Source: Ostreococcus lucimarinus (taxonomy: Eukaryota). From it: a stretch of 64,000 bases of DNA. Positions within the stretch are counted from its first letter, which is position 1; each line of letters begins with the position of its first letter. The notes under the pieces were generated by a model. The model was not told where the DNA came from and did no database searches. It saw only the letters and a program-made list of their open reading frames with translations. The position numbers were made by a program, and so were the translations under genes. Location of the stretch: the NCBI GenBank assembly GCA_000092065.1, contig CP000583.1. One strand, written 5' to 3'. This document shows, piece by piece, positions 1 to 64,000 of this stretch.

Positions 1-1990
1 CGACGAGTTCGTCGACGACTTCGCGCACCGCCATACCTTCGGCTCGATTCGGGCCACCGTCTCGCCGCGCTCGCAGGAGCGACTCGACTGCGTCCCGCCG
101 CGCAGCTTTGATCTCGCCCGGTGATATGTAAAGTCCGTCCGTAGCCTGCGCGTCGACGTCTGCGATACCTCGAAGGGTGGAGACATCCACACTTGCCACC
201 ACGAGCGGCGTTCCGCCGAGTTCGCCGATGGCTTTCTTCAACGAATTTTCGTCGAGCGCCTTGTTTTGACTCTTCTCCAACACAGAACCAGTGCGAGCTT
301 CTCCGAATCGTCCGGCATCATCGATGATTTTGATGACTAGCGGTTCACCGATCGCACCACTCGCGACGACGGTGCACGGATCTCGACGACCGTCGCGACT
401 CGGCTCGGCCTCCGCGGGAACCATCTTCGCGAGCTTGGCCTCGAGCGTCGGGTCGGATGTTCTCCACACTAGCTGTCCAACCTCGACCCGGTTGAAATCG
501 ATTTGGTTCGCACCGAACGTAACGGTGTACTCGCCCGCGGTGATGCGGTCGTCGTCTTTACCGCCCACGAGCGCTCGATTGCGATCAAAAATTTCGTAGA
601 CGCGACCGCCCTCCTCCTTCTCTTGCGGCTCGCCTCGATCGATGACGACGCCATCGCCGCGCTTCATCGCCGCGCCGTCGCTCGTGCGTACGACTATCTC
701 ACCGTTCGAGCGTCTGCCGTCCGGCTTGATCACGCGCACGATTTCTCCGAGCAAGACGCCGCGATGCCTTGGGGCTCGTCCGCGAACGAGATTTTGATGC
801 CGCGGTCCCTCCAGGAAACCGCGCGTCAATCCATCGAAATCCGCGTCTTGGCCGCGCGCGAACACTTGCGTGAGTTCCAGTCGCTGCTCTTTCGAGAGCA
901 ATTCGGAGCGCTTCACGTCGCGTCCGCTCTGCATGGCGTCCCACGCCAAGTCCACCGCGCGGCGATACGCCTGCGTGGCGATGGCGACGTACTCTGGACC
1001 TTTCAATCGTCCTTCGATTTTAAAGCACCCCACGCCGGATTCGATGAGCTCGGGCACGAGCTCGACCGCCATTAAATCTTGCGGTGACAACAAATATTTT
1101 ACATCCCCCATCTCGCGCAGCTCGCCGTCGACGACCAATCCGTACGGCATTCGACACGCCTGCGCGCACTGACCGCGATTCGCCGACCGACCGCCCCAGG
1201 CTTCGCTCGAAAAGCACTGTCCACTGTAGCTCACGCACATCGCCCCGTGCACGAACGCCTCGACCTCGACGTCCGGACAGCTCGCTTTCACCGCGGCGAT
1301 GTCCGTCACGCTCAACTCTCGACCGACGACGACGCGCTTGCACCCGAGCTCTCGCGCGAAGCGCGCGCCCTCCGCGCTCGTCACGCTCATCTGCGTCGAC
1401 CCGTGTATGGGCAAATTCGGCGCCGTCTTCCGAATCAACCGCGTCACCCCCACGTCCTGCACGATCACCGCGTCCACGCCCGCGCGCGCCACGCCTCGAA
1501 TCAGCGTTTCCGCCAACCGCAACTCCTCGTCGAACACCAACACGTTCATCGTCACGTACGCTCGCCGCCCGCGCGACTTCACGTACGCCATCACCTCATC
1601 CAGCTCATCCAGCGTAAAATTACTCGCCCGCGCGCGCGCGTTCAGCGCGTCGAGCCCAAAGTACACGCAATCCGCGCCGGTCTCGATCGCCGCGCGCAAC
1701 TGCGGCCATCCGCCCGCCGGCGCGAGCACCTCCGGCTTCGCGCGCGCCGCCGCCGCCGCCGTCCCCTCCTCGCGCGCGGCGTCCTCGCGCGCGGCGTCGC
1801 GCCACGACGTCGACGACGATAACTCGCGCGACTCTCTCAGGTATCGCGCGCCCTTGCGCGCGCCCTCGGCGCGCGCGCGCGGCGTCGTCAACGTTCGCGC
1901 GCCGTCGCGGCGGCGGCGCGCGTTCGCGCCTCGCGTCGCGCGTCGCGCGCGCGGCGCGCCGCCGACGCGCGGCGACGCGTCCGCGAGCAT
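1..1990 (-). CDS. Peptidase U32 family protein (RlhA/YdcP-like long form); 5' end complete, C-terminus runs off the window start
   Basis: Manual minus-strand translation is open from ATG (1990..1988) to position 1 (>660 aa). It is absent from the ORF track because there is no in-window stop. N-terminus reads ...KPEVLAPAGGWPQLRAAIETGADCVYFGLDALNARARASNFTLDELDE... The U32 signature EAFVHGAMCVSYSGQCFSS and ...KIEGRLKGPEYV... are present. An Arg/Ala/Thr-rich N-terminal extension resembles an organellar transit peptide. Confidence 0.7.
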   Translation of the reverse strand, partial: MLADASPRVGGAPRARRATRGANARRRRDGARTLTTPRARAEGARKGARYLRESRELSSSTSWRDAAREDAAREEGTAAAAARAKPEVLAPAGGWPQLRAAIETGADCVYFGLDALNARARASNFTLDELDEVMAYVKSRGRRAYVTMNVLVFDEELRLAETLIRGVARAGVDAVIVQDVGVTRLIRKTAPNLPIHGSTQMSVTSAEGARFARELGCKRVVVGRELSVTDIAAVKASCPDVEVEAFVHGAMCVSYSGQCFSSEAWGGRSANRGQCAQACRMPYGLVVDGELREMGDVKYLLSPQDLMAVELVPELIESGVGCFKIEGRLKGPEYVAIATQAYRRAVDLAWDAMQSGRDVKRSELLSKEQRLELTQVFARGQDADFDGLTRGFLEGPRHQNLVRGRAPRHRGVLLGEIVRVIKPDGRRSNGEIVVRTSDGAAMKRGDGVVIDRGEPQEKEEGGRVYEIFDRNRALVGGKDDDRITAGEYTVTFGANQIDFNRVEVGQLVWRTSDPTLEAKLAKMVPAEAEPSRDGRRDPCTVVASGAIGEPLVIKIIDDAGRFGEARTGSVLEKSQNKALDENSLKKAIGELGGTPLVVASVDVSTLRGIADVDAQATDGLYISPGEIKAARRDAVESLLRARRDGGPNRAEGMAVREVVDELV

Positions 1991-2273
1991 CGCGGCGACG
2001 CGCGCGCGACGTCCTCGCGGCGCGCGCGCGTCGACGGCGCGCGACGCGTCGATGTGGCGTCACTTCGCGGCATGCGCGCGGTGCTCGCGCACGCGCGCGA
2101 CGCGACGCGCGCGCGGCGCGACGTCGCCGCGCACGTGCACGTGCGGGTGCGTCGCCGCGATCGACGCGCGGACGCGCGCGCCGGACGCGCGACGCGCGCG
2201 ACGCGAGAGTGACTGACGACGCGACGGCTCGGCGTCGGCGCAGGATTCGACGACGACCGGCGCGGGGGCGCTC

Positions 2274-3260
2274 GTGGTCGACGCGCTCGTCGATGGACAC
2301 GCGCGGGACGTTCGCGCGGGCGACGCGGCGTCGCGAGCGGTCGTGCGCGCGCGATGGACGCGAGGGCGGGCGCGCGGGACGCCGACGGCGGATGTGGACT
2401 TGGCGGCGACGCGAGGCGAACGCGCGATGACGGATGCGATTCTAGCCGTCGTCGAGCGCGAACGGACGGTGGTGACGACGCGAGACGCGACGCGGGACGC
2501 GACGGCGACGACGACGGGGCGCGGGCGGCGGAGCGGGGCGTTCGGGTACAAGCCGGACGCGGAGGCGAACGCGACGGTGGTTTTGGACTGCGCGAGCAAG
2601 ATACGACGCGCGTACGGCGAAAAGGCGCTGATTCGCGTCGTGCGCGCGCTGCGGCGACACAGAAACGTGTGCTTGGTGGTGACTTTGGGGGTCGGGACGG
2701 CGACGGCGCGCGAGACGTGCGAGGCGGAGGCGTCGTGCGTGGCGACGTGCGAGCCGGCGGAGGGCGACGACGACGGGTCGCGGGCTCGTTTAGACGTAGA
2801 AATCAGACGCGCGTGCGGACGGCGGCGTCGCGAGCGCGAGCGCGTGATCATTAGAGACGACGATTCTCTCGAGTTCGCGCCGTGCGAGGCGGAATCCGTG
2901 GAAGATGCGGTGGCGCGCGCGCTGCGCGTCGGCGACGACGACGCCGAGACGCGCGCCGCGAGGCGTCTCCAAGCCGTCGTCCCGTTCAATCTCGGCGTCA
3001 GTCTCACCGCGGAAGAGCGCGAGGCCAAGCGCAACGTGAAGCTCTCCTACGAGCACCAAGGCGTGCGCGGCGTCGAGGCGTACGACACGGGTGATTTTTT
3101 AGCCTACCTCCCGCCCGACGCCGGCGGCCGCGGCGTCGCCCTCGGCGTCGCCAAGCCCGGTCGCGGTCACATCTATTACGAGCGCGACGCCGCGGACGAA
3201 GACTTAGACGACGACGATCTTCACGTCGACACCGACGACGAGCTCGAGGAGGATTATTAA
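2274..3260 (+). CDS. Hypothetical protein with acidic C-terminus; start uncertain because the N-terminal part lies in a CpG tract
   Basis: The ORF track C-terminal half is non-low-complexity (VVLDCASKIRRAYGEKALIRVV...GHIYYERDAADEDLDDDDL). I recognise no family. Confidence 0.3.
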   Translation: MVDALVDGHARDVRAGDAASRAVVRARWTRGRARGTPTADVDLAATRGERAMTDAILAVVERERTVVTTRDATRDATATTTGRGRRSGAFGYKPDAEANATVVLDCASKIRRAYGEKALIRVVRALRRHRNVCLVVTLGVGTATARETCEAEASCVATCEPAEGDDDGSRARLDVEIRRACGRRRRERERVIIRDDDSLEFAPCEAESVEDAVARALRVGDDDAETRAARRLQAVVPFNLGVSLTAEEREAKRNVKLSYEHQGVRGVEAYDTGDFLAYLPPDAGGRGVALGVAKPGRGHIYYERDAADEDLDDDDLHVDTDDELEEDY

Positions 3261-3601
3261 CGCACCCGCGCCCTCGTCTCTCGCTCTCGCGCTCCCTTCG
3301 CCCCTCGCGCGCTCGGCGTCCGCTCGGAAAGAGCCCATAACTCGCGAGACGCCACCGTCGTTTCGGCGCGCGGCCGACTTTCGCGAAGTCAAGGCGTCGT
3401 AAATCCCCAGCAAAGGCAGTATGGTAATTTTTGCCCGCGCGCGCGCGCGCGCGTCTTCGACCCCCCCGAACCGCCGAACCGACGCGCGGCGTCGCTCGAC
3501 GACACGAAGCGTCGCGAAGGGTCGACTCGACCCTCGCCGCACACCGCGCCGCGCCGCGCCGGCCCGCGCGCGCGCGAGGGCGACGCGAGACGAAACGCGG
3601 C

Positions 3602-5032
3602 ATGGGCGACGGATCCGACGCCGCGCGCGGTCGCGTCGCGCGCGCGTCGCGCCCCGTCGCGCTGTACGCGCTCGCGTGCGGCGCGCTGACGCTCGCGACG
3701 TCGACGTGCGCGTCCGCGGCGACGCGCGCGGCGGGCGCGCCGCGCGGCGCGGCGTTCGCGCTCGCGCACGCGCTCGCGCTCGGACGACTGAGCGGCGCGC
3801 TCGCCGAGCGATGGCCGCCGACGCCGGCGCTCACGGCGCAGACGCTCGCGGGGACGCTGCTGCGAAACGTCCCGGGCGCGCGCGAAGCGATCGGCGGCGC
3901 GGTGCACCGCGACGCGTCGACGCTGGCGAGAGCGTTCGCGCTGGGATTGATATTGGCGCGCGCGGGGCTGGCGCTGGACGCGGCGACGGCGCGACGACGC
4001 GCGCGGGAGGTGGCGACGCTGGCGACGATTCCGGGGACGCTGGAGATGCTGGCGACGACGGCGCTGGGCGCGGCGTTCTTCGAGCTACCGATCGCGACGG
4101 CGTTCGCGCTGGGATTTTTGATGTGCGGGATATCGCTGGCGGTGGTGATTCCGCCGGCGGTGGCGATGAAGCGGACGGGGCTGGGCGTGGAGGCGGGCGT
4201 GCCGGATCTCGTCGTCGCCGCGAGCTCGTTTGACGGAATTCTGTGCATAGTCGGCTTCGGCGTGTGCGGCGGCGTCGTGGCGGCGTCGGGGGGGGGCGGG
4301 GCGAGCGCGATGGCGTGGAAGGTGCCGACGCAACTCGTCGTCGGCGCGCTCGGGGGAGTCGGCGCGGCGGAGTTCGCGACGAGGTCGGGATTGTTGTCCG
4401 CGCCGGGGAATCGCGCGAGCGCGACGTCGGACGCGTCGATGATTTTGTCCGTGGTTTTGTTGATTTTGTTCGCGGCGAAACGGTTGGAAGTGAACGGCGG
4501 AGGAGCGCTGGCGAGCATCGCGTTTTGCGTCGCCGTCTCGAGCGCGTGGAAATCGCGCGGGATGGAGGACGCGCTCAAGGAAACGACGGCGTTTATGAAC
4601 GCGCTGTGGGCCGAGTTCGCGGCGCCGCTTTTGTTCGTCATCATCGGATGCACGCTCGATTTGCACGCGATGACGGGCGACGTCGCGGCGAAGGCGATCG
4701 GAATCATAGCTCTCGGGGGAATTGTGCGAGCGCTCGGTGTCTTTTTGAGTACGGCTGCGAGCGAGTCGATGAATCTTCGCGAGCGAGCGTTCATCGCTCT
4801 CGCATGGACACCCAAGGCGACGATTCAGGCGGCTTTGGCGAACGTGGTTTACGACCAAGCGGTCACCGCTCATGGCGTCGGCTCGCCCGAGGCGCTCGAT
4901 GGCGAAAAGCTTTTACAAACCGCGCTGTTGTCGATTTTAATCACGGCGCCCTTGGGCGCCTGGTGCATCGCCTACTTCGCCCCGCGGCTTTTGAAGCAAG
5001 AGACGAAGCCCGTCGCCATCGCTGTAGCATAG
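3602..5032 (+). CDS. Cation/proton antiporter (CPA/NhaP-like) multi-pass membrane protein
   Basis: Multiple hydrophobic helices (ALGLILARAGLALD, FALGFLMCGISLAVVIPPAVAMKRTGLGVEAGVPDLVVAASSFDGILCIV). First ATG after the CpG tract is at 3602 (MGDGSD...). Confidence 0.5.
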   Translation: MGDGSDAARGRVARASRPVALYALACGALTLATSTCASAATRAAGAPRGAAFALAHALALGRLSGALAERWPPTPALTAQTLAGTLLRNVPGAREAIGGAVHRDASTLARAFALGLILARAGLALDAATARRRAREVATLATIPGTLEMLATTALGAAFFELPIATAFALGFLMCGISLAVVIPPAVAMKRTGLGVEAGVPDLVVAASSFDGILCIVGFGVCGGVVAASGGGGASAMAWKVPTQLVVGALGGVGAAEFATRSGLLSAPGNRASATSDASMILSVVLLILFAAKRLEVNGGGALASIAFCVAVSSAWKSRGMEDALKETTAFMNALWAEFAAPLLFVIIGCTLDLHAMTGDVAAKAIGIIALGGIVRALGVFLSTAASESMNLRERAFIALAWTPKATIQAALANVVYDQAVTAHGVGSPEALDGEKLLQTALLSILITAPLGAWCIAYFAPRLLKQETKPVAIAVA

Positions 5033-5087
5033 TAGGATTAGCAAACGACGTTGCAACAATTCATCATAATTAAAATCTCTTCGCGTA

Positions 5088-6482
5088 TTAAATGTCGATC
5101 GACTCCTTCGTAAAAGCCGGCATTTCGAAGGCGGAGGCGAACGCCTCGACTTCGTCGCGCATGGCGGCCACCTTGGGGTTGTTATCGAGACCTTTCTTCC
5201 AGTCTTTGAGCATCTTTCCATGGCTCTTTTGCACTTCTAAGCACAAATCGGCGGCGCGGGAGAGGAATTCGGCGATTTGCACAAAGTCCGACTCCACGAG
5301 ACCGCGAGACGTCATCGCAGGGGCGCCGATGCGCACGCCACCCGGAGAAAGCGCACTTGCGTCGCCGAACACCGCATTCTTGTTCAAAGTAATGTGCAAA
5401 AGATCGCACAGGTATTCCATCTTGCTCCCAGTCAAACCGAGCGGGCGCAAATCCCAAAGCACCAAGTGGTTATCCGTACCGCCAGTGACGAGGTTGTAGC
5501 CCTTGGACACCAACGTTTCGCCCAACGCTCTGGCGTTCGCCTTAACTTGCTTGATGTACGTCTTGAACTCAGGGGTTTGCGCATACTTGAGCGCGACCGC
5601 CAACGCGCCGATTTGGTGGTTGTGCGGACCGCCTTGCAGCGCTGGAAAGACGGCCATGTTGATGCGCGATTCGTAGTTGTAATCCTTGCCCGTCTTCGCG
5701 TTGACGCCGCGGCGGAAGAAAATCATCCCCGAACGCGGACCGCGAAGAGACTTGTGCGTCGTCGTCGTCACGATGTCACAGTATTCGAACGGTTGTGCTT
5801 GTTCTTCCGCGGCAACCAAACCGGAGATGTGCGCCATATCCATCATCAACATCGCCCCGCACTTGTCGGCAATTTCCCGGAAACGTGCGTAATCCCAATC
5901 TCTCGCGTACGCCGAACCACCGCAAACGATCATCTTCGGTCGGAAATCCATCGCCTTTTCTTCGAGCTTATCGTAATCGATGTACCCAGTCTTCGGGTCC
6001 ACCTTGTACGGCAAAGATTCAAAGAAAATTGACGTCGCCGAAATCTTCTTCCCGTTTGAGTTGTAATATCCGTGCGTCAGGTGTCCACCGCTCGGCAGAT
6101 CCAATCCCATGATTCGATCGTGCGGGTTCAACAACGCCGTGTACACCGCCATATTCGCCGGCGATCCACTGTACGGCTGCACGTTCACCCCCCATTCCTT
6201 CTCGTCCAGGCGATACGCCGCCAACGCTCGCCTCTGGCACAGCGTCTCCACTCGATCGATCACCTCGTTCCCACCGTAATACCTCGCCCCCGGCAACCCT
6301 TCCGAGTATTTATTCGTCAACGCGCTTCCCAGCGCTTCCATCACCGGCGCGGACGTGAAATTCTCGCTCGCGATGAGCTCGATGCCACCGATTTGCCGGC
6401 GCTTTTCGAGTTGAATCAGATCGTACATCTCCTTGTCCGCGCTCTTCAGCGGCGCGAGCGCTTCGGGGAAGACGCGATTCAT
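5088..6482 (-). CDS. SHMT: Serine hydroxymethyltransferase
   Basis: Full-length SHMT, with the PLP-lysine region [34 protein letters not shown] and [14 protein letters not shown]. The ORF-track start is a non-ATG; the first ATG is at 6482 ([12 protein letters not shown]...). Confidence 0.95.
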
Positions 6483-6694
6483 GGCGGGCGATGATCGCGA
6501 TGTCAAGCGACGGCGCGCGCGGCGGGAGTCGCGACGCGGGAGTCGCGCGTCGGTGTGACGCGCCGTCGCGGCGCGCGTGTGATTTTAGTAAAAACCCGCG
6601 TGTGGTAAAATCACACTCGCGCGCGCGCCGACGACGAAAGTTTCGCGACGGTTCGGTTGGAAGTTCGATCGTCGCACGCGCGAGCGCGCGCGAC

Positions 6695-6757
6695 GCGAAC
6701 GACGCGAGCGACGCGAGAGCGCGACGCGAGCGACGCGAGCGACGCGAGGGACGCGAG
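6695..6757. repeat. (GACGCGAGC)n 9-mer tandem repeat in the SHMT/GULO-like divergent promoter or 5'UTR
   Basis: gacgcgaacgacgcgagcgacgcgagagcgcgacgcgagcgacgcgagcgacgcgagggacgcgag, directly preceding ATG 6758. Confidence 0.8.
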
Positions 6758-8434
6758 ATGCCGACGCGCGCGGTCGCGGTGGTGCTCGCGGCGACGCTGG
6801 CGGCGCGAGGCGCGCGCGGGGAACACCCTCGGGACGCGAGCAACTGGCAAGGAAAGCACGCGTGCGACGCGGCGGGCAGAGCGGCGAAGCCGCGGTCGGT
6901 GCGCGACGTGTCGGAGGCGGTGTACGCGTCGACGGATGCGCGCGCGAACGGTGCGGGGCACTCGTGGCATTCGGGATTGTTTTGCGCCGCGAACGGCGGG
7001 ACGCGCGTGGACGTGAGCGAGACGCGGGCGGTGCGCGCGGCGGAGCGTTTCGCGCTGGACGAAGGGGCGATGGCGGCGCGCGCGGACGCGGGGATGCTGA
7101 CGAGAGATTTGCTCGATGGGCTCGCGAGACGTGGGTACACGCTGCCGGCGTTTCCGTGGTTCATAGACCAGACGATCGGGGGGGCGATCGCGACGGCGAG
7201 TCACGGGAGCTCGCTCAGAGCGGGATCGCTCTCGTCGCAGATGGTGGCGTGCACGCTTGTCAAGGCAGATGGTTCCGTGGAGCATTTCTCCGAGGGCACG
7301 ACGCCCGCGCCGTTGTTCGACGCGCTGCGCGCGAACATCGGGCGGTTGGGTGTCGTCGTTGACGTCACGCTGCGCGTGGTGAAGAACACGCGAATCACTC
7401 GTAGAAACGAGGACGTGAGTCCCGAGGCGTTCGTCAACGAGATGCGGCGCGTGCAGGACGCGGTGCGAGCGTGCGAGCGCGATTACGCTGGCAACTTTGA
7501 CGCGCAGTGGTCGTGCGCGATGAACAAGCCAGAGGTGCGTGCGCTCGATGAAACCCAGTTTTTCTGGTACATTCCCCTCGGTGAAATGAGTCGCGTGCAC
7601 TTCGAGCGCGAGGAGCCGATGCCTTCGTTTCCTCGATACGACGAGCGAGGGTCGAAGGAGCTTTCCTCGATTTGGTATGGTTCGTTGAGCGGCAATGATT
7701 TGATTCGTGACTCGCCTCGCCGTGTTCGCGATATCACATCTCCTGTGACGCTGATGAGCGCCGACTCGATGGCGGAATCCTGGGCGAGACAATGGAAGCG
7801 CGCGACTCTCGCGAACATCGCCAATAACACAGAAGAACAACGAGATAATTTTTTATCGATGACTGAGCGCCAGTACGAGTTACATCAGCGATACGGGTAC
7901 GAGCAACTTGAAGTCGCGGTGCCGTTAACGAAGGCTGGCGATTGCATGCGCGCGTTCAAGGAGGCCTTGTACGACGACCGGCAGTTGAATTTAGGATTTC
8001 GCTCGCAGGCGTTACTTCGGTTCATCAAACCCGAAAGCGCGTGGCTGTCGCCCGCACATGGGCGACTTGGGTCCTTGTACATCAACATTGAAGATTTCAT
8101 CAAGTATTCCCGCTTGATCGATCGATATGGAAATCCACGCTTTGACGCCGCAGTTAAAATTTTACGCGGGGACTCGTGCGAAGGGAGATTGCACTGGGGG
8201 AAGTTTGGCTTCCCGGAACGCCGAGGGTGCTTTGACGGTGCCAAGGAGTATGGTGTTGCGTTTTGTCACTTCGGCTGTCACGTGCATCGTTTGGATCCCA
8301 CGGGAAAGTTTGCTGGAGATTCAGACGTCTTGCGCTTCGACGGCGTTGATTTCGTACACTGCTGCGGCGATGACGGATTGTTCAAAGAAAGCTCGACGTG
8401 TCGGTGCGCGCTAACGGATCGTCAATCATGCTAG
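6758..8434 (+). CDS. FAD-linked L-gulono-/D-arabinono-1,4-lactone oxidase-like oxidoreductase with N-terminal signal peptide
   Basis: FAD-binding PCMH-type region (GAGHSWHSGLFC...QTIGGAIATASHGSS). ALO C-terminal motif (LHWGKFGFPE). Hydrophobic N-terminus MPTRAVAVVLAATLAARGARG from ATG 6758. The upstream ORF-track extension overlaps the SHMT start and lies in a CpG tract. Confidence 0.75.
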   Translation: MPTRAVAVVLAATLAARGARGEHPRDASNWQGKHACDAAGRAAKPRSVRDVSEAVYASTDARANGAGHSWHSGLFCAANGGTRVDVSETRAVRAAERFALDEGAMAARADAGMLTRDLLDGLARRGYTLPAFPWFIDQTIGGAIATASHGSSLRAGSLSSQMVACTLVKADGSVEHFSEGTTPAPLFDALRANIGRLGVVVDVTLRVVKNTRITRRNEDVSPEAFVNEMRRVQDAVRACERDYAGNFDAQWSCAMNKPEVRALDETQFFWYIPLGEMSRVHFEREEPMPSFPRYDERGSKELSSIWYGSLSGNDLIRDSPRRVRDITSPVTLMSADSMAESWARQWKRATLANIANNTEEQRDNFLSMTERQYELHQRYGYEQLEVAVPLTKAGDCMRAFKEALYDDRQLNLGFRSQALLRFIKPESAWLSPAHGRLGSLYINIEDFIKYSRLIDRYGNPRFDAAVKILRGDSCEGRLHWGKFGFPERRGCFDGAKEYGVAFCHFGCHVHRLDPTGKFAGDSDVLRFDGVDFVHCCGDDGLFKESSTCRCALTDRQSC

Positions 8435-8488
8435 ATATTTGCTAACGTTTCTATGACATGATTTTACTACAGTAATTCCAGTACTCCT

Positions 8489-11400
8489 CTAACGACACAC
8501 GCTCAGCACGCCGTCGCATCTCAAAGTTGCGAATAAACGAGAACTCGACAAGAGCTGGATCGCGCAAAACGGCGTTTGCTCGCCGTACACGGAAAGTGGT
8601 GAAAATCTCGCGACCTTCTCGTTACCTGACGATGTCAAAGCAAACACGCCTATCGTCGCACCGCTCACACTGAATACATCACCCTTGGTGCTCACAGCGA
8701 TGTCTCGAACCTCGTGTTGATGACCTCGAAACGTGCGCACTCGGCCGTCGAAGCGTTTCTTAGCGTCGCCGCGGGTGTCGATCATGCGCACATCCCAAAG
8801 AGCCACAGTCATATCGTCTGAAGCGGTGAGAATTTCGTAAGATTTACTCGATGGCGAGACGATTTTGTTGACGCCACCGTCGTGCGCCTTGACGTCGAAT
8901 ACCACGCCCGACGTTCGTAAATCGAACCCACACATGTATCCGAATCGATTGCTTGCGTACACCAAGCCATCCGTTGATGCATGCAACGCTTCCACCTCGG
9001 TGGCCGATGCGGCGTCGTCATTTGGACACTTGAATTGTCGAAATATTTTACCCGCCCCTGCATCTGCGATGAGGACTCCGCCGTTGGTCGTGCCGCCAGC
9101 AACGTAAGGCGAACCGCGAGCGCCGTCATAGACGCACATCGACTCGAATCCTCCCGCATCTCGCGAGTAAAACTGCCAGATGTGATCGCTATTCGTGTTC
9201 CAGACATGCATGTATCCTTTGTCGTCGCACGAACACGCCCTGGACACGTCACCTTCGTGGTCGTTGACAAAATCGAGAAACATGCTCGCCCTCACCGTAG
9301 CTTCGTGACCTGTGTAGGCTGACATCGCACCGCTCGAGTTTTCGCCCTCCGGACCGCTCGTACGCCACACACGAACGACGTTGTCGCCACGGGACGTCAC
9401 GCCGTTGGTAAGAAAGAGACGTTCATCAGCACTCACAGAAAGCGTTTGCGCCGACGGTCGAGCTATTCGACTGTGAACGCGCCACGACGTCAACGCCGCC
9501 ACATGTAGGCGCCATGGATCGTCGTCGACCGCTCCGGCATTCGCGAGCACGCTCGACATCGTTATCGTTTCAGTTTCATCATCTTCTTCGTGGTCTGACA
9601 CATCGCGTGGAAGCCAACCCCAAGCGCCAGCATTGTTCCTGTCGTTGCTCGAACGCTGATGCCACTCATCGAGGTGGTCGAGGACTGACGGCGCCGACGC
9701 AGTCGAGGCTTTGAAAATAAAAGCTTCAGACTGCGGACCAAGAGACTTCGCTAACGACGCTAAGATGTCGGCTACGAGAACGTGCGCTCCGGACGAAGTG
9801 TCGTCTCGATTGCTCTTTAATGCTTTGCGCAGAACGTCGACGATCCTTCGCAGCGCCACGGGCAACGGCGACGATTTTGCGATGAACGTCAACCCACACG
9901 TCACACGTGCTACTTCTTCTGCGCTGCAGAATTTGGGTTGCAAACATGCGATCAAGACTGGAATGAAAATGCGGTTGAACGTCGCCGCGCCCGTCGCTTT
10001 GCGAAGCGCGCGGAGGACAGCCATATCAAACAACTCGCGCTTCAATGTCGGGCCCTCGGCGTTTAAACAAGCGCTCGGCGCACTCACGGCGCGAAGAACA
10101 AGCGGTACTATCATGTCAATGACGTCCCGACGAGAGGCAACGCCGCACGCTGTCACCACTAAAGAAGACAAACACATCGCCACTTCCATCTCATCTTTCG
10201 CGGCGAGCGGTTTGCCCCCAACGTACGATTCGACTTCCGGGCATATATCGCCTAGGACGAGGTGTGCAACAGTCGGCGAAACTCCCTTGAGCGCGTCATC
10301 AGCGATCATAATCCTTGCCGCGCGCGATTCATGTGCGGTGCGCAAATTTCCAAGGACCATTGCCGCACTGCGGATATCTGTTGAAAACAACACCGAGTCG
10401 CGCACCGCGGAGGCGGCGATTGGCTTCGGCGAGTCCATTAATAGTTTTACCACATCTCGCGCTTCAACAGGCATGCGGTTCAGCCAATATTTCAGAGACT
10501 TGAAAAGCACTTGTGTGCGGTCGATATCATCGAATAAACCGTCACTGATCGACTTCATCGGTGATTTGTTAAAGAGGCCACTCACCGACGACGGCGTGTC
10601 GTCACTGTGCGCGGGACACGGCGCACCGGCGTATATGGCTCCCAATACGCGCCCGAGCGCTCGTAGATCTTTTTCTTGGACATTTCGTAGCGACGGTTCG
10701 GTAATCTTAATGATTGTTTCGACCGCATCGCACAGGTCATCCTCAGTGTTCACTGCTGGAACCGCGCGCGGAATTTCGCCAGCGCTTCGCTTTGGATGCG
10801 GCGCGTGAAAGATACAAAATCGTCCGCTCGATTTGAGCTTGCTCTTTTCGTCATCTCGCACCATGACATTCTTTGCGATAAATGCCGCCCTACCGTATGT
10901 GGCGTAACCAAAAGTCAAATCGATCCATGTGTGTAGATTATCGCTCACCGCTTTCGATTCGAGAGCTTCGCGATGAATTTTGATGAAGTAGTCTGCCGAA
11001 CCTTCGCCAACCTGAGACCAGGATGGCAAGGACAAATCGCGCATATCTTCGTGAATGGACGTGAACACGTTCGGGTTGAGGTAAAAGTCAATCGGTGCCT
11101 CGTCTGGCGACATTTCAAAAAGCCGCGCAATATCCTTGGGATATTCGTCGGCGACAAAGTTCGCTCGAACGACGCGCGCGAGCGTCGAGCGAGGCGTCCT
11201 TCGCGCCAATGCAATGCATGCGCCGAGTTCACTGAGACAATCGTCGCTCACGTGATGCGGCGGCGTCGTGTTTCGGTACGTAAAATCCAACTGTTCGTCC
11301 CCCTTGGTCAGACGCCATTTCGTTTTGCTCAAATCTCGCGCGCCGCGGAGAGAATCCGTCGAGGCGTCGAATGGAAACTCTTTAAAGTCTATCACCCACG

Positions 11401-12205
11401 GCGCGACGGCGTAATACGCGCGATCCTTCCCGCGACGTGCAAGCTCATTCAACTTGGCGATGTACTCCAAGTTGCTTATCGCTCCCACGCGCCAAGCCGA
11501 CGTGAGATGTCGCGCGCTCGTCTCGACGGTTTGCCTTTGCTTCAGGCTCGCCGCCATCACTTCGATTTCTCGACAAGGTCCGACCTCACCATCGCGTGCG
11601 TGCGGCGAATTATGCATTCCGGACAATTGTACGAACGGCACGCCCACCGCATCGCCGCTCAGCGTGGACAAGCACACGCAGTCGACGCTCAAATTCCCGT
11701 GCGCCAAGTTCTTTTCGTGCGCGTGCGCCAACGCTCGACACAGCTGAAACGCCGCCAAAGACGCCTTCGCCGCGTCGTTCGCGAACGGATTCCCCCCCGA
11801 CCTCAAACACGCTCCGAGTGTGTACTCATAAAAAGGCTCCACCGAGCACACGACGCCATCACCGACGATCACCGCGCACGCCGGCGCGACGTTTGGATGC
11901 GACGATCGAAACGCGCTCGCGCTCGCCCCTCGCCGCGCGCTCATCGCCGCGAAAGCCCTCTCCAGCGCCGACCGCACCGCGTCACAAAACGCATTCACAT
12001 CGCCGCTCGCGTTCGCGATTTCGACGCCGAGCGCGCGCGCGATCTCGCACCGTCGTCGCGTCTCCGCCGTCGTCGCGACGCGCGCCGCGATTCTCAACCG
12101 CGCGCCTCGCGCGTCCTCCAGCACCCCCTCGCCCGCGTCGTCGTCCGCGAATCGCGCGACGACGCCCTCGGGCGCGCATCGCGAGATGACTTCCGACGCG
12201 CGCAT
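8489..12205 (-). CDS. BEACH domain and WD40 repeat protein
   Basis: BEACH motif (WRVGAISNLEYIAKLNELARRGKDRAYYAVAPWVIDF). C-terminal WD40-like repeats. ATG at 12205. Confidence 0.8.
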   Translation of the reverse strand: MRASEVISRCAPEGVVARFADDDAGEGVLEDARGARLRIAARVATTAETRRRCEIARALGVEIANASGDVNAFCDAVRSALERAFAAMSARRGASASAFRSSHPNVAPACAVIVGDGVVCSVEPFYEYTLGACLRSGGNPFANDAAKASLAAFQLCRALAHAHEKNLAHGNLSVDCVCLSTLSGDAVGVPFVQLSGMHNSPHARDGEVGPCREIEVMAASLKQRQTVETSARHLTSAWRVGAISNLEYIAKLNELARRGKDRAYYAVAPWVIDFKEFPFDASTDSLRGARDLSKTKWRLTKGDEQLDFTYRNTTPPHHVSDDCLSELGACIALARRTPRSTLARVVRANFVADEYPKDIARLFEMSPDEAPIDFYLNPNVFTSIHEDMRDLSLPSWSQVGEGSADYFIKIHREALESKAVSDNLHTWIDLTFGYATYGRAAFIAKNVMVRDDEKSKLKSSGRFCIFHAPHPKRSAGEIPRAVPAVNTEDDLCDAVETIIKITEPSLRNVQEKDLRALGRVLGAIYAGAPCPAHSDDTPSSVSGLFNKSPMKSISDGLFDDIDRTQVLFKSLKYWLNRMPVEARDVVKLLMDSPKPIAASAVRDSVLFSTDIRSAAMVLGNLRTAHESRAARIMIADDALKGVSPTVAHLVLGDICPEVESYVGGKPLAAKDEMEVAMCLSSLVVTACGVASRRDVIDMIVPLVLRAVSAPSACLNAEGPTLKRELFDMAVLRALRKATGAATFNRIFIPVLIACLQPKFCSAEEVARVTCGLTFIAKSSPLPVALRRIVDVLRKALKSNRDDTSSGAHVLVADILASLAKSLGPQSEAFIFKASTASAPSVLDHLDEWHQRSSNDRNNAGAWGWLPRDVSDHEEDDETETITMSSVLANAGAVDDDPWRLHVAALTSWRVHSRIARPSAQTLSVSADERLFLTNGVTSRGDNVVRVWRTSGPEGENSSGAMSAYTGHEATVRASMFLDFVNDHEGDVSRACSCDDKGYMHVWNTNSDHIWQFYSRDAGGFESMCVYDGARGSPYVAGGTTNGGVLIADAGAGKIFRQFKCPNDDAASATEVEALHASTDGLVYASNRFGYMCGFDLRTSGVVFDVKAHDGGVNKIVSPSSKSYEILTASDDMTVALWDVRMIDTRGDAKKRFDGRVRTFRGHQHEVRDIAVSTKGDVFSVSGATIGVFALTSSGNEKVARFSPLSVYGEQTPFCAIQLLSSSRLFATLRCDGVLSVCR

Positions 12206-12637
12206 CGCCCGCGTCGTCGTCCTCGTCGTCGTCGCGCGCGCGTCCGCGTCACCGCCGCGCCAGCGACATCAGCGCCTCCCACAGCGCGTACGCGCACAGC
12301 GCGCCGATCAAACACAGCGGCACCGCCTGCGCGCTCGCGCACGCGCGCTTCCGTCGGACGTCGTCCACGAGCGCGGTCTCGTCGTCGACGAACGTCGCCC
12401 GCGGCATTGTGACGCCGCGCGCGGCAGTTTCCGACGCGGAATCGCCTCGACGCGACGCCGTGCGCGCGCCGAACGCGTCGCGCGCGACGCGAACGAACGG
12501 AACGCGCGCGCGCGCGTCGCGCGCGAGCGCGCGAGCGCGCGACGACGCGGCGAGGACGCGGCGACGTGGGAAGAAGTCGAGTTCGTTAGTAGGGGATCGA
12601 ATCGGACGCGGGAAGAAGTCGACGCGAGGACGACGCC

Positions 12638-13783
12638 ATGCGGCGACGGGAAGGCGCGGGACGACGGCAGAGTGAACTCGCGGAAGAGATCCGACGGCGG
12701 TCGAGCGATCTGCTGAAGAGCGCGAAGAAACGACCGAAGGCGGTGATGCGGCGCGCGGTGACGGGGAACGCGGATACGCGAGTGCGCGACTACGTCAAGA
12801 TTCCGCGCGTGATACGACAGATCGATAAGGTGTCGTTTTGCGCGGGTGTGTATGGGTTGATGATGACGGAATACATCGCGACGCGCGCGCCGGAGAAGTT
12901 TTGGTTGTTTTACGCGGTGGCGATGCCGGGGGTGTTTTTGGCGAGAGCGGTGTATTATCGAATGATTCGTTGGCAATACTTTTTGTACGATTTCTGTTAC
13001 TTTGCCAACGCCTCGGCGATGATGTTTCTGTGGCGATGGAAGAAGAGCGCGACGGTGTTTCGGTGCATCTTCGCGTTCGCGAACGGGCCGGTGTTGTTGG
13101 CGATTCCGTTATGGAGAAACTCGTTGGTGTTTCACAGCGTGGACAAGGTGTCGAGCATTTTCGTGCACGCGATGCCGTGCTTGATGACTTGGTGCGGTCG
13201 GTGGTACGGGTTTGGGAACGATGTGAATAGGCTGAGTGTGCGAGAGTTGGGCGCGGACGTGAGCGTTCTCACGGGATGTTTGGATCTCATGGTGTACCCG
13301 ATGTTCGCGTACTTGTTTTGGCAGGCGCTGTATTTGGCAAAGACGGAACTCATCGACAGAGTGAAGTTAGTGAGCGATCCGGCGCTCATGACTTCGCTGC
13401 GTTGGCTTGCGAGCGATCGAAACTCATCGGCGAATAAATACGCGTTGAAGATGATGCGCGGCATCGGATTGTTCGGCGCGGACGAGTTCTTCGACGCTGA
13501 ATCCATCAAGACGAAATTCGTCTTCGTCATGCTCCAGCTCGGGTACACCATCGTCACCTTCATCCCCATCCCGCTCTGTTACTCGAATTACTACGCCCAT
13601 ACCGCTCTCATGTGGGCCGCGTTCGGGTCATCGGTGTACAACGGCGCGGTGTATTACATCGACGTCTTTTCGCGCCGCTACGTCGAACGTCTCGCCATGG
13701 CGGAAGAATTAGAACGAGACTCACAAAGTCCCGGACTCTCCGAGTCCGAAATCGATCGATTGATGATGACCCCGATAGATTGA
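12638..13783 (+). CDS. Multi-pass membrane protein, DUF2838/GPC1 (glycerophosphocholine acyltransferase)-like
   Basis: Several aromatic-rich TM helices (YYRMIRWQYFLYDFCYFANASAMMFLW...). Family assignment is from memory and of moderate reliability. Confidence 0.4.
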   Translation: MRRREGAGRRQSELAEEIRRRSSDLLKSAKKRPKAVMRRAVTGNADTRVRDYVKIPRVIRQIDKVSFCAGVYGLMMTEYIATRAPEKFWLFYAVAMPGVFLARAVYYRMIRWQYFLYDFCYFANASAMMFLWRWKKSATVFRCIFAFANGPVLLAIPLWRNSLVFHSVDKVSSIFVHAMPCLMTWCGRWYGFGNDVNRLSVRELGADVSVLTGCLDLMVYPMFAYLFWQALYLAKTELIDRVKLVSDPALMTSLRWLASDRNSSANKYALKMMRGIGLFGADEFFDAESIKTKFVFVMLQLGYTIVTFIPIPLCYSNYYAHTALMWAAFGSSVYNGAVYYIDVFSRRYVERLAMAEELERDSQSPGLSESEIDRLMMTPID

Positions 13784-14051
13784 TGCACGCGATCGATGAG
13801 ATGGTTTGTCGTAAAATTTGTCGTGAAAACGCGCGCGAAATCGTCGCGACGCCGCGCGCCCGACCCGACGCCGAGAAGCGCGTTCCCGCGCCCTCAGCCC
13901 TCGTCGAAGACTTCGCCCGCCTCGTCCGCCGTCGCGTCGCCCGCCGGCTCGCGCTCGCCCTCTCGCTCCCACCGTCCGGTTTATCGACTAGTACATCGCG
14001 TCTACGCATAACAACAATCGATTCGGTCGCGTCTACGCTCTCGCGCGCGCC

Positions 14052-14321
14052 CTAGCTCGGCGCGTTCCCTTGCGCCCCCAACATCTGCCCCACGATCGCC
14101 ACGCTCTCCCAGTACTTCGCCGCGCACCGATCCACGCACGAGTTCTCCCCCACGTTCAGTTCGCCGTCCTTGAACTTCTTATCGATGCACTTCTCGTAGC
14201 ACGCGCCCACGAGCTTGTTGAACAGCTCCACGCGGTACTCCATCTCTTGTCCAGCCATGGCGAACGCCGCGTCGCGCTGTTCGGGCGTCATCGTCGGCGC
14301 GCCCTGTCCCGTCTGCGACAT
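14052..14321 (-). CDS. Small Tim (Tim8/Tim13 family) mitochondrial intermembrane-space chaperone
   Basis: Twin CX3C motif (GACYEKCIDK...SCVDRCAAKYWE). ATG at 14321 (MSQTGQG...). The upstream ORF-track extension is in a CpG tract. Confidence 0.8.
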   Translation of the reverse strand: MSQTGQGAPTMTPEQRDAAFAMAGQEMEYRVELFNKLVGACYEKCIDKKFKDGELNVGENSCVDRCAAKYWESVAIVGQMLGAQGNAPS

Positions 14322-14471
14322 CGCGGTTTCTCTCGCCGCTCTCGCGTCGCGTCGTTCGCGTCGCTCGCTCGATCCGGCGTCGTCCGTCGTCCGTCGCGGC
14401 GTCGTCTGGCGGTCGCGCCGCCGCCGCGGCGTCGCGGTGGTTCGTCGCGCGCGCGTCGACCCTCGCGTCAC

Positions 14472-14509
14472 GGTTCGATTTTCGCGATCGAACCTCGACG
14501 CGTCGATCG
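14472..14509. promoter_or_regulatory. Conserved hairpin + palindrome element, copy 1 (Tim13/MFS divergent promoter)
   Basis: GGTTCGATtttcgcgATCGAACC is an 8-bp stem with a 7-nt loop. It is followed by CTCGACGCGTCGATCG, which contains the perfect palindrome TCGACGCGTCGA. A near-identical copy lies at 20088. Confidence 0.5.
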
Positions 14510-14725
14510 CCGCGCGTCGAGCGCGTCGATCGCGCGCGCGACAAAGAGACGCGCTGACTGTTTGCCCACACGCGAGTTCGACGCGCGCGCGAGGGGACCG
14601 ACGCGGCGGCCCGCACTCGACGTCGCGCGCGCGTCGCGGCGACGAGCGCGCGGCGGGAGGCGCGGGAGACGCGTCCGCGAGACGCGCGTCGACGCGGCGA
14701 TTCGATCGACGCGCGCGCGGGCGCG

Positions 14726-16462
14726 ATGGCGAGCGCGCGCGCGGGACTCGGCGGTCGGTCGTTAGGCGGCGACGGCGACGCGCGACGCGCGACGCGCGCG
14801 CGCGCGCGGATGCGCGGCGCGAGGCGCGACGGGAGACGCAGCGCGCGCGTCGAGCGCGCGCGCGCGACGGGAGGGACGCGCGCGCGCGACGGCGCGATGG
14901 GGCGCGCGAGAGGGGGACGCGGGGAGGAGGCGCGAGAACGCGGCGACGTCGCGGCGCGCGCGAGAGCCGAACGACGCGATCGACGGGACGCGGTCGCGGC
15001 GAGCGGGAGCTCGAAGACGACGCGCGAGGATCGGGACGAGGGCGAGGAGGATCCGGACGAGGCGTGGGCGTTTGAGTTTCCGAAGTCGGCGAGCGACGTC
15101 ACGACGCTCTGGCGAGGCGCGCCGAGTCGGTATCGCGTGCTCTTCGTCACGGTGTTCGCGTTCATCGTGTGTAACATGGATAAGGTGAATATTTCGGTGG
15201 CGATCATTCCCATGGCGCGGGAGTTCGGGTGGACGAGCACGCAGGCGGGGTTCGTGCAGAGCGCGTTTTTTTACGGTTTCGCGGCGTCGCAGTTACCGGG
15301 CGGGTACTTGTCGACGAAATTCGGTGGTGCCAAGGTGTTGCCGATCGGGATGTTGATTTTGTCGTTGGCGACGATCGCGATTCCGATCGTCGGCGTGAAC
15401 GAGCAGAGCATTTTCCTGTCGCGCGTGCTCGTGGGTTTGGGCGAAGGCGTGGCGCCGAGCGCGGCGACGGATATCATCGCGAGAAGCGTCAGCGTGGGCG
15501 AGCGTTCGCGCGCCGTCGGGTTCGTGTTCAGTGGGTTCAACATAGGTTCGGTGCTTGGTTTGGGGGTGGCGCCACTATTGATAGAGGCGACGAATTGGAG
15601 GACGGTGTTCGCATTCTTCGGCTCGTGCGGTTTAGTTTGGAGTTTTTGGGCTTGGAAGCTGTACGGCGACGGCGGGATGGTTGACGAAAGTTACAAGGAC
15701 GACGGCGTCACGGGTTTGACGGGTAAGCGCATATTCACCGTCGACGCAAAGGCGATAGCGAGCGGGAAGAGCCCGGCGGAAGACCCTCCGGTGCCGTGGG
15801 GGGAGTTTATATCGAATCCGTCGGTGCGCGCGCTCATGTACGTGCACTTTTGCAACAACTGGGGCTTCTACGTCCTACTCGCTTGGCTTCCGACGTACTT
15901 TACCGACGAGCTCGGGGTGACACTGACGAACGCATCGCTGTTGACTCTGCTTCCGCCGCTCGCGAACGTCGCGATGGCGTCCGTCGCCGGTCCGACTGCG
16001 GACCGCCTCATCGGCAGCGGCATGGAGATCACGAAGGTGCGTAAAACGATGCAAGCAGTCGCCTTCATGGGACCGGCGCTCGCCATGGGCTCGGCCGCAT
16101 TGGTAGATCAGCCGGTGGCGACCGTGGGTCTGCTCACGCTCGGCCTTTCGCTAGGCGCGTTTTCGTACGCGGGTTTGTACTCAAACCATCAAGATTTGTC
16201 GCCCAAGTACGCGAGTATCCTGTTGGGCATGACAAACACGTGCGGCGCGCTTCCGGGCGTCATCGGCGTTCCGTTGACTGGGTACTTGATCAAAGAAACG
16301 GAAAATTGGGAGCTTAGCATGTTCGTTCCGGCGATGTTCTTCTACTTTACGGGAACGCTCGTATTCAGCAAGTACGGCAGCGGCGATCGACAAGCGTTCA
16401 CGGGACAACCTATGCCCGAACCAGGCGAGATTCCGCCATCGTGCGATGGCGGCGGACATTAA
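14726..16462 (+). CDS. MFS anion transporter, SLC17/PHT4-like
   Basis: MFS signature regions (MDKVNISVAIIPMAREFGWTSTQAGFVQSAFFYGFAASQLPGGYLSTKFGGAKVL). 12 predicted TM segments. Arg-rich N-terminus may be a transit peptide or spurious. Confidence 0.7.
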   Translation: MASARAGLGGRSLGGDGDARRATRARARMRGARRDGRRSARVERARATGGTRARDGAMGRARGGRGEEARERGDVAARARAERRDRRDAVAASGSSKTTREDRDEGEEDPDEAWAFEFPKSASDVTTLWRGAPSRYRVLFVTVFAFIVCNMDKVNISVAIIPMAREFGWTSTQAGFVQSAFFYGFAASQLPGGYLSTKFGGAKVLPIGMLILSLATIAIPIVGVNEQSIFLSRVLVGLGEGVAPSAATDIIARSVSVGERSRAVGFVFSGFNIGSVLGLGVAPLLIEATNWRTVFAFFGSCGLVWSFWAWKLYGDGGMVDESYKDDGVTGLTGKRIFTVDAKAIASGKSPAEDPPVPWGEFISNPSVRALMYVHFCNNWGFYVLLAWLPTYFTDELGVTLTNASLLTLLPPLANVAMASVAGPTADRLIGSGMEITKVRKTMQAVAFMGPALAMGSAALVDQPVATVGLLTLGLSLGAFSYAGLYSNHQDLSPKYASILLGMTNTCGALPGVIGVPLTGYLIKETENWELSMFVPAMFFYFTGTLVFSKYGSGDRQAFTGQPMPEPGEIPPSCDGGGH

Positions 16463-16526
16463 ACGTATGTACATATAGAAACACGCACGTATTATCACAA
16501 CAGCACAATCGACGATCGTCCAAAAA

Positions 16527-17039
16527 TCACGCCCAAAAATCATCGTCCTCCCCGGGGCCTAATCCGGCCTCGGCTCGCTCCACGAGCGCTCGATCGATGC
16601 CGAGCAAGATCTTACACCCTCGAGGCACCCCATAGCTACTGACTTTGTTGTCGTCGTCGTCCAAACGCTTACCGCAATAAAACAAAACTAGTGACTCCGG
16701 GCCGTCGAGCTTTTGCCGCGCCCCCGTGGTCATGTCCGCTCCAGAGCCCAACCCGCCCGCGCATAACGCGCGCGCCAATTCGCCAACCGTACCGCCATCG
16801 ACGTCAAACTCGCACCGGTAACGACATCCATCGAAAAACACGGCGACGTGTCTGTCGTCCGTTCGCGCGGCGACCGTCGGTACGCTCGGCAAGAGCGCGA
16901 ACCGCGGCGAATGCGCACTGGGTAGCTCCTCGAACACCGTCGCTTCGTCCTGCGGTAAGATCTCGCGTCCACCGCTCGCGTCGCACTGCCACGCGCCCTT
17001 TCCCAGCCCCACGTCCTTCCAATACTCCATGTCGTCCAT
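16527..17039 (-). CDS. Small protein with C-terminal ubiquitin-like domain
   Basis: UBL-like segment LVLFYCGKRLDDDDNKVSSYGVPRGCKILL. ATG at 17039. Confidence 0.4.
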   Translation of the reverse strand: MDDMEYWKDVGLGKGAWQCDASGGREILPQDEATVFEELPSAHSPRFALLPSVPTVAARTDDRHVAVFFDGCRYRCEFDVDGGTVGELARALCAGGLGSGADMTTGARQKLDGPESLVLFYCGKRLDDDDNKVSSYGVPRGCKILLGIDRALVERAEAGLGPGEDDDFWA

Positions 17040-17209
17040 CGCGGCGCGCGCGCGTCTCGCGACGACGAATCGCGACTTTTCAAGAGCCGTTTTCGGAGCG
17101 TTACGACGCGACGACGCGACGACATAACAACGCGCGCGCGGGCAGACAAACGCCCGCGAGCGCGCGCGATCGTCGACGCGGCCGCCGTGTCGTCGAACCG
17201 CGTCGAGCG

Positions 17210-18292
17210 ATGGCGATTCAGACGCCGCGCGCGACGTCGGCGTCGCGCGCGCGAACGACGTTCGCGATCGGGCGAATCTTAAACGTGCACGCGCTGTACG
17301 AGTGGTTCGTCGCGCTGTTCCTGCGCTTCGTCACTCCTGGATGCCCGCGAGGGTTACCGAAGCTCGATCACGTGCGCGCGGTGTCGCGGCGGGTGACCCG
17401 CGTGCTCGGGCTGAATCCGAGCGCGTTGACACTGCAGGGGACGAATACGTACCTCGTGGGCACGGGACGCGAACGCGTGTTGATCGATTGCGGCGAAGGA
17501 CGGCGTGGGTACGCGAAAAATGTGATCGAGGCGATGCGTGCGAGCGGGTGTGAGCGCTTGAAGTGCGTGTTGCTGACGCATTGGCATCCGGATCACGTCG
17601 GCGGGTTGCGCGGGCTTCGCAAAGCGTTGGGCGAAAACGTGCCGGCGTATAAACGAATTCGTACGAGTAAGGGGGAGTACGACGCGCGCGAGGGGATGGT
17701 GAGCCCGTATAATGTTCGGGCGTATGTAGATATACAAGATGGAGACGTCATCGCGGTGCCCGGAGCGACGCTTCGAGCAATATACACCCCGGGGCACACG
17801 ACGGATCACATGTGCTTCGCGTTTGAGGAGGAGGGGGCAGTTTTCGCAGGTGATTGCGTTTTAAACGGGTCCACGAGCGATTTCGAGGACTTAACGATGT
17901 ATTCATCATCACTCACGACGATCAAGGACGAGTTGGAGTCTTTCAAGCGACGCGGAGTGCAGGAGAATGGATCGAACAGACTGTACCCGTCGCACGGCGA
18001 CGTCATCGAGGACGGCGCAAAGAAAATCGACGCCTACATCAATCACCGCGTTAGTCGAGAGACAATCTTACTGAACACCCTTCGCGAGCATCGTGAGTAT
18101 GGGATGACGGCGTGGGAGCTCACGCGCGCGGTGTACGCATCCCTCGTCTCCTTCGTCGTTCTCTACACGTCGTGTGTGAAAATCACACGACAACACATCG
18201 AAAAGATGATCAACGACGGCGTCGTGCGCGAGCGACGAGAAAAGGGAACGCTATGGGGCGAAGTCGTGCGTTATCACGCCGTAGATTCCTAG
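17210..18292 (+). CDS. Metallo-beta-lactamase fold hydrolase, LACTB2-like
   Basis: THWHPDHVGG motif and LQGTNTYLVGTGRERVLIDCG. ATG 17210 (MAIQTPRAT...). The upstream ORF-track extension is Arg-rich CpG sequence. Confidence 0.75.
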   Translation: MAIQTPRATSASRARTTFAIGRILNVHALYEWFVALFLRFVTPGCPRGLPKLDHVRAVSRRVTRVLGLNPSALTLQGTNTYLVGTGRERVLIDCGEGRRGYAKNVIEAMRASGCERLKCVLLTHWHPDHVGGLRGLRKALGENVPAYKRIRTSKGEYDAREGMVSPYNVRAYVDIQDGDVIAVPGATLRAIYTPGHTTDHMCFAFEEEGAVFAGDCVLNGSTSDFEDLTMYSSSLTTIKDELESFKRRGVQENGSNRLYPSHGDVIEDGAKKIDAYINHRVSRETILLNTLREHREYGMTAWELTRAVYASLVSFVVLYTSCVKITRQHIEKMINDGVVRERREKGTLWGEVVRYHAVDS

Positions 18293-18321
18293 TGTTGGGT
18301 TTCGTTTGTAACAACACCTAA

Positions 18322-18360
18322 CTACGCTACGCTACGCTACGCTACGCTACGCTACGCTAC
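18322..18360. repeat. (CTACG)n pentamer microsatellite in a convergent 3' intergenic region
   Basis: ctacg repeated about 8 times, immediately after a TGTAA motif. Confidence 0.9.
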
Positions 18361-19077
18361 AACGTCGCTCGAGTTCGCCGCTCGAGCCTCCTCCGCGACG
18401 GTCAAATCGTACATCTCAAACGCATCTAAAACCACCCCGCTCTCTTCATCCTTGAACACCGTACGATTTCCATTCACCGGCGCATCCCAGACGTTTCTCT
18501 CGAACAAAAGCTCCGGCAACACGTCTCGCCCTCGTCCGCGCAACGCTTCCTCGGCGTCGCATTTCGCCCACATCAACTGCACGCTCGGCCTGCTGTAAAA
18601 CGCCCCCGTCGTCGCCTTGCGCCACGCCTCCGGCACGTCCAACGCATCGCACGCATCCTTAAACGCTCTTCCGTGATCTACGCCCGCCACGCCTGCCACC
18701 GCGTGCGCGAGCTCGTGCCGCACGCACCCGACGACGTTCTCGAACGCCGGGTCCAGCATGACGTACTTGGATAAAAACACGTCTCCGCGTTCGCCTCCGT
18801 CGCGTTCATCGTCGTACAGGTAGGTGATGCCGACGTAACTCTTGCACTTGTGCCAGCCGACGCGAAAGCGCGCGGGATCGAGCTCGGCGCGCGCGATCTC
18901 CAGCGCGCAGAGCTCGTTGGTGAGCGGCCAACGAAGGCTCAAGTCGTAGGACGAGCGCGCCCACGCGCGTTCGATGTCCGCGAGCGAGCGCGCGGCGTCG
19001 GCGACGGTGGCGCGACGCGCGGCGTGTTTGCGCGGCGCGAGCGCGCGCGCGGGTCGAGGCGCGGTGGCGGCGCGCAT
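18352..19077 (-). CDS. SprT-like zinc metalloprotease domain protein
   Basis: HExxH motif (VRHELAHAV) in SprT-like context. ATG 19077. Confidence 0.45.
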   Translation of the reverse strand: MRAATAPRPARALAPRKHAARRATVADAARSLADIERAWARSSYDLSLRWPLTNELCALEIARAELDPARFRVGWHKCKSYVGITYLYDDERDGGERGDVFLSKYVMLDPAFENVVGCVRHELAHAVAGVAGVDHGRAFKDACDALDVPEAWRKATTGAFYSRPSVQLMWAKCDAEEALRGRGRDVLPELLFERNVWDAPVNGNRTVFKDEESGVVLDAFEMYDLTVAEEARAANSSDVVA

Positions 19078-19104
19078 GGCGGCGAGGCGCGCTGTGCGGG
19101 CGCC

Positions 19105-19147
19105 GACGAAGTACGACGAAGTACGACGAAGTACGACAAAGTACGAA
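19105..19147. repeat. (CGAAGTACGA)n 10-mer tandem repeat upstream of the SprT-like gene
   Basis: cgaagtacgacgaagtacgacgaagtacgacaaagtacgaag. Confidence 0.85.
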
Positions 19148-19310
19148 GCCGTTCACGAAAGTGCGCGTCGTGCAGATTACAATAACCTCTCTCCTCTAAG
19201 AAGACGCACGAACGATGCCGTTCGCTCATTGTAACGAGCGATATCGTTCGCGCGCGCGATGCGCGGTGTCGTCGACGACGCAAACGTCTCGCGAGCGAGA
19301 GACGCGTCGC

Positions 19311-19688
19311 CTAGTTGTCGACGATCGTCACCTCAACCTCCACGCCCGGTTCGATGGAGATTGACGTGATTTGCTTCACCACGTCCGCCGGCGAGTGCAA
19401 GTCGATCAAACGCTTGTGGATGCGCATTTGAAAGCGATCCCAAGTGTTCGTACCTTCCCCGCACGGCGACTTGCGCACGGTGAGCTTCAAAACCTTCGTC
19501 GGCATGCGCACCGGGCCCTTCACCTTCAACCGCTTATCCTTCGCCCCGCGAATGAGATCCGCGCACACCTTCTCGAGGTTCTTCACGTTACGAGACGTGA
19601 GCGTGATGCGAATGCGGTGCATCTGCTGCGTCGACTCTTCAGTCTTCGCGGCGGGCGCCTTGTACGGCGCGGCGGCGGCGGCGGACAT
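19311..19688 (-). CDS. RPS20: 40S ribosomal protein S20 (uS10, cytosolic)
   Basis: [10 protein letters not shown]...[75 protein letters not shown] 19688. The longer ORF-track N-terminus is spurious. Confidence 0.9.
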
Positions 19689-20087
19689 CTTCCTGCGCGT
19701 CCAGAAATCGCGTCCTACGTCAGTCATTATTCTCCCACTCGATTCCCATCGCGCGCGCGCCCTTCGTCCCATCGCGCGCGTCGTCGTCGTCCCATCCATC
19801 CATCCGCCCCGCGTTCTAGGGCTTTCGCCCCGATCGCGTCTCGCGCCGCCCCCCCTCGCGCGCGCGTCTCCCGCGTCTCCGCGCGCGTCGTCCTCGTCGT
19901 CGCGTTCGCACCTCTCGCGTTCTCGCGCGTTGGGTCCGAGTCGACGATCCGCTTCGGTGGATCTCGTCACTGAGACTGACGCGCGCGCCGTCGCGCGCGC
20001 GCGCGTCGCGCGCGCGTTGCGAATCACACCGCGCGCGGCGCCGATATCGCGTCGATCGCGCGTCCGTCGCGTCGATCGACGGTCGAG

Positions 20088-20125
20088 GGTTCGATTTTCG
20101 CTATCGAACCTTGACGCGTCGATCG
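20088..20125. promoter_or_regulatory. Conserved hairpin + palindrome element, copy 2 (RPS20/PDH-E2 divergent promoter)
   Basis: GGGTTCGATtttcgctATCGAACCttGACGCGTCGATCG matches the 14472 copy at 35 of 38 positions. Confidence 0.5.
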
Positions 20126-20284
20126 ACGCGTCGATCGCGCGATCGATCGCGCGTCGATCGCGTCGCCGTCGTTATCCAAAACGCCGATCTCGACGACGCG
20201 CGACGCGCGCGACGCGGCACACACCGACGCCGCGCGCCGCGCGACGACGTCGAACGAACGCAGGGCGGAGGAATCACGCGCACG

Positions 20285-21715
20285 ATGGCGTCGACGCACG
20301 CGTGCGCGTCGCGATTGACGGCGAGACGCGCGGGGAGTTTGAATGGTAAGGTTTTGCGGGCGCGCGCGACGGGCGGGGCGCGCGCGCGACGGGCGTGCGA
20401 GGCGAGGGCGGAGATCAAGGAGATCTTCATGCCGGCGCTGTCGTCGACGATGACGGAGGGGAAGATCGTGAGCTGGTTGATGGGCGAGGGGGACGCGATC
20501 GGGAAGGGGGACGCGGTCGTGGTCGTGGAGAGCGACAAGGCGGACATGGACGTGGAGTCGTTCGTGGATGGAATCATCGCGCACATCGCGGTCGGGGACG
20601 GGGAGGTGGCGACCGTGGGAGCGCCGATCGCGTACGTCGTCGATAGCGAGAGCGAGATCGAGGAGGCGAAGGCGAAGGCGGGCGGCGCGCCGGCGCCGGC
20701 GCCGGCCGCGCCGGCGGCCGCGGCGCCCGCGCCGGCGCCGGCGCCGGCGGCGCCCGCGCCGGCGGCGGCGGCGGCGGCGCCTGCACCGGCGGCGCCGGCG
20801 GCGCCGGCCGCGCCGGTGGCTTCCGGTCGCGTCGTCGCGACGCCGTACGCGAAGAAGCTCGCGAAGAAGCACAAGGTTGACCTCAAGACGCTCGCCGGTA
20901 CGGGCTTGAATGGCCGCATCACCGCGGTGGACATCGAGAACGCCGCGGGCTTGCCGCCGACGCCGAAGGCTGGCGCCGCGCCTGCCCCGGCAGCGGCCGC
21001 GGCCGCCGCACCGAAGAAGGCGGCCGCCGTCGCGCCTCCGGCGCCCGCCGGCACCGTCGTGCCGCTCTCGGGCATGCAAGCCGCCGTCGCGAAGAACATG
21101 TTGCCGTCTCTCTCAGTTCCGGTCTCCCGCATCGCGATGAGCATCTGCACCGACGAGTTCGACAAGTTGTACGCCACTCTCAAGCCGAAGGGTGTGACGA
21201 TGACCGCCTTGCTCACCAAGGCTGTCGGCGTCGCGCTCGCGCAGCACCCGATCATGTACTCCACCTACCACGACGGTAAGGGCATCGTGTACAACGACAA
21301 GGTGAACATCGCCGTCGCCGTTGCGCTCGATGATGGTTTGATCACGCCAGTCTTGAACGACACCGCCAACACCGATGTCTACCAACTCGGCCGCGAATGG
21401 AGCGGGCTCGTGAAGAAGGCGCGCAGCACTGGCTTGTCCCCGGCTGACTACGCCGGCGGTAACTTCACCATCTCCAACCTCGGCATGTTCGGCGTCGACC
21501 AATTCGACGCCATTCTCCCACCGAACCAAACCGCGATCCTGGCCGTCGGCTCTTCCAAGAAGACCGTCGTCCCGGTTGGTGGCATGATTGGCGTCAAGAG
21601 CTTCATGACGGTCAACATCGTCGCCGACCACCGTCACGTCAACGGTAACGTCGCGGCTGACTTCGGCAAGACTTTGCGCGAAGTGATCGAAAACCCTAGC
21701 AACCTGACGCTTTAA
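20285..21715 (+). CDS. Dihydrolipoamide acetyltransferase (pyruvate dehydrogenase E2), likely organellar
   Basis: Lipoyl domain (MPALSSTMTEGKIVSWL...VVVVESDKADMDVES). Ala/Pro linker. Catalytic DHRHVNG motif. ATG 20285 (MASTHACASRL..., transit-peptide-like). Confidence 0.9.
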   Translation: MASTHACASRLTARRAGSLNGKVLRARATGGARARRACEARAEIKEIFMPALSSTMTEGKIVSWLMGEGDAIGKGDAVVVVESDKADMDVESFVDGIIAHIAVGDGEVATVGAPIAYVVDSESEIEEAKAKAGGAPAPAPAAPAAAAPAPAPAPAAPAPAAAAAAPAPAAPAAPAAPVASGRVVATPYAKKLAKKHKVDLKTLAGTGLNGRITAVDIENAAGLPPTPKAGAAPAPAAAAAAAPKKAAAVAPPAPAGTVVPLSGMQAAVAKNMLPSLSVPVSRIAMSICTDEFDKLYATLKPKGVTMTALLTKAVGVALAQHPIMYSTYHDGKGIVYNDKVNIAVAVALDDGLITPVLNDTANTDVYQLGREWSGLVKKARSTGLSPADYAGGNFTISNLGMFGVDQFDAILPPNQTAILAVGSSKKTVVPVGGMIGVKSFMTVNIVADHRHVNGNVAADFGKTLREVIENPSNLTL

Positions 21716-21847
21716 GTCGAAACTTTGGTGTTAGTAGGGCGTAGCGAGGTGATTCATTAATACACAATTTCGTTTGTATTCAACTTTTTAGACGCGTTCA
21801 ATCAAATGCGGCACAATTTTCGCGGATTGCGAGCGACCCTAGTATAT

Positions 21848-23230
21848 TTAAAGCTGCGAGGACGACCAAGACTTGGCGACGGCATCGAGAAGGCGTTCGT
21901 GAAGTGCGCTAGATGCGGCGATGATACCGCGATCCAACCCTTCGATGTAACGCCCGCCGGCAAAATTGAGCGGCGCGCCACCAGCGTCAGACACCCGACC
22001 ACCCGCCTCCTCGACGAGAATCACGCCCGCGGCGTGATCCCAAATCTTTTCTCTGTACCCAGCCTTGGGAAACTTCATGAAAACGTCTGCATCGGCTCGC
22101 GCCACAGAGCCGTACTTGACTTGAGAATAAATGCGCAACGGTTTGCACTCGATACCGAGGTTGGTTGCCACCGCCGCCGTGAAACCCTGAGACGAGTTCG
22201 CCTTCATCACCGGCTCGGTGAATTTGGCTTTTTGGGGATCGAAAGCACCGCTGACCGTCACCTTACTCGGTTCAAAGTTTAGCTCCTCGTCAACAGGGAA
22301 CATGTATGACCCATGGCCGCGCACGGCGGTGAAAATACAGCCCTTGTACCAACCGAGCGAGTCGCCTGCGAGCATCTTTGACACCAACCTCGGCGAAAAG
22401 CCGTAACTGTAACTCGTCTCAAATTCCAATACGTCTCCTTGCTTGGGCATGTTCGGGCACCCCATGACCCCAACCTTCAAATCGCCTTCGTCCATCAGCG
22501 CCAGCGCGATGGCGTACTGATCACCTCGCACGAAACCGAGCGTCCCGTCCACCGGATCCAAAATCCAATGCTTGCCCTTTGCCCCGCCCGTACTCTTTCC
22601 TTTATTGATCGCGCTCACCACGTCTTGCGAGCTCAATTCCACGGCATCATCCCCAATGTGAGTCTTCAACGTCTTATTCACCAACGCCACGATCTTCGCC
22701 AGCGTCGCGGCGCCGCCTTCGCCGCCTTCGGTGAGCGCCTCGGCGTCCTCCTCGCCGACGAGCGTCATATCCGGAAAGTCTTGCGAGATTCGCCTGTTCG
22801 TCATCCGCGTCGCGCTTTTCGTCAGTCTCCGCGCCCGATCGCGACTTAGAAATGTTTACGCGTCCATCGTCGCCGCGATCGCCATCGTCGCTCGCCATCG
22901 CGCGTACCACACGATTATTGCCTGCGCCGCGTAGTCGGCGAGCGTCACGAGCGATCGATCCTCCTTCGTCTCCGCCTGTTCGTCCATGCGCATCAGCTGC
23001 GCCTGCACCTCCTGACACAGCGTGCTCGCCAAACGAACGGCGTCGAGCGCGGTCTCGAGCTCGCGGGCGTAGGCGCCGCCGTCGATGCCGAGCGACGCCG
23101 CGGTGTCGGACGCCGACGCCGCCGCGCGCGAGCGACGGGAAAGCGTCGAGCGCGCGCGATCGCGCTGGATTCGGGACGCGCGCGCGGGCGCGTGGGTCGC
23201 GCGCGATGCGCGGGCGGCGGTGGTCGACAT
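21848..23230 (-). CDS. SAL1/HAL2-like 3'(2'),5'-bisphosphate nucleotidase, 2 exons
   Basis: Exon 1 is 23230..22908 (LETALDAVRLASTLCQEVQAQLM...VTLADYAAQAIIVW). Intron is 22907..22794 (GTACGC...ACTGAC...ACAG). Exon 2 is 22793..21848 (WILDPVDGTLGFVRGDQYAIALALM, inositol monophosphatase family). The splice restores a continuous alignment to SAL1. Confidence 0.8.
22794..22907 (-). other. Spliceosomal intron of SAL1-like gene
   Basis: GTACGC donor, GAGACTGAC branch, ACAG acceptor. Splicing restores SAL1 colinearity. Confidence 0.75.
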
Positions 23231-23312
23231 CGGGGCCGACGAGCGAGCGCGCGCGGGCGTGTGCGGGGCGAGAAAGCAGGGGTAGGTTTGTCGCGCGCTT
23301 TATCGTACACGT

Positions 23313-23993
23313 CTACGCCGGTTGCTCGGAACGAGGCGGGCTCTCCTCGTCGAAGCACACCCTGATCGACACGCCCTTGGCGTCTAAATCCCACGCCATG
23401 GTGTAACACGCGGCCACTAAGGCGAGCACGGCGAGCCACTCGCAAAAACCTATGAGCGAATACGCCGTCCGGCTCTCGTCCTTGCCCACGAGCGCCGAGA
23501 GCGCGGTGAATCCGCCGACGCCCAATCCCGCGAACGCCAATCCCGCGACTTTCGCGCGCATGCTGAATCGACTCACCGCGTCTTCGTGTTTTCTCAACTG
23601 CGCGACGACGCACGCGAGCCATATCCACAGCGCGAACAAGAATCCAAACGCCGCCGTCACGTGCGCGCCGAACGATTCCCCATAGTTTATCGCCGCCGTC
23701 AGCGCCAAGCATATCGCCGCCACGTACCCCACTCGCGCGCTCCTTCGCCCGTGCGCGCGCCATCGCGCATCGCTCGTCGCGTATCGATCCAAATATACCT
23801 TCACGACCGCCACCATGAAGAACAGCACCCACGACGCGAATCCCAGCGCGAATTCGCTCACCGCGCTCTGCGGCGTCCCCGTGAACGTCTCGGAGATGAT
23901 CGGGAACACGTTCGTCGCGATCGCGCTCTGCGACGTCGCGAACGCGTAGGTGGTGACGATGCACGCCACCGTGCTCGCGCACGCGACGCGCAC
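23313..23993 (-). CDS. Frag1/DRAM/Sfk1-family multi-pass membrane protein
   Basis: N-terminal motif ...PIISETFTGTPQSAVSEF... resembles the family ISDTG..PE motif. Six hydrophobic segments. No in-frame ATG at the ORF 5' end, so an upstream exon is possible. Confidence 0.4.
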   Translation of the reverse strand: MRVACASTVACIVTTYAFATSQSAIATNVFPIISETFTGTPQSAVSEFALGFASWVLFFMVAVVKVYLDRYATSDARWRAHGRRSARVGYVAAICLALTAAINYGESFGAHVTAAFGFLFALWIWLACVVAQLRKHEDAVSRFSMRAKVAGLAFAGLGVGGFTALSALVGKDESRTAYSLIGFCEWLAVLALVAACYTMAWDLDAKGVSIRVCFDEESPPRSEQPA

Positions 23994-24449
23994 GAGCGCG
24001 CTCGCGGAGATCTGGTCGTCGAAAGTCGCGCTCGGTCAGCGCCTCGTCGTCGCCTCGTCGGCGCGCGTCCGCGCGTCGCGCGCGCGCGCCTCGACGCGTC
24101 GCGCCGCGGGGCGTCGCGGAGGGCGTCGCGTCGCGCGCGCCGTCGCACCTCGTCGCCGGACGCCGCGCCGGGCGCCATCGCGCGTCGTCGTCTGTCGCGC
24201 GCGTTTCGCGACGCACTGCGCGACGCGCGTCGGGCATGGAGCCGCGCGCGCGCGGCGCGGCGGCGCGGCGGGGGAAGGCCAAGGTGCGCCGCGACGAGAC
24301 GCGCGACGCGCGACGCGCGACGCGCGCGACGAGGGCGCGCGCGACTGATTTCGATTTGATTCGCGACGCAACAGCTCGACGCATTTCGCGCGCGGGAACG
24401 CGGCGACGCGCGCGCGGACGCGTCGAACGATGGACGACGGACGATTGAC

Positions 24450-26165
24450 TTGGCGCGCGCGACGCGCGACGGCGCGCGCGACGCGCGAAGCTCGAGCGAC
24501 GGCGCGGTGGACGCGACGACGACGGCGACGGCGACGACGGCGGCGGCGGCGGCGCGCGCGACGGACGACGCGAGCGAAGACGCGAGCGAAGACGCGCGGG
24601 ATGAGTTCGAGGAAATGCGAGGGGTGCTCGAGCGCGCGCGAGCGGAGGCGCGTCGGGCGCGAGAGGAGACGGCGATGGTGAAGGCGGAGCTCGCGGTGCT
24701 GAGGCGGAGCGCGAAGGAGGCGAAAATGTCGGCGGACGCGGCGAAGGGCGCGGCGGACGAAGCGAGCGGGAGTCGAGCGGTGTTGGAGGCGCGCGCGGTG
24801 GAGGCGGAAGAGGCGCGAGAGAGAGCGGAGAAGGCGCTCGATGCGGCGGAGACGGAGGCGAGGGAGGCGCGACTCGCGCTGGACGCGGCGCTCGCCGAGT
24901 CGGAGGAAGCGAGAGCGGCGCGGGCGGACGTAGAACGACGATTAGAGGTCGCCACCGCGCGAGCGACGGACGAGGAGCGAGAAAAGTCACGTTTCGATGA
25001 AATTATTCGCGAACGCGACGCGGCGCTGCGCGCGAGCGAGACCGCGAACGCGAGATCGCGAAGTTTAGAATCCGCGTTGGCGGAGTCGCGCGAGGAGCAG
25101 CTTCGCGCCGAGGAGGAAGCTATGCAGCTTCGGCGAGATTTAGACGAGAGCCGCGAGGAGCGACGACGCGCTCGCAGTGACGGCGCAATTTCGGCCGTGA
25201 ACGACGACGGGACGAGCGCGGGCGACGTGGACCGGCGAAGGGGGCAATTTGTCGCCGACGAGGACATCGCGGCGCAGCAGGAGGAAAAGTACGCCTTGCT
25301 CGCCGAGTTACAAACGGAACGTCGCCGTCGCATCGAAGTCGAGGCCGAGCTCGAGGACGTGATTAACACGCAAAATGATATGAATGCGCGCGCGGAAACC
25401 GCATCGCGCATCGCCGCGGTGGCGGAAGGCGAGGCGGACGATTACCGCGCGCGCGTATCGGAGACGGAAAAGGCGACGAGGGCGGCGAAACGTTCGGCGA
25501 CGGCGTTCGAGAGCCGCGCGGTGAAGGCGGAGAGCGCCATCGCTGCCGTCAAGCTCGTTATCGGCGAATCCGAAGACGCGAAGCACAGCGACGACGAGCT
25601 GCACCTCCGCGTCCGAGCGTACGTCGATCGCAAGACGCGGCGGGCGGACGCCGCGCTCGCCGACGCCCTGGAAGAGGCCCAACTTTTGCGCTCAAAGGCG
25701 AAACAGATGGGTGAATCCCGCGTCACCGACGCCGCGAGCGTCGACGACCGCGTGCTCAAACTCGCGGAAGTTCGCGACAAGCTCGTGGAAGAGATGAACG
25801 CCCAATCCGCCGAACTCGAACGCGCCGACGCCGAGATCGAGACCCGCGCCGACGCCGTCGCCGCCGCGCGCGACGAAATCACCGACCTCGAGCTCAAGCT
25901 CGCCTCTTCCAACGCTCAAAACGCGCGTCTGATCGAAATCATCGAGGAACAGGGCCGATGGTCCGCCGCCGAGCCGTCCTCGAGCGTCTCCGCGTCCTCC
26001 GCGGCGCGCGCCGCCGTCTCCGCCCCCGTCACCCCCGTCAAATTCGCGCCTCGTCGCGCCGACGTTCGCCGTCGAGACCTCGCCGCCGACGTCCTCGGCG
26101 ATCGCAAGGCGCTTCTCGCTCGCATCGAGGCGCGCTTGCTCGAGATTCACGCGCTCCAACGTTAA
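24450..26165 (+). CDS. Charged coiled-coil protein (E/R/A-rich); start unresolved
   Basis: Long heptad-like E/R/A/L-rich sequence without low-complexity collapse. No ATG at the ORF start. Confidence 0.35.
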   Translation: MARATRDGARDARSSSDGAVDATTTATATTAAAAARATDDASEDASEDARDEFEEMRGVLERARAEARRAREETAMVKAELAVLRRSAKEAKMSADAAKGAADEASGSRAVLEARAVEAEEARERAEKALDAAETEAREARLALDAALAESEEARAARADVERRLEVATARATDEEREKSRFDEIIRERDAALRASETANARSRSLESALAESREEQLRAEEEAMQLRRDLDESREERRRARSDGAISAVNDDGTSAGDVDRRRGQFVADEDIAAQQEEKYALLAELQTERRRRIEVEAELEDVINTQNDMNARAETASRIAAVAEGEADDYRARVSETEKATRAAKRSATAFESRAVKAESAIAAVKLVIGESEDAKHSDDELHLRVRAYVDRKTRRADAALADALEEAQLLRSKAKQMGESRVTDAASVDDRVLKLAEVRDKLVEEMNAQSAELERADAEIETRADAVAAARDEITDLELKLASSNAQNARLIEIIEEQGRWSAAEPSSSVSASSAARAAVSAPVTPVKFAPRRADVRRRDLAADVLGDRKALLARIEARLLEIHALQR

Positions 26166-26208
26166 TTCACGCGCGACCGACCGCCCACCAGCCGCCATTC
26201 GAGACGAT

Positions 26209-26511
26209 TCACCGCTCGCGCTCGAACGCGCGCTCGGCGTCCTCGTACGCCTCTCGCACGCGATCGCACACCGAGATGACGTCCAACAGCGCGTCCCGCA
26301 TCGCGCCCTGCGCCGTCGTCCCGTTCGCGCCCGTCGTCTGCACGCGCACGCGCGCCTCGCGCTTCATCGGATGCGGCACCGAGTACCCGCACAGCGCGAC
26401 GTCCGCGTTGCCGTTCAGCGCGTGTCGCAGCGCGTTCGCCAGCGTGTGGTCCTCGCCCGCGAGCGTGAAGGTGGCCTCGTTGGACGTCGCGGCGCGGCGC
26501 GGCGCCGTCAT
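26209..26511 (-). CDS. DNA-directed RNA polymerase I/III subunit RPAC2 (AC19, Rpb11-like)
   Basis: TFTLAGEDHTLANALRHALNGNADVALCGYSVPHP matches the RPB11/AC19 dimerisation motif. ATG 26511. Confidence 0.7.
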   Translation of the reverse strand: MTAPRRAATSNEATFTLAGEDHTLANALRHALNGNADVALCGYSVPHPMKREARVRVQTTGANGTTAQGAMRDALLDVISVCDRVREAYEDAERAFERER

Positions 26512-27022
26512 GGCGACGACGACGAGTGCGGGGGCGAGGGACGCGGTTCGAGGACGCGTCGTCTCGGCGACGCGAGGCGCGGGAGACGGGCGGCGACGCG
26601 CGGCGACGCGCGCGGGACGGCCGGGACGGATGCACGTGCCGAGCGACGCGTTTCAGGGACGGTCGCCGGAGATCGCGGCGAGGGACGCGCTCGGGAGGCT
26701 GTTCACGGCGGTGGCGGCGCGCGCGACGCTGGCGGAGACGCTCGAGCGCGAGGGCGCGGAGAGCGAGACGTATCTGGCGTTGAAAGCGTACGTGGACGCG
26801 CATCCGATCGGGAGGGACGGGAACGATTGGTTGCGGGGACTGATGGCGCGCGACGACGCGGGGAGTCGCGCGGCGGGGTTGCGCGTGTTGGAGGCGCGAG
26901 AGACGTACGCGAACGAGGTGTTTTCGTTCGAGGAGGTGCGGGAGATGGTGGAGAAGGCGGTGACGGAGGAAAACGATAAGTTGATGGCGGATTACGTGAA
27001 GAGAATGCTGCCGAAAATGTAA
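26510..27022 (+). CDS. Small alpha-helical protein with RbcX-like similarity (tentative), possible plastid transit peptide
   Basis: C-terminal 130 aa (from ATG 26630, MHVPSDAF...) loosely match the RbcX core (DGNDWLRGL...AGLRVLEARETYANEV...EEVREMVEKAVTEEN). The in-frame upstream ATG at 26510 adds an Ala/Arg/Thr-rich leader. Confidence 0.3.
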   Translation: MATTTSAGARDAVRGRVVSATRGAGDGRRRAATRAGRPGRMHVPSDAFQGRSPEIAARDALGRLFTAVAARATLAETLEREGAESETYLALKAYVDAHPIGRDGNDWLRGLMARDDAGSRAAGLRVLEARETYANEVFSFEEVREMVEKAVTEENDKLMADYVKRMLPKM

Positions 27023-27074
27023 GCTATGAGTACAGATTAATGAATATTACACTATGACTATGAATGCGTCGCGT

Positions 27075-30000
27075 TCAGCACAAGTAACCGCGACAGTTGT
27101 CGGCGCCGCAATAGCACGGCACTTTGCCGTCTTCGCTTTCGAATCTGTAGTTGTACGTCAGCTCTTCCCCGGGCCGAACGTCGGTTCGAGCGAAAAAGAT
27201 GATGTGATTCGCGTCGTCTACTTTGACGATTTTTGAGTACATGTTCGGGTTGCAGCTGTGATTGGTGAATCGCGCAAAGTTTCCTTGAAACGTGCAATCG
27301 ACGACGGTGTCGTCGTCTTGTTTTAAGAGGTAGCAATCCACTCCGTTATCTTCGTAAAAGGTTTCGCGAAGATCCGCGACGGTGCTTCGACACGTCTCGC
27401 CTTTGAACTGCGTGACGATGGAACCCGCCTTGTGGAAAACCTTGGCCACCAGTCCCCATCCGTGTATGTTGGATTTGGCGAACGTGAGTCTATCGGAGTA
27501 CGACGCCGTCATTTGTTCGAGCTTCTCTCGCATCGTGAGCCCATGCTGTTCGACGACTTTATCATCCGAAGCGCCGTTCACGCCCCTAGCCTTGCGCTCC
27601 GCTTGTACCGCCGCAAACTCTTCGGGCGTGTACTTTTTTGAAGCAATCAACTCGCGCTTGAAGGCGCCTCGCGACCCGCGCACGATGTACGGCGTAAGTC
27701 CGACGTACAGACGTTTTCCTGTCTTCGGCGGTGGTCCCGTAACCTTGGCGTTTTTGTCGTTTTTATTCAATCCAAGACGCTTGTACACGTTGGCTTGAAT
27801 TTCTTCGAGCTGCTTGCGGCTGAGATTTCTCTGGTGTCCGAGCGATTTGGCGGACAGGTCAACGGTTTTTTCGCGCCGGATTTCGCATCCCCACACCTCG
27901 AGCCATTTTCCAAGCGACATTACCGTTCGGTTATTGAGGACGACTCTGATGTGATGGCTCCACTTCTTCGGTCCTTTCACTCCAATGTGGGCTTCAAACC
28001 GCGACCTCTCGTGGTACACCGGCCCTTGGTCGCTATCGACGCACGCTCGACACAGACATTCGATTCGTCGCGTTTGTACGTGATATGTCCCAGATACACC
28101 TTTGCATACGACGCTCACCATCGCTGGCAAGTCATCGGGAACGTGCGTACGAACGGCGTCTTCGTCTTCCGATTCTTCGTCGTCTGAACCCTCCATGTAC
28201 GGAGCGTTATCACCAAGCGCGATGCGTCGATCGATCTCGTCGTCCTCAAACTCTTGAGGCACTGAACACACCGAAAATGCGGCTTCAGGATTTTTCTGAC
28301 ACGTCCACATGTCGGCATCATCGGCAGATAACTTCTCCGCAAAACTTTGAGGGACGCGCCGCCACTTCCCGCACGACGGGTTCTCGCACTGCACCCAAGC
28401 CTCTTTCTCACGAGGCTTTTTCGGCCGCCCGAGTTCCGCGATCTTGGCGCGGTCTGCGGGATTAGACGGTCGTTTTGCTGATGTAAATTGTGCGTTGGCG
28501 ATCGCCAGTTGCGTCTCAAGTTGTGTGTTTTTGCCAGAGCTTAATTTTGCGGCTTCAGGCAAAAACGACAAATCCGGTGCCTCGCCATCGACGAATTTCA
28601 AATTTTGCGCATCACGCGTAAACGATATCATCAAGTCTGTCCCATCGTCGAAAATGACTTTATACCGAATGCCAGTGCGCGTTATCGTGACGTCAATCAT
28701 CGTTCCGTCTTTCCAGTCCGGTGCGAGAATGGTACCGGTGTCGATTTGCACGCGGCGTCCAACGAGAGCTCTTGCTCGAGTCTCTTCGCCGCTCTTATCT
28801 TCCAACTTGTCGTCTTCAAATGTTCCCAGACCGAGACCGAGGAGTGCGTGCGTACGCGAAGCTTTGGGCCGTTGGGCTTTTGGTTTTGCCGACATCGACG
28901 CAACCTTGGCCGTTTTTCCAGTATTCGCGAGCACGACGATATTGTGATCGGTAAGCCAATCACCGAAAGCTTGCTCGCCACCGTTATCGTCGACGACGAC
29001 TCTGATTGACGTTTTCCATTTCTTGGTGTGCTTCATACCCGCGTGCTGCTCCCATCTGTTCGCTTCCCACAGAGTCGTCGCGTCAGAGTTCGTGGCTTCG
29101 GCCTCACGTCTGCACCGTCCGCAGAGACATTTGATCAACGTATCTGCTGGTCTAAATATTCCTCTAAACGTCTTGCAGTAAATGTTTACTTCGGGAATAT
29201 CCGGACGCGGAACGTTTCCTTCAGGTACGGGTAAGCCGCCGGGAAGTGCCGGGTACTTTGCTTCCGGCAACTTTGCTTGCAGCGCCAACGTCGCACTCTG
29301 AGGTGAGCTCTCGGAACGCTCTGATACGGTTTTACGTCTCTTTGATTCCGGAAACGTCGTTGAGGGATCTAATTTGGCATCGGCATCCTCCACGGCATCC
29401 TCGGCGTCTGTTTTACCGCCTTCGGCATTGTCGTCGTCGTCGTCGTCTGTTGGATCGGCGTCGTACTCAACGTCGAGATCTGTCGAGAGTTCTGCGTCGT
29501 CGTCGTCGTCGTCATCCTGCAATAAGTCTTCAGTAGTTTCCATGGTATCGACGCGTTGATGCGCGATGACGTCGTCTTTTGTATGCACCATGTCTGTATC
29601 AGCACGTTCCGTCATGTCGTCGTCGTCGTCGTCATCCTCGTCGTCGTCGTCGTCGTCGTTCTCGTCCTCGTCGTCCGCGTGCAAGACCCGTTTACGAACT
29701 CGATACTTCTTCGTTCCTGACCCGGGAGCGTCGGGATTTTCTTCGTTTTCGTCCTTGATGTCCGCCTCCGTCCTCGGATGACCAAGTTGCTCGTAACGAC
29801 GGAACTTTGCGCAGTTCATGAAGTCTGTCTCAGAGTCTGAGCTCAACTCTGGCTCATCAGCGAGCGTCGCGGATGCTTCTCGTCTCTCGCGCTCTTCTGT
29901 TTCCGCGCGCATCTCCGCCTTGGTACGTTTTCGTTCCTTATTGGCACCACACTCCAACAGCCGTCCCTCCTGGCCGATCTTCAAGCCCTCTGTGCCGGCG

Positions 30001-32540
30001 TAAATTTGTGCGCGCTCGACGTCGACACGACAGTGTCTATGACAGTACGACAGTAACTGTAATGGCGATTCATCATCGTCGCCATCGTCGTTGGCATCCA
30101 TGTACAAACCAGTCGCGCGCGCGCACAACGGATGATACGCGATGTAGCAACCCGGATGACAGCATTGGATTTTCGCGCCCATGCGTTGCTTACAGACCGT
30201 GCACAAGAGCGACCAGCGTTCTTTTTGAATGTTTGCGATGTTATCGATGGGCTCCATGCGCTCGATATCAAGCACGGTGGTCTCGGGTATCCATTGGCAG
30301 CACGCGCTGTGCGCCCAGAGCGAAGGAATCGTCGTCGGTTTGAGCGCACCGCCGGCGACGGGACACAAACAACACAAGGGTGTTTCGCTCACTGCACCAC
30401 CGGTGTGCTCGCACGAACGACACAGCCAACCGACGGTGTCGTCTGGTATGTCTGGAACACCGTAGCAAGACTGATGCACCGTCACCGCGCACGCCTCGCA
30501 CGTGATGAGCTGGTCAAAGTCGAAGTCGCGCTCATCGTCGCACACCGCACACCGATCGACGCTCCAACTCACTTGCACGATTTCGTAATCCAGCGAAGCA
30601 TTTTCATCGTCCTCGGTATGTTGATCCCTACGAGCGTTGAAATCATTGCCGTCCAAGAAACGTCCTATGGGCATCTTTGCCGGCTCAATCATTCTCAAAG
30701 ACGCCTTCCACTTTTTCGCTTGCCCCATGCCAGCGTGCTTTTCGAACTCAGTCGGCGTCATGTACTTGTTCGTTCCTGCGCAATCCGAGCATTGACACAT
30801 CACTTGATTCAAGCGCGTGTAATAGTCTGCGGCCACGCCGTTACAAATCACCGCAAGTGTCTCTGGCAACTCGTTCCCGTCGCGAAGCTTGGAAATATCA
30901 CCCGCCTTGGAGCGACGCGACGCCTTGCTCGCATCGGGGTTTCGTTCCGTCTTCACCCTCGCTGCGTGCGCGTCTGGGTTCAAGATTTTATCGTAACGCT
31001 TTCGCTGCTGGTCGTCGAGCTCGCCGCTCTCAAACATCTCCGTGATCATCTCTCTAAATCGCTCCGCCTCATCTCTGGCGAGCTCCTCGTATCTCTCGCG
31101 CTCTGACGCGTCAATCTCGCGCCACGCCGCACCCTGCTCGCGATAGACCGCGGCGAAATCTATGTTATCTTCGCCGTTTTCGTCTTTGTACTGTTGGAAG
31201 AAATCCGCGGCGAAGAGCTGCCACGAACTCTTCGGTCGTTTGGGCACGGTGTTTTGCTTCTTCGACACTGCGTGCGGCGATTTCATCGTCCCCGCTCGCA
31301 CCGAGGCTGAGGAAGAACCCTTTAGGAGTTTATCCAGCGTTGGCATGCGCCTCAGCAGCATTTTAGCCTCTTTCATCTCCTTTGAAGGTCGACCGACTCG
31401 AGGTTTGCTGAGAAGTTTTTCCAAGCGCTTGCGCTCTCGAATCTGCGCCTTGCGTTCAGCCTCGACGCGCGCTTGCTCCGCGAGTCTCGCCTCCGCGGCG
31501 ATCTGCTCGGGAGTTTTACTTCTACACACCGGACACGCGTACGGAATATCCTCATCCTCACCGTTTTGTTCTCTATCCAACACCTCCGCCGCCACGGCGT
31601 CGCATTCGCGATGAATCCACATCTCGCATCGATCGCACCCCACCATGGCGTCGCCCGCGCTCCAGTGCCACACTCGATCGCACACCGGACAGAACTGACC
31701 CTCTTTGTGCAACTTTCTGCACAGCGCGCAGAGCCCATTCGAGTTTTTCGATCGCAACGACTCGTCATCCGTCACGCCGCACGACGCGCACCGACGCGTC
31801 GCCAGCCGCTCCGCCGGCGCGCTGCACGGCAACCCGAACGAGTCCTGTAATCCCAGCACCCCCACCTCGTCTTCGCGCTCGCCCTCGCGCGAGCCATCGT
31901 CGCCGTCGAGCCCCTTCCCGTCCCCCCCCCGATCGTCGGCTCTCCCTTCGCTCTCCGTCGCCCCGACGTCGTCCTCGTCCGCCGCCGCCGCCTCGCGCGC
32001 CTCCTCGCACGCCTCCTCGAACGCCCTCGGTCGCATTCGCTTCGCCACGCGCTGCGCGTCCAACCCTCGTCGCACCCCTCGCGCCCACGCCATCAACCCC
32101 TCCGCGGGCGCCCAGCAATAATCCCTCTCCCGCCCCCGCGTCCCGCTCGGCCCGTAAAACATCACGCAGCAGCACGCCGCCGCGAAATCCCTCCGCACCG
32201 CCTCCGGCGCTCGCCCCACGTCCACGATCACGCCCGGCCACATCGGTTCCCGTCCTCGCGCGCCGACGCCTCGCGCGAACACGACGTCTCCCGCGACGTA
32301 CGACGCGAGCGGCGCCGGCGAATCGTCCGCGTCGTCCGTCGCCCCCCTCGTCGGTCGCGCGCGCGTCGCGCGTCCATCGTCGCCGTCGTCGCCGTCCGTC
32401 CGCGCCGTCGACGTCGACGGCATCGCGACGCGCGCGCCGCCCGCGACGGGCGCGCCCGGGAGCATCGCGCGACGCGACGCGTCGCGAACGCGCGCGCGGC
32501 GCGGCGCGGCCGCGCAATGCGCCGACGTATGAAAACCCAT
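27075..32540 (-). CDS. Trithorax-like histone-lysine N-methyltransferase with PWWP, PHD/ePHD fingers, HMG box, CW-type zinc finger, three SAND-like modules and C-terminal SET + post-SET
   Basis: SET/post-SET at the C-terminus (NHSCNPNMYSKIV...GEELTYNYRF...CYCGADNCRGYL). PWWP (GDVVFARG...PMWPGVIV). PHD fingers (CAVCDDERDFDFDQLITCEACAVTVHQSC; CPVCDRVWHW...CDRCEMWIHREC). HMG box (KRPKSSWQLFAADFFQQYK). CW finger (WVQCENPSCGKWRRV...WTC). Three repeats end in FE.HAGM..KKWK.S.R, which is SAND KDWK-like. Poly-Asp tract. The ORF start is non-ATG. The first ATGs are at 32540, 32465 and 32420, so the start is uncertain. Confidence 0.85.
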   Translation of the reverse strand: MGFHTSAHCAAAPRRARVRDASRRAMLPGAPVAGGARVAMPSTSTARTDGDDGDDGRATRARPTRGATDDADDSPAPLASYVAGDVVFARGVGARGREPMWPGVIVDVGRAPEAVRRDFAAACCCVMFYGPSGTRGRERDYCWAPAEGLMAWARGVRRGLDAQRVAKRMRPRAFEEACEEAREAAAADEDDVGATESEGRADDRGGDGKGLDGDDGSREGEREDEVGVLGLQDSFGLPCSAPAERLATRRCASCGVTDDESLRSKNSNGLCALCRKLHKEGQFCPVCDRVWHWSAGDAMVGCDRCEMWIHRECDAVAAEVLDREQNGEDEDIPYACPVCRSKTPEQIAAEARLAEQARVEAERKAQIRERKRLEKLLSKPRVGRPSKEMKEAKMLLRRMPTLDKLLKGSSSASVRAGTMKSPHAVSKKQNTVPKRPKSSWQLFAADFFQQYKDENGEDNIDFAAVYREQGAAWREIDASERERYEELARDEAERFREMITEMFESGELDDQQRKRYDKILNPDAHAARVKTERNPDASKASRRSKAGDISKLRDGNELPETLAVICNGVAADYYTRLNQVMCQCSDCAGTNKYMTPTEFEKHAGMGQAKKWKASLRMIEPAKMPIGRFLDGNDFNARRDQHTEDDENASLDYEIVQVSWSVDRCAVCDDERDFDFDQLITCEACAVTVHQSCYGVPDIPDDTVGWLCRSCEHTGGAVSETPLCCLCPVAGGALKPTTIPSLWAHSACCQWIPETTVLDIERMEPIDNIANIQKERWSLLCTVCKQRMGAKIQCCHPGCYIAYHPLCARATGLYMDANDDGDDDESPLQLLSYCHRHCRVDVERAQIYAGTEGLKIGQEGRLLECGANKERKRTKAEMRAETEERERREASATLADEPELSSDSETDFMNCAKFRRYEQLGHPRTEADIKDENEENPDAPGSGTKKYRVRKRVLHADDEDENDDDDDDEDDDDDDDMTERADTDMVHTKDDVIAHQRVDTMETTEDLLQDDDDDDDAELSTDLDVEYDADPTDDDDDDNAEGGKTDAEDAVEDADAKLDPSTTFPESKRRKTVSERSESSPQSATLALQAKLPEAKYPALPGGLPVPEGNVPRPDIPEVNIYCKTFRGIFRPADTLIKCLCGRCRREAEATNSDATTLWEANRWEQHAGMKHTKKWKTSIRVVVDDNGGEQAFGDWLTDHNIVVLANTGKTAKVASMSAKPKAQRPKASRTHALLGLGLGTFEDDKLEDKSGEETRARALVGRRVQIDTGTILAPDWKDGTMIDVTITRTGIRYKVIFDDGTDLMISFTRDAQNLKFVDGEAPDLSFLPEAAKLSSGKNTQLETQLAIANAQFTSAKRPSNPADRAKIAELGRPKKPREKEAWVQCENPSCGKWRRVPQSFAEKLSADDADMWTCQKNPEAAFSVCSVPQEFEDDEIDRRIALGDNAPYMEGSDDEESEDEDAVRTHVPDDLPAMVSVVCKGVSGTYHVQTRRIECLCRACVDSDQGPVYHERSRFEAHIGVKGPKKWSHHIRVVLNNRTVMSLGKWLEVWGCEIRREKTVDLSAKSLGHQRNLSRKQLEEIQANVYKRLGLNKNDKNAKVTGPPPKTGKRLYVGLTPYIVRGSRGAFKRELIASKKYTPEEFAAVQAERKARGVNGASDDKVVEQHGLTMREKLEQMTASYSDRLTFAKSNIHGWGLVAKVFHKAGSIVTQFKGETCRSTVADLRETFYEDNGVDCYLLKQDDDTVVDCTFQGNFARFTNHSCNPNMYSKIVKVDDANHIIFFARTDVRPGEELTYNYRFESEDGKVPCYCGADNCRGYLC
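29380..29700 (-). repeat. GAC/GTC trinucleotide-rich tract encoding poly-Asp/acidic stretches in the SET protein
   Basis: Long gtcgtcgtc runs on the plus strand, translated as DDDDDDD.../EDENDDDDDDEDDDDDDD on the minus strand. Confidence 0.8.
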
Positions 32541-33153
32541 CCGAGATCGCGCGCGTGTTTCGGGGCACGAAACACCCGCGCGCGGCGAGAGATTCGATCG
32601 CGCGATCGCCACGTGCCGCGCCGACGGCCGCGCGACGCGCGATCGCGCACACCGCGCTTTTCGAACGCGCAATACGTCGATCTCGGCGAACTTCGCGAAA
32701 TTCGCGCCGCGCGAAAAAAAAAGAAGCGCCGATCCGCAAAGACGGAAAAGATTTTCTCGCGCGCGCGATCGGATCTCGAACGCGGGGGATTCGCGCGATC
32801 GACGACGTGAGGTTCGCGCGCGATCGATGATCGCCGACTCCAGGGTCGCGCGATCGCGCGATCGATCGATCGCGCGCGCGTGCCGCGCGCGGCCGACCGC
32901 GCGCGCGCGGCCTTTCGGAACCCGCGGGCGCGCGCGCGGGAGACGACGACGCGCGAGGCGCGCGGGCGAGCGCGAGCGCGGGCGCGAGCGCGCGCGGGGG
33001 GGTTCGGTGCGAAAAAATTCGCGCGCGGCGACGTCGAGGCGCGGGCGCGGAGACGCGGTCGGCGACGGCGCGAGGGCGGTGGCGATTCATCCATCCATCG
33101 CGCCATCGAGCCATCGAGCCATCCATCGCGGCGCGGCGGGCGAGACGGGGGGC

Positions 33154-34059
33154 ATGGGCGTGGTGTCGCGACATCGATCGACGCGCGCGCAGGCGGTGAA
33201 CGGGATGCGCGATAACGGCCTGCCGCGGAGCGACAGCGCGATGACGCTGCGGAACGCGCAGAAGGGGTCGGAGACGAGCGCGCGCGCGACGCGGGGCAAG
33301 TCGCCATCGCGCGCGGCCGGAGATCGCGGTGATCCGTGTGTGACGGACGCGAACCGGGTCGCGGCGACGGCGGCGACGCGCGGGGACGGGACGGAGACGC
33401 CGCTGGGGGGGGAGGACGAAGACGAGGACATGCTCGGGGAGGAGACGCCGTCCGCGAGGGAGCTGGTGCCGGATCGACGGTGGTACACGCTGGTGAAGAT
33501 TCACGACGACGGGTGCACGGTGGCGGTGTCGGACGCGGAGCTGGCGATGCTGGAGGCGAGCATTTTGAAGGAAAACGTGGGGGGAGGGGCGAACGCGTGG
33601 ACGCGACCGTCGTCGATGCGACCGTGCTCGAGCGAGGAAGATGGTTCGGGCGGACGATGGGCGCCGGACGACGCGGAGGAGTACGAGGAGTGCGGGGCGA
33701 GCGGACGCGGCGGGGACTCGATGTCGGCGTGGGAGGACTCGGAAGTCAGCAGACTGCCGAGCGCGGCGCCGGGCGTGGCTGGGCACACCAAACCGGGCGG
33801 TCCGTGTGATCACTGCGGTGCGTTGGACTCGCCGCAGTGGCGCCGAGGACCGGCGAGCAAGCCGATGCTGTGCAACGCGTGCGGCACCCGATACCGCAGA
33901 ACGAACAACCTGGGACCGTCGCCGTCGAGCCGCATGGCGACGCCGGAGAAACGCAAGGCGACTGCGGTACAACAAAACGACACCCCGCGTGGGAAAAAGA
34001 ACGCGCGCTGCGGTGCTATCGGTGAAAAATTTTCCCGAGCAAATGCGATGGTTTACTAA
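33154..34059 (+). CDS. GATA-type zinc finger transcription factor
   Basis: C-terminal CDHCGALDSPQWRRGPASKPMLCNACGTRYRR is a GATA finger. Start is uncertain: ATG 33154 or upstream ATG 32827 within the CpG tract. Confidence 0.6.
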   Translation: MGVVSRHRSTRAQAVNGMRDNGLPRSDSAMTLRNAQKGSETSARATRGKSPSRAAGDRGDPCVTDANRVAATAATRGDGTETPLGGEDEDEDMLGEETPSARELVPDRRWYTLVKIHDDGCTVAVSDAELAMLEASILKENVGGGANAWTRPSSMRPCSSEEDGSGGRWAPDDAEEYEECGASGRGGDSMSAWEDSEVSRLPSAAPGVAGHTKPGGPCDHCGALDSPQWRRGPASKPMLCNACGTRYRRTNNLGPSPSSRMATPEKRKATAVQQNDTPRGKKNARCGAIGEKFSRANAMVY

Positions 34060-34229
34060 ATAAACCTCGCCCAACGACGTGTTGGCGTCCGGATCTTATC
34101 TTCAAGGATCTAAAATCTATTCCAACCTAATTCACCTATTCCTTTGAAGATCACAAGCAGTGGATGCAAAAATATAGAAGCCGCAAAAATGTTATTACAA
34201 ACATGAATTTAGTAGTTTACATGCGTTGC

Positions 34230-37130
34230 CTAAGCTTCACCTCTCGCGACGAGGTGCTCGCGCAGCCAGCGCTTCTTCGCGAGCAACTGCGCTTTGCGCG
34301 ATTCCAGTCTGGCGCCGTCCTCGCGCGCGGAGGCAGCCAGCCTGGAGAATTTCGAATTCGTCGATGACGCGTCGTTACCAGGGCTCGTTGACGAGACCGT
34401 TTCAACATCATTTGGCGCGTTTTGATTCATCGAAGCCTTTGACGGCGTCGGCGAGGCAAAACTGCGCAGACGATTGCCAAAGCTGCCGAGCTTGGATCCG
34501 GCGATGTCGGTTAGTTTTTCCATCTGACTCGTCAGCGAGCGGAGAGAGTTGCCCGACATCGGCGATGCGTGCGATGGATTTAGCTCACGTATTGATCCAG
34601 GTGATGTAGAGAGCGAAGAGCTCGCGTCTAGCCGACTCGTCGATGCGGCGAGTGCGGCTTGCGTGTCGCTGAGCGCCTGTGCGGACGAGTCGATGATGCT
34701 GACGTACTCCAGAACGACCTGGCTCGTGATTTTGCGAACGAACGATGACCACTCACGAAGGATTCTCACGCAAGAATTTCTCGCGCTCGCACTCAATTCT
34801 TCGATGATGTCGGCGAGTCGCTCAAAATCGTCGACGAAATCCTTTGAGCCCCGTGCGACGAGCTCGTGCTCCAACCACTCGCCCGCTTCAAAGACGAGCA
34901 ATAACGACGCGTTGGTCTGAGATAACGTGCGCGAAGATATCGCCCGCACGCTTTGTGATGTTTGCTTCTCACGCTCCAGCGCGTTCGAGCGTCGACTCAG
35001 AACCGATTCGAGCGTCTTGACGCTTTGCAAAGCCGCTCGAAGACGTCTTTCTTCATCCGCGTGCGATTGCTCCAAGCCGTCTTTTGCGCTCACACTGCCA
35101 GTCTCGCTATCGCTCGCCGCCAACGCGTCATCAATGGCAATATGCGACTTATCATACGCCTTCATAAGTTCGCGTGAGACCTGCTCGAGCTTTTTCTCCG
35201 TTGATTCCTGCTTTATCTTGTTGCGGCTCTCCGCGTTCGCCGCCCAATCGTTCACCGCGTCCTCCTCCGCGGATAATTCGTCCTTGAGTTTTGCCGTAGT
35301 CGCGCTTAAATTTTGCCTCAACCTCGGCAAGTCTTCGATCGCTTCCGTGTGCGTGCGCTTCACCATGATTCTAATTTCGTTCAACCTATTCTCCGTCTCG
35401 TTCTTATGAGACTGAAAAGACGCGGCGAGATATTCCTCGTCCGGTTCGGCGGTGATTGAAGCCTCCGCGTTTGTGTCCTCTCCGAGGTCTTCCCAACCAT
35501 CTGCTCGGGATATTTTCGGTGTGACACTTTTTTTACGCTCACCGACGAGCACGCTCACCATCCACGCGAGTTCAGCACGGATTTGTTCGAGGGACTCGAG
35601 GACAATTTCCGCCTGTTCGATTGTGACCTCAAAAATTGACTCTGTCCAAAGCGGCCACATCGATCTGTTGTACGATTGCGAAGCGAGAAACACGCTCAAA
35701 TCTGGCGCCATTTCCAACTGTTGATCCATAGTGTTGCGAAGTGTGATGACTTTTGTCGCGAATTCACCTTGAAGAAAGCGAATCTCTTCGCAAAATGATT
35801 TCAGTCGCGACTCCAGAATGGCGCGCAACGGTCGCAAAACGATTTGTTTCACGCACGTCAACACTTTATCGCCATGCTCTGTGAGCGCATTCGCGTGCGT
35901 CTCAATCGACACCACTTTGGCAAAGATTGAATTCAGCTCACTCGTTTTGAGAATAGATTCGGGTGAGTTCCTGTCATCACTCGAGTGTCGCTCACGCTGC
36001 GACTCGTTTTCGACGGGTTCGCCATTCATGTCGGAATCATGAACACTGCTCGCGAGCGATGCATCCTTGAGCATGGATAACTCATCTTTCAAATTTTCAG
36101 TCGCGCACATATTTTCGTGCGCGGCCGTCATTTTATCTCGTAGATCTCCCGAGAGTAGACCGACGTACAAGTCATCCACATCCGTCAACGCCGACACGTT
36201 TGTAATCGCGGCGGGCAACCGCACGTCGCTCGGACGTCGAAACTTCCCTCGCACGCGCGCCGTAAGTTCGTCTACTTTCGCGGGCGAAAGTTCGTTGCTC
36301 AATAACTCGCGAACTCGCGCTAGAAACGCGTCGCACTCCGCCTCATCGCACGCGTCGCCCTCGCCTTCGCTTGCCGGCGCTCGGCGCAAACTCTCGCTGC
36401 ATCGTTGCAGCAGCTCGATCGCCTCGCCCATCTCCGTGGTCGCTAAAATTGCCTGCGCGTTCCGTTCGAGCAGCGCGACGCACGCCGCAAATAGCGGCGC
36501 GCGGTGTCGGTGCCTAAACATCTCATCCCACACCTCCATCGTCGCTCGCGTCGGTAACACGTTGACGAAGAGCGTGAGCAACCACTGCCCGCTCATGATG
36601 GCCGCGATGATATCATCCGGCCCCAGCGCCCCCACGTGCAAGCCAACGCTCGGCAAACGCTCGCGCAATATCCTCATAAACACCCTCTGATCGAGTTTCG
36701 CCGCCGTCATCCCTTCCGAAAAGTACCCCGGCACGATTTCCCCCACCAGCTGCACCAGGCACCAAAACGCGTCCTCCTCGTCCAATCCCGCCAGCAACAA
36801 AAACGCCGCGATCGAGTGCATCGACTGCACGTACCCGATCTCCGGTTCGTGCGACACGAACGCCAGCAGCACTCGCTTCAGCGCGTTCCAATCCTTCGTT
36901 CCCGGCTCGCTCAGATCCAACGCGTTTCGAAACGCGCCGCCGACGCGCGGCAAATCCTTATCAATCTGCCCCGACGTCTCCGCGCTGTGCGTCTCCTCGT
37001 CCCCTCTCAGATCCACCAGCGCGCGATAGTGCCCCGGGTACGTCTCCCGCATCCCTCGCGCCGCGCTCCGCGCCCACGTCTCGCTTCGCGCCGCGTCGTT
37101 CGCGTCTCGCGCGTGCGTTTCGTTCGCCAT
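34230..37130 (-). CDS. TBC-domain Rab GTPase-activating protein with long coiled-coil C-terminus
   Basis: TBC region (IGYVQSMHSIAAFLLLAGLDEEDAFWCLVQLV...). ATG 37130 (MANETHARD...). Confidence 0.75.
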   Translation of the reverse strand: MANETHARDANDAARSETWARSAARGMRETYPGHYRALVDLRGDEETHSAETSGQIDKDLPRVGGAFRNALDLSEPGTKDWNALKRVLLAFVSHEPEIGYVQSMHSIAAFLLLAGLDEEDAFWCLVQLVGEIVPGYFSEGMTAAKLDQRVFMRILRERLPSVGLHVGALGPDDIIAAIMSGQWLLTLFVNVLPTRATMEVWDEMFRHRHRAPLFAACVALLERNAQAILATTEMGEAIELLQRCSESLRRAPASEGEGDACDEAECDAFLARVRELLSNELSPAKVDELTARVRGKFRRPSDVRLPAAITNVSALTDVDDLYVGLLSGDLRDKMTAAHENMCATENLKDELSMLKDASLASSVHDSDMNGEPVENESQRERHSSDDRNSPESILKTSELNSIFAKVVSIETHANALTEHGDKVLTCVKQIVLRPLRAILESRLKSFCEEIRFLQGEFATKVITLRNTMDQQLEMAPDLSVFLASQSYNRSMWPLWTESIFEVTIEQAEIVLESLEQIRAELAWMVSVLVGERKKSVTPKISRADGWEDLGEDTNAEASITAEPDEEYLAASFQSHKNETENRLNEIRIMVKRTHTEAIEDLPRLRQNLSATTAKLKDELSAEEDAVNDWAANAESRNKIKQESTEKKLEQVSRELMKAYDKSHIAIDDALAASDSETGSVSAKDGLEQSHADEERRLRAALQSVKTLESVLSRRSNALEREKQTSQSVRAISSRTLSQTNASLLLVFEAGEWLEHELVARGSKDFVDDFERLADIIEELSASARNSCVRILREWSSFVRKITSQVVLEYVSIIDSSAQALSDTQAALAASTSRLDASSSLSTSPGSIRELNPSHASPMSGNSLRSLTSQMEKLTDIAGSKLGSFGNRLRSFASPTPSKASMNQNAPNDVETVSSTSPGNDASSTNSKFSRLAASAREDGARLESRKAQLLAKKRWLREHLVARGEA

Positions 37131-37160
37131 CGCGCGATTCGATTCGACGCGATTCGACCT

Positions 37161-37250
37161 CCCTCGTCCCTCGTCCCTCGTCCCTCGCGCGCGATCGACG
37201 CGCGCGATCGACGCGCGCGATCGACGCGCGCGATCGACGCTCGCGCGCGT
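37161..37250. repeat. (CCCTCGT)x3-4 followed by a (CGCGCGATCGACGCG) 15-mer x4 in the TBC/hypothetical-gene divergent promoter
   Basis: ccctcgtccctcgtccctcgtccctcgcgcgcgatcgacgcgcgcgatcgacgcgcgcgatcgacgcgcgcgatcgacgc. Confidence 0.85.
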
Positions 37251-37559
37251 CCGTCTCGCGCGTCTCGCGCGCGCGCGTCTCGCGCGTCCCGCGCGTCGAC
37301 CGAACGAATCGACGCGTCCGTCTCTCGGACGTCTCGGACGCGACGATCCGTCTCGGACGCGGAGACGCGCGACGCAGCGACGGCGCGCGCACACCGCGAC
37401 GCACGCGCGACGGCGAACGACGACGAACGACGTCCGCGACGCGCGCGCGCGAGACGGCGAACGACGACGCGCGCGAGACGGCGAAAAAAGGCGCGACGCA
37501 TCGCGAGACGACGGCGAACGACGGTTTGAGTTCTCGGAGGCGAACGAGCGACGCGCGCG

Positions 37560-39548
37560 ATGCTTCGAGCGAGCGCGGCGCGACGAGACGTGCCGACGCC
37601 GGTCCTGGGGAGGTTATCGCTCGCGCGCGTGGCGCTGGTGGCGATGCGCGTGGAGCCGGAGGTGACGGAGGCGAGCGCGCGGGAGACGCTGCGGCGGGTG
37701 GTGGAATCGACGGTGCGCGCGGAGCTGCGAACGCTGCGAACGGCGTTCGGAGACGCGGCGACGGACGAGGGCGAGGGATGGCGCGATGTGCACGTGTTGG
37801 GGATGTCGAGCGAGACGTACGTGTGCGTGACGCCGCGGAAGTACGCGGAGGCGACGAAGATGGTGTGTCGGGCGACGACGAGCGACGAGAAAATTAAAGA
37901 GGCAAAGATTCCAGTGCGCGTGACGGAGGTGACGACGTGCGAGGGGAAGGATCAGATGGATGTGTTGCGGAGTTTGGTGCCGACGTTGGTTATGCAGGCG
38001 TTCGGAGAGGTGCCGCACTGGCGTGCGTTCGGGCGCACGGAGTACGGGACGCGGTTCATGTACGAAGACTTTTTCCCGTCGGTGCCGGGAGGGATGACGC
38101 ACGCCTTCGGGGTCGAGATTGAACACGGAATCAAAGTCACCAAGGCGCCGGCGACGCTGGCGCAGGACATCGGTGAAGATTGTGAAATTGAGATTCTGTT
38201 TCCAAGCATCAACGCCGTGGCGCTGCGGCTGCAACGATTTGGATCGGTGATCGACGAAATGCGACAACACGGAGTGGCGACGGCGAAAATCAGATCATTC
38301 ATCGACGGCGCCAAAGTCGTCGAGATCCACGACACGCCGATCATGGCGCAAGCGGCGCCGGAAATCGGCGTTGAAGTCGGTATCGTCGCGATTCGTCGCG
38401 AAGTTCCGCGTCCTTGCGGCTTCAAATCGATCGCAGAATTCAGAATCGCCTTCGAGTCGTCGCTCGGAACGTTTGTGCCCAGACACGCTCACACGGATGA
38501 TTCAGAGGAGGAACTTCTCGCTGATATCTGCGTTCCTGGGTGCGATAAACCTTTCTTATGGCCCGTGTCTTTGCTTCTCAAAAGCACTGGAGGTACCGAA
38601 TTTCCGGCAAGGCAGTCGCATGTGACGAACGACCACGTGCTGCGATTTCTCGAAGCCGCGCGACGCGTGAACATCGTCGACGCCCATCTTTCCTGGCTCG
38701 TCCGACGGAGCACGTTCTTGGCTCGTGAGAGCGCGCCCAAGAGTGGACCTGTCGTCCCAGATCGTGATATCTTCGTCGGCGCCTCGCACAACCGAAGCGG
38801 ATGGCCCGCGTTTTCTGCCCGAGCTAACGGGATGCCAGATTCGCTCGAGATGTGGGTCGATCCTTGGCCGCCGAATCGTAACGCGTTGCCGGATAGCATC
38901 TTCTCGCCACACGATATGGTCCCACCGAACTTTACGTCTACACCACCATCCATTCCACCAACGTTGAAAGCGCCGGGCGAAAGCAGTGATCTATTCATCG
39001 GCGAAGATTTCGACGATATCATTGATTGCGCGATGGACTTGTCTCCGTCTCGAATCGTCGCCAACGCGAGAAAGCGCATGCGCGTTGAATCTTCCGGCGA
39101 CGAAGCGCCTCCAGTGCTCGGGAGCCGCGTGACGCAGGATGGTATTCAAAAGTCACAGTTTTACAGCGTGCCAGGAGCTCCACCGATGAAGAAAAGGACG
39201 ACGCCGACGGGTCGAGAAAATCTCAAGAATCGAATCGTCGCCGCGTACGGAGTCGACAATACTGAAGTTTCCAAGCGTTTTCTCGATGTCTGTCTGCTGA
39301 TTGAGGCCGACAAACTTGATCAAATTACCGTCTCTCGGCACCATGCATTGGATGCTGCGGTGACTGACGCCCGAAACTTGATCAAATCTGTTTTGAAAAA
39401 GTATGAAGACGACGAAAACGGCAAGAATTTTGTAGAGCGATGTGGCCTTGTGCTGACGCAGATCCCGAAGGGGCGGAAGAAAGTGGAACTCATTGATTTC
39501 TTGCGAAGCGCTTTCGATCTAAAGATAAAGACGAAAACAAAGTTATAA
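37560..39548 (+). CDS. Hypothetical protein (662 aa); no confident family assignment
   Basis: Long non-repetitive ORF with ATG at 37560 and protein-like composition. Possible C-terminal alpha-helical domain. Confidence 0.4.
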   Translation: MLRASAARRDVPTPVLGRLSLARVALVAMRVEPEVTEASARETLRRVVESTVRAELRTLRTAFGDAATDEGEGWRDVHVLGMSSETYVCVTPRKYAEATKMVCRATTSDEKIKEAKIPVRVTEVTTCEGKDQMDVLRSLVPTLVMQAFGEVPHWRAFGRTEYGTRFMYEDFFPSVPGGMTHAFGVEIEHGIKVTKAPATLAQDIGEDCEIEILFPSINAVALRLQRFGSVIDEMRQHGVATAKIRSFIDGAKVVEIHDTPIMAQAAPEIGVEVGIVAIRREVPRPCGFKSIAEFRIAFESSLGTFVPRHAHTDDSEEELLADICVPGCDKPFLWPVSLLLKSTGGTEFPARQSHVTNDHVLRFLEAARRVNIVDAHLSWLVRRSTFLARESAPKSGPVVPDRDIFVGASHNRSGWPAFSARANGMPDSLEMWVDPWPPNRNALPDSIFSPHDMVPPNFTSTPPSIPPTLKAPGESSDLFIGEDFDDIIDCAMDLSPSRIVANARKRMRVESSGDEAPPVLGSRVTQDGIQKSQFYSVPGAPPMKKRTTPTGRENLKNRIVAAYGVDNTEVSKRFLDVCLLIEADKLDQITVSRHHALDAAVTDARNLIKSVLKKYEDDENGKNFVERCGLVLTQIPKGRKKVELIDFLRSAFDLKIKTKTKL

Positions 39549-39647
39549 CAACACGACAAAGGTGATGAAGCGATGATGATTGATGATTGAATATGTAAAA
39601 AATATGTATATGAATATGCGCGCCGCTACTGTACTTGAAGAATTTCG

Positions 39648-41609
39648 TTAAAGATTCCTCAACAACGTTTCGAGTTTAGTCATCGTCTCCTCCGAAAGCG
39701 CGGACGATGGGTTAGTGTTAATATACTCTAACTCCTCGCGCATTGTTTCTGTCGCGCGCTTGACCGCCTTGGCGAGCATATCTTCGACTTCTTCCGCAGT
39801 CTTATTGTTCGCGAAACCTTTTTGGATGGCAAACAAACCGACGGTTTGCTCGGCGAGCGACGCGACCTCTCCTTGCTTTTGCTTGAGGAAACCACGAATG
39901 GCCTCGGAGCGGCTACGAAGCTTGCTTTTTTCTGTTCCAGCGCTACCAAACGTACCCATGTCGTCCGATTGCATCAAATCGAGGCGAAGTTGAAGAAAGT
40001 TGAGCGAGCGGAAAGGCCCCGCAGCGCCCGGCGCGCCGATGCGACTCACCGAATCTTTCGCGCTGATGATCCATCCTTTCGCCGGATCGTACGAATCGAC
40101 AAAAACTTGACCATCAGTGATGGACATGAACTCTTCGACCATCGGTCGCGACTGCACGAACGCGGACTCGGGAAATTCGTCATCCGCCGTGGATACGTGC
40201 GCCGCCTTGGCTTTTTCCTCGAGCGCCTTGCGCAGCTTCTCTTGCACGGCGGCAGGCATGGAGTCGAAACCCTTGATCGATTCGACGCTGCTCGGGAGCA
40301 CAGCGCCACCCGAACCGGCGCCTTCGACCCCAGATTTGAACGTCTTCTTGTACGCCCCCTTCGGATGGTACATGACGCCCATGAGCGTGATGGACCCACC
40401 CTTGAGTTCGTCGTTCATTCTAGCAACGCGTTGGAGCGTCATACCTAAGAATCTGCGACGTTCGGCGAGTGAAGCGGAAATCAACATGCCCTCGTACTCT
40501 TCCATTTGCTCTTCCGTACCCTCGGCGACGTTCAACTGCGGTGCCATGCGCGCCATATCCTTGGTGAAGTTGACCAAGCCGGTGAAATCGTCGAGCACCA
40601 AGAGGACGTCTTCGCCCAAAGCACGCGCGCCCTCCGCGATGGCGAACGCCGTGCACGTGGCCGCGTAGCGCTCGGCCTCGCTCGGTTCATCGTCCACGGT
40701 CACGATCGTGGTGTGCGACATCGCCCCGTCTCCCTCTAATCGCTTCGCGACTTCGTCGACGCGAGACGCCTGGGCGCCCAGCGCCGCGTACACGCACCGC
40801 ACGCCCGTACTCCTTTGCGCCACGATCGATGTCAATCCGAGCTCGGAAAGTCCCGTTCCCGGTTCACCGCTCACCAGCATGCACTGCCCGCGCCCGACCG
40901 GGGCCAATAAATCCACAGCCTTGATCCCCGTCACGAGCGGCGTCGTGATCGGCTTTCTTTCCTCCACGCTCGGCGGTTCGCGCATCATCTTCGACGAATC
41001 CTCCGTTCCGGTCACCATCGCCGACCCATCCCTCGCCTCCCCGAACGCGTCCACGATCTTCCCTCGCGTCGCCCTCGCGCTCGGTCCCCACACGAACTCC
41101 GTCTTGCTCGCCTCCGCCGTCTTCCCCACCGCCCTCGCGCCGTCGCCCGTCCGTCGCCGCTCCCCTCCCTCGCCGCCGTCGAACATCAGCGCGAACGTCT
41201 TCGGTTCCCGATGGCTCAGCAGCACCGCCCGTCCGCCATCCGCGAATCGCAGCACCGCTCCCGGCGGCGCCGCGCTTCGCATGCCCTCCAGCGCGACGAC
41301 GCCGCCCCGCTCCGCCCGCGCGCACGTCCCGCTGAAATTCTTCATCCGATCCTCGTCCTCCACGCTCTCCACCGTCGGCGCCGCGCTCGATCGCGCGTCC
41401 TCCGGCACGGGTTTGCCCGCGATTCGCGCCCGCGCCACCGCCTCGGTCCCGCGCGCGCGCCGCGAGACGCCGTCGCCGCGATCGCCCGGTCGGCGGCGCG
41501 TCGCCGCGATCGTCGCCGTCGCGTCGCGTCGCGCGGGCGCGGCGCGGCGCGCGACGGCGCGACACGCGCGCGCGAGCGTCATCGCGCGATGCGGCGCGAC
41601 GGCGAGCAT
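39648..41609 (-). CDS. ATP synthase F1 alpha-subunit-like paralog with degenerate P-loop
   Basis: Alpha-type architecture is present: N-terminal beta-barrel region, ITTPLVTGIKAVDLLAPVGRGQ, VLLVLDDFTGLVNFTKDMA, SITDGQVFVD and DSVSRIGAPGAAG. The Walker A position reads GEPGTGLS in place of the canonical GDRQTGKT, so the lysine is lost. ATG 41609 with an Arg/Ala-rich leader. Confidence 0.7.
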   Translation of the reverse strand: MLAVAPHRAMTLARACRAVARRAAPARRDATATIAATRRRPGDRGDGVSRRARGTEAVARARIAGKPVPEDARSSAAPTVESVEDEDRMKNFSGTCARAERGGVVALEGMRSAAPPGAVLRFADGGRAVLLSHREPKTFALMFDGGEGGERRRTGDGARAVGKTAEASKTEFVWGPSARATRGKIVDAFGEARDGSAMVTGTEDSSKMMREPPSVEERKPITTPLVTGIKAVDLLAPVGRGQCMLVSGEPGTGLSELGLTSIVAQRSTGVRCVYAALGAQASRVDEVAKRLEGDGAMSHTTIVTVDDEPSEAERYAATCTAFAIAEGARALGEDVLLVLDDFTGLVNFTKDMARMAPQLNVAEGTEEQMEEYEGMLISASLAERRRFLGMTLQRVARMNDELKGGSITLMGVMYHPKGAYKKTFKSGVEGAGSGGAVLPSSVESIKGFDSMPAAVQEKLRKALEEKAKAAHVSTADDEFPESAFVQSRPMVEEFMSITDGQVFVDSYDPAKGWIISAKDSVSRIGAPGAAGPFRSLNFLQLRLDLMQSDDMGTFGSAGTEKSKLRSRSEAIRGFLKQKQGEVASLAEQTVGLFAIQKGFANNKTAEEVEDMLAKAVKRATETMREELEYINTNPSSALSEETMTKLETLLRNL

Positions 41610-41722
41610 GCCGACGCGCGCGCGTCGTCGCGGTGTGCGGCGGCGCCGTCGCGCGCGCGTCGGCCGCACTCGCGCGCGCGCCGAAGCGCCGCGCCGCGAC
41701 GACGCGACGCCGCGACGACGCG

Positions 41723-42568
41723 ATGGCGAAGAAGAAGGCGTCTCGAACGTCGCCCGCGGTCGAGCGCGCGCCGGCGCGCGCGAGCGACGGCGCGACGGCG
41801 ACGACGGGCGCGAACTGGGCGGCGCTGAAAAAGCGCATCAACGCCGGCGCGTCGAGCGCGGCCAAGGCGGCGGCCGCGGCGCGACGCGCGCTGGAGGACG
41901 TCGACGATGCGACGCGAACGCGCGACGGCGGGCGCGACGCGAGCGCGACGCCGAGGGCGACGGGACGGAACACGGCGGTGACGGCGGTGCTGGCGCTGGA
42001 CTGCGAGATGGTCGGCGTCGGCGCGGACGGGAAGCGGTCGATCCTCGCGCGAGCGTCCATCGTGAACGAGGATGGGAACGTGATCATGGACGCGCACGTG
42101 CTGCCGACGGAGCGGGTGACGGATTACAGGACGGCGGTGTCGGGGGTGCGAGCGAAGGATTTGACGGCGGCGAACGGCGCGGTGGCGTTTAAAAAGGTGC
42201 AGGCGCAGATGAGCGAACTGCTGAGGGGACGGATATTGGTGGGGCACTCCTTGAAGAATGATATGCGGGTGCTGATGCTGGATCATCCGAAGCGAGACAC
42301 GCGGGACACGAGTTTGTATCATCCGCTGACGAGGCCGTTGCGGCCGGAGGAGCGGTGCGTTCCGGGCGCGCCTCGCGGTCGCGGATGTCGCGCCCTGCGC
42401 GATCTCGCGCGGCAGCATTTAGGGTTAGAGATTCAAAAGGGCGAGCACTCCTCCGTGGACGACGCGCGGGCGACGTTGGCGCTGTATAAAAAGTTTGCCA
42501 AGCGGTGGGAGAGCGCGCTGCGCCGCGCCGACGGTAGAGACAAATTCAAAAAGCGTCGCGTCGACTAG
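41723..42568 (+). CDS. REX4-like DEDDh 3'-5' RNA exonuclease
   Basis: TAVLALDCEMVGVGADGKRS...ILVGHSLKNDMRVLML...EHSSVDDARATLALYKK. ATG 41723. Confidence 0.75.
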   Translation: MAKKKASRTSPAVERAPARASDGATATTGANWAALKKRINAGASSAAKAAAAARRALEDVDDATRTRDGGRDASATPRATGRNTAVTAVLALDCEMVGVGADGKRSILARASIVNEDGNVIMDAHVLPTERVTDYRTAVSGVRAKDLTAANGAVAFKKVQAQMSELLRGRILVGHSLKNDMRVLMLDHPKRDTRDTSLYHPLTRPLRPEERCVPGAPRGRGCRALRDLARQHLGLEIQKGEHSSVDDARATLALYKKFAKRWESALRRADGRDKFKKRRVD

Positions 42569-42781
42569 CGTCGATTCGTTCGATTCGCGTTTAATCGTCG
42601 TTTAATCGCACGTTTGTATCACCGAATCGCCCGCGCTTCGCCGCCGCGTCGATGAGGCGAGTCGTCCCGCCGCGCCTCGCCTCGGCCCGCGACTCAAAGT
42701 CGTTGCCAGCCTCGGATCGTCACATCGAACCGCACCCCGCCCGCGCGCGCGCATCTCGCGCGCGCGACGCGACGCGAAACG

Positions 42782-44263
42782 ATGGCGACCGCCGTGCTGT
42801 CGTCCATGGACGTCGACGCGCGACCGCAAACGGGTCTGCGCGCGTATTACGACGCGAAAATCGAAGAGTTGGAGGTTCGCCTGCGCGACAAGACGCAGAA
42901 TCTTCGACGCTTAGAGGCGCAGAGAAATGAATTGAACGGACGAGGTGCGCGGAGCGCGCGTGAGAAGGGCGTCGTCGTCGTCGATCGCGCGAGCGCGGTG
43001 CGCGAACGGACGCGAAAGCGTGATGAGAGGAACGATCGAGGCGAGATCGCGAACGACGCGCGAACGACGAGCGAAGACTGACTTTGAATTTCGTTCGGTT
43101 TACCGCGCGCGCGCAGTTCGATCGCTTCGCGAGGAATTGCACATGTTGCAGGAACCCGGATCGTACGTCGGGGAGGTGGTGAAGGTGATGGGGAAGAAGA
43201 AAGTGTTGGTCAAGGTGAGCGGACGACTCGCCCGCGCGGCGCGCCGAGCGCGCGGAGACGGCGAGAGAGGAAAGAATACTGACAGTTTGTGTTTCGCGCG
43301 CAGGTGCACCCGGAGGGAAAATACGTGTGTGATATGGACAAGAGCATCGATGTGACGAAACTGACGGCGGGGACTCGGGTGGCGTTGAGGAACGATTCGT
43401 ACACGCTGCACGTGATCCTTCCGTCGAACATCGACCCGCTCGTGTCGCTCATGAAGGTTGAAAAGGTTCCCGATTCCACGTTCGATATGATTGGTGGATT
43501 GGATCAGCAAGTGAAGGAGATCAAGGAAGTCGTGGAGTTACCGATCAAGCACCCAGAGCTTTTCGACGCGCTCGGGATCGCGCAACCGAAGGGGGTCATC
43601 CTTTACGGTCCCCCGGGTACCGGGAAGACGCTCTTGGCTCGTGCCGTTGCGCACCACACCGATTGCTGCTTCATTCGCGTGTCTGGTTCGGAATTAGTTC
43701 AAAAGTACATAGGAGAAGGGGCGCGGATGGTTCGTGAACTGTTCGTCATGGCTCGCGAGCACGCGCCGAGCATCTTGTTCATGGATGAAGTAGATTCTAT
43801 CGGTAGCGCTCGCGACGGAGGCGGCGGAGGTGGAGGCGACAGCGAAGTGCAGCGTACGATGCTTGAACTGCTCAACCAGCTCGACGGTTTCGAGGCGACG
43901 AACAAGATTAAGGTGATCATGGCCACGAACCGCCTCGATATCCTCGATCAGGCGCTTCTTCGTCCGGGCCGCATCGATCGTAAAATCGAGTTCCCCAATC
44001 CATCTGAAGACAGCCGCGTCGATATTCTCAAGATTCATAGCCGCAAGATGAACCTCGTTCGCGGGATCGATCTTAAGAAGATCGCGAGCAAGATGGGTGG
44101 GGCTTCCGGGGCAGAATCCAAGGCGGTGTGCACCGAGGCCGGAATGTTCGCGCTTCGCGAACGTCGCGTCCACGTCACGCAAGAAGACTTTGAAATGGCC
44201 GTATCCAAGGTGATGCAAAAGGATAGCGAAAAGAACATTTCCGTGAAAAAGCTCTTTTCGTAA
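42782..44263 (+). CDS. RPT6: 26S proteasome regulatory ATPase subunit Rpt6 (PSMC5), 3 exons
   Basis: Exons 42782..42944, 43117..43214 and 43304..44263. The joined product aligns colinearly with Rpt6 ([15 protein letters not shown]...QRNELNGR|[34 protein letters not shown]|HPEGKYVCD...[20 protein letters not shown]...). Introns are GTGCGC...ACTGAC...CAG and GTGAGC...ACTGAC...CAG. Confidence 0.9.
42945..43116 (+). other. Rpt6 intron 1
   Basis: GTGCGC...GAAGACTGAC...CGCGCAG. Phase-1 junction gives NGR|VRSLREEL. Confidence 0.8.
43215..43303 (+). other. Rpt6 intron 2
   Basis: GTGAGC...AATACTGACAG...GCGCAG. Junction gives LVKV|HPEGKYV. Confidence 0.85.
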
Positions 44264-44330
44264 AGATTTACGTACTTAGCGATTGTAAGACGAGAGAAAC
44301 GTCGAGTGTTAAAAATTTATAACAACTTTT

Positions 44331-45980
44331 TTAAGCGATGGACGTCTGATAGGCTTCCCAACCAGCCGCGCGGTACTCCTTCGCGGCGGCGGCAGGGTCG
44401 GATGCCTTGTAAATGCCGCGACCGACGATGATAACATCGCTTCCGTTTTCCACGATAACATTATGCGGGGTGTTGTACTGCTGGCCCATGGCGTCGCCGC
44501 CCACCTGAAGTTGCACTCCCGGAGTCATGTTGATGAGACCCTTGCTCCACTCCGCCTTCCACGCCTTCGGGTTGGTGGAGATGAAACCCATGACAAAGTC
44601 GGGGTGTTGGGCAGCCATACCGATCGCGGCTTCGGTGTACTCACCCTTGGCCATCGTGCCCTTGGAGCTCATCTCCGCGAGAAGGAGCAAACCGCGACCC
44701 TTGGAAAGACCGACGGACTTCAAGCCGTCGATGATGCCGCTCCCCGGGACGATGTGCGCGTTCGTGATGTGACTCCAGTCCGCAATCTTATGCACACCGC
44801 TGCTGTACTGCCCGACCACGGTGTTACCGATGTCGGCAAACTTGCGATCTTCGAAAATCATAAAGTTGTGCTTTTCCGCAATGGCCATCAGTTGGGCGCC
44901 GAAGGACTCGGTGAAGTCAGGGTAGAGGTCGCAGTGCGTCTTGAGCATGCAGATTTCCGGACCGAGAATTTCAGCCATCTCCAAAAGTTCCTTCGCCGTG
45001 TCCACGTCGGCGGCGACGCACAAGTTGGTCTTCTTCGTCTCCATCAACTTGAACAACTGCTTGGCGCACGCGTTATCGGTGAGCTCAGAGCGAGCCGTGT
45101 AAGACATTCGCGTCGGTTTCTTGACTTCGGCGCCGGCGACGGGCATGGTTTGATTCGCCGCGATGAAATCCTTTACGTTCTGCACGAGTTCGGAGCTGCG
45201 AAAGAAATTAAAACAAAACAGTCAGTCATCCGTCGCGACGAGAAATCACCCGCCGGCGCGGCGGCACTCGCGTGTCGGTGCATATCCACCTCGACGACTC
45301 ATAGAAGAGAACCGTCGAGGGAAAGGGTTACGGAGCTACCGGAATTCAATATTGCGTGCATGAAAATTCGAAAACGCGTGTGATTTCGCGCAGACGAGAA
45401 GACTGAAGCACGCCCGCGCTAGCGAACGTTTCGACGCGCTCGCGCACCTCATTTTACCGGCCGCTTCCAACGTCTTCAAGACGCGAGATAACGGCAAGAC
45501 GGAGTGCAAGCGAAGCCCGTGCGAGGCTAAGCGCGCCTCCCCTCCCTGTTCACGATCGATCAACACCACAACGTCCTTCACCTTCAGCCCCACGCTCTCG
45601 AGCGGTTCCACCGTCTCCATCACCGACGCCCCGCTCGTGACCAAATCCTCCACGCACAGGCACGTTTGTCCCGCCTCAAACGCCCCCTCGATCTGTTTCT
45701 TCGTCCCATACGCCTTCACTTCTTTCCGTCGCATCAACATCGGGCAATCATGCGCCAACGACATGCACGTCGCGATCGGCAGCGCCGTATACGGCACCCC
45801 GCACATGTTATCAAACGTCGCCCCGTTCGCCTTCAGCGTCTCCCACATGCACTCCGCCACCGCCGTCAGCACGTCCGGGTAGCTCACGATCACGCGAAGA
45901 TCGACGTATATCGGCGACATGATCCCAGATTTCAGTTTAAACTCCCCAAACTTCACCGCTTCGATCTCGTGCAGCCGCAT
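44331..45980 (-). CDS. UMPS: UMP synthase (fused orotate phosphoribosyltransferase + OMP decarboxylase), 2 exons
   Basis: Exon 1 is 45980..45448 (OPRT: [29 protein letters not shown]...). Intron is 45447..45198 (GTGCGC...ACTGAC...CAG, 250 nt). Exon 2 is 45197..44331 (ODC: ...[10 protein letters not shown]...). The junction gives ...[22 protein letters not shown], colinear with UMPS linkers. Confidence 0.9.
45198..45447 (-). other. UMPS intron (250 nt)
   Basis: GTGCGC donor, GGATGACTGACTG branch region, T-rich tail, TTTCGCAG acceptor. Confidence 0.8.
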
Positions 45981-46858
45981 GACGAGCGCTGCGCATCGGT
46001 TTGAAATCGCCGTCGCCCGTCAGTCATCCCATCGTCGTCCGTCGTCCGCGTCGCTTCGTCCGCGCGTTCGGTCCACTCGCGCATCGCGCGCGACGTCGCG
46101 CGCACCGTCGATCTTGGCGTCCATGGCGACCTCGTCGCGTCGTCGCGCGGCGCGATGTGGCGCGGCGTCGCGCCGTCGCCGTGTGCGCCTCCATTGATGG
46201 CGTTAAAACCACGCTTCGTACGCGCGCGTCCTCGCACGATGGATCGTTTTAAAGCCATCACGCGGCGTCGCGCGCGCGCCACAACCCTCGCGGCGCGCGA
46301 CGTCGCACGCGTCGGCACCACACGACGCACGCCCGCGCGCGCCGCGACGCGAATCATGTTCGCCACGCACACGTCCCAAATTTCTGCGCTTCGCGCCGCG
46401 CCCGCGAAGACGCGCGCGACGGTGCGTCGCGAAGAACGCGCGACGACGCGAGGCGACGACGAAACCCTGAATGACGTCGCGACGCGAACGCGCTCGGAGG
46501 GGCGCGCGACGCGCGCGATGGGGCGCGAACGCGCGATGAATGACTGACGCAATTTTTATTCGATGTGGTTTTCGATCGACGCAGACGAAGGCTCGCGCGG
46601 CGACGGCGCAAGCGGTGCGTGAGACGATGCGACGTGACCCTGATTTCGCGATGGGGGCGACGACGCGCGCGAGGCCTCGCGCGTGTGAACGGCGGCGCGC
46701 GCGCGTCGCGCGCCGGTGGTGCGCGCGTGGATTTATTCTAAACCGTTCGGTTCGCGGTCTGCGCGCGAACGCGCGATGGCGCGGGCGAGGAGGCGCAGGC
46801 GATGATGGGTGGGACAAAGGATGGTGACTGACTGAGCGTTCGCGTACGACAGGCCGCG

Positions 46859-47167
46859 GTGCAAGCGTCCAAGATTCGCATTCGCCTTCGATCTTTCGAG
46901 ACGAACCACATGCAGAGCGCGTGTGATAAGATTCTTGAGGCGGCGAAGGCGACGGAGGCGCGCGTCTCCGGACCGGTGCCGCTCCCGACGAAGCGCCGCA
47001 TCTTTTGCGTGTTGCGCTCGCCGCACGTGAACAAGGACAGCCGGGAACACTTTGAGACGCGCACGCACCACCGATTGATTGATGTTCATCAGCCGACGGC
47101 GCAAACTATTGATGCGCTCATGGCGCTTGAGCTTCCGTCCGGGGTTGACGTGGAAATCAAGCTCTAG
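46859..47167 (+). CDS. RPS10: Bacterial-type (organellar) ribosomal protein S10 (uS10m/c), nuclear-encoded
   Basis: [75 protein letters not shown] is a near-perfect match to bacterial S10. The ORF begins with GTG and has no in-frame ATG, so an upstream targeting exon is likely. Confidence 0.8.
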
Positions 47168-47373
47168 ACGCGAGACGATTATTTCATTTTCAGGATAGGG
47201 CGAGGTGTCGCGACGCGAGGGAAGTCGTCGCGGCGGAGTGTTTAGAGGGAGTGCGGCGGCGCCGTGCTTTGTAATCCAGACTAGTCTGCATTAACAAACA
47301 ATCATAAATAAATCCCGCGCTCTCGCGACGCGGGATTCATCGCTAAATTAGCTAGAGCGCGACGGATTCGCGA

Positions 47374-48420
47374 TCAAAAGTCGTCGTCGTCGAATTCGCC
47401 GCTCGTCACCATGTCGTGGTCGCCGTCCATTTGCGCGTCGTGATGATCGCGCTCGGCGCCCTCGTAGGGCGTTTTCGCCTCCTCCACGATGGCGAGGATC
47501 TCTTCTATGGACATCGTGCTCGTCGGGCTGGCGTTCGTGGGATTCGCCGCGATAGCGTCGTCGACGAGTTCGATCGGCAAATCGATGAGAAACCAAGGAT
47601 GGGCTTTGATTCCAGCGATGTCGATGCGCTTCGCGGCGTCCACGACAAAAATACGCTGAATCAAGTCCAAACACCCCGCGCTGAGCTCGACTCCGGGAGG
47701 AATGGCGTAATCGCAGCTCCGAATCTTTAAAATCGTGCTTCGGAAATCTCGCGGTTTGCGTCGATCCTCAAACGGGTACTTACCGCACAGCATCACGAAC
47801 AGCGTCACCCCGCACGACCAAACGTCCGCAGTCTTACCATCGTACGGTTTCCGTTCCAACACTTCCGGGGCGATGTACGCCGGCGTCCCCACCGTGCTCT
47901 TCGGATCGCTATCGATGAACGCGTTCTTCGAGTATCCGAAATCGCAAATTTTCAACCGCGGCACCGCGTCGCCGTCCAGCAGCGTGTTCTCCAATTTCAA
48001 GTCCCTGTGCGCCACGCCCTTGGCGTGACAGTGCGCCACCCCCGAAATCAACTGCTGAAAGAAGTACCTCGCCTCCGCCTCGCAAAATTTCCCCTTTTTC
48101 AAAATCCTATCGAACAGCTCCCCCCCGCTCGCGTACTCCATCGCGATGGCCAGATGCGTCTTCGTCAGCACCACCTCGATGAATCGCACCACGTTCCCGT
48201 GCGTCAGCAGCCTGTGGTTCACCAGCTCCCGCTTCACGTTCTCGTCGATCCTCGCCCCTCGCTCGATGTACTTTATCGCCACCAGCTCGTTCGTCCGCTT
48301 GCTTCGCATCAGTTTCGCCGTGCCAAAGTTTCCGCATCCGAGCACGCGCGCGCGCGACGACGGTCCATCGGGCGGCGCGTACAGATCGCTCAGCTCTCGC
48401 GCGAGCGCGCGGTGCGCCAT
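47374..48420 (-). CDS. SnRK2-type serine/threonine protein kinase
   Basis: [38 protein letters not shown]...[25 protein letters not shown]...[10 protein letters not shown] is collinear with plant SnRK2. Acidic C-terminus. ATG 48420. Confidence 0.85.
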
Positions 48421-48912
48421 CGCGCGATCCGCGCGCGCCGTCCTCTGTCGCCGCGCCGCCGCGCGCGCCACCGCGCGCCGCGCGCGCGCGCCCGTAACAA
48501 AACACACGGACCGCGAACCGCCGCGCCGTACACCCGCGCCCTCGCATCGTATGCGCAAACAGTCACGCGTCGACGCGTGTGCTCGACATAAATCGTTCCC
48601 CCGTCCGCATACGCATACGGACGCGCGCGAGCGGTATCATCGGCGTCGAAGGTTCGCGCCGTCGCGCGAAGGTTCGCGCGGCGTCGGCGCCGAACGCGCG
48701 ACGCGCGCGGGTCAACGCGCCGCACACGTCGACGACACCGCGCGTCGACGCGACCGCGAGGAAGCGTCGAAGCGCGAGGAAACGCGACTCGCGAGACGCG
48801 CGCGACCGGCGAGAGACGCGCGCGACGACGCACGGCGCGAGAATCGCGGGATCTGCGGCGCGATTGGCGATCGAATCGGATCGAATCTCGAGCGACGACG
48901 CACGGCGCGACG

Positions 48913-50154
48913 ATGGCGGGATGCGCGAAGATGACGGTGGCGGTGCTGAAGGAGGAACTGAAGAAGCGCGGATTGGACGCGACGGGGCTGAAGGCGGCGC
49001 TCGTGGCGCGATTGGAGGAAGCGATGGCGGGCGAGGACGACGGGGCGGCGGCTGAGGCGGCGGCGCCGGAGGAGGAAGAGGCGAAGGAAGAGCCGAAGGA
49101 AGAGGCTGGGGAGGAAGAGGACGTGCGAGCGAAGGCGGAGGAAATGGCGGAGAAGGCCATGGCGGAGCACGCGGCGAGCGAGAAGAAACGCGAGCGATCT
49201 CCCGAACAAGACGACGCGCCTCCGGAGGCGAAGAGCGCGAAGTCGGACGGCGAACACGCCGCGGCGCCGAGCTCGGCGCAGGGTGGCCTGACCAAGGATG
49301 GGCAAAATCTCGCCACGTATGAGATGCCGGACGGTCAAGTGCGCAAGGACGTGCCGACGCAAGGCAACGAAGGGCGCATCATCGGTCGCGGCGGCTCAAA
49401 GATTCGTGAATTACAAGACATGTTCCGAACGCGCATCACCATGAACCGACCGGCGGGTTTGGCTGAAGTTGTCGGTATGTTGGATCACGTGAACGATTGC
49501 TGCGACGAAATCACTCGTATTGTCGAGGACGGTAACGTCCGCGAAGCTGCCGAGCGCGCGGGTCAGCCCGTCCCGGGCGGCGCCTATAGCTCGTACGGTG
49601 GCGGCGGCTTCGGCGGCGGCGGCGGCGGCTTCGGCGGCGGCGGCTTCGGCGGTGGCGGCGGCGGCGGCGGCGGCGGTCCTTTCAGCGGCCATATGGAACG
49701 CGTCCCGTGCGAAGGTCAAGAGGGGCGCATCATCGGCCGCGGCGGGGAAAATATTCGTCGCGTCGAGTCCCAAACCGGCACTCGCATCAAGATGAACCGC
49801 GTCGACAACGTCGCCGAAGTGTACGGTACCCCGGCGCAGTGCACCGAAGCCGTGCGCATGATCCAAGAGTACATTCACACCGCGCCGAACCGCGGTGGTG
49901 GTGGCTTTGGCGGCGGCGGGTTTGGTCAACAAGGCGGCTACGGCGGCGGGTACCAGCAGCAAAGCTTCGGCCAGCAAGCCGGCTACGGCGGCGGATACCA
50001 GCAGCAAGCCGGCTACGGCCAACCGGCGTACGGCGCCCCGGCGGGCGGTGCGCCGCTCCCGCACGGCTGGGAGGAAGTCAACCCGGGTAACGGTGGGCCA
50101 GTGTATTATTGGGACACGGTTTCGAACACAACGACCTACACTCGCCCGACGTGA
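48913..50154 (+). CDS. RNA-binding protein with SAP, two KH domains, Gly-rich (GGF/GGY) region and C-terminal WW domain
   Basis: SAP domain (TVAVLKEELKKRGLDATGLKAALVARLEE). KH domains (EGRIIGRGGSKIRELQ; EGRIIGRGGENIRRVE). GGFGGGG tract. WW domain (LPHGWEEV...YYWDTVSNTTTYTRP). Confidence 0.7.
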   Translation: MAGCAKMTVAVLKEELKKRGLDATGLKAALVARLEEAMAGEDDGAAAEAAAPEEEEAKEEPKEEAGEEEDVRAKAEEMAEKAMAEHAASEKKRERSPEQDDAPPEAKSAKSDGEHAAAPSSAQGGLTKDGQNLATYEMPDGQVRKDVPTQGNEGRIIGRGGSKIRELQDMFRTRITMNRPAGLAEVVGMLDHVNDCCDEITRIVEDGNVREAAERAGQPVPGGAYSSYGGGGFGGGGGGFGGGGFGGGGGGGGGGPFSGHMERVPCEGQEGRIIGRGGENIRRVESQTGTRIKMNRVDNVAEVYGTPAQCTEAVRMIQEYIHTAPNRGGGGFGGGGFGQQGGYGGGYQQQSFGQQAGYGGGYQQQAGYGQPAYGAPAGGAPLPHGWEEVNPGNGGPVYYWDTVSNTTTYTRPT

Positions 50155-50313
50155 AGCGTTTACCAGCCCAGCCAGCCAACCGGTAGTTGCGACTTAGACA
50201 CGGCGGTTTCTACACAAAGGAATCATCTTACGTTCTTCGTGCCTACACAAAACAATCTTACAGTCGTACCGAATCATCGTTGAAGCGATGTGAAGCGATC
50301 GCATTAATAAAAC

Positions 50314-51495
50314 TCAATCACTCTCGAGCACGTTCTCAAACTCTCGCGGCATCACGGTGCCGTTTCGACCCTTAAATTTCCCTAAAACTCCTCGCTTGCC
50401 GCCCGCCACGCTCTCCAACATTTCGCCGCTTCCAGTCGCGTCGACCCAAAACGCGCCCTCCACGAGTTTGTGCGGACTCCACTCGAAACCCGCGCGCTCG
50501 CCCACGGATTTCGTCGCCGTGACAAACTCTTCACGAGTCGGTCTCGGCTCACCCGTTCCTCGCTTCGTCGCGCTGAGAACGACGTTCACCGGCGACTCCA
50601 TGACGGGAAAGCTACACACCGGTCCGATCCACCGCTCGAGTCGCCGAGCAAAGTCCCGCACCGCCTCTCGGGCCGGTGACCCTCGCACACCGTTAAACAT
50701 ATTCAACACTAAGCTACCATCCGATTTGAGCGCCTCGCCGCACGTCTGAAGAAACGCGTCTTCGCTGAGATGACTCGGAATCTCGCCCGCGCCGTCGAAC
50801 GCGTCGACGAAGACGATATCCAAACCATCGCGCCGACGCAAAACGCTCGCGCAATCCCCCAACACCACTCGCATCATCGACGTTCCTTCACGGCTTCCAC
50901 TCTCGCTCTCGCGCGCGTCCACGAACCCTACTTTCAAGTGCTCCCTCGCCACGTCCGCGACCAAAGGATCGATCTCGCACACCTCGACGTCGCACGCCGC
51001 GAATTTCTTCTTCGCGAACGCCGGCGCCGCCCCCGATCCCAAGCCGACGTAAAACAGCCTTCCATTCGCGGTCACTAAATCCAGTCCCTTGCGCGCGCAC
51101 AGCCCGATCGACGCCGCCGTCATCACGCGCAGGTATTCGTACGGCAGCGCGTCGGCGTCGGCGCCCGCGTCGCCGACGTACGTCAGCCCTTGTTCCACCT
51201 CGTTGAACCGCAGCGAGCGCCAGGGTCCGAACGCCGCGACGCGCACGTTCCCGTTCATCGCGCTCGCGCGCTCGAACACCGTGCGCTCGTCGCGCGGGTC
51301 CCATTCCAAGTACGCGCGCTCCGACCTCGCAAAGTCCCCGCTCCATCGATTCAGCGCGCGTTCGGCGCGATCGAGGTCGATCCATCGCGCGCGCGCGCGC
51401 GCGGACGCGCGACGACGTCCGCACGATGGATCTCGCGCGTCGACGACGCGAACGAACGCGCGGTGCGCGCGCGGAAGCGCCGAGAGCGCGCGCAT
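50314..51495 (-). CDS. Spermidine/spermine synthase-like (PABS fold) methyltransferase-family protein
   Basis: RLFYVGLGSGAAPAFAKKKFAACDVEVCEIDPLVADVAREHL and DIVFVDAFDGAG are typical of the PABS/class I MTase fold. ATG 51495. Confidence 0.45.
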   Translation of the reverse strand: MRALSALPRAHRAFVRVVDARDPSCGRRRASARARARWIDLDRAERALNRWSGDFARSERAYLEWDPRDERTVFERASAMNGNVRVAAFGPWRSLRFNEVEQGLTYVGDAGADADALPYEYLRVMTAASIGLCARKGLDLVTANGRLFYVGLGSGAAPAFAKKKFAACDVEVCEIDPLVADVAREHLKVGFVDARESESGSREGTSMMRVVLGDCASVLRRRDGLDIVFVDAFDGAGEIPSHLSEDAFLQTCGEALKSDGSLVLNMFNGVRGSPAREAVRDFARRLERWIGPVCSFPVMESPVNVVLSATKRGTGEPRPTREEFVTATKSVGERAGFEWSPHKLVEGAFWVDATGSGEMLESVAGGKRGVLGKFKGRNGTVMPREFENVLESD

Positions 51496-51660
51496 GGATG
51501 TGTCGAATTAACGGCATTAATGCGCGCGGCGTTCGCGCGACGCGCGGCGCTCCGCGTCGTCGCCGCGCGCGGTCGAGGGCGCGCGAATGAGGTCGGCGCG
51601 AAAATCACGGCGATCCCTCCTGACGAGCGCGAAAATCACGGCGGCGCGCGCGATCGACAG

Positions 51661-51914
51661 GCGTGGACGTGAGCATGAACACGCACCTGAAGCAGGTGAA
51701 GCTCACGCTCAAGGGTAAAAACCCGACGGCGGTCGAACACCTGAGCGTTCGAGGGAACACGATTCGGTATTACATCCTTCCGGACTCTTTGAATCTGGAC
51801 ACTTTGTTAGTAGACGACACGCCCAAGCAAGGGAAACCGCGCGCGAAGGCGGCGGCGAGCGCCGGTCGAGGGCGCGGTCGCGGTCGAGGGCGCGGGCGCG
51901 CGCGGCCGACGTAG
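51661..51914 (+). CDS. SMD1: Small nuclear ribonucleoprotein SmD1, 3' exon only (first exon not located)
   Basis: [53 protein letters not shown]...[12 protein letters not shown] matches the SmD1 Sm2 motif and RG tail. An upstream in-frame TGA sits inside a CCTGAC branch-like motif followed by ACAG, consistent with an intron ending at 51660. Confidence 0.75.
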
Positions 51915-52210
51915 TCGGTCCGCCGTCGGCGTCCGAGCGCGTAGTATATAAAAAATGTCAGCAAATAAAGCGACGACACGCGCAACTGCTCCTTTGCGCG
52001 CGTCACTTGTTAGACCCGTCCCTTACCGACGGGGTTGTTTGTAGGACGCACATTTGCTTTCAAGAATCGCACGCGAATTGGCTTCAATCTCCTTCGGCCT
52101 AGGACTTCGAGGCCTCGGACCCCATCAGGTAGAGATACGCTTAGCAGTGGAACGCTGAACGCATCAGGCGGTGAGACAGTTAATTCATTCTGAATTACTA
52201 AATTTCCGCG

Positions 52211-55200
52211 CTACAGTACGGACTCAAGAGACCGGTTGGGGGGCAGCAGATCAGCCATTTCGCTCTTCAAACGCTCGAGAGCGTCCGCGTACGAAATGTG
52301 CGCGTTCTCTGTCTTTTTGCTCAACAACCTCCGCCAGCGAGCAAACAATGCCTCCAACGTTCGGGCACTACGAACGTAAGGAAGCACGACTTCCCACACG
52401 TACCGCATATTTTCCGTGCCCAGCCAGGTTGTTCTGTCCACCTGGAACGCACCCGCGCCGCCGCCTTTTTCGGCGAGCGCGGCCAAGGCGAACGCGATGA
52501 CGGCGTCTTCGAGGTCCGACCACATAAGATCGCCGGACCGCGTCTCGCCGTGCTCGTCGATGAGTCGCTTCGCGTTCTCGAGGAGCGCCTTGGCCTGAGC
52601 GTCGAGCGTCGCTTTTTTGTCCCTCTCTTTGGGCTCGATGTCCTCGTACTTCGCCGTTTCGCTCTTCAAACGCTCGAGAGCGTCCGCGTACGAAATGGAA
52701 TTGTTCTCTGTCTTTTTGCTCAACACCTTCCGCCAGCGAGCACACAATGCCACCGGCATTCGGCCACTACGAACGTAAGGAAGCACGACTTCCCACACGT
52801 ACCGCATATTTTCCGTGCCCAGCCAGGTTGTTCTGTCCACCTGGAACGCACCCGCGCCGCCGCCTTTTTCGGCGAGCGCGGCCAAGGCGAACACGATGAC
52901 GGCGTCTTCGAGGTCCGACCACATAAGCTTGCCGGACCGCGTCTCGCCGTGCTCGTCGATGAGTCGCTTCGCGTTCTCGAGGAGCGCCTTGGCCTGAGCG
53001 TCGAGCGTCGCTTTTTTGTCCCTCTCTTTGGGCTCGATGTCCTCGTACTTCGCCGTTTCGCTCTTCAAACGCTCGAGAGCGTCCGCGTACGAAATGGAAT
53101 TGTTCTCTGTCTTTTTGCTCAACACCTTCCGCCAGCGAGCACACAATGCCTCCGACGTTCGGGCACTACGAACGTAAGGAAGCACGACTTCCCACACGTA
53201 CCGCATATTTTCCGTGCGCAGCGCGGTTGTTCTGTCCACCTGGAACGCACCCGCGCCGCCGCCTTTTTCGGCGAGCGCGGCCAAGGCGAACGCGATGGCG
53301 GCGTCTTCGAGGTCCGACCACATAAGATCGCCGGACCGCGTCTCGCCGTGCTCGTCGATGAGTCGCTTCGCGTTCTCGAGGAGCGCCTTGGCCTGAGCGT
53401 TTAGCGTCGCCTCCGTACTCGCCCCCACTTCAGGGCGGAGCACGTATTTTTCAGCAATGCTCGCGTACTTGGCGTCGTATGTGTCTCCGTTCGCCGCGGC
53501 GAGAAGAACGCCAAAAATCAGGCGACGCATGTTCAATTGTTTGCCCGCGCGTGCGTCGACATCGCTGTACGCAGCCGCGAAGTTCTCTTTCGAGAATTTT
53601 GCGACATCGACTTTTTTGTCCGTCGATTCCATGCGACTTCGCCAGAACGTTATGAACCATGTGATTGGGGCGGACAAGCCCCCTCGAAGCAACTCTCGTA
53701 ATTGTCGTGCATTGATTGCGTCACTCTCGCGGGCGGATGCGGTTTCCACGCGCGCTACCGAACGCGCTTCCTCGGGTGAAAGCGTACCCTCGGCGCTGTG
53801 AATCAAAACGAGTAGTGAACGCAGCGCCTGCGGATACCGAATCCAATGAGCGACGAGTCGTCCGCTCAAGGCGTCACCGTACTGTGATGTCTTCGTGTGC
53901 ATCTTCGTGATCCTATATAGCTCCATGTAGACCGCCTTACTTGGCAGAATTATTTCTGCGTCGCGAAACCAAATTTCCAGCGCCGCTTCGAGACGGTCGG
54001 GTTGGCTTCGGCAAGCTTCTCCCAGGAACGCCGTAAGGAATTCCTTGTTACCCAGCGAATCGATGAGAGCGCGCGCATGACCGCCGTTTGCGTCAAAACG
54101 GAGCAAGTCTCGAAATAACGAGAGGATTGCGCCGTCTTCAATGTCGCACGCCTTCTCGTCGCCGCCGAAGAAGCGCGCCGTGAGCGACCGCGAGGACGGC
54201 TGCGCGCCCGATCCATTTCCGTTCGAGACCGCCTCGGCGCCCGCCAAAAGATCGACAAAGGCACTCCAAAAGTTTTGCGTGAAGAAAACGAGCAGCCGAT
54301 TTACTAGGTCAGGCGAGACTGTCGAGTCGGCAAAGATCGTCTCGTGACGTGCGAGCACTATGCTGCTCATGGTGCGTACCGCAGTCGCGGCGCGGTCGGT
54401 GTCTTCTCCGTAACAGCGCAGCACCCACGGGTTTGTGGCGAAGCCGGCAGTGTCTGCCATGGAGACGACCGGCACCTTGCGGTGACCGGCGATGCGAATG
54501 CCCGGCGTCGCTCGGTTCAAGGCCCACGTCGAACCCAGCTCGATCCACGTTTTCAGAAAATAGGTCCAGACTATTTCAACAAACATTCCATCGAACGCGC
54601 CCAGAGCAGCGAGCGCGTGCATTCGTACGTATTTCGGCTTGTTCGACTTGTGCGTCGCGCGGTACTCGAGGACAAAGGCCACGAATGCGCTGAGCAGTCG
54701 TCCCATTCGACGTCTCGTCGGGTGAGTGATGGCGTGGAACCGGACGTTGGCGTCGACGATAGGTTCCCAGCACTTTGATGGATTGCCGCTCACCGTGAAG
54801 TCGACGTAACGGACGAGCGTGTTGTCTCTCGCTCGAATGTGCGCTTGCTGCGCGTTGTCGCCGTCACTAATGAGGTAGTTTCGATGCTCTCCCAAGCGTG
54901 TTGAAAACCAGCGCTCCGATTCGCCGACGTACGCGCCTTCATCGGACCGCACCAGCCACACGTACGCGTTGACCGGCTCAGCGTACAACCTCGCCTTCAG
55001 GTCGCCGCGCGAGTCGCGATGTTCTCGAGACTTCAACCAATTCGATAACGTTCGTAGGTGCTCCATGAGTTCTAGCGCCCCCGACTTGTCGTCACCCAGC
55101 GTCTCGCCGACGTCGTAAAATTGCTCCACAAAAAAAGCCGGGACGTGCGTCGTACTAAAGTACGTGTGGCGCCAGGTTGACGTGTCCGCTAGATGTCCCG

Positions 55201-56821
55201 CAACTGAGGCGTCTTGAGTATCTCTGCGCTGCGCGCCGATGATGTCGCCGCTGAGCGTTTGGATGGGTGTGTCGGCGCCGCTCACCCAGCCAGGCACGCG
55301 AGCGACTTCTCGTAGGAAGGATTTGATGCTTTCGTCGCTGGCATCCTTCGGGTCGAAGGCGTCCTTGAATCCAACGAGAGGGAAGCACTCGCAGCGGTCG
55401 AGAAAAGTTAACATGGCGTCCTTCGCCTTGGACATGTTGTCCCCATCGGCGAGCCACTGCTCGGCGTCGAGCACGAACTCCTCTAAAACGGGAGACAAGT
55501 TCGCCTCGAAGTGGACGTCAAGCACCCCGCGAATCTTTGCGTTTGCGTCGTACATAGCCTTCGCGCTCCCTGCGATCGCGGGACCTACGAATCGTCGCGC
55601 GCGCGATTCCAGCGAATCATCTGAAACCTCCACCGCCGGCGCCGGGGACGGCGTCGCCGGTTTATGGGTTTGGCGACAATGGTCTAGAATTTCGCGTCGC
55701 CAATCGGTCATCTTAATAGAGCCGAATTTGGCGCGCACGTGCGCGACCTCTGCCCCTTCCCCTTCCTTCTCCTCTTCCCCTTCTTCTTCCCCTTCCCCTT
55801 CGTCTTCGTGTTCGTCTTCGTCTTCGTGTGCATCTTCGTCTTTGTCTTCGACGAATCCGTCTGCGAGTGGGGCGAACAAGTTACCGCGCGACTTGGCGCG
55901 ACGACGCGGGCGACACGCCCGCCCCGTGTGCAACTCTCGTACCGTGCCACCCGGCGACTGCTCGTGCTGCGCATCACTCTCGGCGTAGGTCGGCGAGGCG
56001 TGAAATTGTGCGGCTCGCTTGCCTGTCGCCGCCAGGATCGGAGGACTCTGCGGTTCGTCGTCACCGACCGCGTGCGCTGATGCCATCATTCGACACAAGG
56101 CGACGTCCATCGCCGTTCTCTCAATGATTTGGTCCGCATCGGCGCGGCCGCGCAACATCGCTCCGAGCGTGCCCTGAACGTCGTTCCGAGCTCGTTGAAG
56201 CGTCTCTTCGTCGGGTTCGTCGGGTTCGTCGGGTTCGGCGGGCGCGGTGCGCGGTTCGATCGATTCGTAGTGCATCTGCGCACGCTCGCCACCGCTGAGA
56301 ACGAGCGTTACGTCGATCGTAGCCTCTTCCGGCTCGATGATGACGTCGGCGTCTCCGTCGGGCGTCGCAGACAAACTGTCCGATATTACGCGCACGCGCA
56401 TCTTGTGCACGTCGGCCAACGCCATGAGCGAGAATTCGTCGCCCCACTTGCCCCCGAGCTGACCCAGGCTTGCGCACTCGGCCAGAAACTCCTCGCGTAT
56501 CTCACCCTCACTGAGATCTTCACGTCCTGCACCGTTCGCTGTATCGAGAAAACCGATGCGCACCGGCACTATATCGTCGTCGTCGACGCGACGCTCCAAC
56601 CAGGCCGCGGCTTGGTGGCGTAAAAGTTCCACCGACACTTCGCGTTCGGGATCGGTTCGTCCTATGGCGGCGACAATCGCGTGGAACTGGCAGTCGCCCC
56701 CGCCCTCGGTGGTGACTCTCTGGACGCGCTCACGGATGAGGCGCCGCTCCAACCGACCTAGTCGCGCTTCGCCGTAGAGGCGCGGGTGACGTTTTCCCCA
56801 CTCCGCGAGAACGTCTGCCAT
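52211..56821 (-). CDS. Giant OTU-domain (deubiquitinase-like) protein with acidic tract and triplicated C-terminal 133-aa module
   Basis: OTU Cys box (GGGDCQFHAIVAAIG) and His box (QMHYESI) near the N-terminus. Poly-D/E tract. About 1000 aa of unassigned sequence. Three near-identical C-terminal repeats. First ATG 56821; the ORF extends to 56854 with a non-ATG. Confidence 0.65.
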   Translation of the reverse strand: MADVLAEWGKRHPRLYGEARLGRLERRLIRERVQRVTTEGGGDCQFHAIVAAIGRTDPEREVSVELLRHQAAAWLERRVDDDDIVPVRIGFLDTANGAGREDLSEGEIREEFLAECASLGQLGGKWGDEFSLMALADVHKMRVRVISDSLSATPDGDADVIIEPEEATIDVTLVLSGGERAQMHYESIEPRTAPAEPDEPDEPDEETLQRARNDVQGTLGAMLRGRADADQIIERTAMDVALCRMMASAHAVGDDEPQSPPILAATGKRAAQFHASPTYAESDAQHEQSPGGTVRELHTGRACRPRRRAKSRGNLFAPLADGFVEDKDEDAHEDEDEHEDEGEGEEEGEEEKEGEGAEVAHVRAKFGSIKMTDWRREILDHCRQTHKPATPSPAPAVEVSDDSLESRARRFVGPAIAGSAKAMYDANAKIRGVLDVHFEANLSPVLEEFVLDAEQWLADGDNMSKAKDAMLTFLDRCECFPLVGFKDAFDPKDASDESIKSFLREVARVPGWVSGADTPIQTLSGDIIGAQRRDTQDASVAGHLADTSTWRHTYFSTTHVPAFFVEQFYDVGETLGDDKSGALELMEHLRTLSNWLKSREHRDSRGDLKARLYAEPVNAYVWLVRSDEGAYVGESERWFSTRLGEHRNYLISDGDNAQQAHIRARDNTLVRYVDFTVSGNPSKCWEPIVDANVRFHAITHPTRRRMGRLLSAFVAFVLEYRATHKSNKPKYVRMHALAALGAFDGMFVEIVWTYFLKTWIELGSTWALNRATPGIRIAGHRKVPVVSMADTAGFATNPWVLRCYGEDTDRAATAVRTMSSIVLARHETIFADSTVSPDLVNRLLVFFTQNFWSAFVDLLAGAEAVSNGNGSGAQPSSRSLTARFFGGDEKACDIEDGAILSLFRDLLRFDANGGHARALIDSLGNKEFLTAFLGEACRSQPDRLEAALEIWFRDAEIILPSKAVYMELYRITKMHTKTSQYGDALSGRLVAHWIRYPQALRSLLVLIHSAEGTLSPEEARSVARVETASARESDAINARQLRELLRGGLSAPITWFITFWRSRMESTDKKVDVAKFSKENFAAAYSDVDARAGKQLNMRRLIFGVLLAAANGDTYDAKYASIAEKYVLRPEVGASTEATLNAQAKALLENAKRLIDEHGETRSGDLMWSDLEDAAIAFALAALAEKGGGAGAFQVDRTTALRTENMRYVWEVVLPYVRSARTSEALCARWRKVLSKKTENNSISYADALERLKSETAKYEDIEPKERDKKATLDAQAKALLENAKRLIDEHGETRSGKLMWSDLEDAVIVFALAALAEKGGGAGAFQVDRTTWLGTENMRYVWEVVLPYVRSGRMPVALCARWRKVLSKKTENNSISYADALERLKSETAKYEDIEPKERDKKATLDAQAKALLENAKRLIDEHGETRSGDLMWSDLEDAVIAFALAALAEKGGGAGAFQVDRTTWLGTENMRYVWEVVLPYVRSARTLEALFARWRRLLSKKTENAHISYADALERLKSEMADLLPPNRSLESVL
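52264..53440 (-). repeat. Three tandem copies of a 399-bp unit (about 99% identical) inside the OTU-protein CDS
   Basis: Antisense ORFs 52368..52745 and 52767..53144 are identical apart from 2 residues. A third copy follows from 53166. The protein module ATLDAQAKALLENAKRLIDEHGETRSG...ISYADALERLKSE occurs three times. Confidence 0.9.
55752..55860 (-). repeat. GAA/GAG-rich simple repeat encoding a poly-Glu/Asp tract in the OTU protein
   Basis: cccttccccttccttctcctcttcc... on the plus strand, translated on the minus strand as EDEDEHEDEGEGEEEGEEEKEGEG. Confidence 0.8.
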
Positions 56822-56854
56822 GCCTCCCCGCCTCGTCTCCGCCTCGTCTGTCAC

Positions 56855-58600
56855 GCTTCCCCGTTCCGTCGGATGCGAAAACTTTCAAGAATGTGTTTTG
56901 ATATCACCCTTCTTTCCAGGGTAGAAACGCGCGTCAGTCGCGTCGTCGTCGTCGCCGCCTCGCGCGAACCTCGCGCGAACGTGTCCCTTCGCCTCCGAGG
57001 ACGCAATCGCTCGTGCGCGCGCGCGTTCGTCGCCGCGCGCGTTCGCCGCGGACGCGGCGGAGAGAACGCACGACGTTTTTCGTGACACGCGCTCGACACG
57101 CGCGCACCGCTCGCGCGCTTCCGACGCGCGCGTGGGCGGTTTCGAGCGCGCGGCGCGATCGTCCCTCGTTTCTCCGTAACGCATCGACGCTCGAGATGCG
57201 CGAACGAGACGCACGACGACGTACCGCTACCGCTACCGCTGCCGCAACCGCTATCGCGTACGCGCGCTCGCTGCGTGCTCGCTTCTTGCAATCGCGAGAA
57301 AGTGCGGCCACGAACGAGCGCCGGGTTCCTTCTGGATGAAAACGCCGATTCGTTGACCCGCCCGCCTCCCTTTTTCTGTTTTTTGCTTTTCGCCGCGATG
57401 TTTTCGCGCTTGAGAACCCGAAGCCGAGGACCGCGCCGAATCGACGCTCGCACGGGCGCCGACGCGCGTCGATCGGCGCGGCGCGATCGCGCAATCGCGC
57501 GAACGCGCGTCGACGCGCGTTCGTCGACCCCGCGATCGCGCGAACGGACGCGCGCGCGCGCGAACGCGCGCCATTCCCGACGCTCGCGCGTCGTTAACAA
57601 CGTCGCGTTCTTCGCACGCGCGCGTGGATTCGCGCGACGTGCGACGTCGGGCGCGCGCGAGCGCGCGCGACACGCGTCGATGACGGCATCGCGCGCGCGC
57701 CGACGCGCGCTGGACGCGCGGCGCGCGGAACGCGCGCCGTCGTCGCGAGTAATGTCGCGAATCGCCGCGCGCGGCGACGCGCGCGCGGCGTCGCACACGC
57801 GGGTGTGCGCGCCGTCGCACAAAGCGCTCGGCGACGCATTATACGAGCGGCGCGTCGGCGCGACGCCGCGTCGCGCGCGGTCGCGGACGAGCGCGTGCGA
57901 GCGGGGCGTTCGGAAGCGTGACGGGTGCGGACGCGTCGCGCGCGTCGTTCGCGCGGATGCGCGCGCGCGCGACGCGACGACGCGCGCGCGAATGTACGAC
58001 GATCGATTCGCGACGCTCGCGCGACGCGCTGGGCGTCGCGCGAGCGCCGCGCGGACGCGCGCTCGAGCGCGATGCGCGCGGCGATCGCGAAGACGAAACC
58101 TCGCTCGATCGCGCGCGCGCCTCGAACGCGCGCGCGCGTTCGGCGCCGAACGCGCAGCGCGCTGTGTCGCGCGCGCGCGGACGCTCGACGTGCAGATCGC
58201 CGCGCGCGCGATAAGGGTAAGTTCGTCGCGCGCGCGTCGGACGACGCGCGCGCGGCGATTTTCCGTGCGCGCGACGCGCGTTTCGCGCGTAGCGGCGCGC
58301 GCGGCGCGCGCTTCGACCGCGAAGCGCTCGATGCGCGCGCGCGCTCGAGCGAGGTTGCGTCTTCGCGACGCGCGCGACGATGCCTCGCGCGCGTCGCGCG
58401 CCGTCGCGCGCCGAACCGGCGCGCGACGCGAGCGCGAACGGCGTCCCGCCGACGCGCACTGCGCTGTTTGCGCCCACCGTGGAGACCGGCGACCGCTTCC
58501 GCGTCGACGCGAGCGTGCGAACGCACACCGCTGAAGGCGGGCGAGCGTGGACCCCGTACTCGCCGGGGCGCGACGACGCGCCGTGCGTGGTCGGGTTCGG
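56855..58600. repeat. About 1.7-kb CpG-dense, T-poor low-complexity tract (degenerate CGCGCGA/GACGCG repeats) between divergent genes
   Basis: The tract is nearly devoid of stop-forming triplets, so both strands give long Arg/Ala ORFs. There is no protein-like composition. Confidence 0.7.
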
Positions 58601-59939
58601 CGTCGTTCAAGCGGACTCTCGCATCGCATCCGAATACGACGAAGAATTGCGCAAAGCGCGCAAGTTGCGGCGAAAGCTCGGCCTAGAGCTCGTGATGGAT
58701 GTGCGCTACGCCCGAAATCGCGGGACGGTGCAGACGACCATGTCCGTGGAGACGTTCATCGATGGCGCGGGCGCCGCCGGGACGATCTTCGGGACTCGAA
58801 GTCAAAGATTCAGATTCGTCGAAAACGCGATTCGACGGCGATACCCGCGGCGCGCGCGCGCGCAAGACGACGACGACGGCCCTCCGTGCGACGCGGACGC
58901 CGCCGTCGCGTGGCTGCTCCGACAACCGCACGATTCGCGAGACAGTATCCTCGTCGAATTCGATCGCGATACCGTGCGCAAGCCTTCGTTTCCGTATCGC
59001 GTGGTGTACGAGAGCGAGTCCGGCGACGAAGGCGCGTTCGGATGCGCGCTCACGGAAGCTGAGTTCGCCGACTGGTTAGGCGGTTGGCGTCCGCCGCCGG
59101 CCGCGAATCTCGACGAATTCTTCGCGATCCTGCGGACGATGAACGTCGATTTGAGCGGCATCGATACCGTCAGGACGCGGTGGCTATGTTTTGAAATTGG
59201 CAGTGGATGGGCGAACGTGTCCCTGGCTTTAGCGGAAACGCTCGGCGACGACGTATTGTGCATCGCGATGGACCCGAAGGAAGGGCTGGAATCGACACGC
59301 GCGAAGAACCACCCGCGCGTGCTCATTCTTAACGAAGACGTGTGGGATGCCCAATTCTTCATGGACGTCAGAAGAGCCACCGCTGGGCGCGTGCTTCACG
59401 CGCACGCGTCGCCGCTGTGTAAGTATTACTCCACGGAGCAGCGCCCGAGGCGAAAAAATCTACGCGACCGCGGATTGCAGCACGTGATTGATGAAGAGCT
59501 GCTGCACGCAGACTCCATGGTGACTGTGGAAGTCGACACGTTACGACTGCTAAATCCGCTTAGCATCAGCGTGGAGAACCCGCACAACGACGCGGATGGC
59601 ATCGGCTCGCGATGCGATCTCTTGTCCGACGTGTACGCAATGCTCGACTTCCTCGTGAGGTGGAGCGTGAGCTACTGCCACTTCACAAAGGGCGAGATAC
59701 GGAAGCACACCGACCTGTACGTCACCCGCAATCTGTACGACGTCATGAAAGAGGCGAAATGGAAGGGCCTGTGCACGTCGAGGTCGCCGTGCGCGTACCG
59801 TCGCCGATCGGGGGCGAGGCAGCACAAGTCTGGCGTTCAAAACCAAAAGGGATCGGCGAAAAAAGGGAGAATCCCTTTAGCGCTCGCTCGCGACCTCGCC
59901 AAGCACGTCGGCGTTCTCAAGACGGGCGTCGCGCGTTGA
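58380..59939 (+). CDS. Divergent DNA (cytosine-5) methyltransferase-like protein (DNMT6-like?), tentative
   Basis: Motif I-like LCFEIGSGWANVSLA. Catalytic PC-like HASPLCKYYS. Motif VI-like ISVENPHND. The 5' part of the ORF lies in the CpG tract, so the true start may be downstream (for example near MDVRYARNRG). Confidence 0.4.
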   Translation: MPRARRAPSRAEPARDASANGVPPTRTALFAPTVETGDRFRVDASVRTHTAEGGRAWTPYSPGRDDAPCVVGFGVVQADSRIASEYDEELRKARKLRRKLGLELVMDVRYARNRGTVQTTMSVETFIDGAGAAGTIFGTRSQRFRFVENAIRRRYPRRARAQDDDDGPPCDADAAVAWLLRQPHDSRDSILVEFDRDTVRKPSFPYRVVYESESGDEGAFGCALTEAEFADWLGGWRPPPAANLDEFFAILRTMNVDLSGIDTVRTRWLCFEIGSGWANVSLALAETLGDDVLCIAMDPKEGLESTRAKNHPRVLILNEDVWDAQFFMDVRRATAGRVLHAHASPLCKYYSTEQRPRRKNLRDRGLQHVIDEELLHADSMVTVEVDTLRLLNPLSISVENPHNDADGIGSRCDLLSDVYAMLDFLVRWSVSYCHFTKGEIRKHTDLYVTRNLYDVMKEAKWKGLCTSRSPCAYRRRSGARQHKSGVQNQKGSAKKGRIPLALARDLAKHVGVLKTGVAR

Positions 59940-60157
59940 GTTTCTACCCGTCAACCCGTGTACGTCGCAAAGCGACCGTTCGAATCCAGCGAGCCTCTCC
60001 GTAAGGTATAGCACACGCATGTTCACCCAGAGACACCCAGTGGCAAAATGGAATTGTTGAAGAGAATGTCAATGGATTGCGAGAGAATGCTACAAGAGTG
60101 CCGCGGCGTTGGCGCAACCCGAGAAGAGGAATCGTCGTCGAGCGTGGTGGTGATGTG

Positions 60158-60265
60158 CTTAAATAAGATATCAATCGCGCTCGAAAGCTTAAATAAGATA
60201 TCAATCGCGCTCGAAAGCTTAAATAAGATATCAATCGCGCTCGAAAGCTTAAATAAGACATCGTG
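60158..60265 (+). repeat. 30-bp tandem repeat cttaaataagatatcaatcgcgctcgaaag, 3.6 copies
   Basis: Perfect copies at 60158, 60188 and 60218, plus a partial fourth copy. The repeat sits inside an AT-richer island. In the 60048..60269 ORF frame it encodes (LNKISIALES)n. Confidence 0.9.
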
Positions 60266-60907
60266 GTAGATACATCAGTGCTACTAAATACATATACCCG
60301 AGTGTCCGATAAACAGGACGCGCGCGCGGAGGAGATGCGACGGATGGTGGAGATTGAGGCGTCGGCGTCGGCGTCGGCGTCGCGGCGCGTGTCTCGCGAC
60401 GACGCGAAGGATTCGTATCCGGTAGTGGTCGTCGCGAGGGAGAGACCGCGCGATACACGACGAGTGGAGGAGCTAGAAACTGAACTTAAAAAGTTACAGG
60501 CGAAGAGCGAGCGGCAGACGAAGAAGATCAACGCGCTCAAGGAGGAGCTCGCGACGGAACGAAGGGCGCGCTCCAACGAGTTGCAGACGGTGCGCGCAAA
60601 ACACGAGCGCGAAATGCGCGATCTGGTCGCGTCGGTGAGCGGGGTGCAGAAATCAAATGTTCAACGGCGACGTCGGGTGAGTTCGAACGAGTATCCGCCG
60701 CCGCCTTCGAGGATAGTATCGGGCGCGGACGAGTTTGATGCGTTCATCGCATCGTTTCACGCTTTACCTTCGTCTCGCCTTCGCCCTCGCCTTCGCGTCT
60801 CGCCCTCGCCCTCGCGCGTCCGATCGGACAATCGGACCGTCGGATCGACGTCGATCCGTCCGAGATTTCCGAGACGCCCCGAGACGGCGATCGAGGATTC
60901 ATCGTGA
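60263..60907 (+). CDS. Possible coiled-coil protein (N-terminal ~130 aa plausible; remainder may be non-coding or another frame)
   Basis: EELETELKKLQAKSERQTKKINALKEELATERRARSNELQTVRAKHEREMRDL looks like coiled-coil. The start is non-ATG. It may be spliced to the upstream 60048..60269 ORF. Confidence 0.25.
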   Translation: MVDTSVLLNTYTRVSDKQDARAEEMRRMVEIEASASASASRRVSRDDAKDSYPVVVVARERPRDTRRVEELETELKKLQAKSERQTKKINALKEELATERRARSNELQTVRAKHEREMRDLVASVSGVQKSNVQRRRRVSSNEYPPPPSRIVSGADEFDAFIASFHALPSSRLRPRLRVSPSPSRVRSDNRTVGSTSIRPRFPRRPETAIEDSS

Positions 60908-60967
60908 TCGTCATCTCGCGACGCCGCGCGATCGCGATCGCGACGCGCGCCGCGCCCGGACGCCGAC

Positions 60968-61967
60968 GATGAAACCGTCCGACGGCGTCGACGTCGCGCG
61001 CCGCGCGTCGTCGACGTCGCCGCCGCGCACGCCCGAGCGCGACGCGACGATCGCGCGGCGACCGCGGCGCGACGATGCGACGGTGCCGACGACGACGACG
61101 ACGGACGCGACGGCGCGAGCGCGCGCGGACGCGAGCGAGTGGTTGGAATTCGACGGCGCGCGCGACGACGGGCCGCTGGAGGGGTTTCCGTACGAACTCG
61201 GGGCGCTGGACTCGGGGCGCGGACGAATCGCGTCACGCGCGTCGACGCGCGCGATGGCGCTCGAGGGCGCGTCGGGGACGAGCGACGGCGCGGTGAAGTC
61301 GAACGCCGGTGATTTCGCGACCGACGACGGCGCGACGGAATGGGACGCGATGTGGTCGCGCGGCATCGAGCGCGGGCAGGCGTTCGATTGCAGTCGAACC
61401 GAACCCGCGTTTGAGCGGTTTTTGAGCGCGCGCGCGGCGACGGGACGGGGCGCGAGCGCGCTCGTGCCGGGCTGCGGGCGCGGGTACGCGCTCGCGTCGC
61501 TCGCGCGCGCGGGATACGAGGTTTGCGTTGGTCTGGAGATCTCGAACACGGCGCGCGCGAGCGCGTTGGAACACCTGAAGACGGAGGACGTGCCGTCGAC
61601 GGCGGTGGTGGAGGTGATGGTGGAGGATTTCTTCGCGTTCGCGCCCGAGGAAAAATTTGATTTGTGCTACGACTGCACGTTTTTGTGCGCCATCGATCCG
61701 CGGCGACGCGAGGAATGGGCGCGCGTGTACGCCAATTGCGTGAAACCTGGCGGTATTTTGGTGTCCGTGGTGTTTCCGTGTGGGGATTTCGAGGGTGGTC
61801 CGCCGTACGCTTTGACGCCGGAAATCGTGCGCGACTTGCTCGCGCCCGTCGGTTTCGAAGAAGTGTCGCTGGAAGAAACGCCCGCGGAGCTCTACGCGCG
61901 AGGACGCTTGGAATATTTACACGTTTTTAAGCGAAGTGCGTTAAGCGAAGTGCGTAGCGTAGCGTAG
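60968..61967 (+). CDS. Thiopurine/halide (HOL-like) S-adenosylmethionine-dependent methyltransferase, TPMT family
   Basis: LVPGCGRGYALASLARAGYEVCVGLEIS...FDLCYDCTFLCAIDPRRREEWARVYANCVKPGGILVSVVFP...GGPPYALTPEIV is collinear with plant HOL/TPMT. Long Asp/Thr/Ala-rich N-terminal extension from ATG 60968. Confidence 0.75.
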
Positions 61968-62080
61968 TCGCTGAACCTAGGCTCTGTAAAAGTAATTGAC
62001 CCTGAAGCCGATGCCGACGCGTCGCCGAGACGAGAACGAGACCACGAGAAAACCTCGTTACTTCACGACGCTTCTTCAGC

Positions 62081-63059
62081 ATGTTCTCATCGCGCGCTCT
62101 ACGCATCATCGGATTACTTCTTTTCGCCATCGCCGTCGCGCCCGTCGACGCCGTGGTTTACTACGGTGCGTTTCGTCTCGACCGTCGCGCCGCGCGAGAT
62201 ACTAACAGACAGTTTTCTTCGGGTGCCCACAGGTGGCTACACGTACGGCGAAGACGGCTTTCAAACGTACGGCGGGGCCGCCGTCGTGCGTCCCGGCATT
62301 CGTCCACGTCGTTACCGCTACGGACGCAAGCTTTTACAACAAGACAAGAAGTGCAAGACGATGCTCGACGTCGTCGAAAGCCTCCCGCAACTGAGCTCGC
62401 TCAAAGAAGCCATCAAAGATTTACCGAAAATCCGCGACGCCCTGAACAACTCGACTGCCCAGGACACGTTTTTCGCACCATCGAACGAGGCCATCGCATC
62501 GTTGACGCTATGGGGCGGGTTCGATGATTTCAAACGCGGGCTCGAGGGCATGTTTTCGTCCGACGAGATCAAAGCTCTGGTCGTCGCGTATCACGCGATT
62601 CCGGATCAAAAGTTGAATTGGGGTCAACTTCGCGCCAAGGCGGCAAAGGGTGAGTTCTTACCCACCGCTCTTTCGAAGATTTTCCCTGATTCCAGCGCCG
62701 CGCTGGAGGTGAGCTGGTGGAAAGGGGACATCTTTCTCAAGGGCGTCGGCTCCGAGGCTAAAATCTCCGCCGCCGACATCCCCGCGTGCGGATCCATCGT
62801 GCACGTGATCGACGGCGTCTTGCTCCCTCTCGATGGCGACGGTGAACTCTCTGACGAACAAAAAGCCCGCATCGAAGCCGCGCGAATAGCTTTGGGCGGC
62901 AAAGATGAAGAACCGGGCGACGCGCCCGCGCCCGCGCCCGACGCAGCGCCCGCGCCCGCGCCCGCGGAAGTCTTTCCAGACGACATCGAAGAGCTCGACG
63001 TGGACTACCCCATGGAAGACCAGTACGGTGAGGCACCCGCGCCCGCACCCGCGCCCTAG
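62081..63059 (+). CDS. Fasciclin (FAS1) domain protein with signal peptide and Pro/Ala-rich C-terminus (FLA-like), 2 exons
   Basis: Exon 1 is 62081..62165 (MFSSRALRIIGLLLFAIAVAPVDAVVYY). Intron is 62166..62232 (GTGCGT...ACTAAC...CACAG). Exon 2 is 62233..63059 (GGYTYGEDG...DTFFAPSNEAIASL...GSIVHVIDGVLLP...APAPAPDAAPAPAP). Confidence 0.75.
62166..62232 (+). other. FLA-like gene intron (67 nt)
   Basis: GTGCGT...GATACTAACAG...CCCACAG. The phase-1 junction joins the signal peptide to the FAS1 domain. Confidence 0.8.
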
Positions 63060-63067
63060 GGACCGAC

Positions 63068-63098
63068 TCAAGACTCAAGACTCAAGACTCAAGACTCG
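63068..63098. repeat. (CAAGACT)n heptamer microsatellite in the 3' region of the FLA-like gene
   Basis: caagactcaagactcaagactcaagactcgagacg. Confidence 0.85.
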
Positions 63099-63198
63099 AG
63101 ACGATTTTACGACGACTTTTACCGCGAGCGCGCGACGACGCCGCTCTCTGAATGACACAAACTCTACCGTTTACCCAATCACAAACTAAAAGACTACG

Positions 63199-63314
63199 TC
63201 ACGGCGAACCCGGCGGCGGCGGCGGCACGTCCACGGCGCCCATCGGCGCGAATCCGATCCCCGACGGCGGCGGCGGCACGTCCACGGCGCCCATCGGCGC
63301 GAATCCGATCCCCG

Positions 63315-63348
<34 letters not shown>

Positions 63349-63966
63349 TCGCCCCGCGCCCCACTCCGTCGGCGGCTCCCCCGGCGGCGGCGGCGGCGGC
63401 GCTTCCTCCTCCTCCGTCTCCCCCCTCCCTCCCGGCGGTTTCGGCGGCACGTCTTCCACCGTCCACGGCTCCACCGCGAACTCGATCTCGTCCCCGCCCC
63501 TCGCGCCCTCCGGCGCCGTCACCGTCACCACCGGCCCGTTTGGAAAAATCTGCGCCCGCGTCTCCCCCCCCGCCCACGCCGTCGGCAGCCGCACCCGCGC
63601 GAACCGCCGTCCATCGTGTTTTTCAAGATCCAAATCGCACGGATCTCCCATCGGCGCCGCCGGGATCCCCGTGATCGTCGCCCGTCCCGCGCGCGCCGCG
63701 CGCGTCCCGCTCGCCGTCCCGCGCGCGCTCCCCCGCGCGCTCGTCAGCCGCAGCGCCGTCGCGCGCAGCGCCGGCGCGCCTCGCGCGCGTCCCGTCGTCG
63801 CCGTCGCCGTCGCCGTCGTCGTCTCGCGCGCGCGCGTCCCATCGCGCGCGTCCTCGTCGCGCGTCTTCGTCGTCGCGCGCGCCGTCTTCGTCGATCGCCG
63901 CGCTGACGCGTCGCGCGTCAGCGCGTCGAAGTACGCCTCGCGCTTCCGTCGCAGGTCGTCCGACAT
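63199..63966 (-). CDS. Proline-rich hypothetical protein with duplicated SGIGFAPMGAVDVPPPP motif
   Basis: ATG 63966. A non-repetitive N-terminal region is followed by polyproline and a 51-bp direct duplication. Confidence 0.3.
63211..63316. repeat. 51-bp direct tandem duplication within the Pro-rich CDS
   Basis: cggcggcggcggcacgtccacggcgcccatcggcgcgaatccgatccccga occurs twice back to back. Confidence 0.85.
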
Positions 63967-64000
63967 CGCGCGCGCGCTCGGCGACGGCGCGCGCGTCGCG

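Follow-up and report, generated by a model that had tools for sequence, protein, structure and literature searches.

An in-frame 399-bp triplication, probably homogenised by exchange, in the gene of a lineage-restricted OTU-like protein of Ostreococcus lucimarinus

Within a 64,000-nt stretch of Ostreococcus lucimarinus contig CP000583.1 (the window), units of 399 bp follow each other head to tail inside a coding region. Is this a genuine coding array, and does the likeness of its units reflect a recent expansion, continued exchange between the units, or an error of assembly? On balance we consider it likely that the array is a real in-frame triplication (2.9 units of 399 bp) that encodes predicted, mostly helical modules in a lineage-restricted, intronless protein of 1536 aa, and that its units are homogenised by exchange.

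In a TRF scan of the 64-kb window the array was by far the top-scoring tandem repeat (52254..53410, period 399, 2.9 copies, 96% matches, no indels, score 2153). Self-comparison at a lag of 399 matched 18-21 of 21 bases within the array and 2-10 of 21 elsewhere, and since matching is so much higher inside the array than outside it, a chance match can be dismissed. The preliminary description placed the repeat at 52264-53440; the array is there, but its low end was missed by about 10 bp and its high end by about 30 bp. Its figure of ~99% identity was too high, as the units are only ~96% identical by TRF: modules C and M differ at 18 of 399 nt and modules M and N at 13 of 360 shared nt (a count from the mismatch list), and full identity is confined to sub-stretches, the longest being 220 nt. 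The period does equal 133 codons with the frame preserved, as had been claimed; there are no indels, and a long minus-strand ORF (52211..56854) reads through the array in this frame. The location inside a coding region was correct, whereas the frame used to argue for it was not. The ORFs 52368..52745 and 52767..53144 indeed differ at two residues, but instead of being antisense they share the minus strand with the gene, in another frame, and these two 125-aa ORFs were rejected as coding frames since they translate to arginine-rich nonsense. Read in the true frame of the gene, pairs of units show 12 to 22 differences over 133 residues. The array was dissected in frame, and its variable patches were taken from the mismatch list, as follows.

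52254..53410, minus strand: 399-bp tandem array, 2.9 units (TRF and lag-399 self-comparison)
53051..53449, minus strand: module N, the first unit, residues 1125-1257; its initial 13 codons, KYVLRPEVGASTE, are non-repeated and lie outside the DNA repeat
52652..53050, minus strand: module M, residues 1258-1390
52253..52651, minus strand: module C, residues 1391-1523
52214-52252, minus strand: 13-aa tail DLLPPNRSLESVL after module C, followed by the stop
52301..52369, minus strand: variable patch of module C, module residues 95-117
52700-52768 and 53099-53167, minus strand: equivalent variable patches of modules M and N, respectively

The array forms the 3' end of a minus-strand gene, that is, the C-terminus of a 1536-aa protein. 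Exact-sequence look-up identified the product of 52211-56821 as O. lucimarinus CCE9901 protein XP_001416876.1 / ABO95169.1 (UniRef A4RU04, named “OTU domain-containing protein”). The mechanical ORF reaches further upstream, to a GTG at 56854, and has a GC content of 0.64/0.46/0.70 at codon positions 1/2/3. Both this GC3 and the identity with the annotated protein support the frame. The protein is laid out as a marginal N-terminal OTU domain, a region of ~750-770 aa without detectable relatives, and then the three modules.

52211..56821, minus strand: single-exon CDS, 1536 codons and stop (ORF translation, exact protein look-up, codon-position GC)
56381..56704, minus strand: N-terminal OTU-like cysteine protease domain, residues 40-147 (Pfam PF02338)
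56678-56704, minus strand: OTU Cys motif GGGDCQFHA
56261-56278, minus strand: candidate OTU His motif QMHYES
55937..56065, minus strand: strongly conserved linear motif GDDEPQSPPILAATGKRAAQFHASPTYAESDAQHEQSPGGTVR (invariant columns of the alignment with relative P0003)
55754-55849, minus strand: acidic low-complexity stretch, further along the protein than GDDEPQSPPILAATGKRAAQFHASPTYAESDAQHEQSPGGTVR
53450..55753, minus strand: central region of ~770 aa, no detectable family, conserved with the 50%-identity relative P0003
54884-54964 and 54515-54577, minus strand: GIY-YIG-like motif pair in the central region, by motif resemblance only

PF02338 scored 18.9 bits against the whole protein, under the cut-off of 23.3, and 23.7 bits (E 7.4e-5) against the N-terminal 198 aa alone; against P0003 it scored 19.3 bits. 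The N-terminal 150-190 residues thus fit the OTU profile only marginally (18.9-23.7 bits, cut-off 23.3), and contain GGGDCQFHA and a later HY motif (in QMHYES). Both motifs are conserved in P0003, and their Cys and His are putative catalytic residues. The other ~1350 residues, modules included, have no counterpart in described OTU proteins. For the central region, searches of Pfam and of PDB sequences were empty and the AF2 model failed (pLDDT 32).

The distribution of the protein is narrow. In all databases searched the family comprises three clusters, with one locus per lineage. Exhaustive phmmer against 1.84 billion representatives found no relatives beyond the family itself, single-protein word-indexed searches returned the family alone, and no relatives were found in PDB sequences or in a viral contig scan. 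Among 5.8 billion or 1.84 billion proteins there was no orthologue outside a few Ostreococcus-type lineages, and none of the listed proteins of its own cluster was derived from a transcriptome. Compared with the sister lineage, the part of the gene that lies outside the array has a pN/pS of ~0.9-1.1; the closest environmental allele shows three non-synonymous and no synonymous changes. In the sister lineage the gene is degenerate: the start codon and the OTU domain are lost, there is a 2-nt frameshift, and the 3' end now consists of telomere repeats. Judged from these comparisons, the gene may be under little constraint. It could then be hypothesized that the gene was recently inactivated or is drifting neutrally, and that the array is a minisatellite-like sequence prone to recombination and without any role for the protein, an explanation to which the restricted distribution and the lack of transcriptome sources also lend weight. 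We regard it as unlikely, however. The 4.6-kb ORF is unbroken and has coding-type GC3, and several environmental alleles have kept it, as has CCE9901. Moreover, the relative at ~50% identity retains the full architecture with long invariant blocks, which argues for long-term purifying selection, and the neutral-looking signal may stem mostly from the degenerate sister branch.

How the units are kept alike is best seen by comparing the window with contig L011, which represents the sister lineage and comes from a different project. The flank is 98.9% identical between the two and most of the gene body 97-99.7%, whereas units in the same position are only 91.2-92.2% identical. Within genomes, the units of the window share 94.8-95.9% identity and those of L011 94.4-99.2%, with L011 units N and M at 99.2%. 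Eight sites are fixed between the window and L011 yet uniform in all three units of each genome; two sites follow position. That units resemble each other within a genome more than they resemble their positional counterparts directly indicates concerted evolution. The same pattern recurs at greater distance: the two modules of P0003 share 80% aa and 87% nt identity with each other and ~42% with the modules of the window. These alignments show that the units are kept alike by repeated exchange, through gene conversion and/or unequal crossing-over, and that they co-evolve within a genome while the whole array drifts away from the arrays of related lineages. Ongoing gene conversion, one of the options raised in the preliminary description, or unequal exchange is therefore supported; units group by genome, not by position.

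The other biological option it raised, a very recent and independent expansion, would attribute the likeness to the youth of the triplication, with no exchange between units. An identity of ~96% with period and frame perfectly kept is what such an expansion would leave behind. Yet the sister lineage has the same three-unit layout, with lineage-specific changes common to all three units, and without exchange one would have to assume that both lineages triplicated the unit in parallel. The traces also go deeper. Relatives at ~50% and 40% protein identity have two or more modules, or one module with linker on either side; the one module of a third lineage (P0142) has the same linker before and after it. 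The junction motifs that distinguish the first from later units (KYV... versus K/EYE...) are common to the window, P0003 (50% identity) and P0142, and an array of at least two units can therefore be argued for the common ancestor. We thus find recent expansion improbable and retain homogenisation by exchange.

The array is also a site of structural change, as seen in the differing unit counts among assemblies and in two features of related environmental contigs: a break in the array that is capped by telomere repeats, and one array unit, exactly one period long, that has been copied to another chromosome. At the telomere junction of contigs L004 and L011 the array meets (TTTAGGG)3, and the two contigs part ways ~390 bp beyond it. 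In contig L002 the gene is inverted relative to a conserved neighbour and the other flank differs. Synteny with L002 by way of an inositol-phosphatase gene was considered and rejected, the match being just a paralogue at 39% identity and not an orthologue.

Such a structurally variable locus, with one unit relocated and the gene inverted, raises the suspicion of a selfish or mobile-element protein, comparable to a homing endonuclease, in which an OTU protease and a GIY-YIG-like nuclease would be combined with a DNA-binding array. The motif pair of the central region (YVW...YVG...R...H, then E...N), with its relevant residues invariant in a three-sequence alignment, adds to it, and GIY-YIG was the sole Pfam family returned for a P0003 fragment (E 0.22). 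We nevertheless judge this origin quite improbable. There are no terminal inverted repeats flanking the gene, just low-complexity CG-rich inverted matches, and no second full-length copy or paralogue occurs among 5.8 billion or 1.84 billion proteins. Viral relatives were not found, and the dispersed piece is one array unit rather than the whole gene. Assignment as a GIY-YIG nuclease was rejected: PF01541 reached 12.3 bits against a cut-off of 22.6, and in the P0003 fragment only, hhalign with I-TevI gave nothing, and the AF2 model of the central region was unusable. Assignment as a transposable-element gene was likewise rejected, with neither terminal repeats nor dispersed full-length copies, the dispersed copy being a single unit. 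A phage or bacterial origin was also set aside; a megablast search of a phage collection gave no match, nor was there a tRNA or Rfam match, and the neighbouring ORFs in the window are eukaryotic (BEACH-WD40, SET/PHD/PWWP/SAND, RabGAP); exact look-ups assign the window to O. lucimarinus CCE9901.

With regard to copy number, the array is recorded with one, with two and with three units, and all the variants come from short-read assemblies, in which collapse is possible. The metagenome proteins P0012 and P0014 (1536 aa) have three units, each with its own substitutions, and three units are also found in L011; L004, of the same lineage as L011, has one. Among metagenome assemblies of this locus (P0016, P0010, P0001 and P0006) the unit count ranges from one to three, and some of them contain mosaic modules. 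The copy-number variants that could be traced are MEGAHIT contigs named k141. Copy-number polymorphism of the array is plausible, with the qualification that the variants are all short-read and that identical runs of up to 220 nt can collapse. That the reference array itself was mis-expanded or collapsed, so that the true count in the strain is not three, was offered as an option in the preliminary description and is hardly credible: repeats of 399 bp that are nearly identical are a well-known cause of mis-assembly and same-locus assemblies do vary, but three units with their specific variants in the same order recur independently in P0012, P0014 and L011, and the CCE9901 reference is a Sanger-based finished genome with reads longer than one unit.

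What the homogenised array might do at the protein level must be approached through the module. An AF2 prediction of the 133-aa module, a step already proposed in the preliminary description, gives a helical domain (pLDDT 70, pTM 0.68). Of the 17 differences between C and M inside the array, 13 sit in the patch at module residues 95-117, which overlaps a helix predicted at 99-111, and nearly all change the amino acid. Inter-unit pN/pS is 1.8-3.8; the counts are small (1 to 2.5 synonymous changes) and the excess is not significant. No Pfam family matched the module at threshold and no Pfam HTH family matched its core; Foldseek against PDB and BFVD gave nothing significant, and a word-indexed module-profile search of 5.8 billion proteins returned the protein's own family alone. 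Compared with helix-turn-helix domains (the ORC/Cdc6 winged helix and the Myb-like Reb1, Zeste and TEBP-2) the scores are weak, and hint faintly at a helix-turn-helix fold. A Myb/SANT identity, suggested by an impression of sequence pattern, was discarded: Pfam and Foldseek did not support it, and hhalign with c-Myb R2R3 gave a probability of 1.5%.

According to our tentative hypothesis the module would fold on its own and serve as a binding domain, of which the protein has several copies. It might use a helix-turn-helix-like core to bind nucleic acid or chromatin; the variable helix would be the contact surface, and the modules would then tether the OTU and central-region part of the protein to its target. 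A binding function of this kind is possible, although we would not bet on it, and the reading as DNA-binding is only a guess. A bolder version, which we consider very improbable, holds that the modules form a variable nucleic-acid-recognition array whose specificity is set by the helix at 95-117, in a conflict-type protein with OTU and nuclease-like parts, and that the array is a hotspot of breakage and recombination which sheds 399-bp units, for example as circles, that re-insert elsewhere. Such a hotspot would explain both the one-period solo copy and the telomere-capped break.

Comparable arrays are known. In yeast FLO/adhesin genes, recombination reportedly changes the copy number of intragenic tandem repeats (Verstrepen et al. 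2005). As here, the units are long, in frame and head to tail, are homogenised within a genome, and differ in number (here among assemblies). The yeast units are low-complexity Ser/Thr-rich spacers in surface proteins with copy-number change, whereas here a predicted folded helical module of 133 aa occurs in three units only, with variation seen in short-read assemblies only. PRDM9 zinc-finger arrays and TAL-effector repeats consist of near-identical binding modules that differ at contact residues. The array described here resembles them in its near-identical coding units, its concerted evolution and its mostly non-synonymous differences clustered at 95-117, but its unit exceeds theirs four- to fivefold in length and the non-synonymous excess is not significant; the likeness concerns how such arrays work, not membership.

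In conclusion, a domain that is tandemly triplicated in a gene and homogenised by recombination belongs to a routine class of feature, and the gene was already present, unnamed, in a public genome. The locus is nevertheless of value as a clean, small case of concerted evolution, caught in a picoalga of worldwide abundance by comparing two wild lineages that are very close. It also draws attention to a family of proteins, and to a module of 133 aa, that are described in no database and occur only in a few genomes of the Ostreococcus type. Should long reads bear out both the telomere-capped break and the differences in copy number, the array could serve as a handy marker of strain-level structural variation, and would also provide a natural example of a chromosome healed at a repeat.

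The 399-bp tandem array in the minus-strand gene is real. Tandem Repeats Finder returned it at 52254..53410 with a period of 399, 2.9 copies, 96% matches, 0 indels and a score of 2153, far above any other tandem repeat in the window, and self-comparison at a lag of 399 gave 18-21 matches per 21 bases within the array versus 2-10 of 21 outside it, a contrast that excludes chance. The coordinates in the preliminary description (52264-53440) were close to this extent without being exact, and its ~99% unit identity was too high, as the two full units (C and M) differ at 18 of 399 nucleotides. The first and second units differ at 13 of the 360 nucleotides they have in common, as counted from the mismatch list; the initial 13 codons of the first unit lie outside the repeat.

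A minus-strand ORF of 1547 codons (52211..56854) has the array at its 3' end; from the first Met (56821) its product is identical to XP_001416876.1 (ABO95169.1, UniRef A4RU04) of Ostreococcus lucimarinus CCE9901. This 1536-aa "predicted protein", labelled "OTU domain-containing protein" by UniRef, belongs to a chromosome record of 982,987 bp. The remaining ORFs of the window are typical eukaryotic genes, several of them exact matches to CCE9901 proteins. GC content by codon position (0.64/0.46/0.70 for the whole ORF, 0.60/0.44/0.76 for its array part) is a coding signature, and in-frame dissection resolved three 133-aa modules:

53051-53449, minus strand, module N
52652-53050, minus strand, module M
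52253-52651, minus strand, module C, followed by a 13-aa tail

Two ORFs previously described as antisense (52368..52745 and 52767..53144) indeed differ at only 2 residues, because they span the best-conserved stretch; they lie, however, on the gene's own strand in another frame and encode arginine-rich nonsense. Once identity, frame and strand are corrected, the observation stands.

Evidence on how the units evolve came from L011, an 85-kb contig of the sister lineage, which carries three units in the same positions as the window. Against the window, identity is 98.9% in the flank and 97-99.7% over most of the gene body.

Identity between units within and between the two genomes
L011 unit N versus M: 99.2%
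Other L011 unit pairs: 94.4-94.7%
Window units versus each other: 94.8-95.9%
Same-position pairs, window versus L011: 91.2-92.2%

The window and L011 show fixed differences at eight sites where all three units of each genome agree, whereas only 2 sites follow position. The units thus group by genome, the signature of concerted evolution through gene conversion or unequal crossing-over after the lineages split, and the suggestion of ongoing gene conversion gains support. Deeper comparisons show the same pattern: in P0003, the only distant full-length relative (~50% identity, from an Ostreococcus-like genome), the two modules are 80% (amino acids) and 87% (nucleotides) identical to each other and ~42% identical to the window modules. 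Moreover, P0142, from a third lineage (~40% identity), has a module with the same linker on both flanks, and several lineages have junction motifs in common, "KYV" at the first unit and "K/EYE" at later ones. These junctions indicate that the common ancestor probably already had two or more units in its array, which disfavors the very recent expansion proposed earlier.

Environmental versions in the 90%-identity protein cluster differ in module count.

Modules per protein
Three: P0012, P0014
Two: P0001, P0006, P0008, P0009, P0013
One: P0016, P0010

Reference modules are combined as mosaics in the single module of P0016 and in the second module of each of P0006 and P0009; L001, a contig 99.5% identical to the window, is short by exactly one unit. 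These counts should be interpreted with some caution, since units M and C match without a difference over stretches as long as 220 nt and the traced contigs (L001 and L004) are MEGAHIT contigs with k141 names, so that assembly collapse and true copy-number variation would look alike. It is unlikely that the reference assembly expanded the array artefactually, as three units were recovered independently in P0012, in P0014 and in L011, which stems from a different project.

Related contigs also show rearrangements. In L011 and its sister-lineage counterpart L004 the array extends ~32 bp beyond the third unit, into a would-be fourth, to "...CCCAAAGAGAGGG", where three telomere repeats of the plant type, (TTTAGGG)3, take over and lead into unrelated sequence. 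The junction lies as follows:

L004 6440-6460 and L011 13410-13430, telomere-repeat junction, in the repeat register of window 53020 / 52621

Being common to assemblies of two different projects, the junction is probably real, and it looks like a break within the array that was healed by telomere addition and afterwards joined to other DNA. The two contigs part ~390 bp past it, with a p450 gene in one and Bud13 in the other. Near the edge of their alignments, and overlapping it, the window has a 30 bp x 3.5 tandem repeat (60157-60262, 98%). Five further contigs of up to 99.8 kb (L005, L007-L010) contain the 399-bp unit as a lone copy spanning exactly one period, 81% identical to the window units and frameshifted, with a net 38-nt deletion:

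L007 10003-10366, solo unit, corresponding to window 52685->52284

Its two ends are in identical repeat phase, as would be expected if a single unit had been excised (e.g. as a circle) and re-inserted. A 65-nt stretch at the start of the solo unit recurs exactly at the end of the broken array in L004. The solo unit is flanked by the orthologues of XP_001418226 (100% identical) and XP_001418227, on another O. lucimarinus chromosome (818,664 bp). In L002, which carries a P0003-type gene, only one neighbour is conserved, and the gene has the opposite relative orientation to it (L002 8510-15532 versus window 52211-59939); this neighbour is an orthologue (48% identity) of the 519-aa gene at 58380-59939. 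On the opposite flank the genes differ from those of the window.

Differences between units are nearly all non-synonymous (12 non-synonymous codons versus 1 synonymous between C and M), and NG86 pN/pS over the shared core is 1.8-3.8, from counts too few for significance. They are concentrated at module residues 95-117, e.g. SARTLEALFARWRRLL versus SGRMPVALCARWRKVL. Adjacent mismatches occur in runs (e.g. 52299-52303), which suggests conversion in patches, not point changes that arose independently.

It could be hypothesized that the gene is non-functional in CCE9901. Outside the array, pN/pS is ~0.9-1.1 against L004 and L011, and the closest allele (L001) shows 3 non-synonymous and 0 synonymous changes. 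Moreover, the sister-lineage copy is visibly degenerate: L004 and L011 lack window 56103-56861 (759 bp), and with it the start codon and the entire OTU domain, gene calls there start further upstream and enter the gene in a different frame, a 2-nt gap lies inside a divergent patch, and the 3' end is replaced. However, CCE9901 and several wild alleles keep the 4.6-kb ORF uninterrupted, and the architecture of the gene, long invariant blocks included, persists at 50% identity, which makes loss of function improbable. Our reading is of a gene that is probably dispensable and fast-evolving, yet coding in CCE9901. None of the listed protein-cluster members has a transcriptome source. The divergent patch (L011 ~10430-11030, window ~54600-55200), with its frameshifting gap, is only 85-88% identical and by eye nearer P0003, possibly a mosaic formed by recombination with a divergent allele.

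The N-terminal match to the OTU cysteine protease profile (PF02338; cut-off 23.3 bits) is marginal, at 18.9 bits for the whole protein and 23.7 bits (E 7.4e-5) for the first 198 aa alone; the Cys and HY motifs are kept in P0003. Residues ~360-1124 are conserved with P0003 and have no match in Pfam or PDB. A GIY-YIG-like motif pair in the central region gained no support in any test (Pfam E 0.22; no hhalign match to I-TevI; an unusable AF2 model, pLDDT 32). An almost invariant 43-residue linear motif, GDDEPQSPPILAATGKRAAQFHASPTYAESDAQHEQSPGGTVR (55937-56065), shared by relatives otherwise ~50% identical, sits in an apparently disordered segment beside an acidic tract (55754-55849). For the 133-aa module AF2 predicted a domain of six helices (pLDDT 70, pTM 0.68); Foldseek found nothing similar in PDB or BFVD, and hhalign gave 1.5% probability against c-Myb. 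We would tentatively guess at a putative binding module, possibly HTH-like. A module profile search returned only members of the array-gene family, none with a Pfam domain, exhaustive phmmer against 1.84 billion representatives gave 11 hits, all from its own family, two further protein searches yielded three clusters only, and no relative turned up among the viral contigs scanned. The family is confined to a few Ostreococcus-type lineages.

Other repeats in the window are a 51 bp x 2.4 repeat (63209-63328, 98%) within ORF 63199..63966, a 42-bp x 3.3 repeat rich in GC (20681-20816) and, within a WW/KH-protein gene (48913..50154), a run of 27 (CGG)-type units (49596-49676). GC per kilobase ranges from 0.49 to 0.77; it is ~0.52-0.63 in the kilobases that hold the long ORFs checked (BEACH, SET, OTU gene), and the GC-richest stretches lie elsewhere.

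In conclusion, the host gene is an orphan, already catalogued and uncharacterised, and the phenomenon is familiar in kind: an intragenic tandem repeat under concerted evolution.

Follow-up and report, generated by a model that had tools for sequence, protein, structure and literature searches.

Ostreococcus and its relatives are models for unusual DNA methylation, with dense CG methylation in nucleosome linkers that is maintained by DNMT5. The methyltransferase inventories of these algae rest on PF00145 or BLAST searches. PF00145 describes the canonical C5 DNA methyltransferases (M.HhaI, M.HaeIII, DNMT1, DNMT3A/B, and the catalytic domain of DNMT5). DNMT6, known from diatoms, haptophytes, kinetoplastids, and Micromonas, resembles the family described below in being a microalgal, stand-alone C5 methyltransferase-type domain that lacks chromatin-reader domains. 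It has been reported to be absent from Ostreococcus, and surveys contain no DNMT6 for O. lucimarinus. Eukaryotic 'orphan' DNMTs, which were acquired from viruses or bacteria, have been defined by PF00145 matches at E<1e-4 (Mol Biol Evol 2025, PMC12344493).

We analyzed a 64,000-nucleotide stretch of O. lucimarinus contig CP000583.1 (the window) and found that one of its genes codes for a very divergent, compact C5 methyltransferase-like protein, XP_001416586, whose relatives are short phage enzymes and not DNMT6. Standard searches of the kind that list eukaryotic DNA methyltransferases do not see this protein, and it is not among the entries of a published O. lucimarinus DNMT inventory. Inventories built on PF00145 or BLAST can thus miss a conserved, selected gene with a C5 methyltransferase fold and an intact Cys/Glu/SAM site.

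Gene layout and fold

The gene is a single exon on the plus strand (58380-59939), coding for 519 amino acids plus a stop codon. Its reading frame exactly matches O. lucimarinus XP_001416586.1 (A4RU05), which has so far been labeled only "predicted protein". XP_001416586 is a two-part protein, in which an algal-specific N-terminal region of 240 residues precedes a compact C5 cytosine methyltransferase-fold domain (residues 241-519; 59100-59936, plus strand). The orthologs P0002 (60% identity) and P0003 (48%) can be aligned with it from the first residues onward. Residues 1-60 (58380-58559, plus strand) form an Arg/Ala-rich N-terminus that is partly conserved in the Ostreococcus orthologs, with RAPSR and ALFAPxVETGxRFxVDxSVR stretches in common, and has a pLDDT below 30 in the full-length AF2 model. 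That model was built from 3 sequences and has an overall pLDDT of 44.5. Residues 61-240 (58560-59099, plus strand) are specific to two algal clades, A and B, and are missing from the phage protein gp140 and the short metagenomic fragments P0136 and P0139. No known domain was found in this region, where the sole Pfam match was noise. Residues 69-122 are beta-rich in the full-length model, at low-to-moderate confidence, and residues 61-240 as a whole may be a targeting module.

The last 280 residues of the protein fold into a compact domain of the Rossmann type that belongs to the superfamily of C5 cytosine methyltransferases. An AF2 model of residues 235-519, made from a 12-sequence alignment, reached a pLDDT of 79.9 and a pTM of 0.82 and shows a Rossmann-type domain with C5 methyltransferase topology that is closest to solved C5 methyltransferases. 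In a Foldseek search of the PDB, the best 50 of 58 matches (E<=0.001) were all DNMT1, DNMT3, MET1, ZMET2, M.HaeIII, or DNMT2 entries. Alignment of the family profile with a 20-sequence canonical C5 profile by hhalign gave a probability of 93.6% (E 2.1e-7) and paired C347 with C81, E399 with E119, and GRIP with GNSV. A profile of the A clade alone reached a probability of just 10.6%, so the link to canonical C5 methyltransferases is transitive or structural. Together, the AF2 fold, Foldseek, and hhalign support the original prediction, which had called the product C5 methyltransferase-like.

Direct sequence searches did not reveal this relationship. XP_001416586 had no match in Pfam, NCBIfam, or PDB sequence searches, even at E<=10, and none in PHROGs or PADLOC. 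Against our own canonical C5 profile it scored E 0.47, and it did not reach the PF00145 gathering score. A PF00145 HMM search had been proposed as a check on the original prediction and gave no support, with no match even at E<=10. The lack of any methylase-fold match in profile or structure searches had been named as grounds for dropping the reading; direct profile searches were indeed empty, but profile-profile and structure searches matched C5 methyltransferases.

Motifs of the catalytic-type domain

We assigned residue equivalences to M.HhaI from the profile alignment and the order of secondary structures. The three motifs on which the original prediction was based, FEIGSGWANV, HASPLCKYYS, and SVENPHND, are all present in XP_001416586 in that order; these and the following features lie on the plus strand. 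The motif I-like SAM-binding loop FEIGSGWANV (59190-59219) follows strand beta1 and includes the nearly invariant G276. Asp298 (59271-59273), at the end of beta2, takes the motif II position and aligns with E40 of HhaI; of the 12 aligned family members, 10 have D or E here and the two short fragments have a gap. Asp320 (59337-59339), within NEDV, takes the motif III position and aligns with the GDI Asp of HhaI. G276, D298, and D320 are conserved among the 12 family sequences.

HASPLCKYYS (59403-59432) is a motif IV variant whose Cys347 (59418-59420) aligns with the catalytic Cys81 of M.HhaI. Whether the Cys of SPLC sits in the catalytic loop had been posed as a question for structure modeling, and the AF2 model places Cys347 directly after beta4 (strand 338-343), in the canonical motif IV loop. 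Pro345, at -2 from Cys347, is invariant, and the -1 position varies across the family (L/S/P/E/C/D). The motif VI variant SVENPHND (59568-59591) has ENP instead of ENV. Its invariant Glu399 aligns with Glu119 of HhaI and ends strand 395-399 (beta5) of the model, the canonical motif VI place.

A motif VII/VIII-like beta hairpin, SYCHFTKGEIRKHTDLYVT (59670-59726), contains the invariant residues Cys433, Lys442, and Thr444 and lacks Q-x-R-x-R. It is followed, at the place of the target-recognition domain, by a Cys-rich segment of about 46 residues (59727-59864) with invariant Cys465 and Cys471 and a near-invariant His482. AF2 assigned a pLDDT of 75-92 across most of the length of this segment. 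Cys433 could form a zinc site with Cys465, Cys471, and His482. The motif X-like segment that begins GRIPLALARDLAKHV (59865-59933) is the C-terminal helix and aligns with the GNSV motif of HhaI.

All 12 family sequences, the one from a phage included, share eight residues without exception: P345, C347, E399, C433, K442, T444, C465, and C471. From the alignment we defined a family signature consisting of [AS]-S-P-x-C-x-x-[YH]-[ST], E-N-P, Y-C, K-x-T, C-x(5,6)-C, and [RK]-[IV]-P, and XP_001416586 carries every element of this compact-clade signature. It has about 10% identity to canonical C5 DNA methyltransferases and departs from them at several sites. The catalytic Cys directly follows a Pro in all 20 canonical enzymes, whereas in XP_001416586 it follows Leu346, giving SP-x-C in the family as opposed to x-P-C-Q. 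ENP replaces ENV, the Val of which is invariant in the 20 canonical enzymes, and x-R-I-P replaces G-N-x-x-P. K-x-T stands in place of Q-x-R-x-R, in which both arginines are likewise invariant. The motif VIII stretch of XP_001416586 reads I-R-K-H-T, and only R441 pairs with R163, in a part of the alignment that is of low confidence; R441 is replaced by Q, K, or M in some family members, and the R165 position is variable. Finally, about 45 residues (450-495) separate the motif VIII strand from the motif X helix, where canonical enzymes have a target-recognition domain.

Relatives of the domain and comparison with DNMT6

XP_001416586 belongs to a small, distinct clade of compact C5 methyltransferase-like proteins whose annotated members are phage proteins of about 220 residues. 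Among annotated proteins, those nearest to XP_001416586 are the phage "C-5 cytosine-specific DNA methylase I" proteins of PHROG 757, such as gp140 of Bacillus phage JBP901 (YP_009149178.1, 221 aa). The family HMM matched JBP901 gp140 at E 2.1e-28, and hhalign of the A-clade profile with gp140 gave a probability of 97.7% (E 1.5e-12) over 204 columns. The two proteins match end to end in motif I, ASPxCxxYS, IENP, YCx[FY]G...KxTD, C..[SA]PC, and RIPxxL. Both have a minimal segment at the place of the target-recognition domain, and gp140 has all eight family-invariant residues. They differ in that the phage proteins consist of nothing but the domain, at about 220 residues, to which the algal proteins add the 240-residue N-terminal region. 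In addition, gp140 passes the PF00145 gathering score (34.9 bits) and XP_001416586 fails it, and His482 has no aligned counterpart in gp140. B-clade homologs matched PHROG 757 at E 1e-10 to 8e-6; they also matched PHROGs 363 and 116, which M.HhaI matches at E 1e-58 and 3e-91. A homolog search with a 10-sequence alignment and a word index recovered close relatives only; the list of candidates had probably been taken up by low-complexity words. Sequence search found no PDB relatives of the compact clade, and we know of no member with a solved structure, demonstrated activity, or biochemical characterization.

Foldseek searches of viral models also found cytosine methyltransferases. The best full-length structural match among these was a putative cytosine DNA methyltransferase of similarly compact size (A0A2P0VN45, 218 aa) from Tetraselmis virus 1, a giant virus of a green alga (TM 0.68 on target length, E 3e-7). 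Identity in the structural alignment is only 14%. XP_001416586 resembles the 'orphan' DNMTs (PMC12344493) in being a lineage-restricted stand-alone domain with viral nearest relatives and a substrate that may be DNA or RNA. Because it lacks a PF00145 match even at E<=10, it falls outside every orphan survey defined by that model.

DNMT6, to which the protein had tentatively been assigned, is a poor fit. We used one partial DNMT6 sequence for this comparison, T. pseudonana XP_002287631, taken from an eLife 2023 alignment. This fragment scored E 0.73 against the family profile and E 2.5e-28 against the canonical profile, and its hhalign probability was 0.7% with the family and 0.1% with the A clade alone. 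The fragment keeps the canonical motifs FAGIGG, GFPCQPFS, and LLENV, in contrast to the family's divergent motifs. We therefore reject the DNMT6 identity.

Evolution, genomic context and function

The gene is under purifying selection, with dN/dS values of 0.40, 0.32, and 0.26 in three comparisons, and orthologs under purifying selection are present in at least three Ostreococcus-like lineages. Its GC3 of 0.76 equals that of neighboring host genes, so composition gives no support to recent horizontal transfer. A second, paralogous clade (B) is present in related algae. One B-clade copy lies on a sharply bounded segment of 2,467 bp that occurs, at 97% identity, in two unrelated contexts, one of them beside a protein with a TnpB/Fanzor-like C-terminus.

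These observations bear on the possibility that the gene is cargo of a mobile or virus-derived element, acting as a selfish or protective methylase or as one of the two parts of an antiviral or restriction-modification-like module, and not regulating host chromatin. The nearest relatives are phage and giant-virus proteins, the relocated B-clade segment has a TnpB/Fanzor-like neighbor in one context, and the flanking genes differ among Ostreococcus-like contigs. Transposons carrying methylases have been described in an O. lucimarinus virus (PMC3627910). However, the gene has host-like GC3, is single copy in the window, and is kept under selection across the lineages named above. We found no terminal inverted repeats at the ends of the 2.47-kb segment and only low-complexity CGCG matches around the gene itself. 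Scanning a viral contig collection with the XP_001416586 domain and P0136 returned no relatives, and no nuclease domain could be demonstrated in the large neighboring protein. We consider mobile cargo a rather unlikely description of this gene. The gene has long resided in Ostreococcus genomes, resembles host genes in composition, and evolves fast; it probably came from a phage or virus-type source. Both the phage kinship and the small relocated segment with a family copy touch on the question of how eukaryotic genomes come to acquire viral methylases.

The large neighbor (52211-56854, minus strand) codes for a protein of 1547 residues (1547 aa) that is weakly OTU-like at its N-terminus and carries tandem repeats at its C-terminus. 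The two genes are divergently transcribed from a shared, CGCG-rich 1.5-kb spacer (56855-58379), presumably a bidirectional promoter region. All metagenome contigs of the P0002-like species end inside this GC-rich spacer. Homologs of the 1547-aa protein adjoin members of the methyltransferase-like family in two other algal contig types (L004/L005 and L069), and the methyltransferase-like protein may act with this physically linked, conserved gene. A GIY-YIG nuclease, which would have suggested a restriction-modification pair, was read by eye in the neighbor ('YVWLVRSDEGAYVGES...R..EH') but found no support. The hhalign probability against I-TevI, UvrC, and SLX1 was 0.04%, and a profile search of the PDB with the candidate region found nothing.

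On balance, we favor the explanation that XP_001416586 is a divergent, phage-type compact C5 methyltransferase-like enzyme encoded by an old host-resident gene, and that it would catalyze the following reaction. The motif I loop (G274/G276) would bind SAM together with Asp298 and Asp320, and a cytosine would flip into the pocket. Its C6 would be attacked by the thiolate of Cys347 (SPLC, directly after beta4) and, at the same time, its N3 protonated by Glu399 (ENP, end of beta5), after which the methyl group would be moved to C5. The invariant Lys442 and Thr444 may substitute for the canonical Q-x-R-x-R arginines. The short Cys-rich segment (Cys433/Cys465/Cys471/His482), possibly as a zinc site, may stand in for a full target-recognition domain. 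With such a stub, the enzyme would be expected to have low or short specificity, or to receive it from the N-terminal 240 residues or a partner protein.

A catalytically altered paralog had also been suggested. Lack of conservation at the PC Pro and the Q-x-R-x-R arginines speaks for it, but the whole family keeps Cys347, Glu399, and its acidic SAM-binding residues. In its full form, this alternative describes a pseudo-enzyme or regulatory paralog that keeps the C5 methyltransferase fold and has lost methylation, serving as a DNMT3L-like binding or regulatory subunit. Its partners could be canonical DNMT5 or DNMT6-like enzymes of Ostreococcus, or the neighboring large protein. Other residues occupy the positions of the PC Pro, ENV Val, and R-x-R arginines, none of which varies among the 20 canonical enzymes, the target-recognition domain is missing, and dN/dS is relatively relaxed (0.26-0.40). 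Degenerate pseudo-enzymes usually lose chemistry and cofactor-binding residues, however, and Cys347, Glu399, the motif I Gly, Asp298, and Asp320 are kept in algal and phage members at 20-25% identity. The deviations are also common to the whole clade, including presumably functional phage members. Loss of activity is therefore an unlikely reading. To a similar degree we doubt that the protein is an RNA (tRNA/rRNA) cytosine-C5 methyltransferase with a DNMT-type mechanism, like DNMT2/TRDMT1, instead of a DNA enzyme. Chance resemblance of a generic SAM-dependent Rossmann methyltransferase to PC/ENV-like strings is highly improbable, although a single-sequence PDB search gave a weak match to the ErmAM rRNA methyltransferase over motifs I-III (E 1.8) and P0132 had a weak RrnaAD match (E 0.003).

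If the favored enzyme is active, the smallest free-living eukaryotes would have one more methylation enzyme at their disposal. Nature would then also offer a C5 methyltransferase that works with neither Pro-Cys nor R-x-R and with hardly any recognition domain, a case of interest for enzyme mechanism and engineering. A more speculative extension, which we regard as a long shot, is that Mamiellales have domesticated phage- or virus-derived minimal cytosine methyltransferases in two paralogous clades. With a re-wired active site (SP-x-C / ENP / K-x-T, and possibly a zinc-stabilized mini recognition element), these would act jointly with the OTU-like, repeat-bearing neighbor as an unseen DNA-marking module, missed by every PF00145-based census of eukaryotic DNMTs. 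Such a module could provide a de novo or self-marking activity that feeds the maintenance enzyme DNMT5 or, alternatively, the modification arm of a defense against prasinoviruses.

The C5 methyltransferase fold of the window protein

The window comes from the nuclear genome of Ostreococcus lucimarinus CCE9901, a green picoalga, and several of its ORFs are identical to annotated proteins. The methyltransferase-like gene (58380-59939, + strand) is a single uninterrupted reading frame of 519 codons. Its product is identical to XP_001416586.1 / A4RU05, whose sole annotation is "predicted protein", and our literature search found no paper citing these accessions. The three motif-like strings behind the original prediction lie at residues 271-280, 342-351 and 397-404.

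Standard searches did not recognize this protein. Pfam (including PF00145, the family proposed for checking the prediction) and NCBIfam gave no match even at E ≤ 10. PHROGs and PADLOC gave none, and a comparison with PDB sequences returned only noise. Searching 5.8 billion proteins recovered just four clusters, each of marine metagenomic origin: P0001, P0002 and P0003 (99%, 60% and 48% identical to the window protein) and the frameshifted P0004. Of 1.84 billion cluster representatives scanned exhaustively with an HMM, just 14 proteins matched. We refer to the Ostreococcus orthologues as clade A, to a second group among these 14, with 20-25% identity (P0131-P0135), as clade B, and to P0136 and P0139 as short outliers. 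Motif IV of clade B is SPPC, closer to the canonical form, and one clade B member is present as an MMETSP transcript. Published DNMT surveys that rely on PF00145 (at E<1 or E<1e-4) could not detect the window gene.

We compared the family to a canonical profile of M.HhaI, M.HaeIII, human DNMT2 and 17 phage C5 methylases from viral contigs. The first three sequences were verified against PF00145 (E 1e-107, 4e-109 and 2e-41). The hhalign probability was 93.6% (E 2.1e-7, 225 columns), and 81% with a three-sequence version. The alignment pairs FEIGSGW of the window protein with LFAGLGG of M.HhaI, D298 with E40, D320 with the GDI Asp, C347 with C81, E399-N-P with E119-N-V, R441 with R163, and G-R-I-P with G-N-S-V.

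AlphaFold modeled the full-length protein poorly from a 3-sequence alignment (pLDDT 44.5). Residues 235-519 with a 12-sequence alignment gave pLDDT 79.9 and pTM 0.82. The 50 best PDB matches listed by Foldseek for this model were all DNMT-type (top E 6.9e-6). Matches among viral models were also cytosine methyltransferases, including a 218-aa Tetraselmis virus 1 protein (TM 0.68 on the target). The cysteine of the SPLC motif, whose place in the catalytic loop the original prediction had left to structural modeling, is Cys347; it immediately follows the fourth strand (338-343), at the canonical motif IV position. Glu399 is the final residue of the fifth strand (395-399) and is followed by a beta hairpin (425-431 and 443-449) and a long C-terminal helix (500-518). 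The modeled order is that of canonical motifs IV, VI, VII/VIII and X. The fold search and profile links bear out the general reading of a divergent C5 cytosine methyltransferase-like protein, and we consider the C5 methyltransferase fold and family membership well supported, with high confidence.

A compact phage-type branch distinct from DNMT6

The window protein was tentatively assigned to DNMT6, a divergent class of some microalgae and kinetoplastids. We rejected this identity. The Thalassiosira pseudonana DNMT6 fragment in an eLife 2023 alignment has canonical motifs (FAGIGG, GFPCQPFS and LLENV) and fits the canonical profile (E 2.5e-28) but not the family HMM (E 0.73; hhalign 0.7%). According to published reports, DNMT6 is a canonical stand-alone DNMT domain that is absent from Ostreococcus. 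The eLife 2023 supplement catalogs the DNMTs of O. lucimarinus; it has entries for DNMT5 and "DNMT6-like" proteins but none for XP_001416586.

Phage enzymes provided closer relatives. Clade B proteins matched PHROG 757, "DNA methyltransferase" (E 1e-10 to 8e-6), and PHROGs 363 and 116, which are C5-methylase groups because M.HhaI matches them at E 1e-58 and 3e-91. A tblastn search of phage genomes with clade B protein P0133 identified Bacillus Bastille-like phage genes annotated "C-5 cytosine-specific DNA methylase I" (E 1e-6), one of which codes for the 221-aa gp140 of phage JBP901. gp140 passes the PF00145 gathering score over motifs I-VI (34.9 bits) and contains every family-invariant residue. 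A family HMM built without gp140 matched it at E 2.1e-28, and a clade A-only profile did so with 97.7% probability (E 1.5e-12, 204 columns). Canonical-profile E-values rise stepwise from gp140 (3e-13) through clade B (3e-7 to 2e-4) to clade A (0.3-1). The gp140 matches and shared invariant residues therefore place the window protein in a compact phage-type clade. It is the first named eukaryotic representative of this branch that we can point to, and it has both an N-terminal extension specific to the algae and a re-wired set of motifs. We know of no biochemical study of the gp140-like clade, and a PDB search with gp140 found no solved structure related by sequence. In JBP901 (89230-90919 region), gp140 is flanked by two full-length C5 methylases of 340 and 332 aa, giving three consecutive cytosine methylase genes, and adjoins the DNA polymerase gene.

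Motif changes and predicted activity

We compared motifs between 20 canonical and 12 family sequences. Proline precedes the catalytic cysteine in 20/20 canonical enzymes, whereas the family has L, S, P, E, C or D there and an invariant proline two positions upstream of the cysteine. Motif VI is E-N-V in all 20 canonical sequences but E-N-P in 11 of the 12 family members. Both arginines of the motif VIII Q-x-R-x-R are present in every canonical enzyme; the family instead has [RQ]-K-x-T-D, in which the K and the T never vary. The interval between motifs VIII and X holds a full target-recognition domain in canonical enzymes and only ~45 residues, with two invariant cysteines, in the family. Across the family, P345, C347, E399, C433, K442, T444, C465 and C471 are invariant and H482 is nearly so. 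Judging from conservation in the alignment, Cys433 and His482 could join the two invariant cysteines in a candidate zinc site.

The window gene has a dN/dS of 0.40 relative to P0002 and 0.32 relative to P0003, and two clade A alleles give 0.26. These ratios (0.26-0.40) indicate a gene that evolves fast but under purifying selection. Its GC3 (0.76) equals that of neighboring host genes, so recent transfer is unsupported, and a search for flanking terminal repeats found none. SAM-binding and covalent-catalysis residues are conserved in the family. Selection, host-like GC3, the clade B transcript and these residues therefore favor an active enzyme over a pseudo-enzyme. We judge catalytic activity on nucleic-acid cytosine, whether in DNA or in RNA, to be likely, if less securely so than the fold. 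Partnership with the neighboring large gene, zinc binding, and a de novo methylation or antiviral role are offered as hypotheses.

Genomic surroundings and probable recent relocation or duplication of clade B

The large gene (52211-56854, - strand) is divergent from the methyltransferase-like gene and is a 1547-aa ORF without a confident domain. Its product has a sub-threshold OTU-like cysteine protease match (residues 51-158, E 0.002) and an acidic low-complexity stretch; an orthologue has a weak Rap1-Myb match. A GIY-YIG motif read by eye was unsupported on checking. The 3' end contains a 399-bp tandem repeat (52254-53410, 2.9 copies, 96% identity) encoding ~133-aa repeats.

CGCG is extremely abundant in the 1.5-kb spacer between the two genes (56855-58379). 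Positions 57600-58499 have a GC content of 0.77, and the highest 1-kb CpG value in the window (307 per kb, observed/expected 2.08) falls at 57501-58500. Most metagenome contigs with the methyltransferase-like gene stop 0.2-1.9 kb upstream of it, and assemblies seem to break at this spacer. Similar CpG-rich stretches of 1-2 kb occur at ~1500-4500, 14000-15000, 23500-25000, 32000-33000 and 41000-42000.

Large-gene homologues recur beside the family in two further types of algal contig. In L004/L005, a homologue (50% identity) is divergent from clade B gene P0131; 1.3 kb farther downstream, in the same orientation, is a clade A gene whose product shares 47% identity with the window protein. In L069, a homologue (45% identity) is divergent from clade B gene P0135. 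The remaining flanking genes differ among these loci and the window. This repeated linkage suggests a functional pair; conserved local synteny is the alternative explanation. On L004, the clade A (416-1897, - strand, 47%) and clade B (8361-10073, + strand, 24%) genes flank the large OTU-like gene, and the divergent slot holds clade B there and clade A in O. lucimarinus.

Neighboring genes in the window are typically eukaryotic, coding for BEACH/WD40, RabGAP, PWWP-HMG-SAND-PHD-SET, proteasomal AAA ATPase and TPMT proteins. One ORF (27075-32672, - strand) encodes a 1865-aa chromatin-type protein with PWWP, HMG box, SAND, PHD, zf-CW and SET domains. Just 3' of the methyltransferase-like gene, a local AT-rich patch contains a 30-bp tandem repeat, GCTTAAATAAGATATCAATCGCGCTCGAAA (60157-60262, 3.5 copies, 98% identical). 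The TPMT-family methyltransferase (60735-61967, + strand; PF05724, E 1e-25) has an Arg/Asp/Thr-rich N-terminal extension of ~200 residues, and its start codon is uncertain.

Contigs L070 and L071 contain a clade B gene 98% identical to the L069 copy, on a sharp-ended 2,467-bp segment (L069 8877-11343; L070 9236-11703; 97% identical) whose flanks are otherwise unrelated between contigs. At its right end, ~45 bp past the stop codon, is an AT-rich string, TTATATAAGTATATA; the segment has no terminal inverted repeats. A near-identical, sharp-ended segment in unrelated flanks suggests recent duplication or mobility, at least for clade B. The neighboring gene (L070 4752-9056, - strand) encodes a 1434-aa protein whose C-terminus resembles a TnpB/Fanzor-type zinc ribbon with a RuvC motif ("CPCCC...", "NRDVYASINM"; PF07282 E 0.007, sub-threshold). 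A Mamiellales-like genome may thus contain a Fanzor-like gene.
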